Shown here: piece by piece, positions 1 to 29,468 of the stretch | How the letters are laid out: every line of letters starts with the position of its first letter | How positions within the stretch are numbered: the first letter of the stretch is position 1 | Assembly: GCA_041598895.1 (NCBI GenBank) | Contig: JBFHXQ010000001.1 | Location: 1-29,468 of the forward strand | DNA: 29,468 nt | Direction: 5' to 3' | Origin: Woeseiaceae bacterium | GTDB taxonomy: Bacteria; Pseudomonadota; Gammaproteobacteria; Steroidobacterales; Woeseiaceae | Translations under genes and position numbers: made by a program | The notes under the pieces: model-generated | What the model was told of the DNA's origin: nothing | Databases searched by the model: none | What the model saw: the letters and a program-made list of their open reading frames with translations, nothing else

Positions 1-1
1 T

Positions 2-133
2 GCGAATGACGGCGGCCTTCGACCAGGCGTTCTGACTATCGCCAGCTTCTTTGCGGGGTTTATCTTCTTGTTCGCGGCGTTCTTCGGGAAATACCCATGG
101 GACAGAAGTACGACAAAAGAGCGGGACAATTAA
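2..133 (+). CDS. 3' end of a small membrane protein, truncated by the window edge (ANDGGLRPGVLTIASFFAGFIFLFAAFFGKYPWDRSTTKERDN*)
   Basis: Hand translation of frame 2 is open from the edge to TAA at 131-133 and contains one strongly hydrophobic stretch (VLTIASFFAGFIFLFAAFF) followed by a charged tail; not in the ORF track because it has no start codon. Confidence 0.4.
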   Translation, partial: ANDGGLRPGVLTIASFFAGFIFLFAAFFGKYPWDRSTTKERDN

Positions 134-136
134 TCC

Positions 137-216
137 GTCCGCTCTTAGCCGGAAGGCGCCTTTCGAAAGACTCAGAATTGAGGCCGTCAGACGTCTGCTA
201 TTGCTCGCAAGCAGCC
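137..216. repeat. Pair of degenerate 24-bp units, G[T]C[CT]GC-N12-arm (GTCCGC TCTTAGCCGGAA GGCGCC at 137-160; GTCTGC TATTGCTCGCAA GCAGCC at 193-216)
   Basis: The second unit is a 6-bp inverted repeat with 1 mismatch and a 12-nt spacer; the first has the same left arm and spacing but a degenerate right arm; a related unit follows the next ORF (697-720). Confidence 0.45.
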
Positions 217-294
217 GGCCAGGATTGCTGCGTTGCAATGCATGCTCCTGACCCAAGCCACATGCTAACCCTCTAACTTCGGATCGGCCTGAAA

Positions 295-696
295 ATGGAC
301 ATTGACCTTCGCGTCCTGCTTGTTGCGATGGTTATGTTGTTCGTCGTTGGTATGGCGATTTTTCTTCTGTGGAAACTGTTTGAACCGAAACGCGAAGGCG
401 AATCGCGGTCACTGATGGGGCTGCTCGTAAAGCCTGCAGCGATAATGGCCGTTGGCGTCAGCTTCATCGGTATTTGCATGATTTTTCCGCAGGTCCTGGT
501 TTGGACATTCGGCGCATTGGCAGTCATTGCAGTCATCTCGTTTTTTCGGATGCCGGCGTCACAGAAACGAGCTATCGGCGAAGCGGTTGGCCAACCAGAC
601 CCATCGTCGACATGGTCTACAGCCAGATTCGTCCTTGCCGTCTTTGTTGTGTTTGCAGCTGTCGTCGGATTACTCGCCTATTTTGTTCCGCAGTAG
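295..696 (+). CDS. Hypothetical integral membrane protein, about 4 TM helices, 133 aa
   Basis: ATG-TAG ORF with four long hydrophobic segments; lower GC than the rest of the window; no recognisable family motif. Confidence 0.65.
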   Translation: MDIDLRVLLVAMVMLFVVGMAIFLLWKLFEPKREGESRSLMGLLVKPAAIMAVGVSFIGICMIFPQVLVWTFGALAVIAVISFFRMPASQKRAIGEAVGQPDPSSTWSTARFVLAVFVVFAAVVGLLAYFVPQ

Positions 697-782
697 GACC
701 GCTTCTAGCCGAAAGTCGTTGCCATCGATTCCTCGGCGGCACGAGCCAGTCTGGTAGTCAATTAACGGCTCGACGCGGACAT
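697..782. repeat. Third degenerate unit (GACCGC TTCTAGCCGAAA GTCGTT, 697-720) and an isolated GCGGACAT right arm (775-782)
   Basis: CCGCTTCTAGCCGAAAG (699-715) closely resembles CCGCTCTTAGCCGGAAG (139-155); both start within 0-3 nt of a stop codon. Confidence 0.45.
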
Positions 783-879
783 CGTTGATGTTCTTGTATA
801 AAATCAACCAAAAGTCAGGTAACTATAAGCAGCCCCCGTCAAATGAAGTTGAATACGCCAAAAGAATAAAGGTGCCGAT

Positions 880-1272
880 ATGAGAATTTCGCTGTCCAGT
901 GTGTCAGTCTCGGATCAGGACCACGCATTGGAGTTCTACACTCAGAAATTGGGTTTCAACAAGAAAAAAGACATACCGCTGGGAGACGCCCGCTGGTTGA
1001 CGGTGACGTCACCGGAAGATGCGGACGGCCCCGAGTTGCTGCTGGAGCCGAACGCCGACTACCCTGCGATGAAGGCGCTGAAGGATGCATTGGTCAAAGA
1101 CGGCATACCGTTCACGGCGTTCGAGGTTGACGACGTCAACGCGGAGTACCGTCGCCTCAGCGAATTGGGGGTCAGGTTCACGCAGGAGCCCACCGACTTT
1201 CAAGGGGTAACGTTTGCGGTATTCGACGATACCTGCGGTAACCTGATTCAAATCTATCAGGAAGCCGATTAA
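880..1272 (+). CDS. VOC family protein (glyoxalase/bleomycin resistance-like), 130 aa
   Basis: Typical VOC pattern: VSDQDHALEFYTQKLGF ... RWLTV ... AFEVDDVNAEYRRL ... GVRF ... AVFDDTCGNLIQIYQ. Confidence 0.92.
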   Translation: MRISLSSVSVSDQDHALEFYTQKLGFNKKKDIPLGDARWLTVTSPEDADGPELLLEPNADYPAMKALKDALVKDGIPFTAFEVDDVNAEYRRLSELGVRFTQEPTDFQGVTFAVFDDTCGNLIQIYQEAD

Positions 1273-1286
1273 TCGGAGAGCAGACG

Positions 1287-1332
1287 GGTTGAACCGATTT
1301 TTGAACTACTAAAATCGGTTCGATCGCTTTTT
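1287..1332 (+). terminator. Probable intrinsic terminator between the convergent VOC and Rieske genes
   Basis: Perfect 11-bp stem GAACCGATTTT (1291-1301) / AAAATCGGTTC (1311-1321) with a 9-nt loop, extendable by wobble pairs, then TTTTT at 1328-1332. Confidence 0.6.
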
Positions 1333-1336
1333 CCCT

Positions 1337-2428
1337 CTAACCGGCTAGCGCCTCTTCGAGCTCCTGTGCGAGCTCGCCGGGTTCCGGCAGATTGCTCAGG
1401 TAATGCTTGCCGTTGACCTGCTCCTGAAATTCTTTCGCCTTTCTGCGCGGATTGTAGAACTGCTTGTACCAGATGCGGCCGCGGCGGAAGCTGCGCTCGA
1501 CCGGCAGCGCCATGATACTGAGTGCGGGCCGCTTGTTGCTCCAGATGTCGAAATCCTGTGCGAATGCCGCCAGCGCGCCTTCCTGGGCCAGTTTGGCATT
1601 TGCGATGTCTTCCTCTGTCGGCGGAGTGTTCGGTGCAAGTGCCAGGTTGTTGTGCCAGGCCTTGACGAGCCCGTCCTCGATCGGCGTATGAAAAATAAAT
1701 TCATAACCGTTCGCCTCCCCGAAGCGCTGCCGTGAAATCAGCATGCCCGGACCTGTGTACCAGGTCGACGTCGTCAGGTACGCGTTGTACATGCGATGGA
1801 AGCCGCCCTGGCGCTGGTAATACACGTGTCCATCGTATTCGTTCTCGAAGTATTCGCACGGCGCGCCGTGGGTCGGTCCGAGGTGGTGGGCATCGGCCAT
1901 GTTGTCGATGATTTCCTGCGGGTGAATCGGTATCTCGCCGAGATGGTCGTAGCTGCCGTTAACCCACTGGGGGTCGTCCCAGGCATCGAGATCCGGCGCG
2001 GCGTACTCGGGCTCGCCGTCCTCGGGATCGTGCCACATCAAGATCGCGCCGAGCTGCTCGACCACGTTATACGAGCGAAGCTTCGCGCCTTTCGGGCACG
2101 GTCCGTCGAAGTACGGTATGTCATCGCAGCGGCCATCCGGTGCGTAGCGCCAGCCATGATACGGACAGCGGATCGAGTCGCCTTCGATCTGCTCATTGTT
2201 CAGCACGATCGATGCGCTCGGACTCGCCGCAAGGTGCGTGCCCATGTGCGCGCAGTACGCGTCGAGCAACACGACCTTGCCGCTCTCGCCGCGATACAGC
2301 GCCATGTCCTTGCCGAAAAAGCGCACGGGAAGCGGGCCGTTATCGAGTTCCTTCGCCTCTGCGATCATGAACCAGCCTCTCGGGAACATGAACTCGCCGA
2401 GATCGAAGTCTTCTGCTTTTGCCTTCAA
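1337..2428 (-). CDS. kshA: Rieske non-heme iron monooxygenase, 3-ketosteroid 9-alpha-hydroxylase oxygenase (KshA)-like, 363 aa
   Basis: Rieske ligands CAH...CPYH; mononuclear Fe motif DNMADAHHLGPTH; FAQDFDIWSNK and WYKQFY match KshA C-terminal motifs; FPRGWF N-terminus. Start moved to TTG 2428, which has GGAGGA 8 nt upstream. Confidence 0.8.
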   Translation of the reverse strand: MKAKAEDFDLGEFMFPRGWFMIAEAKELDNGPLPVRFFGKDMALYRGESGKVVLLDAYCAHMGTHLAASPSASIVLNNEQIEGDSIRCPYHGWRYAPDGRCDDIPYFDGPCPKGAKLRSYNVVEQLGAILMWHDPEDGEPEYAAPDLDAWDDPQWVNGSYDHLGEIPIHPQEIIDNMADAHHLGPTHGAPCEYFENEYDGHVYYQRQGGFHRMYNAYLTTSTWYTGPGMLISRQRFGEANGYEFIFHTPIEDGLVKAWHNNLALAPNTPPTEEDIANAKLAQEGALAAFAQDFDIWSNKRPALSIMALPVERSFRRGRIWYKQFYNPRRKAKEFQEQVNGKHYLSNLPEPGELAQELEEALAG

Positions 2429-2486
2429 GGTTTGAGTCCTCCAGCGTGTGCACTCGCTGCGCGGCGGGCATCGTCGCACAGTGTCA

Positions 2487-3188
2487 TCATCGGTCGCCGA
2501 CGTCGCGCGCGCGTGCCGCTATACCGTCAACCGTGTAGTTGACGAAGTACCTGAAATTCGTGTCAAGATCGAAGTCGTCATCATCGAGGCTCAGCGCACT
2601 GAGCGTCGGCAGCTCCTCGGTACCGGTTTCGAGCTTTTCTGCGAGGCGCGCATACGTCGGAGTCGAACCACCCGCAATTTCCGCACGCGTCTGCAGTTCC
2701 TGGTGCACGTAGCCGACGACGTTGTTGACGAGGAAGGCGTGCGCGCGCGCCGCTTCGCGCGGGCTGAAGCCGAACTCGACGAGTATTTTGGTTGCTTTTT
2801 CGAGGCGCTCGAAATCGGGGTCGAGTGCGGCCTGCGCGTATTGCAGCAGCTCGGGATTGTCGAGGAACGCGCCGCGGTAGAAGCCGGCCAGTTCGACGAG
2901 CCAGTCCCGCCAGGACAGACCGGCCGGCGACGGCATGTCGCCGACGCGCTCGGAGAGATAGGACGCGTAAATGCGCCGCAGGCCGTCGAGCCCGCCCGTG
3001 TGGCGATAGAGCGTCGTCACGTTGACGTCGAGCTCGCCGGCCACGGCGTGCATGCTCACCTCGCCGCTTTTGCCAACCCGACGCACCGCCTGCTCGATCA
3101 GCTCCCCGTTGATAGACGGCGTGCGCCCGCGTCGCGACGTGCGGCCGACGTGGGCCGTCGACGCTGCCGATTGTCTGCTCTTCGCCAT
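2487..3188 (-). CDS. TetR/AcrR family transcriptional regulator with TetR_C-type ligand domain, 233 aa
   Basis: HTH VSMHAVAGELDVNVTTLYRH; C-terminal WRDWLVELAGFYRGAFLDNP...GFSPREAARAHAFLVNNVVG pattern; start set at ATG 3188, downstream of the palindrome and -10 box. Confidence 0.88.
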   Translation of the reverse strand: MAKSRQSAASTAHVGRTSRRGRTPSINGELIEQAVRRVGKSGEVSMHAVAGELDVNVTTLYRHTGGLDGLRRIYASYLSERVGDMPSPAGLSWRDWLVELAGFYRGAFLDNPELLQYAQAALDPDFERLEKATKILVEFGFSPREAARAHAFLVNNVVGYVHQELQTRAEIAGGSTPTYARLAEKLETGTEELPTLSALSLDDDDFDLDTNFRYFVNYTVDGIAARARDVGDR

Positions 3189-3206
3189 CGGCGAGACCTG
3201 CGTGAA

Positions 3207-3235
3207 CCAATTTTGCATTATAAATGCAAAATTGG
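3207..3235. promoter_or_regulatory. Operator palindrome 1 (CCAATTTTGCATT-ATA-AATGCAAAATTGG) overlapping a minus-strand TATAAT for tetR-kshA
   Basis: Perfect 13-bp inverted repeat; ATTATA at 3217-3222 is TATAAT on the minus strand; 19 nt upstream of the tetR start. Confidence 0.85.
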
Positions 3236-3258
3236 CGGTCGAACAGGTTCGTGCCGGA

Positions 3259-4287
3259 TCAGGGGCTGTCCGTTGCATCGGTCTGCCAGAAATCGGGGAC
3301 GCCTGGATCGGAGCGTTTGATGAAGCGCTGCAGGAAGCGGATGACGTCCGCAATTTCCGTCTCCGGGAAATCGGCGAGCAGCTGTTCCTCGATTGCTTTC
3401 GATCGCGCAAGCAGCGAGAGGTACAGCTCGCGCCCCTTGACCGTGATCGCGTACTGCATGCCGTCGTGCGTTTCGGTCACGAGACCTTTGCCGATCATCG
3501 CATGCAGCGTCCCGTGATCCGGTGCGCGTCCCGTATGCTCGAGACGCACCTGCAGTGCCTGCAGCGACATCGGCCCGCCAAGGCCGAGCAACGTCAGCGT
3601 CAGATATTCGCTCTCATCGATATCCGCGCTCGCCCACGCATCGCGCAGCGGTGCGGATGCCTGAAAATGGGCCCGCGCAATCAGGTAGAGAAAGAAGTTT
3701 TCGGTGAACGTCCCGTGCGCAACATCGACGCCGGCGCCCGGCTTTTCACCTTTGCCCTTACTCTTCGCCAATGCGTAGCTACCACCGTGAAAAACCAGCG
3801 GCGGCTCGTCGGTCTTCTCGTAGTCCAGGACCTGGCCCACGAAGATCAGGTGATCACCGCCCTCGTAGGTGTGCGTCGTCCGGCACTGAAAGCGAGCGGC
3901 ATACGCCGGCAGCAGCGGAACGTTGCCGACGCCGCGCGTCCACTCCTGACCCGCGAACTTGTCGCTGCCCGCACTTGCAAAGCGCGCGGACAGCGCCTCC
4001 TGCGACGCGCCGAGGACGTGCACACAGAAATGGCCCGACTCCCGAAACGCGGCCATCGACCGGGCACTCTTCGCGAGGGACCAGAGCACTAGCGGCGGGT
4101 CCAGCGACACCGAATTGAAGCTCGATGCCGTTACGCCCACCGGTTCTCCATCGGCGTCCAGCGTCGTAATGACCGTGACGCCCGTGGCAAACTGGCCGAG
4201 CGCCTGGCGAAAATCATGGGCATCTCGGGCGTTGATCGGGGCCTCCGGGGCGGCTTCGCTGAGGGGAGCAGCAAAGCTCACCCTCAT
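3259..4287 (-). CDS. Flavin reductase (HpaC/HsaB-like) fused to a C-terminal MarR-like winged-helix domain, 342 aa
   Basis: FRQALGQFATGVTVIT, TASSFNSVSLDPPLVLWS, EGGDHLIFVG and PPLVFHGGSY flavin-reductase motifs; the last 150 aa (3259-3708) are MarR-like (YLIARAH...KGLV...YAITVKGRELY). Start set at ATG 4287. Confidence 0.88.
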   Translation of the reverse strand: MRVSFAAPLSEAAPEAPINARDAHDFRQALGQFATGVTVITTLDADGEPVGVTASSFNSVSLDPPLVLWSLAKSARSMAAFRESGHFCVHVLGASQEALSARFASAGSDKFAGQEWTRGVGNVPLLPAYAARFQCRTTHTYEGGDHLIFVGQVLDYEKTDEPPLVFHGGSYALAKSKGKGEKPGAGVDVAHGTFTENFFLYLIARAHFQASAPLRDAWASADIDESEYLTLTLLGLGGPMSLQALQVRLEHTGRAPDHGTLHAMIGKGLVTETHDGMQYAITVKGRELYLSLLARSKAIEEQLLADFPETEIADVIRFLQRFIKRSDPGVPDFWQTDATDSP

Positions 4288-4388
4288 CGAAAAAACCGTG
4301 AATTTGATACGAATTAGGCTAGTTAGTTTGATATTATAGCCGATTATATACAATTTCTAGCTATTATTTTACGAATTTGGGAAAAAAC
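4288..4388. promoter_or_regulatory. AT-rich divergent promoter region
   Basis: About 29% GC by hand count; TTTGATA direct repeat (4303-4309 and 4328-4334); imperfect inverted repeat GGCTA(4317-4321)-N15-TAGCC(4337-4341). Confidence 0.55.
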
Positions 4389-5150
4389 GTGAGCGACCTT
4401 TCGAATCGCACAATCGTCGTCACCGGCGGCAGCCGCGGCCTGGGCCGCGGCATCGCGGAGGGTTTCCTCGCGGCCGGCGCCGCGGTCATCGTCTGCGGCC
4501 GAACCGAGCCCGACACCCTGCCGAGCGCCGGAAACGCATCCGCGCTGTTCGTCAAAGCCGACGTCCGGGATGCCGCCGACAGCCAGGCGCTGATCGATCA
4601 CGCGGTAAAGGCGACCGGCCGCCTCGACGTATTGGTGAACAATGCCGGCGGCAGTCCGGAGGTAGCGGCAGAAGACGCGTCACCCCGATTTACCGACGCG
4701 ATCATTCGCCTGAACCTGACGGCGCCCGCGGTGCTCAGTCAGCAGGCGTACGCGGCGCTGCGGGACAGCGGCGGCGGGTCGATCATCAACATCGCGAGCG
4801 TATCGGCGATTCGCCCGTCACCCGGCACGGCGGCCTACGGCGCGGCGAAAGCGGGACTCGTCAACCTGACTCGCTCCCTGGCACAGGAGTGGGCTCCCGA
4901 GGTGCGCGTCAACGTCATCATCGCCGGCCTGGCACGCACCGAGGCTGCCGGCGCTCACTACGGCGGCGAAGAGGGCATCCGCAATATTGAAAAGCGCATG
5001 CCGATGCGGCGCATGGCCACGCCGGGCGACATTGCCCGCGCGTGTCTGTACCTCGCGTCCGCCGAAGCCGCGTACGTGTCCGGCGCAACGCTCGAGGTAC
5101 ATGGCGGCGGCGAACCGCCCGCATTTCTCAGTCTGCAACACGATGCCTGA
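4389..5150 (+). CDS. Classical SDR oxidoreductase resembling the mycobacterial Rv3549c-type steroid-cluster SDR, about 253 aa
   Basis: TGGSRGLG, NNAGGSP, RPSPGTAAYGAAK, EWAPEVRVN and YVSGATLEVHGGGEPP match my recollection of Rv3549c. GTG 4389 preferred over TTG 4377. Confidence 0.88.
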   Translation: MSDLSNRTIVVTGGSRGLGRGIAEGFLAAGAAVIVCGRTEPDTLPSAGNASALFVKADVRDAADSQALIDHAVKATGRLDVLVNNAGGSPEVAAEDASPRFTDAIIRLNLTAPAVLSQQAYAALRDSGGGSIINIASVSAIRPSPGTAAYGAAKAGLVNLTRSLAQEWAPEVRVNVIIAGLARTEAAGAHYGGEEGIRNIEKRMPMRRMATPGDIARACLYLASAEAAYVSGATLEVHGGGEPPAFLSLQHDA

Positions 5151-5598
5151 CGCCGAGGCACCGGATCGCACGCGCATCCCCGACGGGTTCGAGCGGGTTA
5201 CGACGCACTCGGGATTCGGCCGCTACGTCGGCCCGTATCACATGGCCAGCGTGTCCGACGACGATGGCCATGTCGAATACTGGACGGGCCTCAAAGTCGA
5301 TGAGCGGCATGCTGGGCGCAACAGGGGCGAATACGGCCACGGCGGCATTCTTATGGTGCTGCTCGACGAAGTCATGGGCCGTGCAGCATCGCGATCGGTC
5401 GGCAAGGTATGCGTCACGGTGTCGATGCAGACGAATTTCTGCGCGCCGTTTTTCGACGGCGACTTCCTGCGCGCGACTGCCGACGTGCAGCGCAAGGGCC
5501 GCAGCCTGGTGTTCGTCGACGGCAAAGTGCTGTGCGGCGATTCACTGATCGGCACGGCGTCCGGCGTATGGATGAACAGCGGCCAGCCGCTGCCCTAG
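5143..5598 (+). CDS. PaaI-family hotdog thioesterase, 151 aa
   Basis: HGGILMVLLDEVMG motif and VTVSMQTNFCAP...RKGRSLVFVDG; ATG 5143 overlaps the SDR stop (ATGCCTGA), suggesting translational coupling. Confidence 0.85.
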   Translation: MPDAEAPDRTRIPDGFERVTTHSGFGRYVGPYHMASVSDDDGHVEYWTGLKVDERHAGRNRGEYGHGGILMVLLDEVMGRAASRSVGKVCVTVSMQTNFCAPFFDGDFLRATADVQRKGRSLVFVDGKVLCGDSLIGTASGVWMNSGQPLP

Positions 5599-5645
5599 AT
5601 CCCGGGAAAAATTTCGAATCGTCGCACGCGTCCGGGTGGGTCTCG

Positions 5646-6428
5646 CTACTTGAGCACCGCGGGCACGTGCAGTTCCGCGAGCTTGCCGCCGTCTACCGGC
5701 AGCTCGGCGCCCGTTATGAAACTCGCCTCGTCGCTCGCGAGAAAGAGTATCGCGGCGGCGAGCTCTTCGGGGCGGCCGCTGCGCTGCATCGGAATCGCCG
5801 CCTCGAGCGTCGCTAGGATTTCGGCATCGCCCTGCGCCGCTGCCTGATTGGCCGGCGTGTCGACAGACCCCGGGATCACCGTGTTGATGCGCACGTTATG
5901 GGCCGCCGCTTCCATTGCAGCGCAGCTCGTGAATCGGGTCAGCGCCGCCTTCGCGGCCGAATAGCCTGCAACGCCCTTCGCGGCGCGCGAGCCGCAGGAC
6001 GACGACACGTTCACGATTGCACCATTGCCTTGTTTGATCATGATCTTCATCGCCTCGCGCGTGCCGACGAACGTCGCATCCGCCGTGACCGAAAAATTCT
6101 TGCGCCAGTTGTCGACGCTCATCGTGGCGATCGGTCCGTGGCGCGTGACGGCCGCGTTGTTGACGAGCACGTCCAGGCGGCCATGCGTATCGGCCGTATC
6201 GTTGATCAGCCTGGCGAACGCGTCGAGATCCGTCAGGTCGATCTGCTGCGCCGTCACCTCACCGCCCTTTGCGCGTATCGCATCGCAGGCTTCTTCGAGC
6301 TTTTCCCGGCCGCGCGCGCAAATGACGACGTGAGCCCCCTCTCGTGCGAATGCTTCGGCCGCGGCCCGCCCGATGCCGTAGCTGCTACCTGTGACGATAA
6401 CGACCCTGCCTTCAAATCGTTTGTTCAT
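5646..6428 (-). CDS. Classical SDR oxidoreductase, 260 aa
   Basis: TGSSYGIG, LVNNAA, YSAAK and FITGAELPVDGG motifs; ATGA overlap with the stop of the upstream kstD-like gene. Confidence 0.92.
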   Translation of the reverse strand: MNKRFEGRVVIVTGSSYGIGRAAAEAFAREGAHVVICARGREKLEEACDAIRAKGGEVTAQQIDLTDLDAFARLINDTADTHGRLDVLVNNAAVTRHGPIATMSVDNWRKNFSVTADATFVGTREAMKIMIKQGNGAIVNVSSSCGSRAAKGVAGYSAAKAALTRFTSCAAMEAAAHNVRINTVIPGSVDTPANQAAAQGDAEILATLEAAIPMQRSGRPEELAAAILFLASDEASFITGAELPVDGGKLAELHVPAVLK

Positions 6429-8101
6429 GCGTTTGCCTCTTTTAGTATGTGCCGAGCCGCGAGGTAGCCGAACGCCATTGCGGGACCGAGCGTCGCGCCG
6501 GCGCCGACGTACTTGTCGCCCATGACGGAGGCCGACGTGTTGCCGGTCGCGTACAGGCCGGCAATCGGTTTACCGGACTCGTGCAGGACGCGCGCGTGCT
6601 CGTCGGTCAGGAGCCCACCTTTCGTTCCGATGTCGCCGGGATACAGCGGCAGCGCGTAAAACGGCGCGTCCCCGATACGTGCGATGCACGGATTCGGCGT
6701 GTTGCTCGCGTCGCCGTAATACTGGTCGTAAAAACTGTCGCCGCGATGAAAATCGGTGTCGATGCCGGTTTCGGCGAAGCGGTTGTTGCGCTCGATCGTG
6801 TCGTTGAGGCCTGCGGCATCGATGCCCGCGCGCGCGGCAAGCTCGTCCAGTGTAGCCGCTTTGAGCAGCAGCTCGCGGACCTTGCGTGGCAGGAAGCGAT
6901 CCGGCGTCGCCCAGCCGGGGCCGAGCGGGCCGAAGGGATACTTCTTGCGGAACGTGGCATCGAACACGACCCAGGACGGTATCGATTCCGCGTCGTACAT
7001 CGCCTTGCCGGATTCGAGGTAGGGCAATGCCTCGTTCGCGAAGCGCCGACCCGCCTTGTTGACGATGACCAGACCGGGCAGCGAACGCTCGGCGAAGATG
7101 CCCATCGGCCGCGGCCATCCCGGCACGTGCACGACCGGTATCCACCATGCGTGCTGCATCAGGTCGGTTGCGGCGCCGAGCTCAGTAGCCGCAGCGATCG
7201 CATCGCCGGTGTTGTTTTCCTGCGATGCCGTCCAGTCCGGCGTCGTCGGCTTTGGCAGCAGGCGCTCGCGCATCGCGGCATTGTGCTCGAAGCCGCCGGC
7301 CGCGAGGATCACGCCGTGCCTCGCAGTTATCTCAACGTTGCGGCCGTCCTTTGCGACGACTGCCCCGGTGACCGTGCCGTCGCGCTCGAGCAGCCGGGTC
7401 ATCGGGCAGTCAAGCCAGAGTTCGCCGCCGAGCTCTTTCAGCGACAGGTACAGGCTGCCGATCAGCGCATTGCCCTGCGTCAGGCGGCGCGAGCGACGGT
7501 CTTTGAGTCGGCCGGGCAGATCGAGGTAATAGGCAATAACGACTTTCAGCAGCGTGAGCCGCCAGCCCGGCGCCTGCGTCAGGAACTTGCGCGCCTCGGG
7601 AATGCTCATCGTGTAACGCCCCTGCGCCATCGCACCCCGCGGCTGCTCGCGCATGCGGTACATGTCGTCCCCGAGCTTCGCACCGTTCAGCACTTTCGGT
7701 GACTGCGTACGGTAGCCCCGTTTCGCGCCGGGCTGCTCCGTGTAATAGTCGGGGTACGGTATCGCTTCGTAACTCACGTGCGTGTTCCGCTGCAGGAATT
7801 CGAGCATCTCGGGCGCCGCGTCGATGAACGCGCGAATGCGCTGATCGGACACCTGCTCACCAATCATCGTCTTCATGTACAGGTAGGCATCGTCGGCAGA
7901 ATCGTCGACGCCGAGCCGCTTCGCGTTCATGCTCGCCGGAATCCAAAGACCCCCGCCGGATATTGCCGACGTGCCGCCATAGCGGTTGCTTTTCTCGACG
8001 ACGAGTACACGCGCACCGGAGTGCGCCGCGGTCACCGCCGCCGTGAGCGCGCCGGCTCCCGAGCCGACGATCAGGACGTCCGTTGCGTAGCTGCCGGTCA
8101 C
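6425..8101 (-). CDS. kstD: FAD-dependent 3-ketosteroid Delta-1-dehydrogenase (KstD)-like oxidoreductase, 558 aa
   Basis: GSGAG FAD loop, GGTSAISGGGLWIP, YPDYY, RFANEALPY, GDIGTKGGLLTD, YVGAGATLGPAM; tyrosines are present in the three motifs that carry the catalytic Tyr residues in KstD; steroid gene context. Confidence 0.8.
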   Translation of the reverse strand: MTGSYATDVLIVGSGAGALTAAVTAAHSGARVLVVEKSNRYGGTSAISGGGLWIPASMNAKRLGVDDSADDAYLYMKTMIGEQVSDQRIRAFIDAAPEMLEFLQRNTHVSYEAIPYPDYYTEQPGAKRGYRTQSPKVLNGAKLGDDMYRMREQPRGAMAQGRYTMSIPEARKFLTQAPGWRLTLLKVVIAYYLDLPGRLKDRRSRRLTQGNALIGSLYLSLKELGGELWLDCPMTRLLERDGTVTGAVVAKDGRNVEITARHGVILAAGGFEHNAAMRERLLPKPTTPDWTASQENNTGDAIAAATELGAATDLMQHAWWIPVVHVPGWPRPMGIFAERSLPGLVIVNKAGRRFANEALPYLESGKAMYDAESIPSWVVFDATFRKKYPFGPLGPGWATPDRFLPRKVRELLLKAATLDELAARAGIDAAGLNDTIERNNRFAETGIDTDFHRGDSFYDQYYGDASNTPNPCIARIGDAPFYALPLYPGDIGTKGGLLTDEHARVLHESGKPIAGLYATGNTSASVMGDKYVGAGATLGPAMAFGYLAARHILKEANA

Positions 8102-8109
8102 GAAAGCGC

Positions 8110-9252
8110 TCAGGCGATGTTGGCGTTGAGAACCGTGCGGGCGTCGGCGCCGATCCGGTCACCGACGGCGAGCGCCGCGTCAGCGGGCGTTCCGAGGTAG
8201 CGCTCGTTGTGCTTGCCCCAGAGGAAATAGCGATGAATCGGATAGGCGATGTCCTGCCCGATACCGCCATGCAGGTGCAGGATGATGTGTGCCGCTCTGT
8301 GGCCCGCCTCGCCGACCCAGAATTTCGCAACGCGCGCCGATAACGCGGCGTCGCGTCCGTGCTCGGTGTCATCGAGCGCGCGCCAGTAGACGCCTCTCAG
8401 GGACTCGATCGCCATGTAGGCGTTCGCCGCCTGCTGCGACACCGCCTGAAATGCGCCCAACGGACGGCCGAACTGCTTGCGCTGCGACACGTACTCCGCC
8501 GTCCGTCGCAGGCCCTCGCTGAGCACGCCGACCTGCAGCGCGCCGAGCGCAATAAAGGCATTCTGTTTTTGCGCCTCGACCAGCGCGCGCGCCGCATCGC
8601 CGCTCGCAATCAGATTCGCCTCCGCCAGCTCGCAGGCCGTGAACTCGACACGGCCGGCCGGCTCGCTGCTCGTCATTCGCTGTGCCGTTACGGTAACGCC
8701 GCTCGTGTCGGCCGGGCAGTGCAGCACGACGAGTTCGCCGTTGTCCGTCGGCGCCGTCACGACGAATCCGCCAGCCGCCGGCGCATAGGGCACGACGCCG
8801 CTGACGCCGTCGAGTGTCCAGCCTGTCCCGCGGCGGGATGCAGCGAGCGCATTCGGGGCAACGACACCGGCAGACGGCCGGACGGGGCAGAGAATCAGCT
8901 CCCCTCTTATTACGCGCGGCAAGACGTCTGCCTTCAGCGCATCGTTCCCGCCGTTGGCCAGCGGCATCGCGCCCTCGACAAGCGCTGCGATGAGCGGCAC
9001 CGGAGCAACGTACCTGCCCTGCAGCTCGAGGATCAGGCACAGCTCCGAGAGCGTCATGCCGAGACCGCCGTATTCCTCGTCAACGACGAGGCCCAGCATT
9101 CCGGAATCGGCCAGCTGCCGCCAGAGCTCACCGTGCATCGGCGCTTCCGATTCATACAGCGCCTTGAGCGCATCGTCGCTGCACAAATCGGCGAACACGC
9201 GCTCGGCGGCGTCGACGATCGCCTGCTGCTCCTCGCTGATGCTGAAGTCCAT
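8110..9252 (-). CDS. fadE27: Acyl-CoA dehydrogenase, non-catalytic partner subunit of a heteromeric steroid ACAD (FadE27/ChsE5-like), 380 aa
   Basis: RKQFGRPLGAFQAV and FWVGEAGHRAAHIILHLHGGIG...YPIHRY; no NxER or MCAD-type EG catalytic Glu visible; GGAGGG RBS; directly downstream of the catalytic subunit. Confidence 0.78.
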   Translation of the reverse strand: MDFSISEEQQAIVDAAERVFADLCSDDALKALYESEAPMHGELWRQLADSGMLGLVVDEEYGGLGMTLSELCLILELQGRYVAPVPLIAALVEGAMPLANGGNDALKADVLPRVIRGELILCPVRPSAGVVAPNALAASRRGTGWTLDGVSGVVPYAPAAGGFVVTAPTDNGELVVLHCPADTSGVTVTAQRMTSSEPAGRVEFTACELAEANLIASGDAARALVEAQKQNAFIALGALQVGVLSEGLRRTAEYVSQRKQFGRPLGAFQAVSQQAANAYMAIESLRGVYWRALDDTEHGRDAALSARVAKFWVGEAGHRAAHIILHLHGGIGQDIAYPIHRYFLWGKHNERYLGTPADAALAVGDRIGADARTVLNANIA

Positions 9253-9266
9253 CGTCGGCCCTCCGC

Positions 9267-10442
9267 TCAGACGATCGTGTTCGGCATGCCGAGGCCGAAA
9301 TTTGCGACCATGCAGCGCATGACTTCCATGACGCCGCCACCGACGGTATTGACCTGGCCGCTTCGGTAGTCGCGCTCGAGATCACCGTGGAATATTGCAC
9401 CGTCGCTCGGGTACTGCACGAGCGCATCTTCGCCGACCAGGTCCAGCAGTCCGCGCAGAACCTCGATCAATTCGAGCGTGTTCTGGAACTTGACGCCCGA
9501 TGCCAGTGCGACGTCGAGATTGCCCTCTTCGATCTGCGTGGCGGTGCGCAGGTTCAAAACCTCCATCGCTTCGAGCCGGCAATACAGCTCACCGACTTGC
9601 GCTCTGACGAGCGGATCCGCGAGTGGGCCGTCGCCAGCTTTGGATTTCCCGTCGAGGAATGCGACAACGCGCCGGAACTGCTTCGCACCGACGACCGTCA
9701 TTGCCGCGAGCGCAACGCGTTCGTGATTGAGCTGCGACGTGATCAGTTTCCAGCCGCCGTTAACCTCGCCGACGACGCGGTTCAGCGGCACCCGGACGTC
9801 TTCGTAATAGGTCATCGTCGTGTCGATGTCGCCGACAGTCCTGATCGGCGCCGACGAAAATCCGGGGTCGCTCGCATCGGCAATCAGTATCGTGATGCCG
9901 TCGGAAGGCCGTTTGACGTCTTTCGAGGTCCTGACCGCGAGCCAGACGTAATCGCAGTCCTGCCCCGAGCTCGTATACAGCTTGTTGCCGTTCACGACGT
10001 AGTGATCGCCGTCGCGCACGGCCGGCATTTTCAGCGAGCCCAGGTCCGTGCCGGCACCGGCCTCCGTATAGCCAACCGCGAAGATGCACTGTCCTCGAGC
10101 GATTTTCGGCAGGAAGAACCGCTTCTGCTCGTCGGTGCCGAAGCGCATTATTGCCGGCCCGACCGTGTTGACCGTGATCAGTGGGAAAGGCGCGTGCGCC
10201 GACCAGGCCTCCTCGAACAGGATGAGCTGCTCGACGGTCGTGTACTCCTTGCCGCCGAATTCCTTCGGCCACCCGAGCGTCAGGATGCCGTCCTGGCCGA
10301 GTCGCGCGATGATCTCGCGGAATTTCGGACCGCCCTCCCGGCCGACCACCTCGGCCACGACGTCGGGCGTCATGAGCGTCTGAAAATAGTCGCGCAGCTC
10401 CAGGCGAAGCTCCCGCTGCGCGGGGCTGAATCGGGTATCCAT
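9267..10442 (-). CDS. fadE26: Acyl-CoA dehydrogenase, catalytic subunit of a heteromeric steroid ACAD (FadE26/ChsE4-like), 391 aa
   Basis: LRLELRDYFQTLMTP, GWPKEFGG, GTDEQKRFFLP, GYTEAGAGTDL, DYVWLAVRT and QLNHERVAL (catalytic Glu). Start moved to ATG 10442. Confidence 0.82.
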   Translation of the reverse strand: MDTRFSPAQRELRLELRDYFQTLMTPDVVAEVVGREGGPKFREIIARLGQDGILTLGWPKEFGGKEYTTVEQLILFEEAWSAHAPFPLITVNTVGPAIMRFGTDEQKRFFLPKIARGQCIFAVGYTEAGAGTDLGSLKMPAVRDGDHYVVNGNKLYTSSGQDCDYVWLAVRTSKDVKRPSDGITILIADASDPGFSSAPIRTVGDIDTTMTYYEDVRVPLNRVVGEVNGGWKLITSQLNHERVALAAMTVVGAKQFRRVVAFLDGKSKAGDGPLADPLVRAQVGELYCRLEAMEVLNLRTATQIEEGNLDVALASGVKFQNTLELIEVLRGLLDLVGEDALVQYPSDGAIFHGDLERDYRSGQVNTVGGGVMEVMRCMVANFGLGMPNTIV

Positions 10443-10474
10443 CGGTCGTCGAGCCTCGGGATTGACGCCAAAAA

Positions 10475-10503
10475 CGAATTTTGCAATTATAATGCAAAAT
10501 TCG
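10475..10503. promoter_or_regulatory. Operator palindrome 2 (CGAATTTTGCA-ATTATAA-TGCAAAATTCG) in the divergent ACAD / DUF35-ltp2 promoter
   Basis: Perfect 11-bp arms with a 7-nt spacer; shares AATTTTGCA-N7-TGCAAAATT with 3207-3235; TATAAT on both strands (+10488-10493, -10486-10491). Confidence 0.88.
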
Positions 10504-10518
10504 CGTGCGAAACACAAC

Positions 10519-10932
10519 ATGGGCAGCCAGACGCCAGGACGCATCCGTCCCGTCGAAAATTACGACTCGCAGCACTACTGGCAGGGTTTGCGCGACGGCA
10601 AGCTCCTTCTGCAGGCGTGCGCGGACTGCGGTGCGCTCCGGCATCCGCCGCAGCCGATGTGCGAACACTGCCAGAGCCTCGACTGGACGACCCTCGAATC
10701 CGCGTGTCGCGGCGCGATTCACAGCTATACCGTCATCTACTACCCGGAGATTCCCCCGTTCGACTACCCGAACGCGATCGTGCTCGTCGACCTCGACGAA
10801 GGCGTGCGCATCGCGTCGCAGCTCGTCAACTGCGATCCGCACGACATCGACATCGGCAAGCGCGTCGTCGCAAACATCGTCGAGGTCGAGCCGGGACTGG
10901 CGCTGCCCCTGTTCGAACTCGTGGATCACTGA
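10519..10932 (+). CDS. Stand-alone DUF35 protein (Zn-ribbon + OB fold), likely aldolase partner, 137 aa
   Basis: CADC...CEHC zinc ribbon, G-x-IHSYTVIY, VLVDLDEGVRIASQL, DIDIGKRV; stop 2 nt before the ltp2 start. Confidence 0.9.
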   Translation: MGSQTPGRIRPVENYDSQHYWQGLRDGKLLLQACADCGALRHPPQPMCEHCQSLDWTTLESACRGAIHSYTVIYYPEIPPFDYPNAIVLVDLDEGVRIASQLVNCDPHDIDIGKRVVANIVEVEPGLALPLFELVDH

Positions 10933-10934
10933 CC

Positions 10935-12116
10935 GTGTCGGCGAGCGGCCACAGGCAGGCGACGATCGTCGGCATCGGCACGACCGAGTATTCGAAGGAC
11001 TCGGGACGCACCGAGATGCGACTTGCCTGCGAGGCGGCGCTGGCAGCCGTCGAAGACGCCGGTCTCGGCGGCGCCGACGTCGACGGCATCGCGACGTTTT
11101 CGATGGACAATAATTTCGAAATAGAGGTGCACCGCCAGATCGGCGGCCGCGAGCTGCGCTACTTTTCGCGCACGGAGTACGGCGGCGGCGCCGCGCTTGG
11201 GCCATTACATCATGCCTACGGCGCGCTGGCGTCAGGTCAGTGCGAGACCGTGCTGATCTACCGGGCAATGAACGAGCGCTCGGGCCTGCGCTTCGGCGGC
11301 GGCCGGATCATGAGTATGAATGCGCTGAACCCGGACATGATCCATTTCAGCCACTATTTTCCGACCGGCTTCATGACGCCCGCGAGCTGGCTTGCAATGA
11401 GCGCGCGACGTTACATGCACCTGTATGGCGCGACGTCGGAAGACTTCGGACGCGTCGCCGTGTCGCTCAGGGATTTCGCGGCGACGAACCCGGCGGCATT
11501 CTACTACCAGCGCCCGATCACGCTCGACGACCATCAACGTTCGCGCATGATCGCGGACCCGCTGCGGCTCTTCGACTGCTGCCAGGAAAGCGACGGCGCC
11601 GTAGCCTTCGTGGTCACGACGGCGGAACGAGCCCGGGATTTGCGAACGGATGGCGTGCGGATAGCTGCCGTACGACAGTGCGCACTGTCCAGCTCACGCC
11701 AGGTCACGGCTTTCTACGGCGAGGATATTTCGCGGTTTCCCGAGTTCGACGCGATGGCCGGCGACCTCTACGCGGCGGCAGACGTCACGGCCGACGACAT
11801 AGACGTCGCGTGCCTGTACGACCACTTCACACCCTCGATTCTCCCGCAGCTCGAGTCGTTCGGCTTCTGCCCGATCGGCGAGGCGAAGGACTTCATCCGC
11901 GACGGACATATCAGCCGCGGCGGCAGGCTTCCGGTCAACACAAACGGCGGCCAGATCGGGGAGGCCTATATTCACGGCCTCAACGGCATCGTCGAGATCG
12001 TGAGACAGTTCCGCGGCGCAGCCTGCAATCAGCTGGACGCGGTCGAGCATGCGCTGGTGACCGCCGGCTCCGGGGTGCCGACCGGTGCCGCGATACTGAG
12101 CCGCCCGGGCCCGTAA
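10935..12116 (+). CDS. ltp2: Thiolase-superfamily steroid side-chain retro-aldolase (Ltp2/Sal-like), 393 aa
   Basis: IVGIGTTEYSKDSGR, YGGGAA in place of the thiolase Cys, YRAMNERSG, PLRLFDCCQESDGA, LYDHFTP and GEAYIHG (both catalytic Tyr), LVTAGSGVPT. GTG start at 10935. Confidence 0.9.
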   Translation: MSASGHRQATIVGIGTTEYSKDSGRTEMRLACEAALAAVEDAGLGGADVDGIATFSMDNNFEIEVHRQIGGRELRYFSRTEYGGGAALGPLHHAYGALASGQCETVLIYRAMNERSGLRFGGGRIMSMNALNPDMIHFSHYFPTGFMTPASWLAMSARRYMHLYGATSEDFGRVAVSLRDFAATNPAAFYYQRPITLDDHQRSRMIADPLRLFDCCQESDGAVAFVVTTAERARDLRTDGVRIAAVRQCALSSSRQVTAFYGEDISRFPEFDAMAGDLYAAADVTADDIDVACLYDHFTPSILPQLESFGFCPIGEAKDFIRDGHISRGGRLPVNTNGGQIGEAYIHGLNGIVEIVRQFRGAACNQLDAVEHALVTAGSGVPTGAAILSRPGP

Positions 12117-12127
12117 GAGGAAACGCC

Positions 12128-13093
12128 GTGCAAGCGCAGTCGCAGCCAGTACAACAGCCGCCCGCATTTCTGAGCACGCTCAGGAACGAACACCGCTATT
12201 TTCAGTCCCTGCTCGACATTTGTCGCGACCACATAGATCGTCTGGCCGCCGGTTCCGACACAGACCTCGACGTACTCGAGGATGCACTGCGTTATCTCGC
12301 AGAGTATCCGGAGGATTACCATCACCCCCGTGAAGACCTGCTGTTCGACCGGCTGCGCTCTGTCGACCGGAGCAGCGGCCCCATTCTCGACAAGCTGCTC
12401 TCCGGTCACGACACCATCCATACGGACAGTAATGACCTGCATCACCTCGTAATGCGGCTCAACAACGGGGAGACGCTGGACCGCTCGCTGCTCGCCGCAA
12501 AACTGGCGCGTTTCGTCGACGGCTACGAAACGCACATGCGCGATGAAAACGAAGTGGTCTTCACTCGCGCAGAACAAGAGCTGGATCCGGAGGACTGGGA
12601 GGACCTGGATGCGGCGCTCGAACACGTCGAGGATCCCCTGTTCGGGACCCGGGTGCGGCGCCGGTACCGGCGCCTCGCTGCGGTTCTCGAAGCCAGGCTC
12701 GGCGTCGCGCGGCGCGATCTGATCATCGCCGAATATCTGAGCCTCGGCGCCGTCGTCGATACGATGATCAAGCTGTCCGAGACCGGCATCAGTATCGGAT
12801 ACGTCGCATTCGACCGCAGCGCCAAGACCTGGCGCGAAAACCTGGCGACGACGCGCAAGGGGCTGGCGTCCGGCCGGGTAACCGATGCAGCAAAACTGCC
12901 GCTGAAGCTTCTGCACAACACGCTCGGCAACATCCGAGGCGGTTTTTCCGACTCCTCGAAGCTCCTGCGCGACGCGGTCACGGACATTCGTACACCGAAC
13001 GACATGCGCCTGGATACGCTCAAGGAGTTACTGCGGGACGAGTGGGGCAGGCGCGAGCCTCGTAAGCGGCGCTCCGCAAAGCAGAACCGGTAG
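12128..13093 (+). CDS. Hemerythrin/HHE-domain protein with a roughly 130-aa C-terminal extension, 321 aa
   Basis: H22, H65-x3-E69 (YHHPRED), H94 and H136-x3-E140 (HMRDE) metal-ligand pattern plus DPLFG; GAGG RBS 7 nt before GTG 12128; 11 nt after the ltp2 stop. Confidence 0.82.
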   Translation: MQAQSQPVQQPPAFLSTLRNEHRYFQSLLDICRDHIDRLAAGSDTDLDVLEDALRYLAEYPEDYHHPREDLLFDRLRSVDRSSGPILDKLLSGHDTIHTDSNDLHHLVMRLNNGETLDRSLLAAKLARFVDGYETHMRDENEVVFTRAEQELDPEDWEDLDAALEHVEDPLFGTRVRRRYRRLAAVLEARLGVARRDLIIAEYLSLGAVVDTMIKLSETGISIGYVAFDRSAKTWRENLATTRKGLASGRVTDAAKLPLKLLHNTLGNIRGGFSDSSKLLRDAVTDIRTPNDMRLDTLKELLRDEWGRREPRKRRSAKQNR

Positions 13094-13096
13094 CCG

Positions 13097-14098
13097 TCAG
13101 CCGGGTTCGGATTCGGCACCGGCCACGGTACGCAAGAGCCCGCGGAATGCGCGCCGCGCAGTGCTCTTGCCCTGCACGACCTGGAATACCTCTGCGGCGA
13201 TCGGCATGTGCACGCCGTGCTTCTCGGCAAGCGCCATGACCGCCGGTGCGCTCTTTACGCCTTCGGCCACCATGAACATGTCCTCGATGATTTCCTCGAT
13301 CGAGCGTCCCCGACCGAGCTCGTAACCGACCGTGCGGTTGCGACTCTGCGCGCTGGTACAGGTCGCAATCAGGTCGCCGGTCCCGGCAAGCCCCGCGAAG
13401 GTCTGCGGCTCGCCGCCCATCGCCACCCCGAGCCGCGTGATTTCCGCGAGCCCGCGCGTGATCACCGCCGAGCGCGTGTTCTCGCCGGCTCCCTGACCGT
13501 CGCCCATGCCCGCCGCGATCGCGATGATGTTTTTTAAAACGCCGCCGAGCTCGCAGCCGATGACGTCGTGATTCGTGTACACGCGAAACAGGCCGCTGTG
13601 AAACAGCTTCTGCAGCTCGGTGACGATGACCTCGTCCTCCATCGCGATAACGCTTGCGGCCGCGAAGCCGGCCATGATTTCCCGCGCCAGGTTAGGCCCG
13701 GTCAGCACGCCCGCAGGGTGGCCGGGCAGTACCTCATTGATGAGCTCCGTCATGCGCTTGCCGGAGCTCAGTTCGAGGCCCTTGCTCAGGCTGATGACGG
13801 GAACCCATGGCCTGATGTGCGGGCGGATCTGCTCGAGTACGCTGCGAAACGACTGCGACGGGATGCCCATTACGATCACGTCCATCGAGGCGACGGTTTC
13901 CTCGATGTCGGACGTTGCCCTGAGGCGTTTCGGCAAATTGGCGCCCGGAAGGTATTTCTCGTTCGTGTGCCGGGAGTTGATCTCGTCGACCGTCGCCGAA
14001 TCTCTTGCCCAAAGCGTGATCGGCGCATTTTTTGCAATTAGCGCCGCCACGGTCGTGCCCCACGATCCGCCGCCGAGCAGCCCTGCCTTAAGGTTCAT
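13097..14098 (-). CDS. gpsA: NAD(P)H-dependent glycerol-3-phosphate dehydrogenase, 333 aa
   Basis: GGGSWGT, SLSKGLE, GPNLARE, ELGGVLKNIIAIAAG, GLAGTGDLIATCTS..SRNR, AEGVKS; GAGGGGG RBS. Confidence 0.96.
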   Translation of the reverse strand: MNLKAGLLGGGSWGTTVAALIAKNAPITLWARDSATVDEINSRHTNEKYLPGANLPKRLRATSDIEETVASMDVIVMGIPSQSFRSVLEQIRPHIRPWVPVISLSKGLELSSGKRMTELINEVLPGHPAGVLTGPNLAREIMAGFAAASVIAMEDEVIVTELQKLFHSGLFRVYTNHDVIGCELGGVLKNIIAIAAGMGDGQGAGENTRSAVITRGLAEITRLGVAMGGEPQTFAGLAGTGDLIATCTSAQSRNRTVGYELGRGRSIEEIIEDMFMVAEGVKSAPAVMALAEKHGVHMPIAAEVFQVVQGKSTARRAFRGLLRTVAGAESEPG

Positions 14099-14164
14099 AT
14101 TGCCCCCTCATCGCCGCACCCAAATTCTTATTTTGCAATCGCTCTGCGGCTTCGCCGAGTTCGG

Positions 14165-15646
14165 TCAGGCGGACCGGGCCTTCGCCGCGCCTTTCTTGCC
14201 GCGCTTCTTCCGGCCTGCCGGCGCCTTTTGTTCGACGCTCGCCGCGCCGAGCAGCTCTTCGAATGAGTCCCGAAGGCAGCTCACGAAAAACGCGATGTCC
14301 GGCATGATCTCGCGCGTCGAGGTAACGCCAAAGGTCATTTCCCCGTTATAGCTCGGCGTCGCAATGAACAGCCCCATACCGTTGTTCAGCGGCGCCATGC
14401 CGAAGTTCGTAATCTGCAGCGCACCGTTCATGTACATCGGCACCTGCGGACCCGGCACGTTCGAGATGAACAGGTTGCAGACGCGCGGGCCCGTGCCGAC
14501 GCGCGACACGAGCCGGCCTGCGAGTGCCTGCGTCGCGGACGGCACGTGGCGGCTCAGGTCGGTCATCAGTCGTGCCGAGATGCCGGACTTCGCCTCCTTG
14601 GTCGCCTGCGTCGTTTCCCGAATCGCCGCCAGCCGTTCGATCGGGTCTTCGACATCGGTATGAATCGAGGTCGTCATCGCCGTAATGTTGTTTCCAGGAG
14701 CCTCGTCGCTCGAGCCCGGTCTGCGGGCGTTTATCGGCACCCATGCGACCAGCGGCTCGTCCGGCAATTCGTCGTGGGCCACAAGGTATTTGCGCAAACC
14801 GCCTGCGCAAACCGCGAGCACGACGTCGTTGATCGTAGCCCCGGACACGGCCTGCCGGATCTGCTTGAAACCCGCCAGCGGGAACCGCGCCCCGTCAAAC
14901 ATCTTGTGTGGCGACACCTCGCGATTGAAACGGGTTTTCGGCACGTCGGACCTGTCGTCGTCGCCCGACCCCAGGTTTTTCTTCACCGCGTCGAACACCA
15001 CCGGCGTCGCTCGCAGAAGCATGGTGCCCATACGCACCGGGGAGGTGGCGTTGGCGACGATTCCCCGCCTCAGCATGGTTACAAACGAAGGCTCGTCGTA
15101 GATATTCATGTGCATCGACGAAATATCGACGGCCGGAGTGCCGTTCGCGTCGATGTCCATGATCGCCGCAAAGAACTGGTTGGCCGATGCGCCGTCGACT
15201 GCCACGTGGTGGATCTTCGTGCCGAGTGCATAGCTTCCCTTCGGTACGCCCTCGACGTTATCGAGCCCCTCGACAACGTACATCTCCCAGGGCGGCCGAT
15301 TCATGTCGAGTGGCCGCGAGTGATAGCGCGCCATATGGATACACAGCTGCCGCCAGTCGCCCGGGTGTGGCAGCCGCGCATGCCGCATGTGGTATTCGAG
15401 ATCGAAAAATTCGTCATCGACCCAGTACGGATAGTCCAGCTCGAAGGGCACGTGCACGAGGCGTCGCTTGAACAGCGGTGACGTGTGCAGCCGACTCTCG
15501 ACGTGCGCGATGATGTCCTTGAAGCGGACCTGGCCGCCGGGTGCCGTCGACGGATCGAATATTCCGAAGCCGGTAACGTGGGTCAGGTTATTGCCCGTTT
15601 CCATATACAGAAACGCGGCATCCTGAGCTTTCAGCTGTTGTAACAA
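14165..15646 (-). CDS. Wax ester synthase / diacylglycerol acyltransferase (WS/DGAT), 493 aa
   Basis: QDAAFLYME, RPLDMNRPPWEMYVVEGL, HHVAVDG (HHxxxDG), ATINDVVLAVCAGGLRKYL, NLFISNVPGP; GAGGAG RBS 6 nt before TTG. Confidence 0.95.
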   Translation of the reverse strand: MLQQLKAQDAAFLYMETGNNLTHVTGFGIFDPSTAPGGQVRFKDIIAHVESRLHTSPLFKRRLVHVPFELDYPYWVDDEFFDLEYHMRHARLPHPGDWRQLCIHMARYHSRPLDMNRPPWEMYVVEGLDNVEGVPKGSYALGTKIHHVAVDGASANQFFAAIMDIDANGTPAVDISSMHMNIYDEPSFVTMLRRGIVANATSPVRMGTMLLRATPVVFDAVKKNLGSGDDDRSDVPKTRFNREVSPHKMFDGARFPLAGFKQIRQAVSGATINDVVLAVCAGGLRKYLVAHDELPDEPLVAWVPINARRPGSSDEAPGNNITAMTTSIHTDVEDPIERLAAIRETTQATKEAKSGISARLMTDLSRHVPSATQALAGRLVSRVGTGPRVCNLFISNVPGPQVPMYMNGALQITNFGMAPLNNGMGLFIATPSYNGEMTFGVTSTREIMPDIAFFVSCLRDSFEELLGAASVEQKAPAGRKKRGKKGAAKARSA

Positions 15647-15703
15647 GTGCTTCTCCTCGAAAACGAGCGGGCGAGCGTCTCTCGAAAACTTACGCCCGAT
15701 AAT

Positions 15704-18043
15704 TCACGCTGCGACCGTCGCCAGCGAACGTATCCGCGTCATTCGGCGCGCCAGCTCCGCGGAGTCTGCTGCAGCGACGCGGCGCAGCTCCCCGTTCGCC
15801 GGATTGCCTGCTCCGGTCAATCCCATGTGACTGAGCTGGCGATAACCGTTCGCGAACAGCACCTTCGAGATCGACGCGCTGTTGCTGATCCGGCCCTGCA
15901 GCCGCCGCTGCTGGCCGAGCTTCAGGCTGCGAGACACGCAGTCCTTCTCGTCGATTCCCTCGTCGGGCTCCAGGCCCTGCACGATGTCGGCGACCACACC
16001 GTATGCCTCGACATACGGCAGCAGCGTCGCATGCGCTACCAGGGGGCGCATTTCTGCAAGAAAAGCCGCCGCGGATTCGCCGCCCGGAGCAATTCTTGCC
16101 TCCCAATCCGGCGCATATCTGGCGAGCTCCTCTTCGAGCTGGCGACGAAACTCGGCTTTCGCCGCATAAAAGAATTCGAACTTGAAGATATCACGCAAGC
16201 GTTCGGTCTCCTGCCAGAAGGCGTCCATGCCGCCAGCATCGTCCAGGTTCGTCGCACCGGCCAGGGCAAGTTCCAGTATTGCTTTGTTGACGAAATAGTG
16301 AACGATCGTGTTTCGATAATAGCCCGCCGTGGCGTAGCCGTCCTCCGGAATGCCGTACACCGTCTCCGGGCCCTCGTCATAGCGCATGACCAGGCCCCGC
16401 GCGATCGTGATGCGCGCGAGTCTTACGACCTGCCGGTCCCGGCGTTTTTCGAAATAATCGGCCATGCGGACGTTGCGAACCCGCAGCCAGTCGACCAGCG
16501 ATCGAACCTCGTCGCGGAATTCCTCGAAGGTCAATGCCCTGGGGGCGGCGCCGAGCAATGCCATGCAGGCGAGCGAAGCGAACGTAACGGGCGTGACATC
16601 GTTGACGCGAACGGCAACCTCGAACGCGATTTTCGGAACGTCGACATCGTTGACGTGCGGGACAGCGCCCTTTACGACCACCGGCTTGCAGAAATCCAGG
16701 TACACGCGACCCTTCGGAGCGCGGAGTTTGCGAATATAGCCCAGGAACCAGCCGAAGCTTTCGGGCCGTTTCGAAGCACCGGCCTCCTCCAGCGCGTATT
16801 CGGCCGCCTCGCCGATCAGGTCGTAGCTAATCGATACGGGGATGAAGTGCAGATCGGTCGTCCCGGTCGCATGCGCGGCTTCGAGGACGTACTTGATCAT
16901 GCCGTAACGCGGCGGCATCAGCTTGCCGACCCGCGACCTCGTGCCTTCGAATGCCCAGCTGAACGGAAAGCGTTTCTCCATCAGGTAGCCGAGATAGTGC
17001 CGAAACACCAGCTTGTACACCGGGTTGTCGGCAAACGTCCGGCGTATATAGATGACGCCGGAGCGGCGACCGAGCGTGCCAAGGCCGAAAAACGCCATGT
17101 TGATGCCGCCGAAGGAATGCGGCGCCGGCAGATCGTTCTCGTACAGGATGGACAGCACGGCCATGCCGTCGACGTGAGACTTGTGCGACCACAGCAGGGC
17201 CGTCGGATTGTCACGCATGATTGCTCGCGTGCGCTCGACGTCGTCGGGATCGGTCACGATGTCCTTCTCGTAACCGAGCGACACGATTCTGCGGGTTACA
17301 GCCCCCATCCAGTCGATGAAAAACGGATTCGGCTGCGCGATCATCTCCTTCATGTAGCGATCGGCTTCCTCACGCAGCGCAGCAACTGGCCGGCCGAGTT
17401 CCGCGGCCAGTTTTTCCAGCGCCTCGCTGAACTGCGGGCTCGCCCGCAGGCTTTCGGCGACGTAACGCGGAACCTTGTAGCGATTGCCCTTGAGGCGCCG
17501 CTCGGCAACGTCGAGCGCCAGACCCGCCTGGCGCAGCACGAACGCCGCGAACTTGTCGCGCGCCCCGGCAGCGTCCGTGGGAACGGCAAGGCTCTCGAAC
17601 CGGTCGCGCAGCTCGTGAAGCGTGGCAGACGCGCCCACGATACAGTGCGCCCGTCCGGGATCCATTTTCAGAATTGCGCGTGCCGCGAGTTTGCCGGGAT
17701 GCCTCGAATCGCCAAGAAACAGGTCGCGCAGCCGCGGCGTGTTGCGCCGGGCCGATTCACGCGGCAGCCAGACGACGCGCGCCGGCACCACGCGCGTCTC
17801 GCCGGCACCCTCCAGCTTGTCCGGCAGCTCCCCGAGCTTAAGCCGTCCCTTCACGCCGAAAAGAATGGGCAAAACCACCGCGTCGACAGACTGTTCCTGC
17901 TGCGCAGTTGATTGGCGCGTATCTTTGACCCAGCTCTCGAGCAGCTCCTGCTCCACGCTGTGACTTGCGTCCAGGAGAAAGAGGACCGGCCCTGCCGACA
18001 CATCGGGCAGGGGATTCGTGACGGAGTCGAGTTTCGCTGCCAC
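15704..18043 (-). CDS. plsB: Glycerol-3-phosphate acyltransferase (PlsB, resembling mycobacterial PlsB2), 779 aa
   Basis: HKSHVD (HxxxxD), FGGINM, IYIRR, FEGTRSRVGKL, PVSISYD, YYRNTIVHYFV; the N-terminal extension resembles PlsB2. Confidence 0.9.
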   Translation of the reverse strand: MAAKLDSVTNPLPDVSAGPVLFLLDASHSVEQELLESWVKDTRQSTAQQEQSVDAVVLPILFGVKGRLKLGELPDKLEGAGETRVVPARVVWLPRESARRNTPRLRDLFLGDSRHPGKLAARAILKMDPGRAHCIVGASATLHELRDRFESLAVPTDAAGARDKFAAFVLRQAGLALDVAERRLKGNRYKVPRYVAESLRASPQFSEALEKLAAELGRPVAALREEADRYMKEMIAQPNPFFIDWMGAVTRRIVSLGYEKDIVTDPDDVERTRAIMRDNPTALLWSHKSHVDGMAVLSILYENDLPAPHSFGGINMAFFGLGTLGRRSGVIYIRRTFADNPVYKLVFRHYLGYLMEKRFPFSWAFEGTRSRVGKLMPPRYGMIKYVLEAAHATGTTDLHFIPVSISYDLIGEAAEYALEEAGASKRPESFGWFLGYIRKLRAPKGRVYLDFCKPVVVKGAVPHVNDVDVPKIAFEVAVRVNDVTPVTFASLACMALLGAAPRALTFEEFRDEVRSLVDWLRVRNVRMADYFEKRRDRQVVRLARITIARGLVMRYDEGPETVYGIPEDGYATAGYYRNTIVHYFVNKAILELALAGATNLDDAGGMDAFWQETERLRDIFKFEFFYAAKAEFRRQLEEELARYAPDWEARIAPGGESAAAFLAEMRPLVAHATLLPYVEAYGVVADIVQGLEPDEGIDEKDCVSRSLKLGQQRRLQGRISNSASISKVLFANGYRQLSHMGLTGAGNPANGELRRVAAADSAELARRMTRIRSLATVAA

Positions 18044-18054
18044 TCGCCTGAGCC

Positions 18055-18201
18055 CTAACCGGTATCCGGAGTCACGCTTTTCCCGTTGCCGGCCGCGGCG
18101 CGCTTCTTCCCGGGCCGCTTGCTGCCCGTGGCCACGCTTTTCTTCGCGGGTCGCTTCGGCCCCTCTGCTGCCCGTTTCTTCGCGGGTTTCTTGCGCGCAG
18201 T
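18055..18201 (-). repeat. Three K[KR]P[AG]KK units encoding a histone-like tail
   Basis: KKPAKKRAA / KRPAKKSVA / KRPGKKRAA at the C-terminus of HAD-PlsC. Confidence 0.8.
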
Positions 18202-19641
18202 CGCAACGCCGTCATCGCGCTGCCCCAGCGCCTTCAGGTACATCGCACGCACGTCTGCAACATGCTCGTCCAGCGTTTCACGTGTCCATGCACTCGTGTC
18301 GACGGGCGGCAGCACTTCGACCTCGACGGTTGCCCGGCGATAGACGAATTCACCCTTCGGGGCAACGTCGATGGCATTGTGAATCACGATCGGCACGATC
18401 GGCACGCCGGCCTGCATGGCGAGGTGGAACGCACCCTTTTTGAACGGGCCGACTTTGGGGGACACGGTACGGGTCCCTTCGGGCGCAATGAGCACCGATT
18501 TCTTCTGCTTGCGAATGACGTCGACCAGCGGCCTCATCGCCTCGATCGCACTCGACGTGTTGTCGCGATCGATCAGCACCGAACCACCGAATTCCGCAAT
18601 TTTCTTCATCAGCGGAAACTTGCCGATCTCCGCCTTGCCAACGCTCGCAATGTCCTTGCGCAGCAGCTTTGTCGTGATGATCATGTCGGCCTTGCTCTGG
18701 TGATTGAAGATGAACACGGCCGGGCGCTGCTCCCAGAGATAGCGCTCGCCCGTAACGTTCATTTCGAGGCCGACGAGAGCGCTCGCGACATCTGCGAACA
18801 GAGACGCCGAAAAATTCTGGGCCTCCCGTTTCGATCCGCTCAGCGCCCAGATTGGCAGCGCCGCCGCGTACACCGGGATGAGGCTCATGTCGGCAGCGAA
18901 CGCGCGCAGGTAGTCAGCCGCGGCGGGCCGGCTGCGGCTCTTGAAGCGGCGCACGGGCCAGCCGCGTTCCTCCGCGATTGCGGCGAGCTTCGAGTTCGGG
19001 TTCAGGGGTTGCGGATGGCCGACGCTCTCGAGCAGCTCGATATCGTCGTCGCTGTCCGTATAGAAAAAACTCTGCTCGAGATCGACGCCCCGTTCTGCCG
19101 CCAGCGTTTCGGCGGCGATGACCTTGCCCTCGCCCCAGCAAAGCGGCCTTACTATGTCGCCGGTGAACTCGCCGTTTGCGACCTCGAGACGACTGCACAG
19201 GACGTGCTCGATATCCAGGTCGCGAGCCGCCGGTGCAACCTGATACGGCGTTGCCGACGAGACGATTGCAACCGTGTGACCCTTGTCGAGGTGAGCTTTT
19301 ACGAGCGCCCGCGACTCAGGATAGATGAGCCGCGCAATTTGTTTTTCGTAGACCTCCTCGCCGAATTCGACGTAGTCGTCCTCGGGGATACCCTTCATCA
19401 GTTTCGCGCTCGCCGACATCAGCCCGGAGAAGCCGATCTTGCGGAGGCTGAAACTGCCGATCGTCGAAACCGTTTCGACGAAGTCGCTGACCGACATTTT
19501 TCCCTGCTTGATCTGTTCCTTGAAAAACTCGGTCGCGGAGAATCCGGCCATTAGCGTACCGTCGAAATCGAAAAATGCACCGATCTCGGGGCCATCCGGC
19601 GCTTTTCGAATCGAACGCGTTACATCGGCATACAAGGCCAT
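18055..19641 (-). CDS. plsC: Bifunctional HAD-IB hydrolase / 1-acylglycerol-3-phosphate acyltransferase with a basic C-terminal tail, 528 aa
   Basis: HAD motifs DFDGT, IVSSAT, GEGK and YTDSDDD; AGPAT motifs NHQSKAD, PEGTR and FKKGAFH. Confidence 0.92.
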   Translation of the reverse strand: MALYADVTRSIRKAPDGPEIGAFFDFDGTLMAGFSATEFFKEQIKQGKMSVSDFVETVSTIGSFSLRKIGFSGLMSASAKLMKGIPEDDYVEFGEEVYEKQIARLIYPESRALVKAHLDKGHTVAIVSSATPYQVAPAARDLDIEHVLCSRLEVANGEFTGDIVRPLCWGEGKVIAAETLAAERGVDLEQSFFYTDSDDDIELLESVGHPQPLNPNSKLAAIAEERGWPVRRFKSRSRPAAADYLRAFAADMSLIPVYAAALPIWALSGSKREAQNFSASLFADVASALVGLEMNVTGERYLWEQRPAVFIFNHQSKADMIITTKLLRKDIASVGKAEIGKFPLMKKIAEFGGSVLIDRDNTSSAIEAMRPLVDVIRKQKKSVLIAPEGTRTVSPKVGPFKKGAFHLAMQAGVPIVPIVIHNAIDVAPKGEFVYRRATVEVEVLPPVDTSAWTRETLDEHVADVRAMYLKALGQRDDGVATARKKPAKKRAAEGPKRPAKKSVATGSKRPGKKRAAAGNGKSVTPDTG

Positions 19642-19742
19642 TGGTTTTGTCCCATCGAATGTGCCGCCGCCCTAACCGGGCTACGACGTTTTTTTATATT
19701 TTCCCCTGCGCCGCGCGGGTCGACCGCAGGGGCCGCGCGCCG

Positions 19743-20873
19743 CTAGCCGGCGCGTGCCTCTCTCTCTTGTTGAGTTCGCGCAGCGCTGTCGCTCTCGCTG
19801 TGACGGCACATAAACTTCGCTGCCTCGTCCAGAGCCTCTTCCGCGTCGGGAAGCAGGTGTGCATACATCTGGAACACGTGCACCATGCCCGGCCAGGTCT
19901 GCAGCTCGACCGGCGAACCGGCGCTTCGCGCCTTGTTCACGTAGCGACGAGCGTCATCCAGCAGCATTTCACAGTCGCTCGCTTGCACGAGCGTCGGCGG
20001 CAGTCCGCCTAAATCACCGAAAAGCGGCGACACGAGCGGATCACTCGGGTTACTGCGCCCGAGCAGCCAGCCGAGCAGCGCCTTCAGCGTCACGGGCAGC
20101 CGTGCGAACGGGCCCAATGCAGGTCCCAGCAGCAGGTCAGTGGCTATGTTCTTGCGAAAGCTCGTGCCGGACAAGGTCGAGTCGGTCGACGGCGAAAACG
20201 CGACGACGGCATCGGCCGGGCGCGTGCCCACGTCGCGCGCCCACGCAGACAGCATCAGCGTCAGGTTCCCCCCGGCGGAATCGCCGGCGACGAAGAGGCG
20301 CCGTGCCTCGCGCGTACCGTCAGGCCGGTTGTCGAGCAGCCAGCGATACGCCGCCTGGCAATCGGCGATGGACGCATTGCGCCGATGCTCCGGCATCAGC
20401 CGGTAATCGATGGAGAGCACGGAGACACCCGAGCGCTTGCCGAGCGCCGCTGTGAGCATGCGCGAACTCGTCGGGCTGCCGGCGTAGAAGCCGCCGCCGT
20501 GGATGTAGAGCAGGCGCCGGTCAGGGTCCGAGTTCGGCGCGAGCACCCATTCGGCACGCACGCCCGCGGCGTCCGCCGGCGTAACGGTGACGCCGAGCTC
20601 CTCCGGCGAGACCGGCGCCCCGAACAGGCCCTCGTCCATGAGGCGCCGAAGCACCTCGACCTGGCGTGACCGGGGAACCTCCTGGACGCGGGCCACCATG
20701 GTATCGACGCGCGCCGCAAGTTCCCCGGTGCCGGGACCCGGCTCGCTGCGGCCGCCGACGTTGGGAACCACGGGCTGATCGAAGCGTGAGTGGTCCGGTC
20801 CGCACAGGAACACCCTGACGGCAAGCCACAGGCTCGCGATCAGCAACAGCGTAATCGTCAAAAACATCAGCAT
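19743..20873 (-). CDS. Alpha/beta hydrolase (HSL/family IV esterase) with an N-terminal membrane anchor, 376 aa
   Basis: HGGG oxyanion motif, GDSAG nucleophile, LLDD and MVHVFQ catalytic Asp/His regions; the first 23 residues are hydrophobic. Confidence 0.9.
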   Translation of the reverse strand: MLMFLTITLLLIASLWLAVRVFLCGPDHSRFDQPVVPNVGGRSEPGPGTGELAARVDTMVARVQEVPRSRQVEVLRRLMDEGLFGAPVSPEELGVTVTPADAAGVRAEWVLAPNSDPDRRLLYIHGGGFYAGSPTSSRMLTAALGKRSGVSVLSIDYRLMPEHRRNASIADCQAAYRWLLDNRPDGTREARRLFVAGDSAGGNLTLMLSAWARDVGTRPADAVVAFSPSTDSTLSGTSFRKNIATDLLLGPALGPFARLPVTLKALLGWLLGRSNPSDPLVSPLFGDLGGLPPTLVQASDCEMLLDDARRYVNKARSAGSPVELQTWPGMVHVFQMYAHLLPDAEEALDEAAKFMCRHSESDSAARTQQEREARAG

Positions 20874-20917
20874 GGTGGCGACAGGGCCTCCTTCGGCAGC
20901 GCCTCGAAGTTCAATAT

Positions 20918-20933
20918 GCGTAGAATTCTATGC
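20918..20933. promoter_or_regulatory. Palindrome GCG-TAGAATTCTA-TGC in the divergent esterase/TBDR region
   Basis: 10-bp perfect core with near-symmetric flanks; contains TAGAAT on both strands. Confidence 0.4.
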
Positions 20934-20993
20934 GAATAATGCCATGTTTTTGTAGTCTTAACGGCATGAAATGGCCTTAATTCGCAAAAATTA

Positions 20994-21022
20994 TTGACTG
21001 AAACTGCGATTTAGGTGATATT
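20994..21022 (+). promoter_or_regulatory. Putative sigma70 promoter for the TonB-dependent receptor
   Basis: TTGACT (20994-20999), 17 nt, GATATT (21017-21022), about 105 nt upstream of the start. Confidence 0.5.
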
Positions 21023-21126
21023 CCGCAGTCAAACCGGGGCTGCTGCCGGCCGACCGTTCCTACACTATATATTAAGGTCGGCACCCGCGTTCCCGAACGG
21101 ACCGACCTTCCACGATGGGGGAAACC

Positions 21127-23835
21127 ATGAATCTCGAATTGAGAACCGTACGCTTGCCGCTCGTCCCGGCACTGGCTTTTGCTTCGCTGGCCGTGTCGCC
21201 GGCGCTTAACGCCCAGGGCGCCGCGGAGCAAGGCTACGCGATCGAAGAAATCGTCGTGACCGCGCAAAAGCGCGAGGAAAACCTGCAGGAGGTGCCGATC
21301 TCGATCACTGCCCTGTCCGGCGCGATGATCGAGGACCGGGGCATCAAGAACGTACAGGACCTTTTCACGTCCGCACCGGGCCTGGTCGGCTTCGAGGCCC
21401 CGTCGACGCGCGGTAACGTCTCGATCAACATGCGCGGCATCGGCGGCGGCAGCCCGAACAACATCTCGCTCGATCCGGCCAATGCGGTTTACGTCAACGG
21501 TGTGTATCTCGGCAAGGCGACCGGCCTCGGCGTCGACGCGTTCGACATGGAGCGAATCGAAATTCTGCGTGGACCTCAGGGTACGCTTTATGGCCGCAAC
21601 TCCACCGGCGGCGCGATCAACTTCATCACCCGCAGGCCCGGCGACGAGTTCGGCGCGATGGCGTCGGTCACCGCCGGCAAGTACAGCCTCAAGGAATTCA
21701 AGCTGCGCGTCGATGTGCCGTTTTCGGACACGTTCCTGACGTCATTTTCCGCTCACAGCAGAGAACGCGATCACCTGTACCGCAACACGAACGCCGCTTC
21801 ACCGGGTTTCGAGAACATCGATCGCCAGGGCTTTCGCGCATCGGCCCGCTGGCAGCCGAACGACACGTTTACGGCGGATTACATGTTCGACTTCAGCGAG
21901 ATGGACGAGGATATTCAGGCGCTGCAGGTCGTCGGCTTCAATCCGTTCAGCGCCGGGGTGCTCGCCGCCCCGGGTTTCCCGGCGAACGTCGGCATCCGCA
22001 GCAGCGACCGGATCGCACAGATTGCGGGCTTCCAGCAGTTCCTGCCGTTCCTCGGCCCCGCGTTCTTCGCACCGCAGGTGCAGCAGCTCAACCAGTGGAT
22101 GACCGACTACCTGACCTGGGCGAACGACCAGCTCGGCAACGTCTCATCCCGCAAAGGGCTCATCGGTTCCACGGATACGCAGCACAATTCGAACAACGAA
22201 GTTACCGGTCACGCATTGACGCTTGCGTGGAACTTCGAGGACCTGGGCGCTCTGGGTGACGTCGAGTTCAAGTCGATCACCGGCTACCGTGAAAACGACA
22301 ACACGAACGAATCGGATCTCGACGGCACCGACAACACGCTGCGGCCCGGTCCGGGCGGACTGACGACGGGTATCGTCCACGAGCTCACGCTGCTGACGAT
22401 CGGCGGCCTGTTCTTCGACTCGATTTCGCCGCAGCTTCCGGGCGCGCTCGAATTTGCGATCGGTCAGTCACTGGTGGATGCCATGGTCGCTCGCGGTCGC
22501 GCAGAAACCTTCAACACGTTCATCACGACCGAGTACGAGCAGTTCAGCCAGGAGCTGCAGATGGTCGGCGCCACGGACAGGCTCGATTACGCGATCGGCG
22601 CATTCTATTTCGACGACGACGGCAAGCGTCGCGGCAACAGCACGGCATTGTTCCCGATTGCCAGCACCGAGGTGACCGCGTTCGACAACAGCACGACGGC
22701 CTGGGCGCTGTACTCACAGATGACGTTCAGACCCACCGTCGACAGTCGCTTCTCGATCACCGGCGGGCTGCGCTACACGGAAGAGGAAAAGGACATCACC
22801 TACCTGTGGCGCTCGTCCGCAATCCCCGGCGGCTTTGTCGGCGCTTTCTTCGGCGGCCTGCCACCTTCCGCTGCGTATGCGGACAACTCGCAGGGAGACA
22901 GCCAGCCCGAGGTCGCGGGCATTTTCGGCCGCCAGTTCAGCGAGAAATTCGACAATCTTAGCGGCAAGCTGACGCTCGGCCTCGATTTCACCGACACGAT
23001 CAACGGCTTCGTCACATACTCGACCGGTTATCGCAGTGGCGGCTTCAACGGCGATGCGTTCAATGCGGTCGACGATACGGCCGATTCCTTCAACGAGGAA
23101 ACGATCGAAAACTTCGAGGTCGGTATCAAGTCGGACCTATTTGACGGGCGCGTGCGCCTTAACGCGACCTACTTCGACTATACGTACGAAGACCTGCAGG
23201 TTTCGACGCTGCTTGCCCGGCCTGACGGTACCGTCACGAGCAACACCGATAACGCCGGTGAAGCGGAGCGCGACGGCTTCGAGCTCGAGCTGGCGATACT
23301 CCCGCTCGAAAATCTGCTGTTTTCGCTGAACTACACCCTGACCGACGGCGACTTCACGAAGTTCCCGCCACGTGTCGCACCGGCGCCGGGCGGCGGCTTC
23401 AATACGCTCGAAACGACGAACCTGGCTAAGCGCACGATGATGCCGGACAACCAGCTCGCGTTTAATCTCGACTGGACGATTGCCGAGTCCAAGTACGGCC
23501 TGTGGCAGCTGAACGTCAACGGCGCCTGGCAGGAAGAGGCGCAGCCGATCTCGATCAATGGCGCAACCTACGACACGAATGGCGACGGCATTCCGGAGAC
23601 GCCAATTGTCTACCAGCAGCTGAACAACGACGAACGCACGGTGCTGAATGCCCGGCTCGCGGTCAACGAGATTCCGGTCGGCGACGGCACGCTCAGTATC
23701 GGGCTGTGGGGGCGCAACCTGACGAACGACGATTATCGGGCGTTTTCGTTCAACTACGGCGCTGCACTTGGGTTGAGTGTCGCGCAGTACGGCGAGCCGA
23801 TTACGTACGGCCTGGACCTGATCTTCCGCTACTAG
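21127..23835 (+). CDS. TonB-dependent outer-membrane receptor, 902 aa
   Basis: Signal peptide, TonB box EEIVVTA, plug motif ERIEILRGPQGTLYGRNSTGGAIN, YSTGYRSGGFN, C-terminal YGEPITYGLDLIFRY. ATG 21127 has a GGGGGA RBS. Confidence 0.95.
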   Translation: MNLELRTVRLPLVPALAFASLAVSPALNAQGAAEQGYAIEEIVVTAQKREENLQEVPISITALSGAMIEDRGIKNVQDLFTSAPGLVGFEAPSTRGNVSINMRGIGGGSPNNISLDPANAVYVNGVYLGKATGLGVDAFDMERIEILRGPQGTLYGRNSTGGAINFITRRPGDEFGAMASVTAGKYSLKEFKLRVDVPFSDTFLTSFSAHSRERDHLYRNTNAASPGFENIDRQGFRASARWQPNDTFTADYMFDFSEMDEDIQALQVVGFNPFSAGVLAAPGFPANVGIRSSDRIAQIAGFQQFLPFLGPAFFAPQVQQLNQWMTDYLTWANDQLGNVSSRKGLIGSTDTQHNSNNEVTGHALTLAWNFEDLGALGDVEFKSITGYRENDNTNESDLDGTDNTLRPGPGGLTTGIVHELTLLTIGGLFFDSISPQLPGALEFAIGQSLVDAMVARGRAETFNTFITTEYEQFSQELQMVGATDRLDYAIGAFYFDDDGKRRGNSTALFPIASTEVTAFDNSTTAWALYSQMTFRPTVDSRFSITGGLRYTEEEKDITYLWRSSAIPGGFVGAFFGGLPPSAAYADNSQGDSQPEVAGIFGRQFSEKFDNLSGKLTLGLDFTDTINGFVTYSTGYRSGGFNGDAFNAVDDTADSFNEETIENFEVGIKSDLFDGRVRLNATYFDYTYEDLQVSTLLARPDGTVTSNTDNAGEAERDGFELELAILPLENLLFSLNYTLTDGDFTKFPPRVAPAPGGGFNTLETTNLAKRTMMPDNQLAFNLDWTIAESKYGLWQLNVNGAWQEEAQPISINGATYDTNGDGIPETPIVYQQLNNDERTVLNARLAVNEIPVGDGTLSIGLWGRNLTNDDYRAFSFNYGAALGLSVAQYGEPITYGLDLIFRY

Positions 23836-23842
23836 CAGCCAT

Positions 23843-23878
23843 ATGAAAAAGTCTCAGCCGGTTTCAACTTGCCGCTAG
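23843..23878 (+). other. Possible 11-aa leader-peptide ORF (MKKSQPVSTCR*)
   Basis: ATG...TAG; the stop codon overlaps the 5' arm of the hairpin at 23877-23895. No clear RBS. Confidence 0.2.
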
Positions 23879-23929
23879 CCCGCAACAGGCGGGCTTGGCG
23901 ATCGACACGGTCGCAGGTATTCATTGATG

Positions 23930-23958
23930 AGCCGGCCCCTCGGGGCCGGCTTTTTTTT
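23930..23958 (+). terminator. Strong intrinsic terminator downstream of the TBDR, 14 nt upstream of the MFS start
   Basis: Stem AGCCGGCCC / GGGCCGGCT with loop CTCG, followed by a T8 run (23951-23958). Confidence 0.9.
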
Positions 23959-23972
23959 CAAAGGCCCAAGAT

Positions 23973-25319
23973 GTGAGCAGAAACGTGACCGTATCCAGAG
24001 CGCACGCCCACTATGCGCTCGGGCTGCTGACGGTCACGTACGTCTTCAATTTCCTCGACCGCCAGCTGCTGGCAATCCTCGTCGAACCGATCAAGGCGGA
24101 GTTCGGTGCGAGCGACACCGCTATGGGCATGCTGTACGGCTTCGCGTTCGCGTTGTTCTACGCAACGCTCGCCATCCCGGTCGCCGCGCTTGCGGATCGC
24201 AGCGTGCGCCGCAATATTCTCGCTTACGCCGCCGGACTGTGGAGCCTGATGACGGTTCTGTGCGGTTTCGCAGCCAGCTTCTGGCAGCTGCTCCTCGTGC
24301 GCATCGGCGTGGCCGTCGGCGAGGCCGGTGGCGTGCCGCCGTCGCAGTCGCTGGTCAACGATTACTACCCGCCGGATCAGCGCGCGTTTGCGATGGCCGT
24401 GTTCTCGAGCGCGACGTTTATCGGCACGCTGGTTGCGCTCGTCGGCGGCGCCTACATCGCACAGACGTTCAGCTGGCGCACGGCGTTCATCGTGGTCGGC
24501 GCGCCGGGCCTGCTGCTCGCAGTGTTGATCCGTCTGACGATTCGGGAGCCGGCGCGCGGCGCCTGGGACCGGAGCCCGCCACAGAACGCAGCAGAAACCC
24601 AGAGCATGTTCGAGACGATCGCCGGCATGTGGAAACTCTCCGCGATGCGCTATGCCGTGCTCGGCTGCGCGTTCGCCGGCATGGCCGGCTACGGCATCGG
24701 CTACTGGACACCGAGCTTCCTGATTCGCGTATACGGTATGACGCTGGTCGAGGCCGGCACGATGGTCGGTCTGGTCGGGGCAAGCATCGGTCTTGTCGGC
24801 TCGCTGTTCGGTGGCTGGCTCTGTGATCGACTGAGCAAGATTGACGAGAAATGGCGGCTGCTGGTGCCCGTGCTGAGCCTGCTGCTGTCGCTGCCGCTGA
24901 TGAGCCTGTTTTTCGTCTGGCCTGCGGATCAGGTCTTCCATGTCGGAGGGCTGAAGCTTCCCAGTGCGATCGCGATCTATGCCGCCGCCGGGTTCGTCGG
25001 CAGCTGGTGGGCCGCGCCGACCTACGTTGTCGTGCAGGCGCTCGTGCCGCCCGGGCAGCGCACGCTCGCCTGCGCAGTACTGCTCCTTTTTATGAATCTG
25101 ATCGGCTTCGGCCTGGGGCCCGTCCTGATCGGCGTGCTGTCGGACCTGTTGCAGCCGGCCCTTGGCGCCGGCTCGATCCGCTACGCGTTACTGATCGGCA
25201 TGGTGACCTATGTCGCGGGGGCTGCGTGTTATTTCCTGGCCAGTCGCAGGTATAAGGACCAGATGTACGAACGCCGTCCGGACAGCGCGGTAAGCGCCGC
25301 GCCGGGGCGGGCGTCGTAA
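23973..25319 (+). CDS. Spinster-family MFS transporter, 448 aa
   Basis: NFLDRQLLAILVEPIKAEF, LADRSVRRNIL, RIGVAVGEAG, DYYPPDQR; 12-TM hydrophobicity pattern; AAGG 8 nt before GTG. Confidence 0.9.
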   Translation: MSRNVTVSRAHAHYALGLLTVTYVFNFLDRQLLAILVEPIKAEFGASDTAMGMLYGFAFALFYATLAIPVAALADRSVRRNILAYAAGLWSLMTVLCGFAASFWQLLLVRIGVAVGEAGGVPPSQSLVNDYYPPDQRAFAMAVFSSATFIGTLVALVGGAYIAQTFSWRTAFIVVGAPGLLLAVLIRLTIREPARGAWDRSPPQNAAETQSMFETIAGMWKLSAMRYAVLGCAFAGMAGYGIGYWTPSFLIRVYGMTLVEAGTMVGLVGASIGLVGSLFGGWLCDRLSKIDEKWRLLVPVLSLLLSLPLMSLFFVWPADQVFHVGGLKLPSAIAIYAAAGFVGSWWAAPTYVVVQALVPPGQRTLACAVLLLFMNLIGFGLGPVLIGVLSDLLQPALGAGSIRYALLIGMVTYVAGAACYFLASRRYKDQMYERRPDSAVSAAPGRAS

Positions 25320-25428
25320 CCGGGTAGAATGCAGTGGATCGTATGTCCTGATACCGCTCGGCCGAAGCGTATTTTGAAAAACGTCTAATCGCGAAACGCG
25401 ACAGAATAATTGCAAGCAGAGTATTGCC

Positions 25429-27132
25429 ATGACTGAATCCATCGTCGATCGCCTGACTGCAAAGGGCGCACCGTTCGAATTCGAGACGGTCAGCGTGCGC
25501 GGCACCCGGTGCCGGGTATTCAAAAATACGCCGCCCTATCTCAGCACGCTGTATGCCAATCTCGACGTCTTCTCGGACCGGATCTTCGCCGTGTACGAAG
25601 GTCGCCGCCTGAGTTACGCGGACGTGATCGCGCAGGCGGCGACGCTGGCCGCTCACCTTCGCGAACACCACGACATCGGCCGCGGCAGCCGCGTCGCGAT
25701 CGTGATGCGCAATGCCCCGGAGTGGGTGGTTGCATTCCTGGCCATAACGTCGCTCGGCGGCGTGGCGGTTCTCGTCAACAGCCGCGGCACCGCGGACGAC
25801 ATTGCCTACTGCCTGACGTCCACGAAATGCGACCTGGCGATCGCCGACCGGCGCTGCGCCGGTGGTCTCGGCAATACCGAAGCTGCCGAGCTGCCTTGCC
25901 TGGTCACCGACGTGCCCGTTGCCGGGGAAACCGGCAGCGGCTCTCTCGACGAGATTCTCGCGACGGCCAGCGCGGGACAGCTCGAACATACCGAGTGCGC
26001 CCCGGAAGACCCGGCCCTGATCCTGTTTACATCGGGCACGACGGGCCACCCGAAGGGTGCATTGCTGACACACCGCGGCGTCATGACCGCGCTCCGGACC
26101 AACGAATTCTCGAACGCGCTGATCGGCGCACAGATGGCAGCGCGCTACGGCATCGATCTCGAAACGCTGGCGGCAAACCGGCCGCAGCCCAGCACGCTGC
26201 TGATGTTTCCGCTGTTTCACGTCAGCGGCTGCCACTCCGTGCTGCTGCCGGCGCTCGTGCAGGGCGGCAAGATCGTGTTCATGCGGCGCTGGAACGCGGA
26301 GGACGCGCTCAGGCTCGTCGAGACCGAGAAGATCACGACGTTTCCGGGCGTTCCGACGATGCATTGGGACCTGCTGCAGGTCGCGGATCGCGACAAATAC
26401 GATCTGACATCGATGTCCGCGCTGTCGATCGGCGGGCAGGCGACGCCGGTACCATTGCTCGAAGCGCTGCAGCAGGCGTTTCCGTCCGCCGTGATCGGCA
26501 CGGGATACGGTATGACCGAGACGAACGGTGCGATCACGATGACGATCGGCGATGAATTCATCGCGGATCCGAAGAGCTGCGGCAAGGCCGTTGCGACGAC
26601 CGATATTCGAATGCTCGGGGATGACGGAGAGTGGGCCGATGACGGTGAACCCGGCGAAATCTGCGTGCGCGGCGCCACGGTCATGGCGGGCTACGACAAT
26701 CGTCCGGAGGCGAACGCGGAAGCGTTCCGGGACGGCTGGTTTCGCACCGGCGACGTCGGCTACTTCGACTCGGCGCAACGCCTGTACATCGTCGACCGGC
26801 AGACAGATATGGTCATTTCAGGAGGCGAGAACATTTACTGCGCGGAAGTCGAACGAGTCTGTTCCGAGCATCCCGCGGTACTGGAGGTCGCCACGTTCGG
26901 CGTGCCGGATGACCGGCTCGGCGAAAAACTGATCGGCATGCTGAGGCTTCGCGACGGTCACGCGACGCGGGTTGCCGACATCAGGTCGTATCTCGAAGCC
27001 AACCTCGCGGCGTACAAGGTGCCGAAAGACATACTGATCGTCGACGAGCCGCTGCCGCGCAATCCGGCAGGCAAGGTGCTGAAGCCCGTGCTGCGCGAGC
27101 AGTACCGGTCGAGCCAGGTGCGCACGCTATGA
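25429..27132 (+). CDS. Acyl-CoA synthetase (class I adenylate-forming, FadD-like), 567 aa
   Basis: FTSGTTGHPKG P-loop, GYGMTETNG, GWFRTGDVG, DMVISGGENIY, PRNPAGKVLK. Confidence 0.93.
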   Translation: MTESIVDRLTAKGAPFEFETVSVRGTRCRVFKNTPPYLSTLYANLDVFSDRIFAVYEGRRLSYADVIAQAATLAAHLREHHDIGRGSRVAIVMRNAPEWVVAFLAITSLGGVAVLVNSRGTADDIAYCLTSTKCDLAIADRRCAGGLGNTEAAELPCLVTDVPVAGETGSGSLDEILATASAGQLEHTECAPEDPALILFTSGTTGHPKGALLTHRGVMTALRTNEFSNALIGAQMAARYGIDLETLAANRPQPSTLLMFPLFHVSGCHSVLLPALVQGGKIVFMRRWNAEDALRLVETEKITTFPGVPTMHWDLLQVADRDKYDLTSMSALSIGGQATPVPLLEALQQAFPSAVIGTGYGMTETNGAITMTIGDEFIADPKSCGKAVATTDIRMLGDDGEWADDGEPGEICVRGATVMAGYDNRPEANAEAFRDGWFRTGDVGYFDSAQRLYIVDRQTDMVISGGENIYCAEVERVCSEHPAVLEVATFGVPDDRLGEKLIGMLRLRDGHATRVADIRSYLEANLAAYKVPKDILIVDEPLPRNPAGKVLKPVLREQYRSSQVRTL

Positions 27133-28301
27133 CCATCATGGAACAGTGGCGTCGCGGGAGCCCGCATTTTTCCGACAGTCACGAGCAGTGGGCCGAGACC
27201 GTGCGCCGTTTCGTCGACGCCGAAATCGCGCCGCATATCGACGCCTGGGAAGCCGCGGGCGAGCTGCCGCGCGCGCTGCACAGGAAAGCCGCCGAGGTCG
27301 GCATCCTGGGACTCGGCTTTCCGGAGGAGTACGGCGGGATCAGCGACGGCATCGATCGCTTTCACGGCATGGTCACGGCGCAGGAGTTGGCGCAGGTCGG
27401 CGCAGGCGGTCTGCTTGCAGGCCTGATGGTCCACGCCGTCGGACTGACGCCGATCCTGACGCTCGGCGATGCGGCGATCAGGCAGCGCATCGCGCCGGCG
27501 GTGCTGTCCGGCGACAAGCTCATATCGCTGGCGGTAACCGAAACCTCCGGCGGCTCGGATGTCAGTCAGCTCAGGACAAAGGGCGAACTGAAGGGCGATC
27601 ACTACGTCGTGAACGGATCGAAAACGTTCATCACGGGCGGCATGCGCTCGGATTATTTTACCGTTGCCGTGCGCACGGCCGGCGACGGGCCGCAAGGGCT
27701 CAGCCTGCTGTTACTGGAAGCCGACATGGACGGCCTCGAGCGCACCAAGCTCGACAAGATGGGCTGGCACTGCTCGGATACGGCGACGCTGTACTTCGAC
27801 AACGTGAAGGTGCCGGTCGAAAACCGCATCGGTCCGGACGGCGGCGCGTTTCTCGCGATGATGACGAACTTCAACGGCGAGCGCCTCGGCATCGCCAGCA
27901 CGTCCACCGCGTTTGCGAGCGTGTGTCTCGAGGAAGCGCTGGACTGGGCCCGCGAGCGCGAGACGTTCGGCAAAAAGCTGATCTCGCGGCAGGTCATTCA
28001 GCACAAGTTCGCCGAAATGCTGCGCAAGATTTACGCGTGCATGGCCTGGATCGAGCGCGCGACCGTCGAATTCGAAAAGGGCCGCGACAACGGCGCCGAG
28101 CTGGCGCTGCTCAAGGTACAGGCGACGCGCACGCTGGAATTCTGCGCCCGCGAAGCGGCACAGGTCATGGGCGGCGCGAGCTACATGCGGGGCTGCCGCG
28201 TGGAACGTATCTATCGCGAGGTGCGCGCGAATGCGATCAGCGGCGGCTCCGAGGAAGTGATGCTGGAATTCGCGGCGCGCCAGTTCGGGTTGACGAAATA
28301 A
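27129..28301 (+). CDS. Acyl-CoA dehydrogenase, LCAD/FadE13-like homomeric type, 390 aa
   Basis: LAVTETSGGSD, NGSKTFITGG, LDKMGWHCSDTA, NFNGERL (LCAD-position Glu), ISGGSEE; ATGA overlap with the ligase. Confidence 0.92.
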   Translation: MTIMEQWRRGSPHFSDSHEQWAETVRRFVDAEIAPHIDAWEAAGELPRALHRKAAEVGILGLGFPEEYGGISDGIDRFHGMVTAQELAQVGAGGLLAGLMVHAVGLTPILTLGDAAIRQRIAPAVLSGDKLISLAVTETSGGSDVSQLRTKGELKGDHYVVNGSKTFITGGMRSDYFTVAVRTAGDGPQGLSLLLLEADMDGLERTKLDKMGWHCSDTATLYFDNVKVPVENRIGPDGGAFLAMMTNFNGERLGIASTSTAFASVCLEEALDWARERETFGKKLISRQVIQHKFAEMLRKIYACMAWIERATVEFEKGRDNGAELALLKVQATRTLEFCAREAAQVMGGASYMRGCRVERIYREVRANAISGGSEEVMLEFAARQFGLTK

Positions 28302-28303
28302 GG

Positions 28304-29467
28304 CTAACGATACTCTGCGCGAATCGCATCCGATATCTTTTCCGCAATCATTACGATCGGGGCATTCGTATTACCCGACGTAATTGACGGCATCACGGAT
28401 CCGTCGACAACGCGCAAACGATCGACGCCGCGTACTTTCAGATCGCAGTCGACGACCGACGTCTCGTCGCTGCCCATGCGGCAGGAACCGACCGGATGAT
28501 AGCCCGTATGGCTGTAACGCCGCATTGCGTCAATATAGACGTCGTCGCTATCGTCGCCGCCATCCGGCAGCACCCGGCTGTCGACATGTGCAGCGAGCGG
28601 ATCGGTCTCGGCAATCGTTTGCGCCAGCCGCATGCCGCGCAGCAGCACCTGCACGTCGTACGGATCGCTGAGGCAGTTCATCGTGATCTTCGGCAGCTCA
28701 GTCGGGTCCGGCGAGCCGATCGTGACGCTGCCGCGTGATTTCGGTCGCGTGGGGTACGGCATCATCGTCAGTCCAGGCAGTTTGTCGATCGCCATTTGCG
28801 CATTTTCGTTCTCCGCCTCGACATCGCCCGTGACCGCGAGGCAGTGGTATTGCAGATCCGGCCGACCGCCCTGGCCGCTGCTGTCCGTGAAGATGCCGAC
28901 GGCGGCGGCCGGCATCGCCATGACGCCGCGCCGCGACAGGAAGTAGCGCAGCGCCTCCAGCACGATCAGCGGAAACCGGAGTTTGCGATTCAGACTGTCG
29001 CGCCTGTTCCTGAGGCGCCAGGCCATCGGCACGCCGGTGTGATCGTGCAGGTTCGACCCCACCTCCGGACTGTCCGCGAGCACATCGATACCGAGCCCAC
29101 TGAGGAGTCGCCCGGGCCCGATTCCGGAGAGCTGCAGCAGCTGCGGTGACTGAAACGCGCCGGCGCTGAGTATCACTTCCCGTTTTGCACGCAATGTGCG
29201 CGCTTCGCGACCCTGACGGACGACAACGGCGGCCGCGCGTTTTTCCTCGAACACGACGTGCTCCGCGCACGCGCCCGTCAACACCGTCAGATTGTCCCGC
29301 GCACGGGCCGGGTCGAGGTACGCATTCGCGCAGGACCAGCGCCTGCCGTCTTTCATCGTCGCCTGGTAGCAACCGATGCCTTCCTGCGTGGTGCCGTTGA
29401 AATCGTCGTTTAGCGGAATGCCGATATTCGTGCCCGCGACGATGAGCGCTTCCTCGATCGGATGCGA
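28304..29467 (-). CDS. GMC-family flavoprotein oxidoreductase (choline/alcohol dehydrogenase-like), 5' end truncated by the window
   Basis: The frame is open to the window edge (SHPIEEALIVAGTNIGIPLNDDFNGTTQEGIG...); EVILSAGAFQSPQLLQLSGIG, VGSNLHDH, YHPVGSCRMG, VVDGSVMP and GNTNAP. Confidence 0.92.
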   Translation of the reverse strand, partial: SHPIEEALIVAGTNIGIPLNDDFNGTTQEGIGCYQATMKDGRRWSCANAYLDPARARDNLTVLTGACAEHVVFEEKRAAAVVVRQGREARTLRAKREVILSAGAFQSPQLLQLSGIGPGRLLSGLGIDVLADSPEVGSNLHDHTGVPMAWRLRNRRDSLNRKLRFPLIVLEALRYFLSRRGVMAMPAAAVGIFTDSSGQGGRPDLQYHCLAVTGDVEAENENAQMAIDKLPGLTMMPYPTRPKSRGSVTIGSPDPTELPKITMNCLSDPYDVQVLLRGMRLAQTIAETDPLAAHVDSRVLPDGGDDSDDVYIDAMRRYSHTGYHPVGSCRMGSDETSVVDCDLKVRGVDRLRVVDGSVMPSITSGNTNAPIVMIAEKISDAIRAEYR

Positions 29468-29468
29468 A

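Follow-up and report, generated by a model that had tools for sequence, protein, structure and literature searches.

Introduction

In the literature that we searched, regulation of steroid catabolism was found described only for KstR and KstR2 of Actinobacteria, for regulators of Comamonas, and for EdcR and SRTF1, and no regulator of the kind considered here was found described for Gammaproteobacteria, strain HdN1 or Ketobacter. To our knowledge, no sterol-pathway regulator has been characterised in Proteobacteria. KstR (Rv3574) and KstR2 (Rv3557c) of Mycobacterium and Rhodococcus are autoregulating TetR-family repressors with palindromes in divergent steroid-operon promoters, and the KstR operator is reportedly the 14-bp TnnAACnnGTTnnA. 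KstR2 recognizes AnCAAGnnCTTGnT (PMC3068626). In Pimelobacter (Nocardioides) simplex, the TetR-family steroid-responsive repressor SRTF1 has a ketosteroid dehydrogenase gene as its neighbour; it recognizes a palindrome in front of its own gene and a few more sites in a steroid gene island, and a steroid releases it (PMC7062782). Its operator is the 22-bp palindrome AACTAGCC...GGCTAGTT (PMC7062782, supplement). EdcR of Caenibius tardaugens, a proteobacterial TetR-type repressor of an oestrogen catabolic cluster, has operators that overlap -10 boxes (PMC8700777). What is known of steroid breakdown in Proteobacteria, marine ones included, comes mostly from inventories of genes (PMC4810484, PMC5790920).

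Here, we analyse a stretch of 29,468 nucleotides (the window) from a metagenome-assembled genome (MAG) of a Woeseiaceae bacterium. We give a probability of roughly 80% to the reading as a whole, namely that the TetR-family protein encoded in the window is a ligand-released repressor of sterol-degradation operons acting through two operators, O1 and O2.

Results

Two palindromes overlap predicted promoters of steroid-type operons

The features of the window that matter here are the following:

1337..2479, minus strand: KshA-like Rieske oxygenase (PF19298 KshA_C, E=2.4e-49, and a Rieske domain)
2487..3188, minus strand: TetR-family repressor of 233 aa, its HTH TetR(B/D)-like and its ligand domain of the TetR_C_1 type; proposed to bind O1 and O2
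3207..3235, no strand: putative operator O1, a 29-bp perfect palindrome (13-3-13) with its core at 3209-3233
3259..4287, minus strand: flavin reductase with a C-terminal extension (PF01613), directly upstream of tetR
5646..6428, minus strand: SDR oxidoreductase that closes the ACAD-ACAD-KstD-SDR operon, with a 4-nt overlap with kstD
6425..8101, minus strand: 3-ketosteroid delta1-dehydrogenase of the AcmB type, KstD (PDB 7P18, E=4e-167, full length)
8110..9252, minus strand: ACAD beta subunit, ChsE5/FadE27-like (Pfam/NCBIfam searches)
9267..10442, minus strand: ACAD alpha subunit, ChsE4/FadE26-like (Pfam ACAD domains), first gene of the O2 minus-strand operon
10475..10503, no strand: putative operator O2, a 29-bp palindrome (11-7-11) with its core at 10477-10501
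10519..10932, plus strand: DUF35/ChsH2-C-type protein with OB-fold and zinc-ribbon (PF01796, PF12172), first gene of the O2 plus-strand operon
10935..12116, plus strand: Ltp2-like thiolase-fold protein of the steroid side-chain aldolase type (NF005892, 559 bits against a 469-bit cut-off)
12128..13093, plus strand: hemerythrin-domain protein (PF01814, E=1.8e-12)

An earlier note on this DNA had reported two 29-bp palindromes at 3207-3235 and 10475-10503, one of them directly upstream of the TetR gene. Both coordinates are confirmed; O1 lies upstream of the TetR gene, with its end 18 nt from the start codon (minus-strand ATG at 3188). The two cores read AATTTTGCA-N7-TGCAAAATT and share both 9-nt arms without a difference; the common 7-nt spacer described in the earlier note is common in length, but not in sequence (TTATAAA and ATTATAA). 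At up to three mismatches this pattern has two matches in the window, where 100 dinucleotide shuffles predict 0.00, and O1 and O2 are also its sole matches at this threshold in the whole 2.43-Mb MAG, a count of two sites per genome that rests on a bin 62% complete. The earlier note had predicted more sites, at hsaACD, kshB and transporter genes, and this is not borne out in the MAG: the scan yields O1 and O2 only, and the hsa-like cluster on contig C2 carries no operator site.

O1 and O2 score 41-44 bits on a position weight matrix, and the next N7 match in the MAG reaches 23 bits within an unrelated REP-like repeat, although these scores are partly circular because the input sites were chosen by the window consensus. 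The evidence that stands apart from the matrix consists of positional conservation and an unseeded hexamer count, both given below. Matrix matches of 15-23 bits on C74 and C148 were rejected as operators since they form the inner part of a ~50-bp REP-like palindrome with GGGGACATTCCGG arms. A match at position 17278 of C8 (18.5 bits), in front of an Lrp/AsnC-type gene, has one good arm only and was put down to chance.

A+T content is 72% at both sites, and the G+C content of the genome is 61-63%. The centre of O1 reads TATAAT on the minus strand (3222-3217), which is the likely -10 box of a tetR-kshA promoter. O2 sits mid-way in the 76 bp that separate the divergent ACAD (start 10442, minus strand) and DUF35 (start 10519, plus strand) genes; TATAAT can be read on either strand of its centre, ATTATAAT, and the site overlaps a predicted promoter, TTGACG-17-AATTAT (10462-10490, plus strand). 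Overlap with such predicted -10-like boxes is the usual geometry of repression. The KshA-like gene follows tetR after 7 nt, and the two are probably co-transcribed. Read-through into tetR from a flavin reductase promoter is possible. The hemerythrin-domain gene, 11 nt after ltp2, is probably the third gene of the DUF35-ltp2 operon.

The regulator resembles TetR(B/D) in its DNA-binding and ligand domains

A TetR_C-type ligand domain had been proposed for this protein and is borne out by Pfam, with PF02909 (TetR_C_1) at 25.4 bits over residues 92-225 against a 21-bit cut-off. The search did not report Pfam TetR_N for the window TetR at E<=0.001; its homologues P0070, P0072 and P0073 have precomputed TetR_N assignments. 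A profile of 23 homologues searched against the PDB aligns residues 27-180 to residues 9-167 of TetR(B) (E=2.8e-10). The AF2 model has a pLDDT of 85 overall and of ~95 in the HTH helices (28-41, 46-53 and 57-64), and its top Foldseek matches are TetR(D) (probability 1.00), ActR and SimR. A three-helix N-terminal HTH is therefore found by profile alignment, AF2 model and Foldseek alike, and it is followed by C-terminal helices spanning residues 93-231 that make up an all-helical ligand-binding/dimerisation domain. We found 105 homologues of the window TetR. The sequence of the recognition helix, VNVTTLYRH with T58, T59, R62 and H63, does not vary within the family, and the half-site TTGCA is conserved in parallel with it.

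The same regulator and site recur together in distant bacteria

TetR orthologues with 42-77% identity are present in 33 genomes, among them those of some mycobacteria, strain HdN1 and Ketobacteraceae as well as marine gammaproteobacterial MAGs. In most of the 30 orthologue loci examined, TTGCA-N7-TGCAA lies about 50-340 nt upstream of the TetR gene, with an N8 spacer instead in three Mycobacterium loci and one Binatia locus. The unseeded hexamer count upstream of TetR genes ranks TTGCAA (10-fold, 19 of 24 loci) and TGCAAA (6.5-fold, 21 of 24) at the top. O1, the sites at orthologues and the hexamer enrichment all place a palindrome in or near the regulator's own promoter.

The tetR-kshA pair is syntenic in loci L019-L026, as is the flavin reductase gene. 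Within this group, L020 has an equivalent of O1 49 nt upstream of its TetR orthologue and L024 a degenerate site. The equivalent of O2 between the ACAD and DUF35 genes is found in all syntenic loci that cover the region, i.e. the window, L020 (2656), L024 (2674) and L026 (1920). No good site was found in L019, L021 and L022, and L025 has an N6-spaced variant only, located in the SDR1-flavin reductase region.

In five further genomes, TWTGCA-N7-TGCAWA occurs 6, 6, 8, 9 and 2 times, against 0, 0, 1, 1 and 0 for a control pattern. Most of the inspected sites in these genomes precede orthologues of the ACAD pair, KstD or the Ltp2 operon, while others stand before KshA-family paralogues and some before SDR-KshA-family genes. 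Loci of the Ketobacteraceae/HdN1 type carry sites in front of a KstD-SDR-SDR operon, a KshA-like gene and TetR itself. At the level of single targets, the motif precedes ACAD alpha orthologues in HdN1, G042 and G043 (62-63% identity), KstD orthologues in group-B loci (55-59%), and a ChsH2-like operon with a 69%-identical Ltp2 orthologue in G043; ACAD beta orthologues (48-55%) adjoin the alpha subunit in L058, L059 and L062. The window TetR is the sole regulator common to all locus groups. Ketobacteraceae-type loci have a second, tandem TetR, which the window lacks.

The sites, their conservation with TetR and the conserved target genes were all computed here. Recurrence of the same TetR-site pair in distant bacteria argues that this is a real but conventional switch, and the conserved sites and targets lend comparative-genomic support to the proposal, first made in the earlier note, that TetR would repress tetR-kshA, ACAD-ACAD-KstD-SDR and DUF35-ltp2-hemerythrin.

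The candidate target genes belong to a steroid context

KstD, KshA and a heteromeric ChsE4/5-type ACAD are all encoded in the window, as judged by PDB and Pfam matches. While this content suggests a steroid pathway, the TetR-operator pair could be real and yet serve a regulon for a non-steroid alicyclic or isoprenoid compound, such as a cyclic terpenoid, a hopanoid fragment or a naphthenic-type acid, with a non-steroid effector. We regard this as unlikely, even though several observations fit it. KstD scores 557-577 bits on the NCBIfam KstD models, below their equivalog cut-offs of 788-789, so that its substrate could be another alicyclic compound, and its family includes cyclohexanone-carboxylate dehydrogenases. 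The best NCBIfam matches of the ACADs are PimC/PimD, KshA is only ~30% identical between the two groups of loci, and HdN1 and Ketobacter are known hydrocarbon (alkane) degraders.

Against this, each of the closest relatives with a solved structure is a steroid enzyme, by a wide margin: KstD matches AcmB at E=4e-167, and ACAD alpha matches ChsE4 (6WY8_B at E=2e-104, 4X28_A at E=6e-96), with generic ACADs following at E=5e-32. The KshA-like protein is closest in the PDB to KshA5 (4QDC, E=1e-36) and to KshA of M. tuberculosis (2ZYL, E=4e-32). Adjacent HsaA- and HsaC-like genes (E<=1e-75) accompany the regulator in 5 of 5 other TetR-bearing genomes tested, against 0 of 14 controls, and such genes occur in the MAG as provisionally binned, where contig C2 has an hsaA-hsaD-hydratase-aldehyde dehydrogenase-aldolase-hsaC-like run (hsaADEGFC-like) and an ltp gene. 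The C2 proteins score 309 (HsaA), 271 (HsaC) and 192 bits (HsaD), all under equivalog cut-offs of 400-450, in a bin 62% complete. In addition, the mycobacterial homologues of the regulator adjoin a P450 and an ERG2-like sterol-isomerase-family gene. On this gene content the steroid context of the candidate targets holds, and the predicted regulon seems to be confined to side-chain, KstD and KshA functions.

The flavin reductase next to tetR has an architecture like the C1 reductase of p-hydroxyphenylacetate hydroxylase; it matches NF045919 over its full length at 201 bits, below cut-off, and the HsaB model NF045630 at 148 bits.

Placement of the contig and an orphan site

A search of 40 relatives and 300 genomes of the same order found no copy of the TetR, and a KshA_C gene was present in 0 of 60 same-genus genomes. 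The contig is thus either mis-binned or an accessory island, and lineages other than its own supply all of the comparative evidence. One of its genes, PlsB-like, does have a homologue, 66% identical, in a single same-genus genome.

The same-genus genome G017 (93% complete) carries one perfect copy of this motif (C9:4872-4896), beside genes for an ECF sigma factor, an anti-sigma factor, YbjQ, DUF4124 and an S41 peptidase. G017 has no TetR homologue, and steroid genes were not found near this copy.

The orphan site would fit a different binder of the palindrome, either the MarR-like C-terminal domain of the flavin reductase, a fusion that always adjoins TetR in window-type loci, or a global regulator, with TetR acting elsewhere. 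We consider this very improbable. Loci of the Ketobacteraceae/HdN1 type and those of mycobacteria lack the flavin reductase fusion, and yet the motif is just as well conserved there. With 2-9 sites per genome, most of those inspected at one functional class, the distribution is unlike that of a global regulator. Between SDR1 and the flavin reductase gene lies another repeated motif, AATTCGTAAAA, a better candidate site for a second regulator. Finally, that the palindromes are AT-rich promoter cores, hairpin terminators or repeat-element copies bound by no protein is barely credible despite the TATAAT-like centres of O1 and O2 and a REP-like palindrome family in the MAG, given that the conserved, information-rich positions are the TTGCA arms and not the -10-like centre, that the REP family differs in arms and distribution, that a terminator-like feature is predicted at neither site, and that the motif accompanies the TetR gene across classes and phyla.

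Discussion

Proposed mechanism

We propose that a TetR dimer, or possibly a pair of dimers, would bind the palindrome TTTGCA-N7-TGCAAA. Binding as such, repression rather than activation, and the kind of ligand are inferred. At O1, occupancy would cover the likely -10 box of tetR-kshA, which could provide negative autoregulation together with control of 9-alpha-hydroxylation. At O2, it would cover TATAAT on both strands, so that one repressor could silence both divergent operons, that is, the ChsE4/5-like ACAD pair with the AcmB-like KstD and SDR on one side, and DUF35, Ltp2 and hemerythrin on the other. Under such control would be genes for shortening the sterol side chain and for the first two steps on rings A and B in the 9,10-seco pathway. 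A molecule derived from sterol, either a 3-ketosteroid or a steroid-CoA thioester, might then bind the TetR_C_1 domain and release the repressor.

Significance

At somewhat less than even odds, we further suggest that the window TetR is the founding member of a widespread, so far undescribed TetR_C_1-type family of sterol-sensing repressors that spans marine gammaproteobacterial MAGs, Ketobacteraceae and HdN1 and, with an N8 spacer, some mycobacteria and Binatia. Such a family would define a proteobacterial 'upper' sterol regulon (side chain, KstD and KshA), may involve two dimers that cooperate on TTGCA half-sites with an 11-bp phase, and would make HdN1 and Ketobacter regulated sterol degraders. 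Given the textbook TetR scheme, the value of the regulator would lie in annotation and tools, not in concept. A clear 25-bp operator with conserved targets offers a practical means to delimit the side-chain/KstD/KshA regulon in uncultured Gammaproteobacteria, and it flags hydrocarbon degraders of the HdN1 and Ketobacter type as probable steroid users. The TetR-operator pair is also a new candidate component for building steroid biosensors like those based on SRTF1 and EdcR.

Comparison with described regulators

Like KstR and KstR2, the window TetR would be an autoregulating repressor within a pathway split into separately regulated blocks, its own regulon covering side chain, KstD and KshA, but not hsa. 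It differs from them in the palindrome TTTGCA-N7-TGCAAA with a predicted 25-29-bp footprint, and in its TetR_C_1-type ligand domain. The view that this operator is distinct from theirs, already put forward in the earlier note, is sustained: neither box occurs at the steroid promoters. The KstR box has one match in the window, in a coding region at 19611 unrelated to steroid genes (one match or more turns up in 13 of 100 shuffles), and the KstR2 box has none. KstR and KstR2 structures exist in the PDB, and neither is named in any of the 36 PDB sequence matches of the window TetR (E<=0.01) or among its top 50 structural matches.

SRTF1 is actinobacterial and is set apart from the window TetR by its published operator. 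EdcR carries a TetR_C_11 domain and recognizes TnnCnnTACnAnTnGTAnnGnnA, and its targets are the edc oestrogen genes and not those for KstD, KshA or side-chain degradation. Closest by sequence profile and fold are TetR(B/D), ActR and SimR of the TetR_C_1 subfamily, at ~20% identity. These proteins are freed from DNA by rigid polycyclic ligands and control antibiotic efflux pumps, and tetO is a 15-bp palindrome unrelated to TTTGCA-N7-TGCAAA. By its putative operator, the regulator family in the window is new and set apart from KstR, KstR2, EdcR and SRTF1, with a predicted mode of action that follows the textbook TetR mechanism.

Candidate operators in the window and the genome

The two palindromes that the earlier note took as operators of the TetR-family protein encoded in the window lie where it had placed them, at 3207-3235 before tetR (site 1) and at 10475-10503 between divergent ACAD and DUF35 genes (site 2). 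Site 1 is a perfect inverted repeat (13-3-13), site 2 an inverted repeat of the 11-7-11 form, and both contain the arms AATTTTGCA and TGCAAAATT flanking a 7-nt A+T spacer. Even when up to three mismatches are tolerated, these two sites are the only matches to the pattern in the window (0.00 matches expected from shuffles) and also in the entire MAG (2.43 Mb, 280 contigs, 62% complete), whose contig C1 is the window. In the weight matrix, they score 41-44 bits, compared to at most 5 bits for the rest of the window. The genes concerned are:

1337-2479, minus, KshA-like Rieske oxygenase
2487-3188, minus, TetR (ATG at 3188; 233 aa)
3259-4287, minus, flavin reductase with C-terminal extension
4377-5150, plus, SDR
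5646-6428, minus, SDR
6425-8101, minus, KstD-like flavoprotein
8110-9252 and 9267-10442, minus, two ACADs
10519-10932, plus, DUF35 protein
10935-12116, plus, Ltp2-like thiolase-fold protein
12128-13093, plus, hemerythrin-domain protein

The remaining genes of the contig encode GpsA, WS/DGAT, PlsB-like, HAD-acyltransferase and esterase proteins, a TonB-dependent receptor, an MFS transporter, an acyl-CoA synthetase, an ACAD and a GMC oxidoreductase.

Site 1 ends 18 nt upstream of the ATG of tetR. On the strand of this gene, the middle of the site reads TATAAT; a gap of 7 nt separates tetR from kshA. The start codons of the divergent ACAD and DUF35 genes are 76 bp apart, 25 bp of which are taken up by site 2. 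Its centre, ATTATAAT, reads TATAAT on either strand and a promoter match, TTGACG-17-AATTAT, overlaps the site. Neighbouring genes are 14, 8 and -4 nt apart on the ACAD side and 2 and 11 nt apart on the DUF35 side, so that they likely constitute two operons of four and three genes, respectively.

The next-best N7-spaced matches of the weight matrix in the MAG were rejected as further operators, given that they belong to REP-like palindromes. This extragenic family has the arms GGGGACATTCCGG and CCGGAATGTCCCC (27 arms counted), with copies at C74:6474-6524, C148:2575-2625 and 3175-3225, C83:8089-8139 and about 15 other places. Some copies enclose TTTATGCRCAT...ATGYGCATAAA and thereby mimic the TetR motif in weight-matrix scans.

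The half-site recurs with TetR orthologues

Close relatives were of no help in identifying the binder, since TetR is absent from the 40 relatives and 300 same-order genomes searched, and a KshA_C gene from the 60 same-genus genomes searched. A large protein collection contains 105 TetR homologues, and a scan of species-representative genomes provided 33 loci with orthologues of 42-77% identity. Their hosts are marine gammaproteobacterial MAGs (labelled Thiotrichales, Arenicella or Lysobacterales), Ketobacteraceae, Ketobacter, strain HdN1, three Mycobacterium/Mycolicibacterium genomes and one Binatia MAG.

The same half-site appears repeatedly in the 200-nt stretches that precede the orthologues. 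The complete AATTTTGCA-N7-TGCAAAATT sits 49 nt upstream of the orthologue in locus L020, TTTTGCA-N7-TGCAAAT-like sites are located 100-340 nt upstream in Ketobacteraceae-type loci, and ATTGCA-N8-TGCAAT is found upstream in mycobacterial loci. Three loci (L019, L021 and L022) have no good site and L025 has an N6-spaced variant only. Because the weighted scan and weight matrix used to quantify upstream sites were both seeded with the window's consensus, we also counted hexamers without a seed, comparing the 350 nt before each of 24 non-redundant orthologues with the remainder of its locus. The two most enriched hexamers were TTGCAA (10-fold; 19 of 24 loci) and TGCAAA (6.5-fold; 21 of 24). Across the family, the recognition-helix segment VNVTTLYRH shows no or almost no variation, which fits the conserved half-site.

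In the mycobacterial loci (L046, L047 and L048; ~50% identity), TTGCA-N8-TGCAA flanks the orthologue on both sides, and the neighbours are a cytochrome P450 gene and an ERG2/sigma-1-receptor-like gene of the sterol isomerase family (genes in L046 at 9974-10880, 11326-12780 and 12609-13316).

Conservation of the proposed targets in distant genomes

In comparative genomics, a regulon is customarily recognized by sites that precede orthologous genes in genomes this distant. The eight window-type loci (L019-L026) are fully syntenic (Ltp2-DUF35 <> ACAD-ACAD-KstD-SDR ... SDR <> flavin reductase-TetR-KshA), and each one spanning the ACAD-DUF35 intergenic region has a site equivalent to site 2 (L020, 43 bits; L024, 31 bits; L026, 37 bits). 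In Ketobacteraceae/HdN1-type loci, the neighbours are other genes, although their products belong to the same families of enzymes (a KshA_C Rieske protein, two SDRs, a KstD orthologue of 55-59% identity and an acyl-CoA synthetase). Here, 30-40-bit sites occupy three conserved places, namely before TetR, in the divergent region between KstD and acyl-CoA synthetase, and before the KshA-like gene. A second TetR (TetR_N plus TetR_C_1), missing from the window, always follows the orthologue in these genomes, so that the two regulators form a tandem pair (L036 10670-11464; L040 10813-11520; L032 10812-11558).

Across five whole genomes reached via the loci, TWTGCA-N7-TGCAWA occurs 6 times in HdN1 (G041), 6 in the Ketobacteraceae chromosome G042, 8 in G043, 9 in G044 and 2 in G045, compared to 0, 0, 1, 1 and 0 occurrences of the reversed control pattern. 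We inspected eight regions with sites outside the TetR locus. Sites lie upstream of ACAD-pair orthologues (62-63% and 48-55% identity) in HdN1, G042 and G043, of the KstD orthologue in G042 and G044, and of KshA-family genes in HdN1, G042 and G044. In G043, a site precedes a ChsH2-like (MaoC plus DUF35) gene followed by Ltp2 (69% identical) and a copy of the window's plus-strand SDR (63%); one HdN1 site is shared with a divergent RND efflux operon. No regulator other than TetR is found in all locus groups, and the flavin reductase fusion is not present in Ketobacteraceae-type or mycobacterial loci.

In G044, the product of the gene divergent from TetR (L040 7143-9527, minus) is an MMPL/RND-type transporter that weakly matches sterol-sensing domains, and the intergenic region common to the two genes contains the operator pair. 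A perfect AATTTTGCA-N7-TGCAAAATT with a G+C-rich spacer is also found in G017, of the same genus as the MAG (C9:4872-4896, L016 1501-1525), 25 nt upstream of a DUF4124 gene and adjoined by ECF sigma, anti-sigma, YbjQ and S41 peptidase genes. No TetR homologue was found in G017, and about 1e-4 perfect motifs are expected by chance over the genomes searched.

Pathway and extent of the proposed regulon

Among solved structures, the window enzymes are by a wide margin closest to steroid enzymes. From end to end, the KstD-like protein aligns with AcmB, a cholest-4-en-3-one delta1-dehydrogenase (7P18; E=4e-167), and it also matches Rhodococcus KstD1 (4C3X; E=1e-89); the first ACAD matches steroid side-chain ACADs (6WY8, E~1e-104; 4X28, ChsE4-ChsE5, 6e-96) ahead of a generic ACAD (5e-32), and the Rieske protein matches the solved structures of KshA5 and KshA. 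MAG contig C2 carries a run of hsaA, hsaD, hydratase, acetaldehyde dehydrogenase, aldolase and hsaC-like genes (hsaA-hsaD-hsaE-hsaG-hsaF-hsaC-like), followed by an ltp gene (NF004715, 701 bits; L055, G000:C2:4000-23000, genes at 660-9684). Adjacent HsaA- and HsaC-like genes are present at E<=1e-75 in 5/5 other TetR-bearing genomes tested and in 0/14 control genomes at E<=1e-30. The substrate may nevertheless be a related alicyclic compound rather than a steroid, since KstD, HsaA, HsaC and HsaD all score below the NCBIfam equivalog cut-offs and the best NCBIfam matches of the ACADs are PimC/PimD. The window flavin reductase is the only HsaB-like partner seen for the HsaA of contig C2.

The earlier note's expectation that the motif would also mark hsaACD was not borne out: the strict pattern is missing from the hsa-like clusters of the MAG and of G041-G043. 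The regulon thus appears to cover side-chain degradation, KstD and KshA, with ring cleavage outside.

The divergent region between SDR and flavin reductase (4288-4376) contains a different conserved word, AATTCGTAAAA / AATTCG[T/C]AAAA (4367-4377, minus), which is present in the window and all eight syntenic loci, usually as two copies ~55-60 bp apart; one further copy (20979-20989) lies upstream of the TonB-dependent receptor gene. A second regulator may bind this word, perhaps the flavin reductase fusion through its MarR-like domain. Given the absence of TetR and KshA_C from related genomes, either the steroid block is a horizontally acquired island or contig C1 is mis-binned; its PlsB-like gene has a 66%-identical same-genus homologue.

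Mechanism and comparison with known regulators

The system would most likely work in the classical manner, with a TetR dimer occupying an operator that overlaps the -10 region and blocking RNA polymerase, which would repress its own gene as well, until a pathway substrate or intermediate releases it from the DNA. By sequence profile and fold, the closest relatives of TetR are TetR(B/D), ActR and SimR, all of which sense rigid polycyclic molecules; this kinship is compatible with a steroid ligand. Next to the main palindrome, at a distance of 11-12 bp, many Ketobacteraceae-type operators have a third or fourth TTGCA half-site (L036 8052/8063; L028 7888/7899; L032 9891/9902; L043 9743/9755). Based on this 11-bp phase and the long 25-29-bp palindrome, one might speculate that two TetR dimers bind cooperatively side by side.

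The KstR box, as quoted in the earlier note, is TnnAACnnGTTnnA. KstR2 recognizes AnCAAGnnCTTGnT (PMC3068626), EdcR, which has a TetR_C_11 domain, the operator TnnCnnTACnAnTnGTAnnGnnA (PMC8700777), and SRTF1 the palindrome AACTAGCC...GGCTAGTT (PMC7062782 supplement). None of these operators resembles the TTTGCA-N7-TGCAAA of the window TetR, and neither the KstR nor the KstR2 box was found at these promoters. Given also that our literature search found no earlier description of this TetR or its motif, the protein would represent a new subfamily with a new operator, within a well-known kind of system.

Follow-up and report, generated by a model that had tools for sequence, protein, structure and literature searches.

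The best described relatives of the protein considered here are reductase components of two-component monooxygenases in which a flavin reductase domain is followed by a domain resembling MarR regulators. [quoted passage not shown] Three substrate-stimulated reductases with an additional C-terminal domain are named in the same work, namely C1, the Pseudomonas putida HPAH reductase and NtaB (nitrilotriacetate monooxygenase) (PMC11618861). Reductases of this kind pass on the reduced flavin by free diffusion and often lack specificity for one partner (PMC6895838). In steroid degradation the comparable components are HsaB of Mycobacterium and Rhodococcus and TesA1 of Comamonas testosteroni, which belongs to the 3-HSA hydroxylase TesA1A2. 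TesA1 is the reductase according to two papers (PMC6895838, PMC8399759) and is paired with HsaA, contrary to these, in two others (PMC4810484, PMC6153880); the operon order (tesA1-tesD-E-F-G) and the synteny described below fit the assignment as reductase. Our search of the literature found no biochemical work on any TesA1-type protein.

We analyzed a 29,468-nucleotide stretch of DNA from a Woeseiaceae bacterium (referred to as the window), in which the minus-strand gene at 3259-4287 (stop codon included) encodes a predicted TesA1-type NADH:flavin reductase with a C-terminal MarR-fold domain, as judged from the ORF, from matches to PF01613, NF045919 and 5zc2, and from the tree. The reading frame opens at an ATG at position 4287 and specifies a protein of 342 amino acids; no clear Shine-Dalgarno sequence was found upstream of this ATG. 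The sole other in-frame start is a GTG at 4279-4281, and a longer TTG-initiated frame (to 4353) is not credible, as it crosses AT-rich intergenic DNA. Residues 1-21 (4225-4287) are unconserved among homologues and have low pLDDT.

Three parts follow this segment. The flavin reductase domain occupies residues 22-175 (3763-4224, minus strand; PF01613, structure matches and invariant columns): the Pfam model Flavin_Reduct (PF01613) covers residues 31-172 with E 3e-44, the domain of the AlphaFold model superposes on solved flavin reductases with Z 20-22 and rmsd 1.5-2 A, and both Arg27, which is invariant in the alignments, and the YEGGDH motif are intact. An inter-domain linker, residues 176-191 (3715-3762, minus strand), is marked by low pLDDT (below 50 for residues 182-187 in the first AlphaFold model) and by low conservation. 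The MarR-fold domain then extends over residues 192-331 (3295-3714, minus strand; structure match, 3cdh and column counts) and consists of six helices and a short two-strand wing. We built two AlphaFold models of the window protein (mean pLDDT 86 and 89; the second from a 147-sequence alignment, with pTM 0.71), and in both a split-barrel reductase domain is joined to a winged-helix domain of six helices by a linker (about 176-191) of low confidence. Mean pairwise identity among the aligned proteins is 62% in the N domain, 20% in the linker and 34% in the C domain.

C1 is the best solved relative of the window protein (5zc2, E 5e-44, residues 22-302), and the NCBIfam model for C1-type HPAH reductases, NF045919, aligns end to end (residues 22-324 with model positions 6-308 of 309), at a score of 201 bits that is below its cut-off of 340 bits; the score on the HsaB model, NF045630, is 148 bits, below the cut-off of 230 bits. 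The modelled residues 183-331 align in structure with entire MarR proteins (2rdp, ST1710, 3cjn and MepR) with Z 14.2-14.6 over 128-142 residues, the best being 2rdp (Z 14.6, rmsd 3.2 over 135 residues) and ST1710 (Z 14.5), and by structure comparison of the model the MarR fold is complete, dimerisation helices included. At the level of sequence, the C-terminal 155 residues alone match the MarR regulator 3cdh with E 1.7e-4, the Pfam MarR models PF01047 and PF12802 have no match to the C domain of the window protein at E 10 or below, and the only match there is HTH_45, at E 0.06. The preliminary description, which had proposed an HpaC-type domain joined at about residue 190 to a MarR-like C-terminal domain in the manner of C1, is borne out in its domains, its architecture and its boundary. 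The arrangement of the two domains is another matter: against whole 5zc2 the AlphaFold models give TM 0.42-0.47 and rmsd 14-21 A, these being single-chain models whose domains match individually, and the inter-domain contact in the C1 crystal may be one between subunits.

The gene lies in a 2.4-Mb metagenome-assembled genome (MAG) that is 62% complete. Downstream of the reductase, on the same strand, are a TetR gene and the gene for KshA (1337-2479, minus strand; PF19298 KshA_C, E 2e-49, plus a Rieske domain). An SDR gene (4377-5150, plus strand) and a thioesterase gene are divergent from the reductase, and beyond the thioesterase are a second SDR, a KstD-like 3-ketosteroid dehydrogenase (6425-8101, minus strand; FAD_binding_2, E 2e-83) whose protein is 44-48% identical to the products of KstD/TesH genes of steroid clusters, and two acyl-CoA dehydrogenases. 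We considered and rejected the identity of a KshA reductase for the gene at 3259-4287, KshB not being a PF01613 protein; KshB is a ferredoxin-reductase-type iron-sulfur flavoprotein.

No HsaA-type oxygenase is encoded in the window, as had been noted before, and the homologue that had then been sought elsewhere in the genome is present on contig C2 of the assembly (309 bits), where it is followed by hsaD, a hydratase, an aldehyde dehydrogenase, an aldolase and hsaC (that is, hsaD/E/G/F/C), with no reductase gene in this hsa cluster. Mis-binning of contigs C1 and C2 was rejected, the GC content and tetranucleotide profile being typical of the MAG. Upstream of the HsaA-type gene, in the interval 13684-15000 of contig C2 (L004), two plus-strand ORFs (13658-14311 and 14251-14922) have no NCBIfam match. 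One good group-D oxygenase candidate, of the HsaA type, was found in the assembly, and a PF01613 search of this 62%-complete MAG returned the reductase gene as the only match; because hsaA is on another contig and the MAG is incomplete to this degree, a second reductase could exist. The other sampled species of the genus, 24 in number, yielded no fused reductase and no HsaA-type gene, which indicates that the two traits go together; in this MAG steroid catabolism seems to be an accessory trait, probably one that was acquired.

Homologues in the protein collection number in the thousands, and the best 120, almost all of 310-330 amino acids, belong to marine gamma- and alphaproteobacteria, several of them named hsaB by JGI. 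A scan of species-representative genomes yielded 80 loci, and a tree was computed for 58 fused proteins, rooted on a true C1 orthologue (L086, which scores 515 bits with the C1 model). The window protein is placed with SH-aLRT 100 inside a 43-row clade of fused reductases of about 320 amino acids that includes the proteins of Comamonas faecalis (L012) and Simplicispira metamorpha (L025); the C1 orthologue is outside it, as are two further clades of fused proteins, of Oceanospirillales and Rhizobiales type respectively. In C. faecalis an hsaA/tesA2 gene is divergent from the fused reductase gene, which is itself followed by hsaD, hsaE and hsaG/tesF, and in S. metamorpha the reductase of the same divergent pair is followed by hsaD and hsaE, so that the clade genes of both species occupy the classical tesA1 position; the Pseudomonas clade genes are arranged in the same way. 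The two clusters have been treated as tesA1A2DEFG clusters (preprint 10.64898/2026.09.18.752586). The GTDB genus of the C. faecalis genome yielded small genomes with short reductases only, and the link to C. testosteroni TA441 rests on synteny and on the cluster comparison in the preprint (10.64898/2026.09.18.752586).

The association extends beyond these genera. In the sphingomonad Parasphingorhabdus (L010) the order is kstD-kshA-hsaA-D-C-E-G-F-reductase on one strand, with the reductase as the last gene of the operon, and in a member of the Parvibaculales (L008) hsaCDA is near the fused reductase; synteny of the clade reductase with hsaA/tesA2 is repeated and independent, across three proteobacterial classes. 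For 25 genomes of the clade, no steroid gene was seen within 10 kb of the reductase; in 17 of these a strong HsaA (at least 300 bits) is encoded elsewhere. Three metagenomic relatives of the window protein (77-81% identity) retain the order ACAD-ACAD-KstD-SDR / SDR-reductase, and KshA is also present on the two longer metagenomic contigs (L111 and L112). The clade genomes in which no strong HsaA was found belong mostly to one subclade (L029, L035, L037, L038, L039, L041 and L046), drawn from Steroidobacteraceae, other Gammaproteobacteria, a Burkholderiales MAG and a Pseudomonas; the arginine discussed below is absent from these reductases as well, and they may have another oxygenase and another effector.

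That subclade bears on a different account of the window protein, in which it is the reductase for another flavin-dependent oxygenase, or for several, and is among steroid genes by chance. Free diffusion of the flavin and the frequent lack of partner specificity in such reductases (PMC6895838), the genomes of the subclade in which strong HsaA was not found and the 62% completeness of the MAG are all in favor of this account. We nevertheless give it little credence: synteny with hsaA/tesA2 recurs independently in three proteobacterial classes, only one PF01613 gene and only one good group-D oxygenase candidate, of the HsaA type, were found in the assembly, and neither the fused gene nor hsaA was found in the 24 congeneric species. 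Membership of the TesA1 clade, synteny in relatives, hsaA on contig C2 and the finding of a single reductase together support the term HsaB equivalent, which the preliminary description had used, and the protein is more exactly termed a predicted TesA1 orthologue. Its catalytic role is very probably that of the reductase component of a 3-HSA 4-hydroxylase. The two-domain form is the rule for proteobacterial TesA1, and the architecture is therefore not special to the window locus. Pseudomaricurvus alkylphenolicus has an unfused reductase of 173 amino acids directly upstream of hsaA-hsaD-E-G-F (L058, 10001-15366); the extra domain is thus not obligatory for the pathway, and fused and unfused solutions both exist in Gammaproteobacteria.

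Within the clade, the MarR-fold domain carries a signature of its own (F194, F198, Y201, L202, R205, H207, Q209 and Y228, together with H251-T252-G253, G285, R286 and K297), and several of these residues are nearly invariant (R205 in 133 of 137 members, H207 in 126, Q209 in 130, T252 in 126 and K297 in 134; R286 likewise), which indicates that the C domain is under selection. We mapped the residues of C1 onto the window protein in alignments of 37 and 147 rows that included the C1 orthologue. The position of C1 Arg222 is occupied by Leu229 (codon at 3601-3603, minus strand), and a phmmer alignment to 5zc2 pairs the residues alike. At this position all ten fused reductases outside the TesA1 clade have Arg, which none of the 137 members of the clade has (Leu in 77, Phe in 38, Met in nine and Tyr in seven); the neighboring position, Tyr228 in the window protein, is Tyr, Phe or Trp in 134 of 137. 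Two reductases that keep the arginine, from Amphritea (L048) and the Oceanospirillales (L064), adjoin true HPA 3-hydroxylase oxygenases (704 and 679 bits, respectively, against a cut-off of 650). The clade members accompany HsaA-type oxygenases. The pocket residue thus varies with the kind of substrate, which is carboxylated in the one case and a neutral steroid phenol in the other, and this correlation between the partner oxygenase (HPA hydroxylase or HsaA type) and the pocket residue (Arg or hydrophobic) is a new detail. Other parts of the C1 switch compare as follows: C1 Arg20 corresponds to Arg27 and is invariant across all aligned proteins, the Glu248/Glu251 latch has no acidic counterpart (A255-P256 and H258-G259 in the window protein), and Tyr189 is replaced by Glu196.

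These observations suggest a model in which the N-terminal domain would reduce free FMN or FAD with NADH, and the reduced flavin would reach the contig-C2 oxygenase (HsaA/TesA2 type) by diffusion; this oxygenase in turn would hydroxylate the phenolic A ring of 3-HSA, the product of KstD and KshA. The MarR-fold domain at the C terminus, a homologue of the C1 regulatory domain, would be a ligand-operated brake on the reductase that limits futile NADH oxidation and H2O2 formation. Its pocket, hydrophobic and aromatic and with no carboxylate-binding Arg, would fit a neutral phenolic effector (3-HSA or a related seco-steroid), the binding of which would release the brake, so that reduced flavin, and hence H2O2, would be formed only when the oxygenase has substrate. 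We regard this reading as a whole, that of a TesA1-type reductase for a seco-steroid hydroxylase with a ligand-operated MarR-fold brake, as moderately probable. That TesA1-type reductases are gated by a seco-steroid effector (3-HSA or a close analogue) in particular is a more tentative proposal, made by analogy, to which we assign a little under an even chance. Gating is favored as plausible by the analogy with C1, the P. putida HPAH reductase and NtaB and by the clade-wide replacement of the arginine; the change of Tyr189 to Glu196, the lack of an acidic latch pair and models that are unlike 5zc2 argue against carrying the C1 mechanism over unchanged.

The same three departures from C1 speak for another account, in which the reductase would be constitutive and the MarR-fold domain an inherited module for structure, dimerisation or docking to the oxygenase, with no effector control, in which case the lost arginine would mark a loss of ligand binding and not a change of ligand. 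This account, which we consider rather unlikely, also draws on the lower conservation of the C domain than of the catalytic domain (34% and 62%), on the unfused reductase that suffices beside hsaA in P. alkylphenolicus and on the single-domain form of actinobacterial HsaB (model length 186). It is harder to reconcile with clade-specific C-domain residues that are nearly invariant across alpha-, beta- and gammaproteobacteria, and with pocket positions that remain hydrophobic or aromatic with no sign of drift (as at position 228); moreover, the three reductases with an extra C-terminal domain named above are substrate-stimulated (PMC11618861).

A MarR fold could also act on DNA. The AT-rich region between the reductase gene and the divergent SDR gene (4377-5150, plus strand), delimited by sequence, motif search and comparison with relatives, is 4288-4376 in extent, somewhat shorter than the 4288-4388 given earlier, and is the putative divergent promoter region of both genes. 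It contains TATAAT-like boxes and two copies of the motif ATTCGTA[AT] (4307-4314 and 4369-4376, both on the minus strand and about 60 nucleotides apart), and both blocks and the intervening TATAAT-like box are conserved in three relatives (L111, L112 and L113, at about 5910-6000). The two copies are direct repeats, unlike the TetR palindrome, and a palindrome is what MarR dimers typically use. No inverted repeats were found in 4270-4400, and a sigma-70 promoter scan of 3100-4500 found nothing. The TetR-type palindrome itself, identified by motif search, occurs twice in the window (3208-3234 and 10476-10502, with 0 copies expected), the first copy coming immediately behind the stop codon of the reductase, where the TetR gene begins; it likewise follows the reductase gene in L111 and L112 (7007-7031 in each), and there is no copy in 4288-4376. 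Transcription of the reductase gene may run into an internal promoter or a roadblock under TetR control.

On this promoter region one could build a bifunctional enzyme-repressor, the MarR domain of which would bind 4288-4376 and autoregulate the reductase and SDR genes until released by a steroid ligand. The completeness of the fold with its dimerisation helices, the lack in the reductase promoter of the TetR palindrome found elsewhere, and the conserved ATTCGTA[AT] pair are compatible with such a protein, which we nevertheless judge improbable. No MarR Pfam model reaches E 0.01; the tip of the wing (K-D-K-R-R in 3cdh) is missing from the C domain by a five-residue deletion in the alignment, and the segment of helix 4 plus wing has few and variable basic residues; the domain has a net charge of -4 in the window protein, and in all but one of 37 aligned sequences (36) it is neutral or negative; the motifs shared with relatives are repeated in the same orientation, with no inverted repeat found; and the equivalent helix in C1 packs on the reductase domain (PMC11618861). 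As for the alternative in the preliminary description, in which the adjacent promoter would be bound by the MarR domain, the deleted wing tip, the acidic domain and the absence of a Pfam MarR match speak against it. Binding of DNA by the MarR-fold domain is unlikely on its sequence, and the MarR-shaped tail is, by analogy with C1, probably a ligand sensor and not a DNA binder.

Returning to the reading of the protein as a TesA1-type reductase, its principal consequence is that the seco-steroid hydroxylase of a marine MAG can be given its missing reductase partner, at the strength stated above. The architecture was already known, having been solved in C1, and the seemingly odd fusion is the standard form of proteobacterial TesA1, which annotators should therefore not call a transcription factor. 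The residue correlation makes substrate gating of TesA1 a simple kinetic and mutational question. If gating is true, then substrate control of two-component monooxygenases would extend from small aromatic acids to steroids, a one-residue marker of specificity would be available for the whole fused family, and there would be an explanation for how steroid degraders avoid the waste of NADH and the formation of H2O2; the protein could then also serve as a steroid-responsive redox module in biocatalysis or biosensing.

Set beside known systems, the protein shares something with each of four. Phenolic-acid-sensing MarR regulators (NadR and HpaR) resemble its C-terminal domain in the fold of the whole domain (Z about 14.5 with 2rdp and ST1710, and the match to 3cdh), but the window domain lacks the wing tip, is acidic, has the ligand Arg replaced, has no Pfam MarR match and is joined covalently to an enzyme. 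HsaB of Mycobacterium and Rhodococcus (NF045630) shares the PF01613 fold and the same proposed catalytic job; it is a single domain of about 186 residues, whereas the window protein has about 165 residues more and scores 148 bits against the required 230. With C1 (PDB 5ZC2 and 5ZYR) the protein has in common the flavin reductase domain, the flexible linker and the MarR-fold domain, alignable end to end, and the NADH-contact Arg (R20 in C1, R27 here) is kept; it differs in belonging to a separate clade (19% identity in the C domain; 201 bits against 340), in having Leu229 for Arg222 and Glu196 for Tyr189 with no Glu248/Glu251 latch, and in the oxygenase partner, which is C2-type for C1 and would be HsaA-type for the window protein. 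The fourth system is TesA1 of C. testosteroni. The gene in the window differs from it in setting, being between an SDR gene and the TetR-kshA pair with hsaA/tesA2 on another contig, and its product is nearest to alphaproteobacterial and marine gammaproteobacterial versions (49-52% identity) and to those of metagenome contigs (77-81%). It is like TesA1 in clade, in length class (about 320-340 amino acids) and in a pathway neighborhood of kshA, kstD and hsa/tes genes, and the C. faecalis protein encoded at the tesA1 position is 46% identical to it over residues 22-334.

Follow-up and report, generated by a model that had tools for sequence, protein, structure and literature searches.

The segment at positions 8110-12116 of the window (the whole 29,468-nt stretch of DNA that was analyzed) is best read, at a probability of roughly 70%, as encoding the final cycle in the breakdown of a steroid side chain, in which the C20-C22 propionyl unit is removed, with the hydratase gene of this cycle relocated. 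This reading builds on gene identities, catalytic residues, synteny, a derived layout, and purifying selection, all of which were demonstrated in our analysis, and the substrates and products that we infer for the module are as follows. An α2β2 acyl-CoA dehydrogenase (ACAD), with Glu241 in α and an inert β, would introduce a 17(20) double bond into a 3-oxo-pregnene-20-carboxyl-CoA-type substrate; a MaoC hydratase would add water at C17; and Ltp2, together with a free Cys4 DUF35 subunit, would perform a retro-aldol cleavage via Tyr295 and Tyr345 to give a 17-ketosteroid and propionyl-CoA. Both divergent operons may be governed by one palindromic operator, which is also found 5' of the TetR gene in the window.

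All four genes of the module, namely an ACAD α/β pair diverging from DUF35 and ltp2 as originally predicted, were confirmed in the window, with three starts refined. The ACAD β gene (8110-9252, minus strand; 380 aa) encodes the Pfam Acyl-CoA_dh_N and _1 domains but no middle domain, whereas the ACAD α gene (9267-10442, minus strand; 391 aa), whose start was placed at ATG 10442 and not at 10544, encodes the N, M, and C ACAD domains of Pfam. On the plus strand, the free DUF35 gene (10519-10932; 137 aa; Pfam PF12172, zf-ChsH2, and PF01796, OB_ChsH2_C) precedes the Ltp2-type retro-aldolase gene (10935-12116; 393 aa), which has a GTG start 2 nt past the DUF35 stop codon. Directly 3' of the ACAD pair is a gene for a KstD-like 3-ketosteroid dehydrogenase (6425-8101, minus strand; Pfam FAD_binding_2), which scored 577 and 556 bits, both below the cut-offs, against the NCBIfam 3-ketosteroid-Δ1-dehydrogenase models; the gene string KstD<ACADβ<ACADα is common to all close relatives (L018-L025 and L121-L126). 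The host is an uncultured marine gammaproteobacterium. On contig C1, which corresponds to the window, whole-genome family searches detected neither MaoC (PF01575) nor crotonase (PF00378), so the lack of both that was originally noted for this stretch holds. Misassembly does not account for this arrangement, since Logan contigs (four runs from three studies) span the ACAD-α/DUF35/ltp2 junctions at >99% identity, and since genome L018 and the metagenome contigs L120, L123, L124, and L130 share the free-DUF35 layout.

The usual gene order in relatives is chsH2(MaoC-DUF35)-chsH1-ltp2, with chsH1 directly 5' of an ltp2 in 78 of 80 genome loci; among these loci, only L018 is of the window type. The window locus has cleanly lost both the MaoC domain and chsH1, and the DUF35 start falls exactly on the linker/DUF35 boundary of the relatives' ChsH2. 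In the Ltp2 tree, canonical Arenicella-like loci surround the free-DUF35 clade, whose layout is a derived state. In this lineage, the MaoC domain and chsH1 have been cut out at the domain boundary, leaving DUF35 as its own gene directly 5' of ltp2. The proposal of a mosaic is not supported; the module is an ordinary C3 set without its hydratase genes.

The free DUF35 protein comprises a Cys4 zinc ribbon, with CxxC at 34 and 48, and an OB fold, and it matches the ChsH2 DUF35 domain of the solved Ltp2 complex (6OK1_B) with 113 bits. When DUF35 and ltp2 were compared among five free-layout carriers at dS of at least 1, dN/dS was 0.10-0.19 for DUF35 and 0.05-0.08 for ltp2, and both genes are under purifying selection. 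The 113-bit match and the DUF35 ratios support the proposal that the aldolase has DUF35 as a separately encoded partner, and we predict that DUF35 is a subunit of this enzyme. There is a precedent in TA441, where the MaoC and DUF35 parts were expressed apart and both activities were retained.

A hydratase of the right family was found elsewhere in the genome, as had been predicted, by the MaoC search. This protein, a single-chain ChsH2(MaoC)-ChsH1 hydratase of 344 aa with no DUF35 (C46:6172-7206), is the sole hydratase of the ChsH type in the source genome and, as a 70% ortholog, in the relative G001. Its N-half is ChsH2-like with a His-to-Tyr change, its C-half is ChsH1-like with an Asp238/His243 dyad that is invariant across 50 homologs, and its sequence matches in the PDB are only to ChsH2 (N-half) and ChsH1 (C-half). 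The halves of its AF2 model (pLDDT 89) align with 4WNB_B (TMt 0.95, 44% identity) and 4WNB_A (TMt 0.84, 34% identity), and it nests with the canonical ChsH1/H2 of its closest relatives in a clade with an SH-aLRT of 99. The ortholog is absent from four relatives that retain chsH2-chsH1. On a 117-kb contig of G001, colinear with C46-C3-C1-C2-C5 and carrying a steroid mega-cluster of ∼100 kb, the single-chain hydratase lies ∼45 kb from the module, and the source genome probably has it, as one fused protein, at the same distance. We infer that the C46 hydratase is the partner of the module and that, with its gene ∼45 kb off and outside the aldolase operon, the covalent tether between hydratase and aldolase is gone.

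The single-chain hydratase does not always occur together with free DUF35-Ltp2: a Halioglobus genome (G244) has this hydratase, yet both of its Ltp2 genes are canonical. Further, the hydratase gene adjoins SDR genes in Halieaceae, a setting that would be more in keeping with thiolysis than with the C3 step. On L121 and L122, metagenome contigs from the lineage of the module, the ACAD pair and KstD persist, whereas DUF35-ltp2 has been deleted down to a 46-residue Ltp2 remnant, so the ACAD may be independent of the aldolase. Hydratases with two fused MaoC domains but no DUF35 are, moreover, already known for C5 side chains, namely ChsH3, CasD, and CasQ of Actinobacteria, which like the C46 protein have two hot-dog halves in one polypeptide. 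These observations would fit a decaying module whose C3 step died with the loss of its hydratase, while the C46 hydratase serves a C5 or C8 cycle, as ChsH3/CasD do. We consider this unlikely, since DUF35 and Ltp2 are intact, with all catalytic residues kept, and have the low dN/dS ratios given above. Moreover, ChsH3 belongs to the PLN02864/MFE-2-type superfamily, whereas the C46 protein has no sequence-level match to its solved members (12-16% identity at the fold level), shows sequence matches to ChsH1 and ChsH2 alone, and in the tree falls within the ChsH1/H2 pairs that are encoded in operons. Finally, the G001 cluster has as many hydratases as side-chain ACAD pairs, three of each, and the two other hydratases, both Shy-like, already adjoin the other two ACAD pairs.

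Somewhat less probable still is that the true partner is a canonical ChsH1/ChsH2 or another MaoC protein (e.g., a Shy-like one), unassembled or encoded elsewhere, and that the C46 protein is irrelevant to the module. With the source genome 62% complete, canonical chsH1/chsH2 could be part of the missing sequence, and five more MaoC genes are present on other contigs. However, canonical chsH1/chsH2 were also not found in G001 (3.8 Mb), which matches only with the single-chain form and whose 117-kb steroid cluster has no other ChsH1/H2-like gene, and the remaining MaoC genes are Shy-like (8VWR), not ChsH1/H2-like.

The ACAD pair is heteromeric, as originally noted: α has the catalytic Glu241 (LNHER), whereas β has an Ala at that column, making β the putative noncatalytic partner in an α2β2 enzyme. 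Among solved structures, both subunits are closest to the heterotetrameric steroid ACADs Tcur3481-Tcur3483 (6WY8) and ChsE4-ChsE5 (4X28), with only moderate likeness (353 bits to Tcur3483, 6WY8_B, and 325 bits to ChsE4, 4X28_A, for α; 219 bits to Tcur3481, 6WY8_A, and 177 bits to ChsE5, 4X28_D, for β); according to a review, Tcur3481/3483 favors C3 over C5 side chains. In trees from which the true ChsE1/E2, ChsE4/E5, Scd1/2, and ChsH3/CasD sequences were left out, α falls in a clade of proteobacterial α subunits, most of them encoded beside chsH/ltp2 operons (98 SH-aLRT in a 68-row tree; 99 local SH-like support in a 159-row FastTree). This clade takes in Comamonadaceae loci sharing gene order with TA441 ORF40-44, a C3-type cluster whose role is genetically proven, and the three other α/β ACAD pairs of the genome fall outside it. 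The likeness to ChsE4 (FadE26) is generic and not diagnostic, because a control α from Comamonadaceae, at the ORF44 position of a C3-type gene layout, scored higher against ChsE4 than the window α did (382 vs 325 bits). The assignment to FadE26/27, with longer side chains, is not supported. ChsE4-ChsE5 has C8 side chains as its substrates, whereas tree and synteny place the window pair with C3-type pairs, and it would be a C3-type enzyme.

The aldolase scored 439 bits against T. curvata Ltp2 (6OK1_A) vs 124 bits against the C5 aldolase CtSal (9MYR_A), and it exceeded the cut-off of NCBIfam PRK07855 (558.8 vs 469). It carries the Ltp2-type motifs, with Tyr295 within YDHF and Tyr345, the retained equivalent of Tyr344, within GEAYIHG, and its residues 83-87 (GGGAA) are the same as those aligned with them in T. 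curvata Ltp2, with no Cys there. By the diagnostic residues that separate Ltp2 from Sal aldolases, the latter having YDCY and Gln in place of YDHF and Tyr (PMC12329534), and by these scores, the enzyme should yield propionyl-CoA and a 17-ketosteroid, rather than an aldehyde. The original prediction of a long-chain FadE26/27-type ACAD with a DUF35-dependent aldolase that releases an aldehyde from a C5 or longer side chain, like Sal1 (S. stutzeri Chol1) or Atf1-ChsH4 (Mycolicibacterium neoaurum), could draw on the ChsE4 score and on the layout of the Atf1-ChsH4 operon, but it is very improbable given the aldolase residues and scores, the Cys4 finger of DUF35 (Cys3His1 in CtShy), the C3-type clade of α, the lack of any Sal-like gene in the assembled genome, and the gene content of C46, where a FadA5-type steroid thiolase (601.7 bits, above the model cut-off) accompanies a Shy-like hydratase and an SDR, suggesting C5 cleavage by thiolysis. 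Of the earlier functional reading, the free DUF35 partner and the hydratase encoded elsewhere remain, whereas the ACAD type, side-chain length, aldehyde, and mosaic do not.

The Atf1-ChsH4 operon does resemble the module in its free DUF35 (138 aa) beside a cysteine-less SCP2-thiolase-fold aldolase and in having its hydratase encoded elsewhere; however, Atf1 is Sal-type, with 56% identity to Sal1, and converts a C5 side chain to a C22 aldehyde (PMC10398937). Likewise, CtSal-CtShy (Comamonas testosteroni; 9MYR, 8VWR) combines a thiolase-fold side-chain retro-aldolase with a DUF35 zinc-ribbon domain, but Sal has Tyr302/Cys304 (YDCY) and a Gln at the Tyr344 position, CtSal cleaves the C5 side chains of bile acids, and its DUF35 forms one chain with the MaoC domain of Shy.

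Within the 76 bp that separate the divergent operons is a perfect palindrome (10475-10503; 11-nt arms, 7-nt spacer), which is kept at the same site in relatives of either architecture. A second copy lies at 3207-3235, 5' of a TetR-family regulator gene (2487-3235, minus strand; Pfam TetR_C_1), with two mismatches in the match and none expected by chance; no further copy was found in the window or the assembled genome. The palindrome is a probable TetR operator, and TetR probably represses both divergent promoters, that of the ACAD genes and that of DUF35-ltp2.

[quoted passage not shown] It differs in that DUF35 is a separate gene rather than the C-terminal domain of ChsH2, in that both hot-dog halves reside in one chain, and in that the hydratase gene lies far from the aldolase (in G001) instead of in the same operon. 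This partitioning is what sets the module apart from every characterized system, and it is a genuine, though modest, departure from a system that has already been studied.

The window corresponds to the complete contig C1 of a MAG of 2.43 Mb (62% complete), and its genes were mapped from an ORF listing, Pfam matches, and inspection of start codons. The map opens with a glyoxalase gene, followed by KshA (1337-2479, minus strand), a TetR gene, a flavin reductase gene, two SDR genes, and a KstD-like flavoprotein gene (6425-8101, minus strand). The side-chain module comprises ACAD β (8110-9252) and ACAD α (9267-10442), both on the minus strand, diverging from a free DUF35 gene (10519-10932) and an SCP2-thiolase-fold gene for the predicted Ltp2-type aldolase (10935-12116), both on the plus strand. 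Hemerythrin and a lipid-synthesis block come after the aldolase gene, and the last part of the map holds a TonB receptor, an MFS transporter, a CoA ligase, another ACAD, and a GMC oxidoreductase. The original prediction had recognized this set of ACAD pair, DUF35, and aldolase, whose starts are refined here, and had seen no MaoC or crotonase gene in the window; consistent with this, family searches of the whole assembly gave zero such matches on C1.

The 393-residue aldolase scores 439 bits against Thermomonospora curvata Ltp2 (6OK1_A) versus 124 bits against CtSal, a C5 bile-acid aldolase (9MYR_A), and reaches 558.8 bits with the NCBIfam model PRK07855 (cut-off, 469). Ltp2 relies for catalysis on two tyrosines (TcLtp2 numbering), Tyr294 of a YDHF motif as base and Tyr344 as acid, whereas Sal has Tyr302 and an essential Cys304 in a YDCY motif, with a glutamine at the TcLtp2 Tyr344 position (PMC12329534), so that these residues discriminate the two aldolase types. 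Tyr295 (YDHF) and Tyr345 (GEAYIHG) of the window aldolase align with TcLtp2 Tyr294 and Tyr344. Further, its residues 83-87 read GGGAA, with no cysteine, as does the aligned TcLtp2 segment; by analogy with the glycine reported for CtSal, this stretch may correspond to the thiolase-nucleophile column. All 98 aligned Ltp2 homologues carry YDHF, YDAF, or YDHC, none carries YDCY, and the Tyr344 column is tyrosine throughout. YDAF replaces YDHF in 35 of the 98, including both Halieaceae copies, with both catalytic tyrosines kept, and TcLtp2 His296 is thus not conserved. Judged by its sequence, the window aldolase is of the Ltp2 type and not of the Sal type.

The adjacent DUF35 protein scores 113 bits against the DUF35 domain of ChsH2 (6OK1_B) versus 47.5 bits against 9MYR_B, and its ribbon holds four cysteines in two CxxC pairs (CADC and CEHC), in contrast to the Cys3His1 zinc finger of CtShy. 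It is predicted to be a ChsH2-type protein (Cys4 zinc ribbon plus OB fold) and the partner of the aldolase. Since the aldolase is Ltp2-like in score and residues, and the DUF35 protein is Cys4 and ChsH2-like, we predict that the pair would cleave the C17-C20 bond, giving a 17-ketosteroid and propionyl-CoA. The cleavage of a C5 or longer side chain to a steroid aldehyde, as proposed earlier, is not expected of an enzyme that has YDHF and Tyr345 instead of YDCY and Gln and scores so low against CtSal. While Atf1-ChsH4 of Mycolicibacterium neoaurum also combines an aldolase with a free DUF35 protein on a route to a C22 aldehyde, Atf1 is Sal-type (PMC10398937), and no Sal-like gene was found in the assembled genome. 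Pairs of a free DUF35 protein and an aldolase should therefore not automatically be annotated as Sal/Atf1-like. None of the NCBIfam models is specific to the ACAD subunits, DUF35, or the hydratase.

Within the ACAD pair, the α subunit carries the catalytic Glu241 (LNHER), and the β subunit has an alanine at the same column. The best PDB matches of both subunits are the two solved steroid heterotetramers, with α scoring 353 bits against Tcur3483 and 325 bits against ChsE4, and β scoring 219 bits against Tcur3481 and 177 bits against ChsE5. The T. curvata ACAD prefers C3 over C5 side chains, according to a review, and knockouts of ORF40-44 in Comamonas testosteroni TA441 show that these genes remove a propionyl unit. 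As a control we used the α subunit of a Comamonadaceae locus with the TA441 ORF40-44 order (MaoC-DUF35, ACAD-β, hydratase, aldolase, ACAD-α), which scores 383 bits against Tcur3483 and 382 bits against ChsE4; an operon-linked α from Nonomuraea scores 375 and 360 bits, respectively. Likeness to FadE26 (ChsE4) is therefore uninformative on chain length, because it is common to all these α subunits, the C3-layout control included, and side-chain length should not be annotated from likeness to FadE26/27.

The α subunits were further placed in trees of 159 sequences (FastTree) and 68 sequences (IQ-TREE), labelled by synteny, with the named ChsE1/E2, ChsE4/E5, and Scd1/2 proteins absent. The window α falls in a proteobacterial clade (support 99 in FastTree; SH-aLRT 98 in the 68-sequence tree) whose members are mostly encoded beside chsH/ltp2 operons, and the sister of this clade consists of actinobacterial operon-linked α subunits. 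The paralogous α/β pairs on contigs C70, C134, and C2 lie outside it. Among these, the C70 pair clusters with a second pair found ~3 kb after the operon in Comamonadaceae, Shewanella, and Vibrio, a position that we read, from locus-tag order in the review's table, as that of Scd1AB. The assignment of a FadE26/27-type ACAD for longer side chains is not supported, given this placement and the higher ChsE4 score of the C3-layout control; resting on synteny labels, the window ACAD is assigned as a C3-type pair (Scd2AB, ORF41+44, or ChsE1E2 function).

The layout of the module is rare. A species-level genome scan with the window Ltp2 as query, mapped by tblastn, gave 80 loci, of which 70 have only the canonical arrangement, in which chsH1 immediately precedes ltp2 and ChsH2 is a MaoC-DUF35 fusion (309-354 aa). 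Seven Halieaceae loci combine the canonical arrangement with a second, free DUF35-Ltp2 pair, one Myxococcota locus (L093) has both kinds, one is cut by a contig end, and a single locus, L018 (83% identity), has the window layout only. In the seven Halieaceae loci (L079, L082, L084, L085, L089, L091, and L094; ~3000-5400), canonical chsH2-chsH1-ltp2 genes occur together with a divergent ACAD-β, the free DUF35, and a second Ltp2 that is 48-49% identical to that of the window; L091 and L094 also encode a single-chain hydratase 7-8 kb downstream. The closest canonical relatives are Arenicella/Thiotrichales-like MAGs, with Ltp2 identities of 72-76% and the gene order KstD<ACADb<ACADa<|chsH2>chsH1>ltp2>. 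In the window and L018, DUF35 begins 15-17 nt after a shared putative operator, ltp2 follows 2 nt after DUF35, and the free DUF35 starts exactly at the linker end of the relatives' ChsH2 (…RIRPVENYDS…). The window arrangement recurs in metagenome contigs L120, L123, L124, and L130, and contigs from four runs in three studies bridge the module junctions. The free-DUF35 layout is derived, because its clade is nested among canonical loci in the Ltp2 tree, on which the free-DUF35 state requires at least three changes of state. Both genes are maintained under purifying selection, with dN/dS among carriers (at dS of ~1 or more) of 0.10-0.19 for DUF35 and 0.05-0.08 for Ltp2.

The putative operator is a perfect palindrome, AATTTTGCA-N7-TGCAAAATT, at 10475-10503, where the ACAD and DUF35-ltp2 operons diverge, with a near-identical copy at 3207-3235 upstream of the TetR gene. 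No copy besides these two window sites was found in the assembled genome, including upstream of the candidate hydratase gene described below, and L018-L025 and L120-L130, which represent both layouts, keep the palindrome in the equivalent position. Metagenome contigs L121 and L122, which belong to this lineage and are syntenic with window 6425-13093, retain the ACAD subunits, KstD, the SDRs, hemerythrin, and the operator in window order, with DUF35-ltp2 deleted; only a 46-residue C-terminal Ltp2 remnant persists at L121:7473-7610, and the interval concerned in L122 is 2476-2758. L120, L122, and L124 all come from one metagenome, which therefore contains both strains that have the aldolase and strains that lack it.

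A hydratase encoded elsewhere had been anticipated, and the genome search yielded a candidate of the right family. The only ChsH-like sequence in the assembled genome is a 344-residue protein on contig C46 (6172-7206, minus strand), whose PDB sequence matches are ChsH2-MaoC (residues 19-190) and ChsH1 (residues 229-337), with no others. Its N-terminal half reads GDRNPLY, with a tyrosine at the catalytic-histidine position as in ChsH2, where this replacement marks the inert half (PMC11321319), and its C-terminal half has an Asp238/His243 dyad that is invariant across 50 homologues. AlphaFold (pLDDT 89) models the protein as a double hot dog whose halves superpose on ChsH1 (4WNB_B; TMt 0.95, 44% identity) and ChsH2 (4WNB_A; TMt 0.84, 34% identity). 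Its identity to double hot dogs of the MFE-2/PLN02864 type, in whose superfamily ChsH3 is placed, is 12-16%. PDB 3KHP, considered as ChsH3, was rejected because it is HtdY, and no ChsH3-like genes were found in eight actinobacterial loci. The C46 protein thus shares a catalytic Asp/His half and an inert Tyr half with ChsH1-ChsH2, but the latter consists of two subunits encoded beside ltp2, with a C-terminal DUF35 on ChsH2, whereas the former is one chain without DUF35 on another contig.

On a concatenated tree of both halves, the window single-chain clade lies within a 99-supported clade alongside the canonical ChsH1/H2 of Arenicella-like relatives. An intact ortholog (70% identical) is present in G001, the genome of L018, and the four relatives that keep chsH2-chsH1 have split genes only. 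Whole-genome checks detected the single-chain form in G000 (the MAG itself), G001, G241, G242, and G244, and not in G002-5, G237-240, G245, or G246; G244 has it, yet both of its Ltp2 genes are canonical. The Halieaceae single-chain hydratase adjoins SDR genes. Besides split genes, database matches comprise MaoC-MaoC single chains (82/120) and MaoC-DUF35-MaoC triple fusions (38/120). The triple fusions (within P0181-P0236) are ~470 aa, join ChsH2 and ChsH1 in one chain, and occur in Deltaproteobacteria, Myxococcota, Binatia, and Streptomyces. We infer that the C46 protein is the partner hydratase of the window module.

Contigs C46, C3, C1, C2, and C5, four of which are among the five longest of the MAG, are colinear in that order with contig C174 of G001 (117 kb; L111-L116) at ~73% nucleotide identity. 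This colinearity places the hydratase gene ~45 kb from the module, as in G001, within one reconstructed steroid mega-cluster of ~100 kb, which includes the lipid-storage genes of the window. The G001 cluster contains three side-chain-type ACAD pairs, one FadA5-type thiolase, one Ltp2, and three hydratases, of which one is the single-chain protein and the other two are Shy-like with a single MaoC each, an inventory that fits two thiolytic cycles and one aldolytic C3 cycle. A further gene set on C46 (L011; 10035-12609) begins with a 156-aa Shy-like MaoC hydratase, which scores 137 bits against 8VWR_A; a steroid thiolase of the FadA5 type (601.7 bits with NCBIfam PRK07850) and an SDR come next. 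Proteobacterial Shy carries DUF35, unlike this 156-residue protein, and the set, which has no Sal, suggests thiolytic, actinobacterial-style C5/C8 cycles built from proteobacterial-type hydratases. On C2 (L012; 4659-6289), a second free DUF35 gene (148 aa) immediately precedes one for a thiolase-like protein (395 aa, ~30% identity to Ltp2). Judged by gene order and N-terminal sequence, the surrounding cluster resembles a ring-degradation block, with putative HsaC/D-like and IpdAB-like genes and with a crotonase and an ACAD pair, these last two being the matches confirmed with tools.

We rejected mis-binning of the steroid contigs because their GC and tetranucleotide composition is within ~1 SD of the bin and G001 is a genome-wide relative of the MAG. 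None of 40 sampled genomes from the family of the MAG yielded an Ltp2 ortholog, and a ChsH-like hydratase was likewise not found in 13 genomes from its genus. Given these absences and the genome-wide relationship to G001, the cluster looks to have been acquired horizontally by the sub-lineage comprising the MAG and G001.

In summary, the module is a member of the ChsE1E2/ChsH/Ltp2 systems in which the hydratase-aldolase part has been re-partitioned. We give about an even chance (roughly 0.5) to the reading that a free DUF35-Ltp2 pair with a single-chain ChsH2(MaoC)-ChsH1 hydratase is a repeatedly evolved alternative organisation in which the covalent hydratase-aldolase tether was given up, that it is the sole such set in this marine lineage, and that its aldolase genes are polymorphic for presence or absence among co-occurring strains of one sample. 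The purpose of the native hydratase-aldolase complex via DUF35 has been called unclear (PMC12329534), and TA441 is still functional with its MaoC and DUF35 parts expressed separately; the same cut between MaoC and DUF35 was made in nature in this lineage and is kept under purifying selection. The 137-residue DUF35, the Ltp2, and the one-chain hydratase are also compact parts for biocatalysis. If the reading is true, the lineage would offer a ready-made untethered system for testing hydratase-aldolase coupling, and a natural experiment on whether the unfavourable hydration at C17 must be pulled by tethering or channelling.

Follow-up and report, generated by a model that had tools for sequence, protein, structure and literature searches.

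The window, a stretch of 29,468 nucleotides from a Woeseiaceae bacterium, contains a gene for a two-domain protein in which a hemerythrin-like bundle is followed by a diverged relative of the phasins. We propose, with a probability of roughly one half, that the phasin-like part sits on storage inclusions, that expression is linked to steroid catabolism and that the protein has a redox role at the droplet. The N-terminal ~190 residues form an HHE-class hemerythrin-like bundle with a putative di-iron site; a conserved hydrophobic hinge and then a diverged Phasin_2 hairpin that has kept the L...P-x3-R signature follow. The phasin-like domain, perhaps together with the hinge, would tether the iron domain to a hydrophobic inclusion surface. 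In the organism's own lineage these inclusions would most likely not be PHA granules but TAG/wax-ester bodies, made by the Kennedy/WS-DGAT operon next door. The features on which this proposal draws are collected in Table 1.

Table 1. Coordinates of the fusion gene, its parts and its neighbours in the window.
Feature	Position	Strand	Basis
Palindromic operator ATTTTGCA-N7-TGCAAAAT	10478..10500	.	Kept at the same place in L001, L002, L003, L018
DUF35/ChsH2-type OB protein, presumed operon with fusion gene	10519-10932	+	73% identity to annotated zf-ChsH2/OB_ChsH2_C gene of L003
Ltp2-like thiolase-fold protein, presumed operon with fusion gene	10929-12116	+	Thiolase_C_1 match
11-nt gap between ltp2 and fusion gene, with GAGGA ribosome-binding site	12117..12127	+	Sequence read directly
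Hemerythrin/phasin-like fusion gene (P0001)	12128..13093	+	Translation, sequence, ~30 full-length homologues
HHE-type hemerythrin-like helical bundle, residues ~12-190	12161..12697	+	Pfam, AF2, Foldseek, PDB matches
Conserved, moderately hydrophobic hinge, residues 198-216 (LIIAEYLSLGAVVDTMIKL)	12719..12775	+	Kyte-Doolittle, pLDDT, alignment
Diverged Phasin_2-like domain, residues ~205-303	12740..13036	+	hhalign, profile search, fold neighbours
Strain-specific basic tail RREPRKRRSAKQNR	13049..13090	+	Absent in 17/19 aligned homologues
Storage-lipid cluster, convergent	13097..20873	-	Pfam matches; same order in L001, L003, L018
gpsA	13097-14098	-	Pfam
WS/DGAT	14165-15646	-	Pfam
PlsB-type GPAT	15704-18043	-	Pfam
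HAD-acyltransferase	18055-19641	-	Pfam
Abhydrolase_3 lipase/esterase	19743-20873	-	Pfam

The open reading frame codes for 321 amino acids, starting with GTG at 12128 and ending with TAG at 13091-13093; the peptide quoted in the preliminary description corresponds to residues 230-284 of the product. That description had placed the gene 11 nt behind ltp2 with a ribosome-binding site of its own and against the TAG operon, and both placements were borne out: the GTG begins 11 nt past the stop of the thiolase-like ltp2, with GAGGA in the gap, and the stop of gpsA at 13097 lies 3 nt off. The fusion gene is convergent with gpsA and the rest of the lipid operon and is not a member of that operon. Its DNA is present in marine metagenomes; no RNA sequencing runs containing it were listed.

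The N-terminal domain was readily assigned. A match to PF01814 (Hemerythrin HHE) covers residues 15-147 with 48.3 bits (cut-off 25.3); it was the sole match in a Pfam search of the protein. The AF2 model has a pLDDT >90 over residues 13-165, and Foldseek aligned hemerythrin-like proteins with residues 14-190 at TM values up to 0.82 by hit. As previously claimed, the HHE ligand set is complete: neither in 20 members of the family nor in the paralogues does any of H22, H65, H66, E69, H94, H136 and E140 vary, and these conserved ligands are compatible with a predicted di-iron site. The iron domain also has a conserved DPLFG...RRYRRLA helix that it has in common with stand-alone relatives of ~190 aa. 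Among solved structures, NMB1532 (PDB 2p0n) gave a profile match at E 1.6e-4 and a TM of 0.73 by target, with 18% identity in the fold alignment, and PF0695 (PDB 3cax) was also matched; both are HHE proteins of unknown function that have the same helical bundle and the same H...HxxxE...H...HxxxE pattern. The hemerythrin domains of YtfE/RIC and FBXL5 are more distant likenesses. The sequence match is at profile level only. A phmmer search of the N-terminal domain against the PDB returned nothing. None of these proteins has a phasin-like C-terminal domain. Assignment as a RIC/YtfE/ScdA iron-centre repair protein was rejected, because there is no ScdA_N domain and YtfE matches the iron-domain profile only at E 0.06-0.13.

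O2-carrying (bacterio)hemerythrins have a canonical ligand set composed of H, HxxxE, HxxxH and HxxxxD. The pattern seen here is instead of the HHE type: the last ligand motif is HxxxE in place of HxxxxD, and position 98 is H, Y, Q or E across the family, so that HxxxH is not conserved. The O2 binding put forward earlier, if understood as O2 carriage, is therefore not favoured. The HHE class has sensors and reactive-species enzymes among its members, not O2 carriers.

The C-terminal extension is a family feature. Counting homologues yielded ~30 full-length proteins that carry hemerythrin and extension together, and the mean column identity of the extension among them (60%) compares with 57% for the whole protein. 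Since these homologues keep the extension as well as they keep the iron domain, it is not a strain-specific read-through, a possibility that the preliminary description had raised against its own reading. Two long helices are predicted, at residues 207-247 and 257-307. Their amphipathicity, which had been noted beforehand, is moderate: a hydrophobic moment of z ∼2 is similar in the helices of the iron domain and in a real phasin, and is thus not discriminating by itself. The basic tail noted at the C-terminus is present here; as it is missing in 17 of the 19 aligned homologues, it is specific to this strain and no property of the family. The extension is joined to the iron domain by the hinge, where the hydrophobicity of the protein peaks (Kyte-Doolittle mean over 19 residues 1.50; 1.3-1.8 in relatives) and in which A201, E202, L204 and L206 are nearly invariant; pLDDT falls below 50 over residues 193-214.

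To judge from sequence comparison, residues ~205-303 are homologous to Phasin_2 (PF09361) and form a diverged domain of that family, in which a two-helix hairpin has an invariant turn, L257-P258, and a P290-x3-R294 motif. The resemblance noted by eye was thereby upheld. Comparison of alignment A2 with phasin alignment A4 by hhalign gave 89.4% (E 2e-6, score 42.9, 99 columns) and paired the invariant L257, P290 and R294 with the phasin-invariant L98, P131 and R135. Reversed and shuffled controls scored at most 20.4, and the score stayed at 39-41 once the most distant members were removed; with P0001 alone, hhalign reached only 3.4%. The extensions of two hemerythrin paralogues, P0104 and P0105, which doubled as a negative control, proved unrelated both to this extension and to phasins (0.1-0.3%). 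From among 1.84 billion proteins, the C-terminal profile retrieved a true phasin, P0070 (E 4.7e-4), which itself scores 78.9 bits on PF09361. PF09361 was also the only recurrent Pfam match of the family's C-termini (7 of 20 at E <= 10), with 26.1 bits for P0031 (cut-off 24.9), 22.2 for P0068, 19.3 for P0029 and 15.3 for P0050, and the C-termini of P0001 and P0029 match each other at E 2e-19. Neither P0001 nor its C-terminus matched the Pfam phasin models even at E <= 10, and P0001 had no match in NCBIfam.

Fold comparison of the extension gave a mixed picture. Of the 30 nearest AFDB fold clusters, about half bear phasin names, at weak Foldseek E-values of 0.16-1.6, and the top row returned by the ESM Atlas for the C-terminal model was a Phasin_2 cluster (TM 0.74). 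Both C-terminal models are modest (pLDDT 65-79, pTM 0.40), and the helical hairpin is a common shape. Foldseek with the whole model matched only the iron domain; apolipophorin-III, the other type of fold suggested beforehand, gave a non-significant E of 1.5. The C-terminal profile found only designed helical proteins among PDB sequences (E >= 0.01), and an ESM Atlas feature search with residues 195-310 gave no usable match.

The preliminary description knew of no protein with this domain combination. This holds for the literature, where our searches turned up no report of a hemerythrin joined to a phasin or of a hemerythrin on bacterial lipid droplets, and not for the databases: the ESM Atlas has a cluster of 111 proteins of ~338 aa that combine PF01814 with PF09361, automatically named 'putative TIGR01841 family phasin', and so already knows the architecture. 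The domain order is the same as here, and the C-terminal model aligns at a TM of 0.71; P0031, a protein of this kind, was matched with P0001 by phmmer (E 4.9e-37, 94% of its length). PF09361 is matched directly by the Atlas proteins; the window's clade, with relatives 53-59% identical, has diverged below threshold, and it is this clade that is sited beside the Kennedy/WS-DGAT operon. Among the genomes sampled, neither the other 200 of the order nor the other 399 of the class yielded the fused form; 52 of the 200 order genomes had a match, as a rule a ~190-aa stand-alone relative.

With the Phasin_2/TIGR01841 phasins (e.g. PhaP1 of Cupriavidus necator; represented in our comparison by P0070 and its relatives, alignment A4), the protein shares a homologous hairpin of ~100 residues, the L...P-x3-R signature and the W-x-x-N block. 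Unlike these coat proteins, which are small, abundant and free-standing, the domain forms the C-terminal half of a 321-aa fusion and lies below Pfam detection. It also resembles engineered phasin fusions that immobilise enzymes on granules (PMC5658603), in which a phasin anchor carries a functional domain to the inclusion; the present fusion differs in being natural, in having its anchor at the C-terminus and a predicted iron-binding domain, and in that its inclusion binding is putative. As regards the kind of inclusion, lipid inclusions have yielded a phasin of Rhodococcus ruber (PMC5658603), and binding of TAG inclusions by PhaP1, a Phasin_2 phasin, is reported by Hanisch et al. 2006 (pmid 17074898). 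As the gene of the fusion adjoins genes for making and for splitting fat, the protein is probably tethered to fat droplets.

Linkage of the fusion gene to storage-lipid genes is supported in several unrelated contexts. The arrangement of steroid genes, hemerythrin and Kennedy cluster is kept in L001, L003, L018 and L019. A distant member, P0044, has a PhaI/PhaF-type phasin and TetR upstream and a hydrolase, a lipase and WS/DGAT downstream, and P0050 stands with a PF05597 phasin, TetR, ABC1 kinase and hydrolase. Distant fusion members are divergently paired with cassettes of a PhaI/PhaF-type phasin and a PhaD-like TetR near WS/DGAT (L040, L042); the window, by contrast, has no PF05597 phasin, nor did its genome (62% complete) give a match, and its TetR-operator link is to steroid genes. 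In the carrier genomes G598-G600 and G607, neither hemerythrin nor WS/DGAT nor lipase genes lie within ~1.5 kb of the PF05597 phasins. A patatin gene is convergent with the family member in L021 and L043. Hemerythrin paralogues with other tails adjoin a lipase in the organism's own genome and in L030, and a hydrolase plus HAD-acyltransferase in L006. At the level of genomes, WS/DGAT occurs in the own genome and in eight of nine other carriers (2-19 matches each), against 15 of the 299 genomes sampled from the class (5%). KshA-type steroid oxygenases were likewise found in all five carrier genomes tested (baseline 4/300), so the WS/DGAT co-occurrence could be a lineage effect, inseparable from steroid catabolism.

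As PF09361 is a family of PHA-granule proteins, the homology might mean that the protein is a genuine phasin that coats polyhydroxyalkanoate granules, with an iron domain added, a reading we regard as improbable. It would fit the PhaC_N synthase of the closest carrier genome, G598, and of G599, and a hemerythrin-HHE gene of Bradyrhizobium, bll2471, shows a PhaR box and 5.9-fold derepression in a phaR mutant (PMC6201568). Against it, PhaC_N occurs in only those two of five carriers, being missing from G600, G601 and G602, and a class III synthase was found in none of five (G600, G601 and G609 are among the genomes without one), while G600 still has 19 WS/DGAT matches. The own genome yielded neither a PhaC_N nor a class III synthase, nor any Phasin_2 gene; as this MAG is 62% complete, that absence is weak evidence. 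None of the contexts examined has a pha gene beside the family member. Taken together, the contexts of the family point to neutral-lipid bodies rather than PHA.

Possible, though still on the unlikely side, is that the hairpin only oligomerises or docks a partner, for instance a Rieske protein, oxygenase or lipase, and that the protein is a soluble cytoplasmic sensor or repair factor without contact to inclusions. Phasins do oligomerise via leucine-zipper-like helices (PMC5658603), and a large subgroup of the family has housekeeping neighbours (gluQ-dksA-(Rieske)-hemerythrin-VanY-cysE-PFK) and no lipid genes nearby; in many cases a small Rieske ferredoxin gene adjoins in divergent orientation. 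The abundance of KshA-type Rieske oxygenases in all five carriers tested would suit such a role, as would the presence, at weak similarity, of the repair protein YtfE among the closest solved iron domains. On the other side, at least five unrelated contexts place the family next to lipase, patatin, WS/DGAT or PhaI/PhaF-phasin genes, and the conserved hydrophobic hinge is hard to reconcile with full solubility.

If the protein is tethered to droplets, as we propose, its most likely role there would be that of a surface module that senses or detoxifies in connection with redox state, O2, iron or peroxide during storage-lipid turnover. This is the least certain step of the proposal, suggested by the recurring lipase, esterase and patatin neighbours and by the sensors and reactive-species enzymes of the HHE class. 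A more specific version, in which the protein belongs to the droplet coat and its di-iron domain, by reading O2, iron or redox state, gates access of the neighbouring lipases to TAG, wax-ester or possibly steryl-ester bodies, is doubtful; if true, it would tie fat mobilisation to respiratory capacity and steroid catabolism, and would provide the first example of a sensor that a native phasin anchor places on a bacterial lipid droplet. The proteins at the surface of neutral-lipid bodies in Gram-negative bacteria are, to our knowledge, very poorly characterised. Here a natural fusion of a metal-binding domain with a phasin-type anchor is conserved in WS/DGAT-rich bacteria, often without a detectable PHA synthase. 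Confirmation would mean that phasin domains serve fat droplets besides bioplastic granules and that droplets carry redox- or iron-active proteins, and a natural targeting tag would be at hand for lipid-body engineering.

Expression would connect the protein to steroid catabolism. The palindromic operator, which has a second copy at 3210-3232, overlaps the -10 box of a promoter-like site at 10462-10490 directed towards DUF35-ltp2-hemerythrin; the palindrome also stands ahead of the TetR gene of the steroid cluster. The position of the fusion gene downstream of an operator common to steroid-catabolic genes is thus supported by the sequence. It would be the last gene of the unit DUF35-ltp2-hemerythrin, starting at the operator-covered promoter, and because that operator is shared with the steroid-cluster TetR gene, the protein is presumably made upon induction of steroid catabolism. 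The finding also ties storage-lipid turnover to steroid catabolism in uncultured marine Gammaproteobacteria.

The same operator, together with the KshA enzymes of the five carriers, could be read in favour of inner-membrane anchoring through the hinge, in the service of membrane-associated steroid-catabolic enzymes or those with lipophilic substrates, for instance by supplying or sensing O2; the bacteriohemerythrin that accompanies particulate methane monooxygenase offers a parallel. The hinge is conserved, and its Kyte-Doolittle mean of 1.5 comes near the usual transmembrane threshold. It nevertheless stays below that threshold and contains the conserved acidic residues E202 and D211; in addition, the ligand pattern with its variable position 98 is unlike that of O2-carrying hemerythrins, and no steroid genes lie near the distant members. 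We therefore consider membrane anchoring very unlikely and retain droplet tethering as the preferred reading. The operator itself is kept in L001 and L002 although DUF35-ltp2 is reduced there to a 67-aa remnant.

P0001, the 321-residue hemerythrin/phasin-like fusion protein, is a conserved two-domain protein in which an HHE di-iron-type domain is followed by a diverged Phasin_2 domain. Its open reading frame is real, as the preliminary description had it, and the peptide quoted there corresponds to residues 230–284. The GTG start lies 11 nt past the stop codon of the thiolase-fold ltp2-like gene; the gap contains GAGGA, and no terminator stands out between the two genes. At the other end gpsA is convergent, with the two stop codons 3 nt apart. 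The reported setting was likewise confirmed: steroid-type genes (a KstD-like flavoprotein, two acyl-CoA dehydrogenases, DUF35 and ltp2) lie upstream, and a Kennedy-type cluster on the minus strand (gpsA, the wax-ester/TAG synthase WS/DGAT, a PlsB-type GPAT, a HAD-acyltransferase and an Abhydrolase_3 lipase) lies downstream. Such a cluster has been described in marine Gammaproteobacteria, where hemerythrin is unmentioned (PMC10351704). The window's DNA was found in several marine metagenomes; its own genome is a MAG, 62% complete and in 280 contigs.

Positions of the features discussed, in the window and at the loci of relatives
Feature	Locus	Position	Strand	Remark
Palindrome ATTTTGCA-N7-TGCAAAAT	window	10478-10500		overlaps -10 box of promoter-like site
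Palindrome, second copy	window	3210-3232		by TetR gene
Palindrome copy	L001	9755-9777		
Palindrome copy	L003	7798-7820		
Palindrome copy	L018	1024-1046		
Palindrome copy	L018	8320-8342		
ltp2-like gene	window	10929-12116		
Hemerythrin/phasin-like fusion gene	window	12128-13093	+	GTG start; product 321 residues
Basic tail of P0001	window	13049-13090		
DUF35-ltp2 remnant	L001	9795-9998		
DUF35-ltp2 remnant	L002	9795-9998		
CoA-transferase family III gene	L001	10948-12081		
CoA-transferase family III gene	L003	10382-11515		
Small Rieske [2Fe-2S] gene	L023	9375-9689		
Small Rieske [2Fe-2S] gene	L024	3967-4305		
Small Rieske [2Fe-2S] gene	L025	420-752		
PhaI/PhaF-type phasin gene	L042	5282-5842		
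PhaI/PhaF-type phasin gene	L040	4690-5115		
Abhydrolase_3 lipase/esterase gene	L030, contig C166	3068-3991		same strand as P0105 gene
P0105 gene	L030, contig C166	~4009-4869		
Hydrolase, P0104 and acyltransferase set	L006	8-3125	-	operon-like

Residues 15–147 match the Pfam Hemerythrin HHE family with 48.3 bits (cut-off 25.3). The ligand set (H22, H65, H66, E69, H94, H136 and E140) is invariant in 20 full-length relatives and in the paralogues as well. The AlphaFold model has pLDDT values above 90 across most of residues 13–165, and residues 14–190 align in Foldseek with hemerythrin-like proteins of ~180 residues (TM ~0.8 by hit). The highly conserved DPLFG...RRYRRLA helix (169–187) is part of the iron domain; sampling of the 200 other genomes of the order showed stand-alone relatives of ~190 residues with this helix in 52. 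The closest solved structures are those of NMB1532 (2p0n) and PF0695 (3cax), both function-unassigned proteins; YtfE and FBXL5 match the profile weakly. The ligand pattern is of the HHE type, H...HxxxE...H...HxxxE. We do not group P0001 with the O2-carrying hemerythrins because H98, which the carrier-type HxxxH needs, is H, Y, Q or E within the family. Nor is it a RIC protein, since Pfam finds no ScdA_N domain.

The C-terminal extension is kept in ~30 homologues of 300–320 residues, which span 92–96% of the P0001 query, and mean column identity is 60% in the C-terminal alignment compared with 57% over the whole protein. The basic tail that had been noted is present in P0001 and missing in 17 of 19 aligned homologues; if the basic tails on the neighbouring lipid enzymes have a function, that of P0001 would be a recent addition. 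The extension of P0001 has no Pfam match of its own. Phasin_2 (PF09361) is the sole Pfam family that recurs among the C-termini of its relatives: 7 of 20 match it at E ≤ 10. One fused relative, P0031, scores 26.1 bits over profile positions 11–100 (cut-off 24.9), and three others fall below (P0068, 22.2; P0029, 19.3; P0050, 15.3). The C-termini of P0001 and P0029 are clearly homologous (E 2e-19). A profile built from the C-termini alone recovered 42 proteins from 1.84 billion representatives. At least 27 of them have a hemerythrin domain, and another is P0070, a stand-alone phasin (E 4.7e-4) that itself scores 78.9 bits on PF09361.

Direct comparison of the C-terminal alignment with that of P0070 and 22 relatives (hhalign) gave 89.4%, E 2e-6 and a score of 42.9 over 99 columns, corresponding to P0001 residues 205–303. 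Three of the five invariant columns (L257, P290 and R294) align with invariant phasin columns (L98, P131 and R135), and the TWRENL block aligns with phasin AWETNV. Reversed alignments scored 14–16, and 60 column shuffles plus 60 seven-column block shuffles reached at most 20.4 (mean 11–12, s.d. ~2.3). With P0031, with P0029 or with the four remotest rows left out, the match stayed at 82–86% in an unchanged register, and the extensions of two other hemerythrin paralogues gave 0.1–0.3%. The suspected phasin likeness is therefore well supported as homology.

The model of the C-terminal part is a hairpin (helices 2–59 and 69–119 in model numbering; pLDDT 68). Of the 30 AFDB clusters closest to it, about half bear phasin or granule-associated names (TM 0.6–0.78, with weak E-values), and its best ESM Atlas row is a Phasin_2 cluster (TM 0.74). 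An explanation that competes with tethering to storage inclusions is that of a soluble protein using the hairpin for oligomerisation or for docking to a partner; another is a membrane-anchored helper of the steroid oxygenases. The hinge between the domains (198–216), which AlphaFold models poorly, is conserved and moderately hydrophobic (Kyte-Doolittle mean 1.5). The preliminary description knew of no protein with this architecture, but another ESM Atlas row is a 111-member cluster of ~338-residue proteins, 99% of which carry PF09361 and 98% PF01814 (Hemerythrin HHE). Databases thus already contain the combination, under automatically assigned names, and the clade to which the window belongs has diverged as one branch of it; we found no published account of a hemerythrin–phasin protein in the literature searched.

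The first palindrome in the table lies on the sole promoter-like site facing DUF35-ltp2-hemerythrin. No copy is expected in the window by chance, and the palindrome is kept at the equivalent place in four relatives (L001, L002, L003 and L018). It is a candidate steroid-regulon operator. Its sites are the divergent ACAD/DUF35 promoter and the vicinity of the TetR gene. In L001 and L002, DUF35-ltp2 is reduced to a 67-aa remnant in which the beginning of DUF35 runs into the end of ltp2, yet the hemerythrin gene is intact and the operator kept. The hemerythrin gene is therefore independent of ltp2, and probably stays under a steroid-type operator.

In L001, L003, L018 and L019, whose fusion proteins are 53–59% identical to P0001, the order is steroid genes, hemerythrin, (CoA-transferase), gpsA ... 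WS/DGAT, GPAT, HAD-acyltransferase, lipase. In L001 and L003 a CoA-transferase family III gene separates hemerythrin from gpsA; it is not present at this junction in the window or L018. Compared with the L001, L003 and L018 orthologues, the fusion protein is 53–57% and the flanking genes are 62–88% identical; it therefore evolves faster than its neighbours. Among more distant fused relatives, the P0044 gene is divergent from TetR and from a PhaI/PhaF-type phasin of 186 residues, which shares 44% identity with the L040 phasin of family PF05597; the P0044 gene is followed by an alpha/beta hydrolase, an Abhydrolase_3 lipase and a convergent WS/DGAT. P0050 neighbours a PF05597 phasin, TetR, an ABC1 kinase and a hydrolase; a patatin-like lipase is convergent in L021 and L043; the neighbours of P0025 and P0061 are unrelated. 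The PhaI/PhaF-type phasins of L042 and L040 have a WLAGLGAYGKA motif and a Lys/Ala-rich tail; their genes pair with one for TetR and adjoin genes for a hydrolase, a lipase and WS/DGAT, with no PHA synthase in view at these loci. A larger subgroup has the setting gluQ-dksA-(small Rieske)-hemerythrin-VanY-cysE-PFK. In the freshwater subgroup the small Rieske gene (104–112 aa), adjoining dksA and gluQ, is divergent from the hemerythrin–phasin gene, and its product could be a redox partner.

WS/DGAT matches occur in eight of the nine other carriers of the fusion (2–19 apiece) and in the window's own genome (three), against 15 of 299 sampled class genomes, and KshA_C in five of five carriers and the own genome, against 4 of 300, both counts being inflated by genome relatedness. 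In the sole carrier without a WS/DGAT match the contig is cut within gpsA. Because the carriers tested for both hold KshA and WS/DGAT, co-occurrence cannot separate the steroid link from the lipid link. G010, assigned to the same genus and 99% complete, has neither, so genus placement or binning of the own MAG, whose three WS/DGAT matches spread over three contigs, deserves care and may be unreliable.

HHE proteins are known from FBXL5, YtfE and mycobacterial hemerythrin-like proteins. With this biology and the recurrent lipase and hydrolase neighbours in mind, we suggest that the fusion protein would serve the turnover of lipids, as a module for the sensing or detoxification of redox state, O2, iron or peroxide. 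It is probably tethered to storage inclusions, and would be induced together with the steroid genes. A Phasin_2 phasin is reported to bind TAG inclusions (pmid 17074898; see also PMC5658603). A rival reading is that of a true PHA-granule protein; in Bradyrhizobium the PhaR regulon includes a hemerythrin-HHE gene (PMC6201568). PhaC_N was detected in two, class III PHA synthase in none and Phasin_2 in one of five carrier genomes; one carrier (G600), whose largest contigs reach about 1 Mb or more, has 19 WS/DGAT matches, a PF05597 phasin and no PHA synthase detectable with PhaC_N and class III searches. Gene neighbours and the carriers' gene content thus make neutral-lipid bodies likelier inclusions than PHA granules.

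Hemerythrin paralogues with other C-terminal tails likewise adjoin lipid-ester genes. P0105 (~286 aa), the second hemerythrin-like protein of the own genome, has a ~110-aa helical extension unrelated to that of P0001, and its gene begins 17 nt past the lipase/esterase gene. P0104, a 294-aa hemerythrin-like protein of a same-genus genome (G171) with a Gly/Ala-rich hydrophobic tail, is encoded between an alpha/beta hydrolase and a HAD-acyltransferase sharing 45% identity with that of the window.
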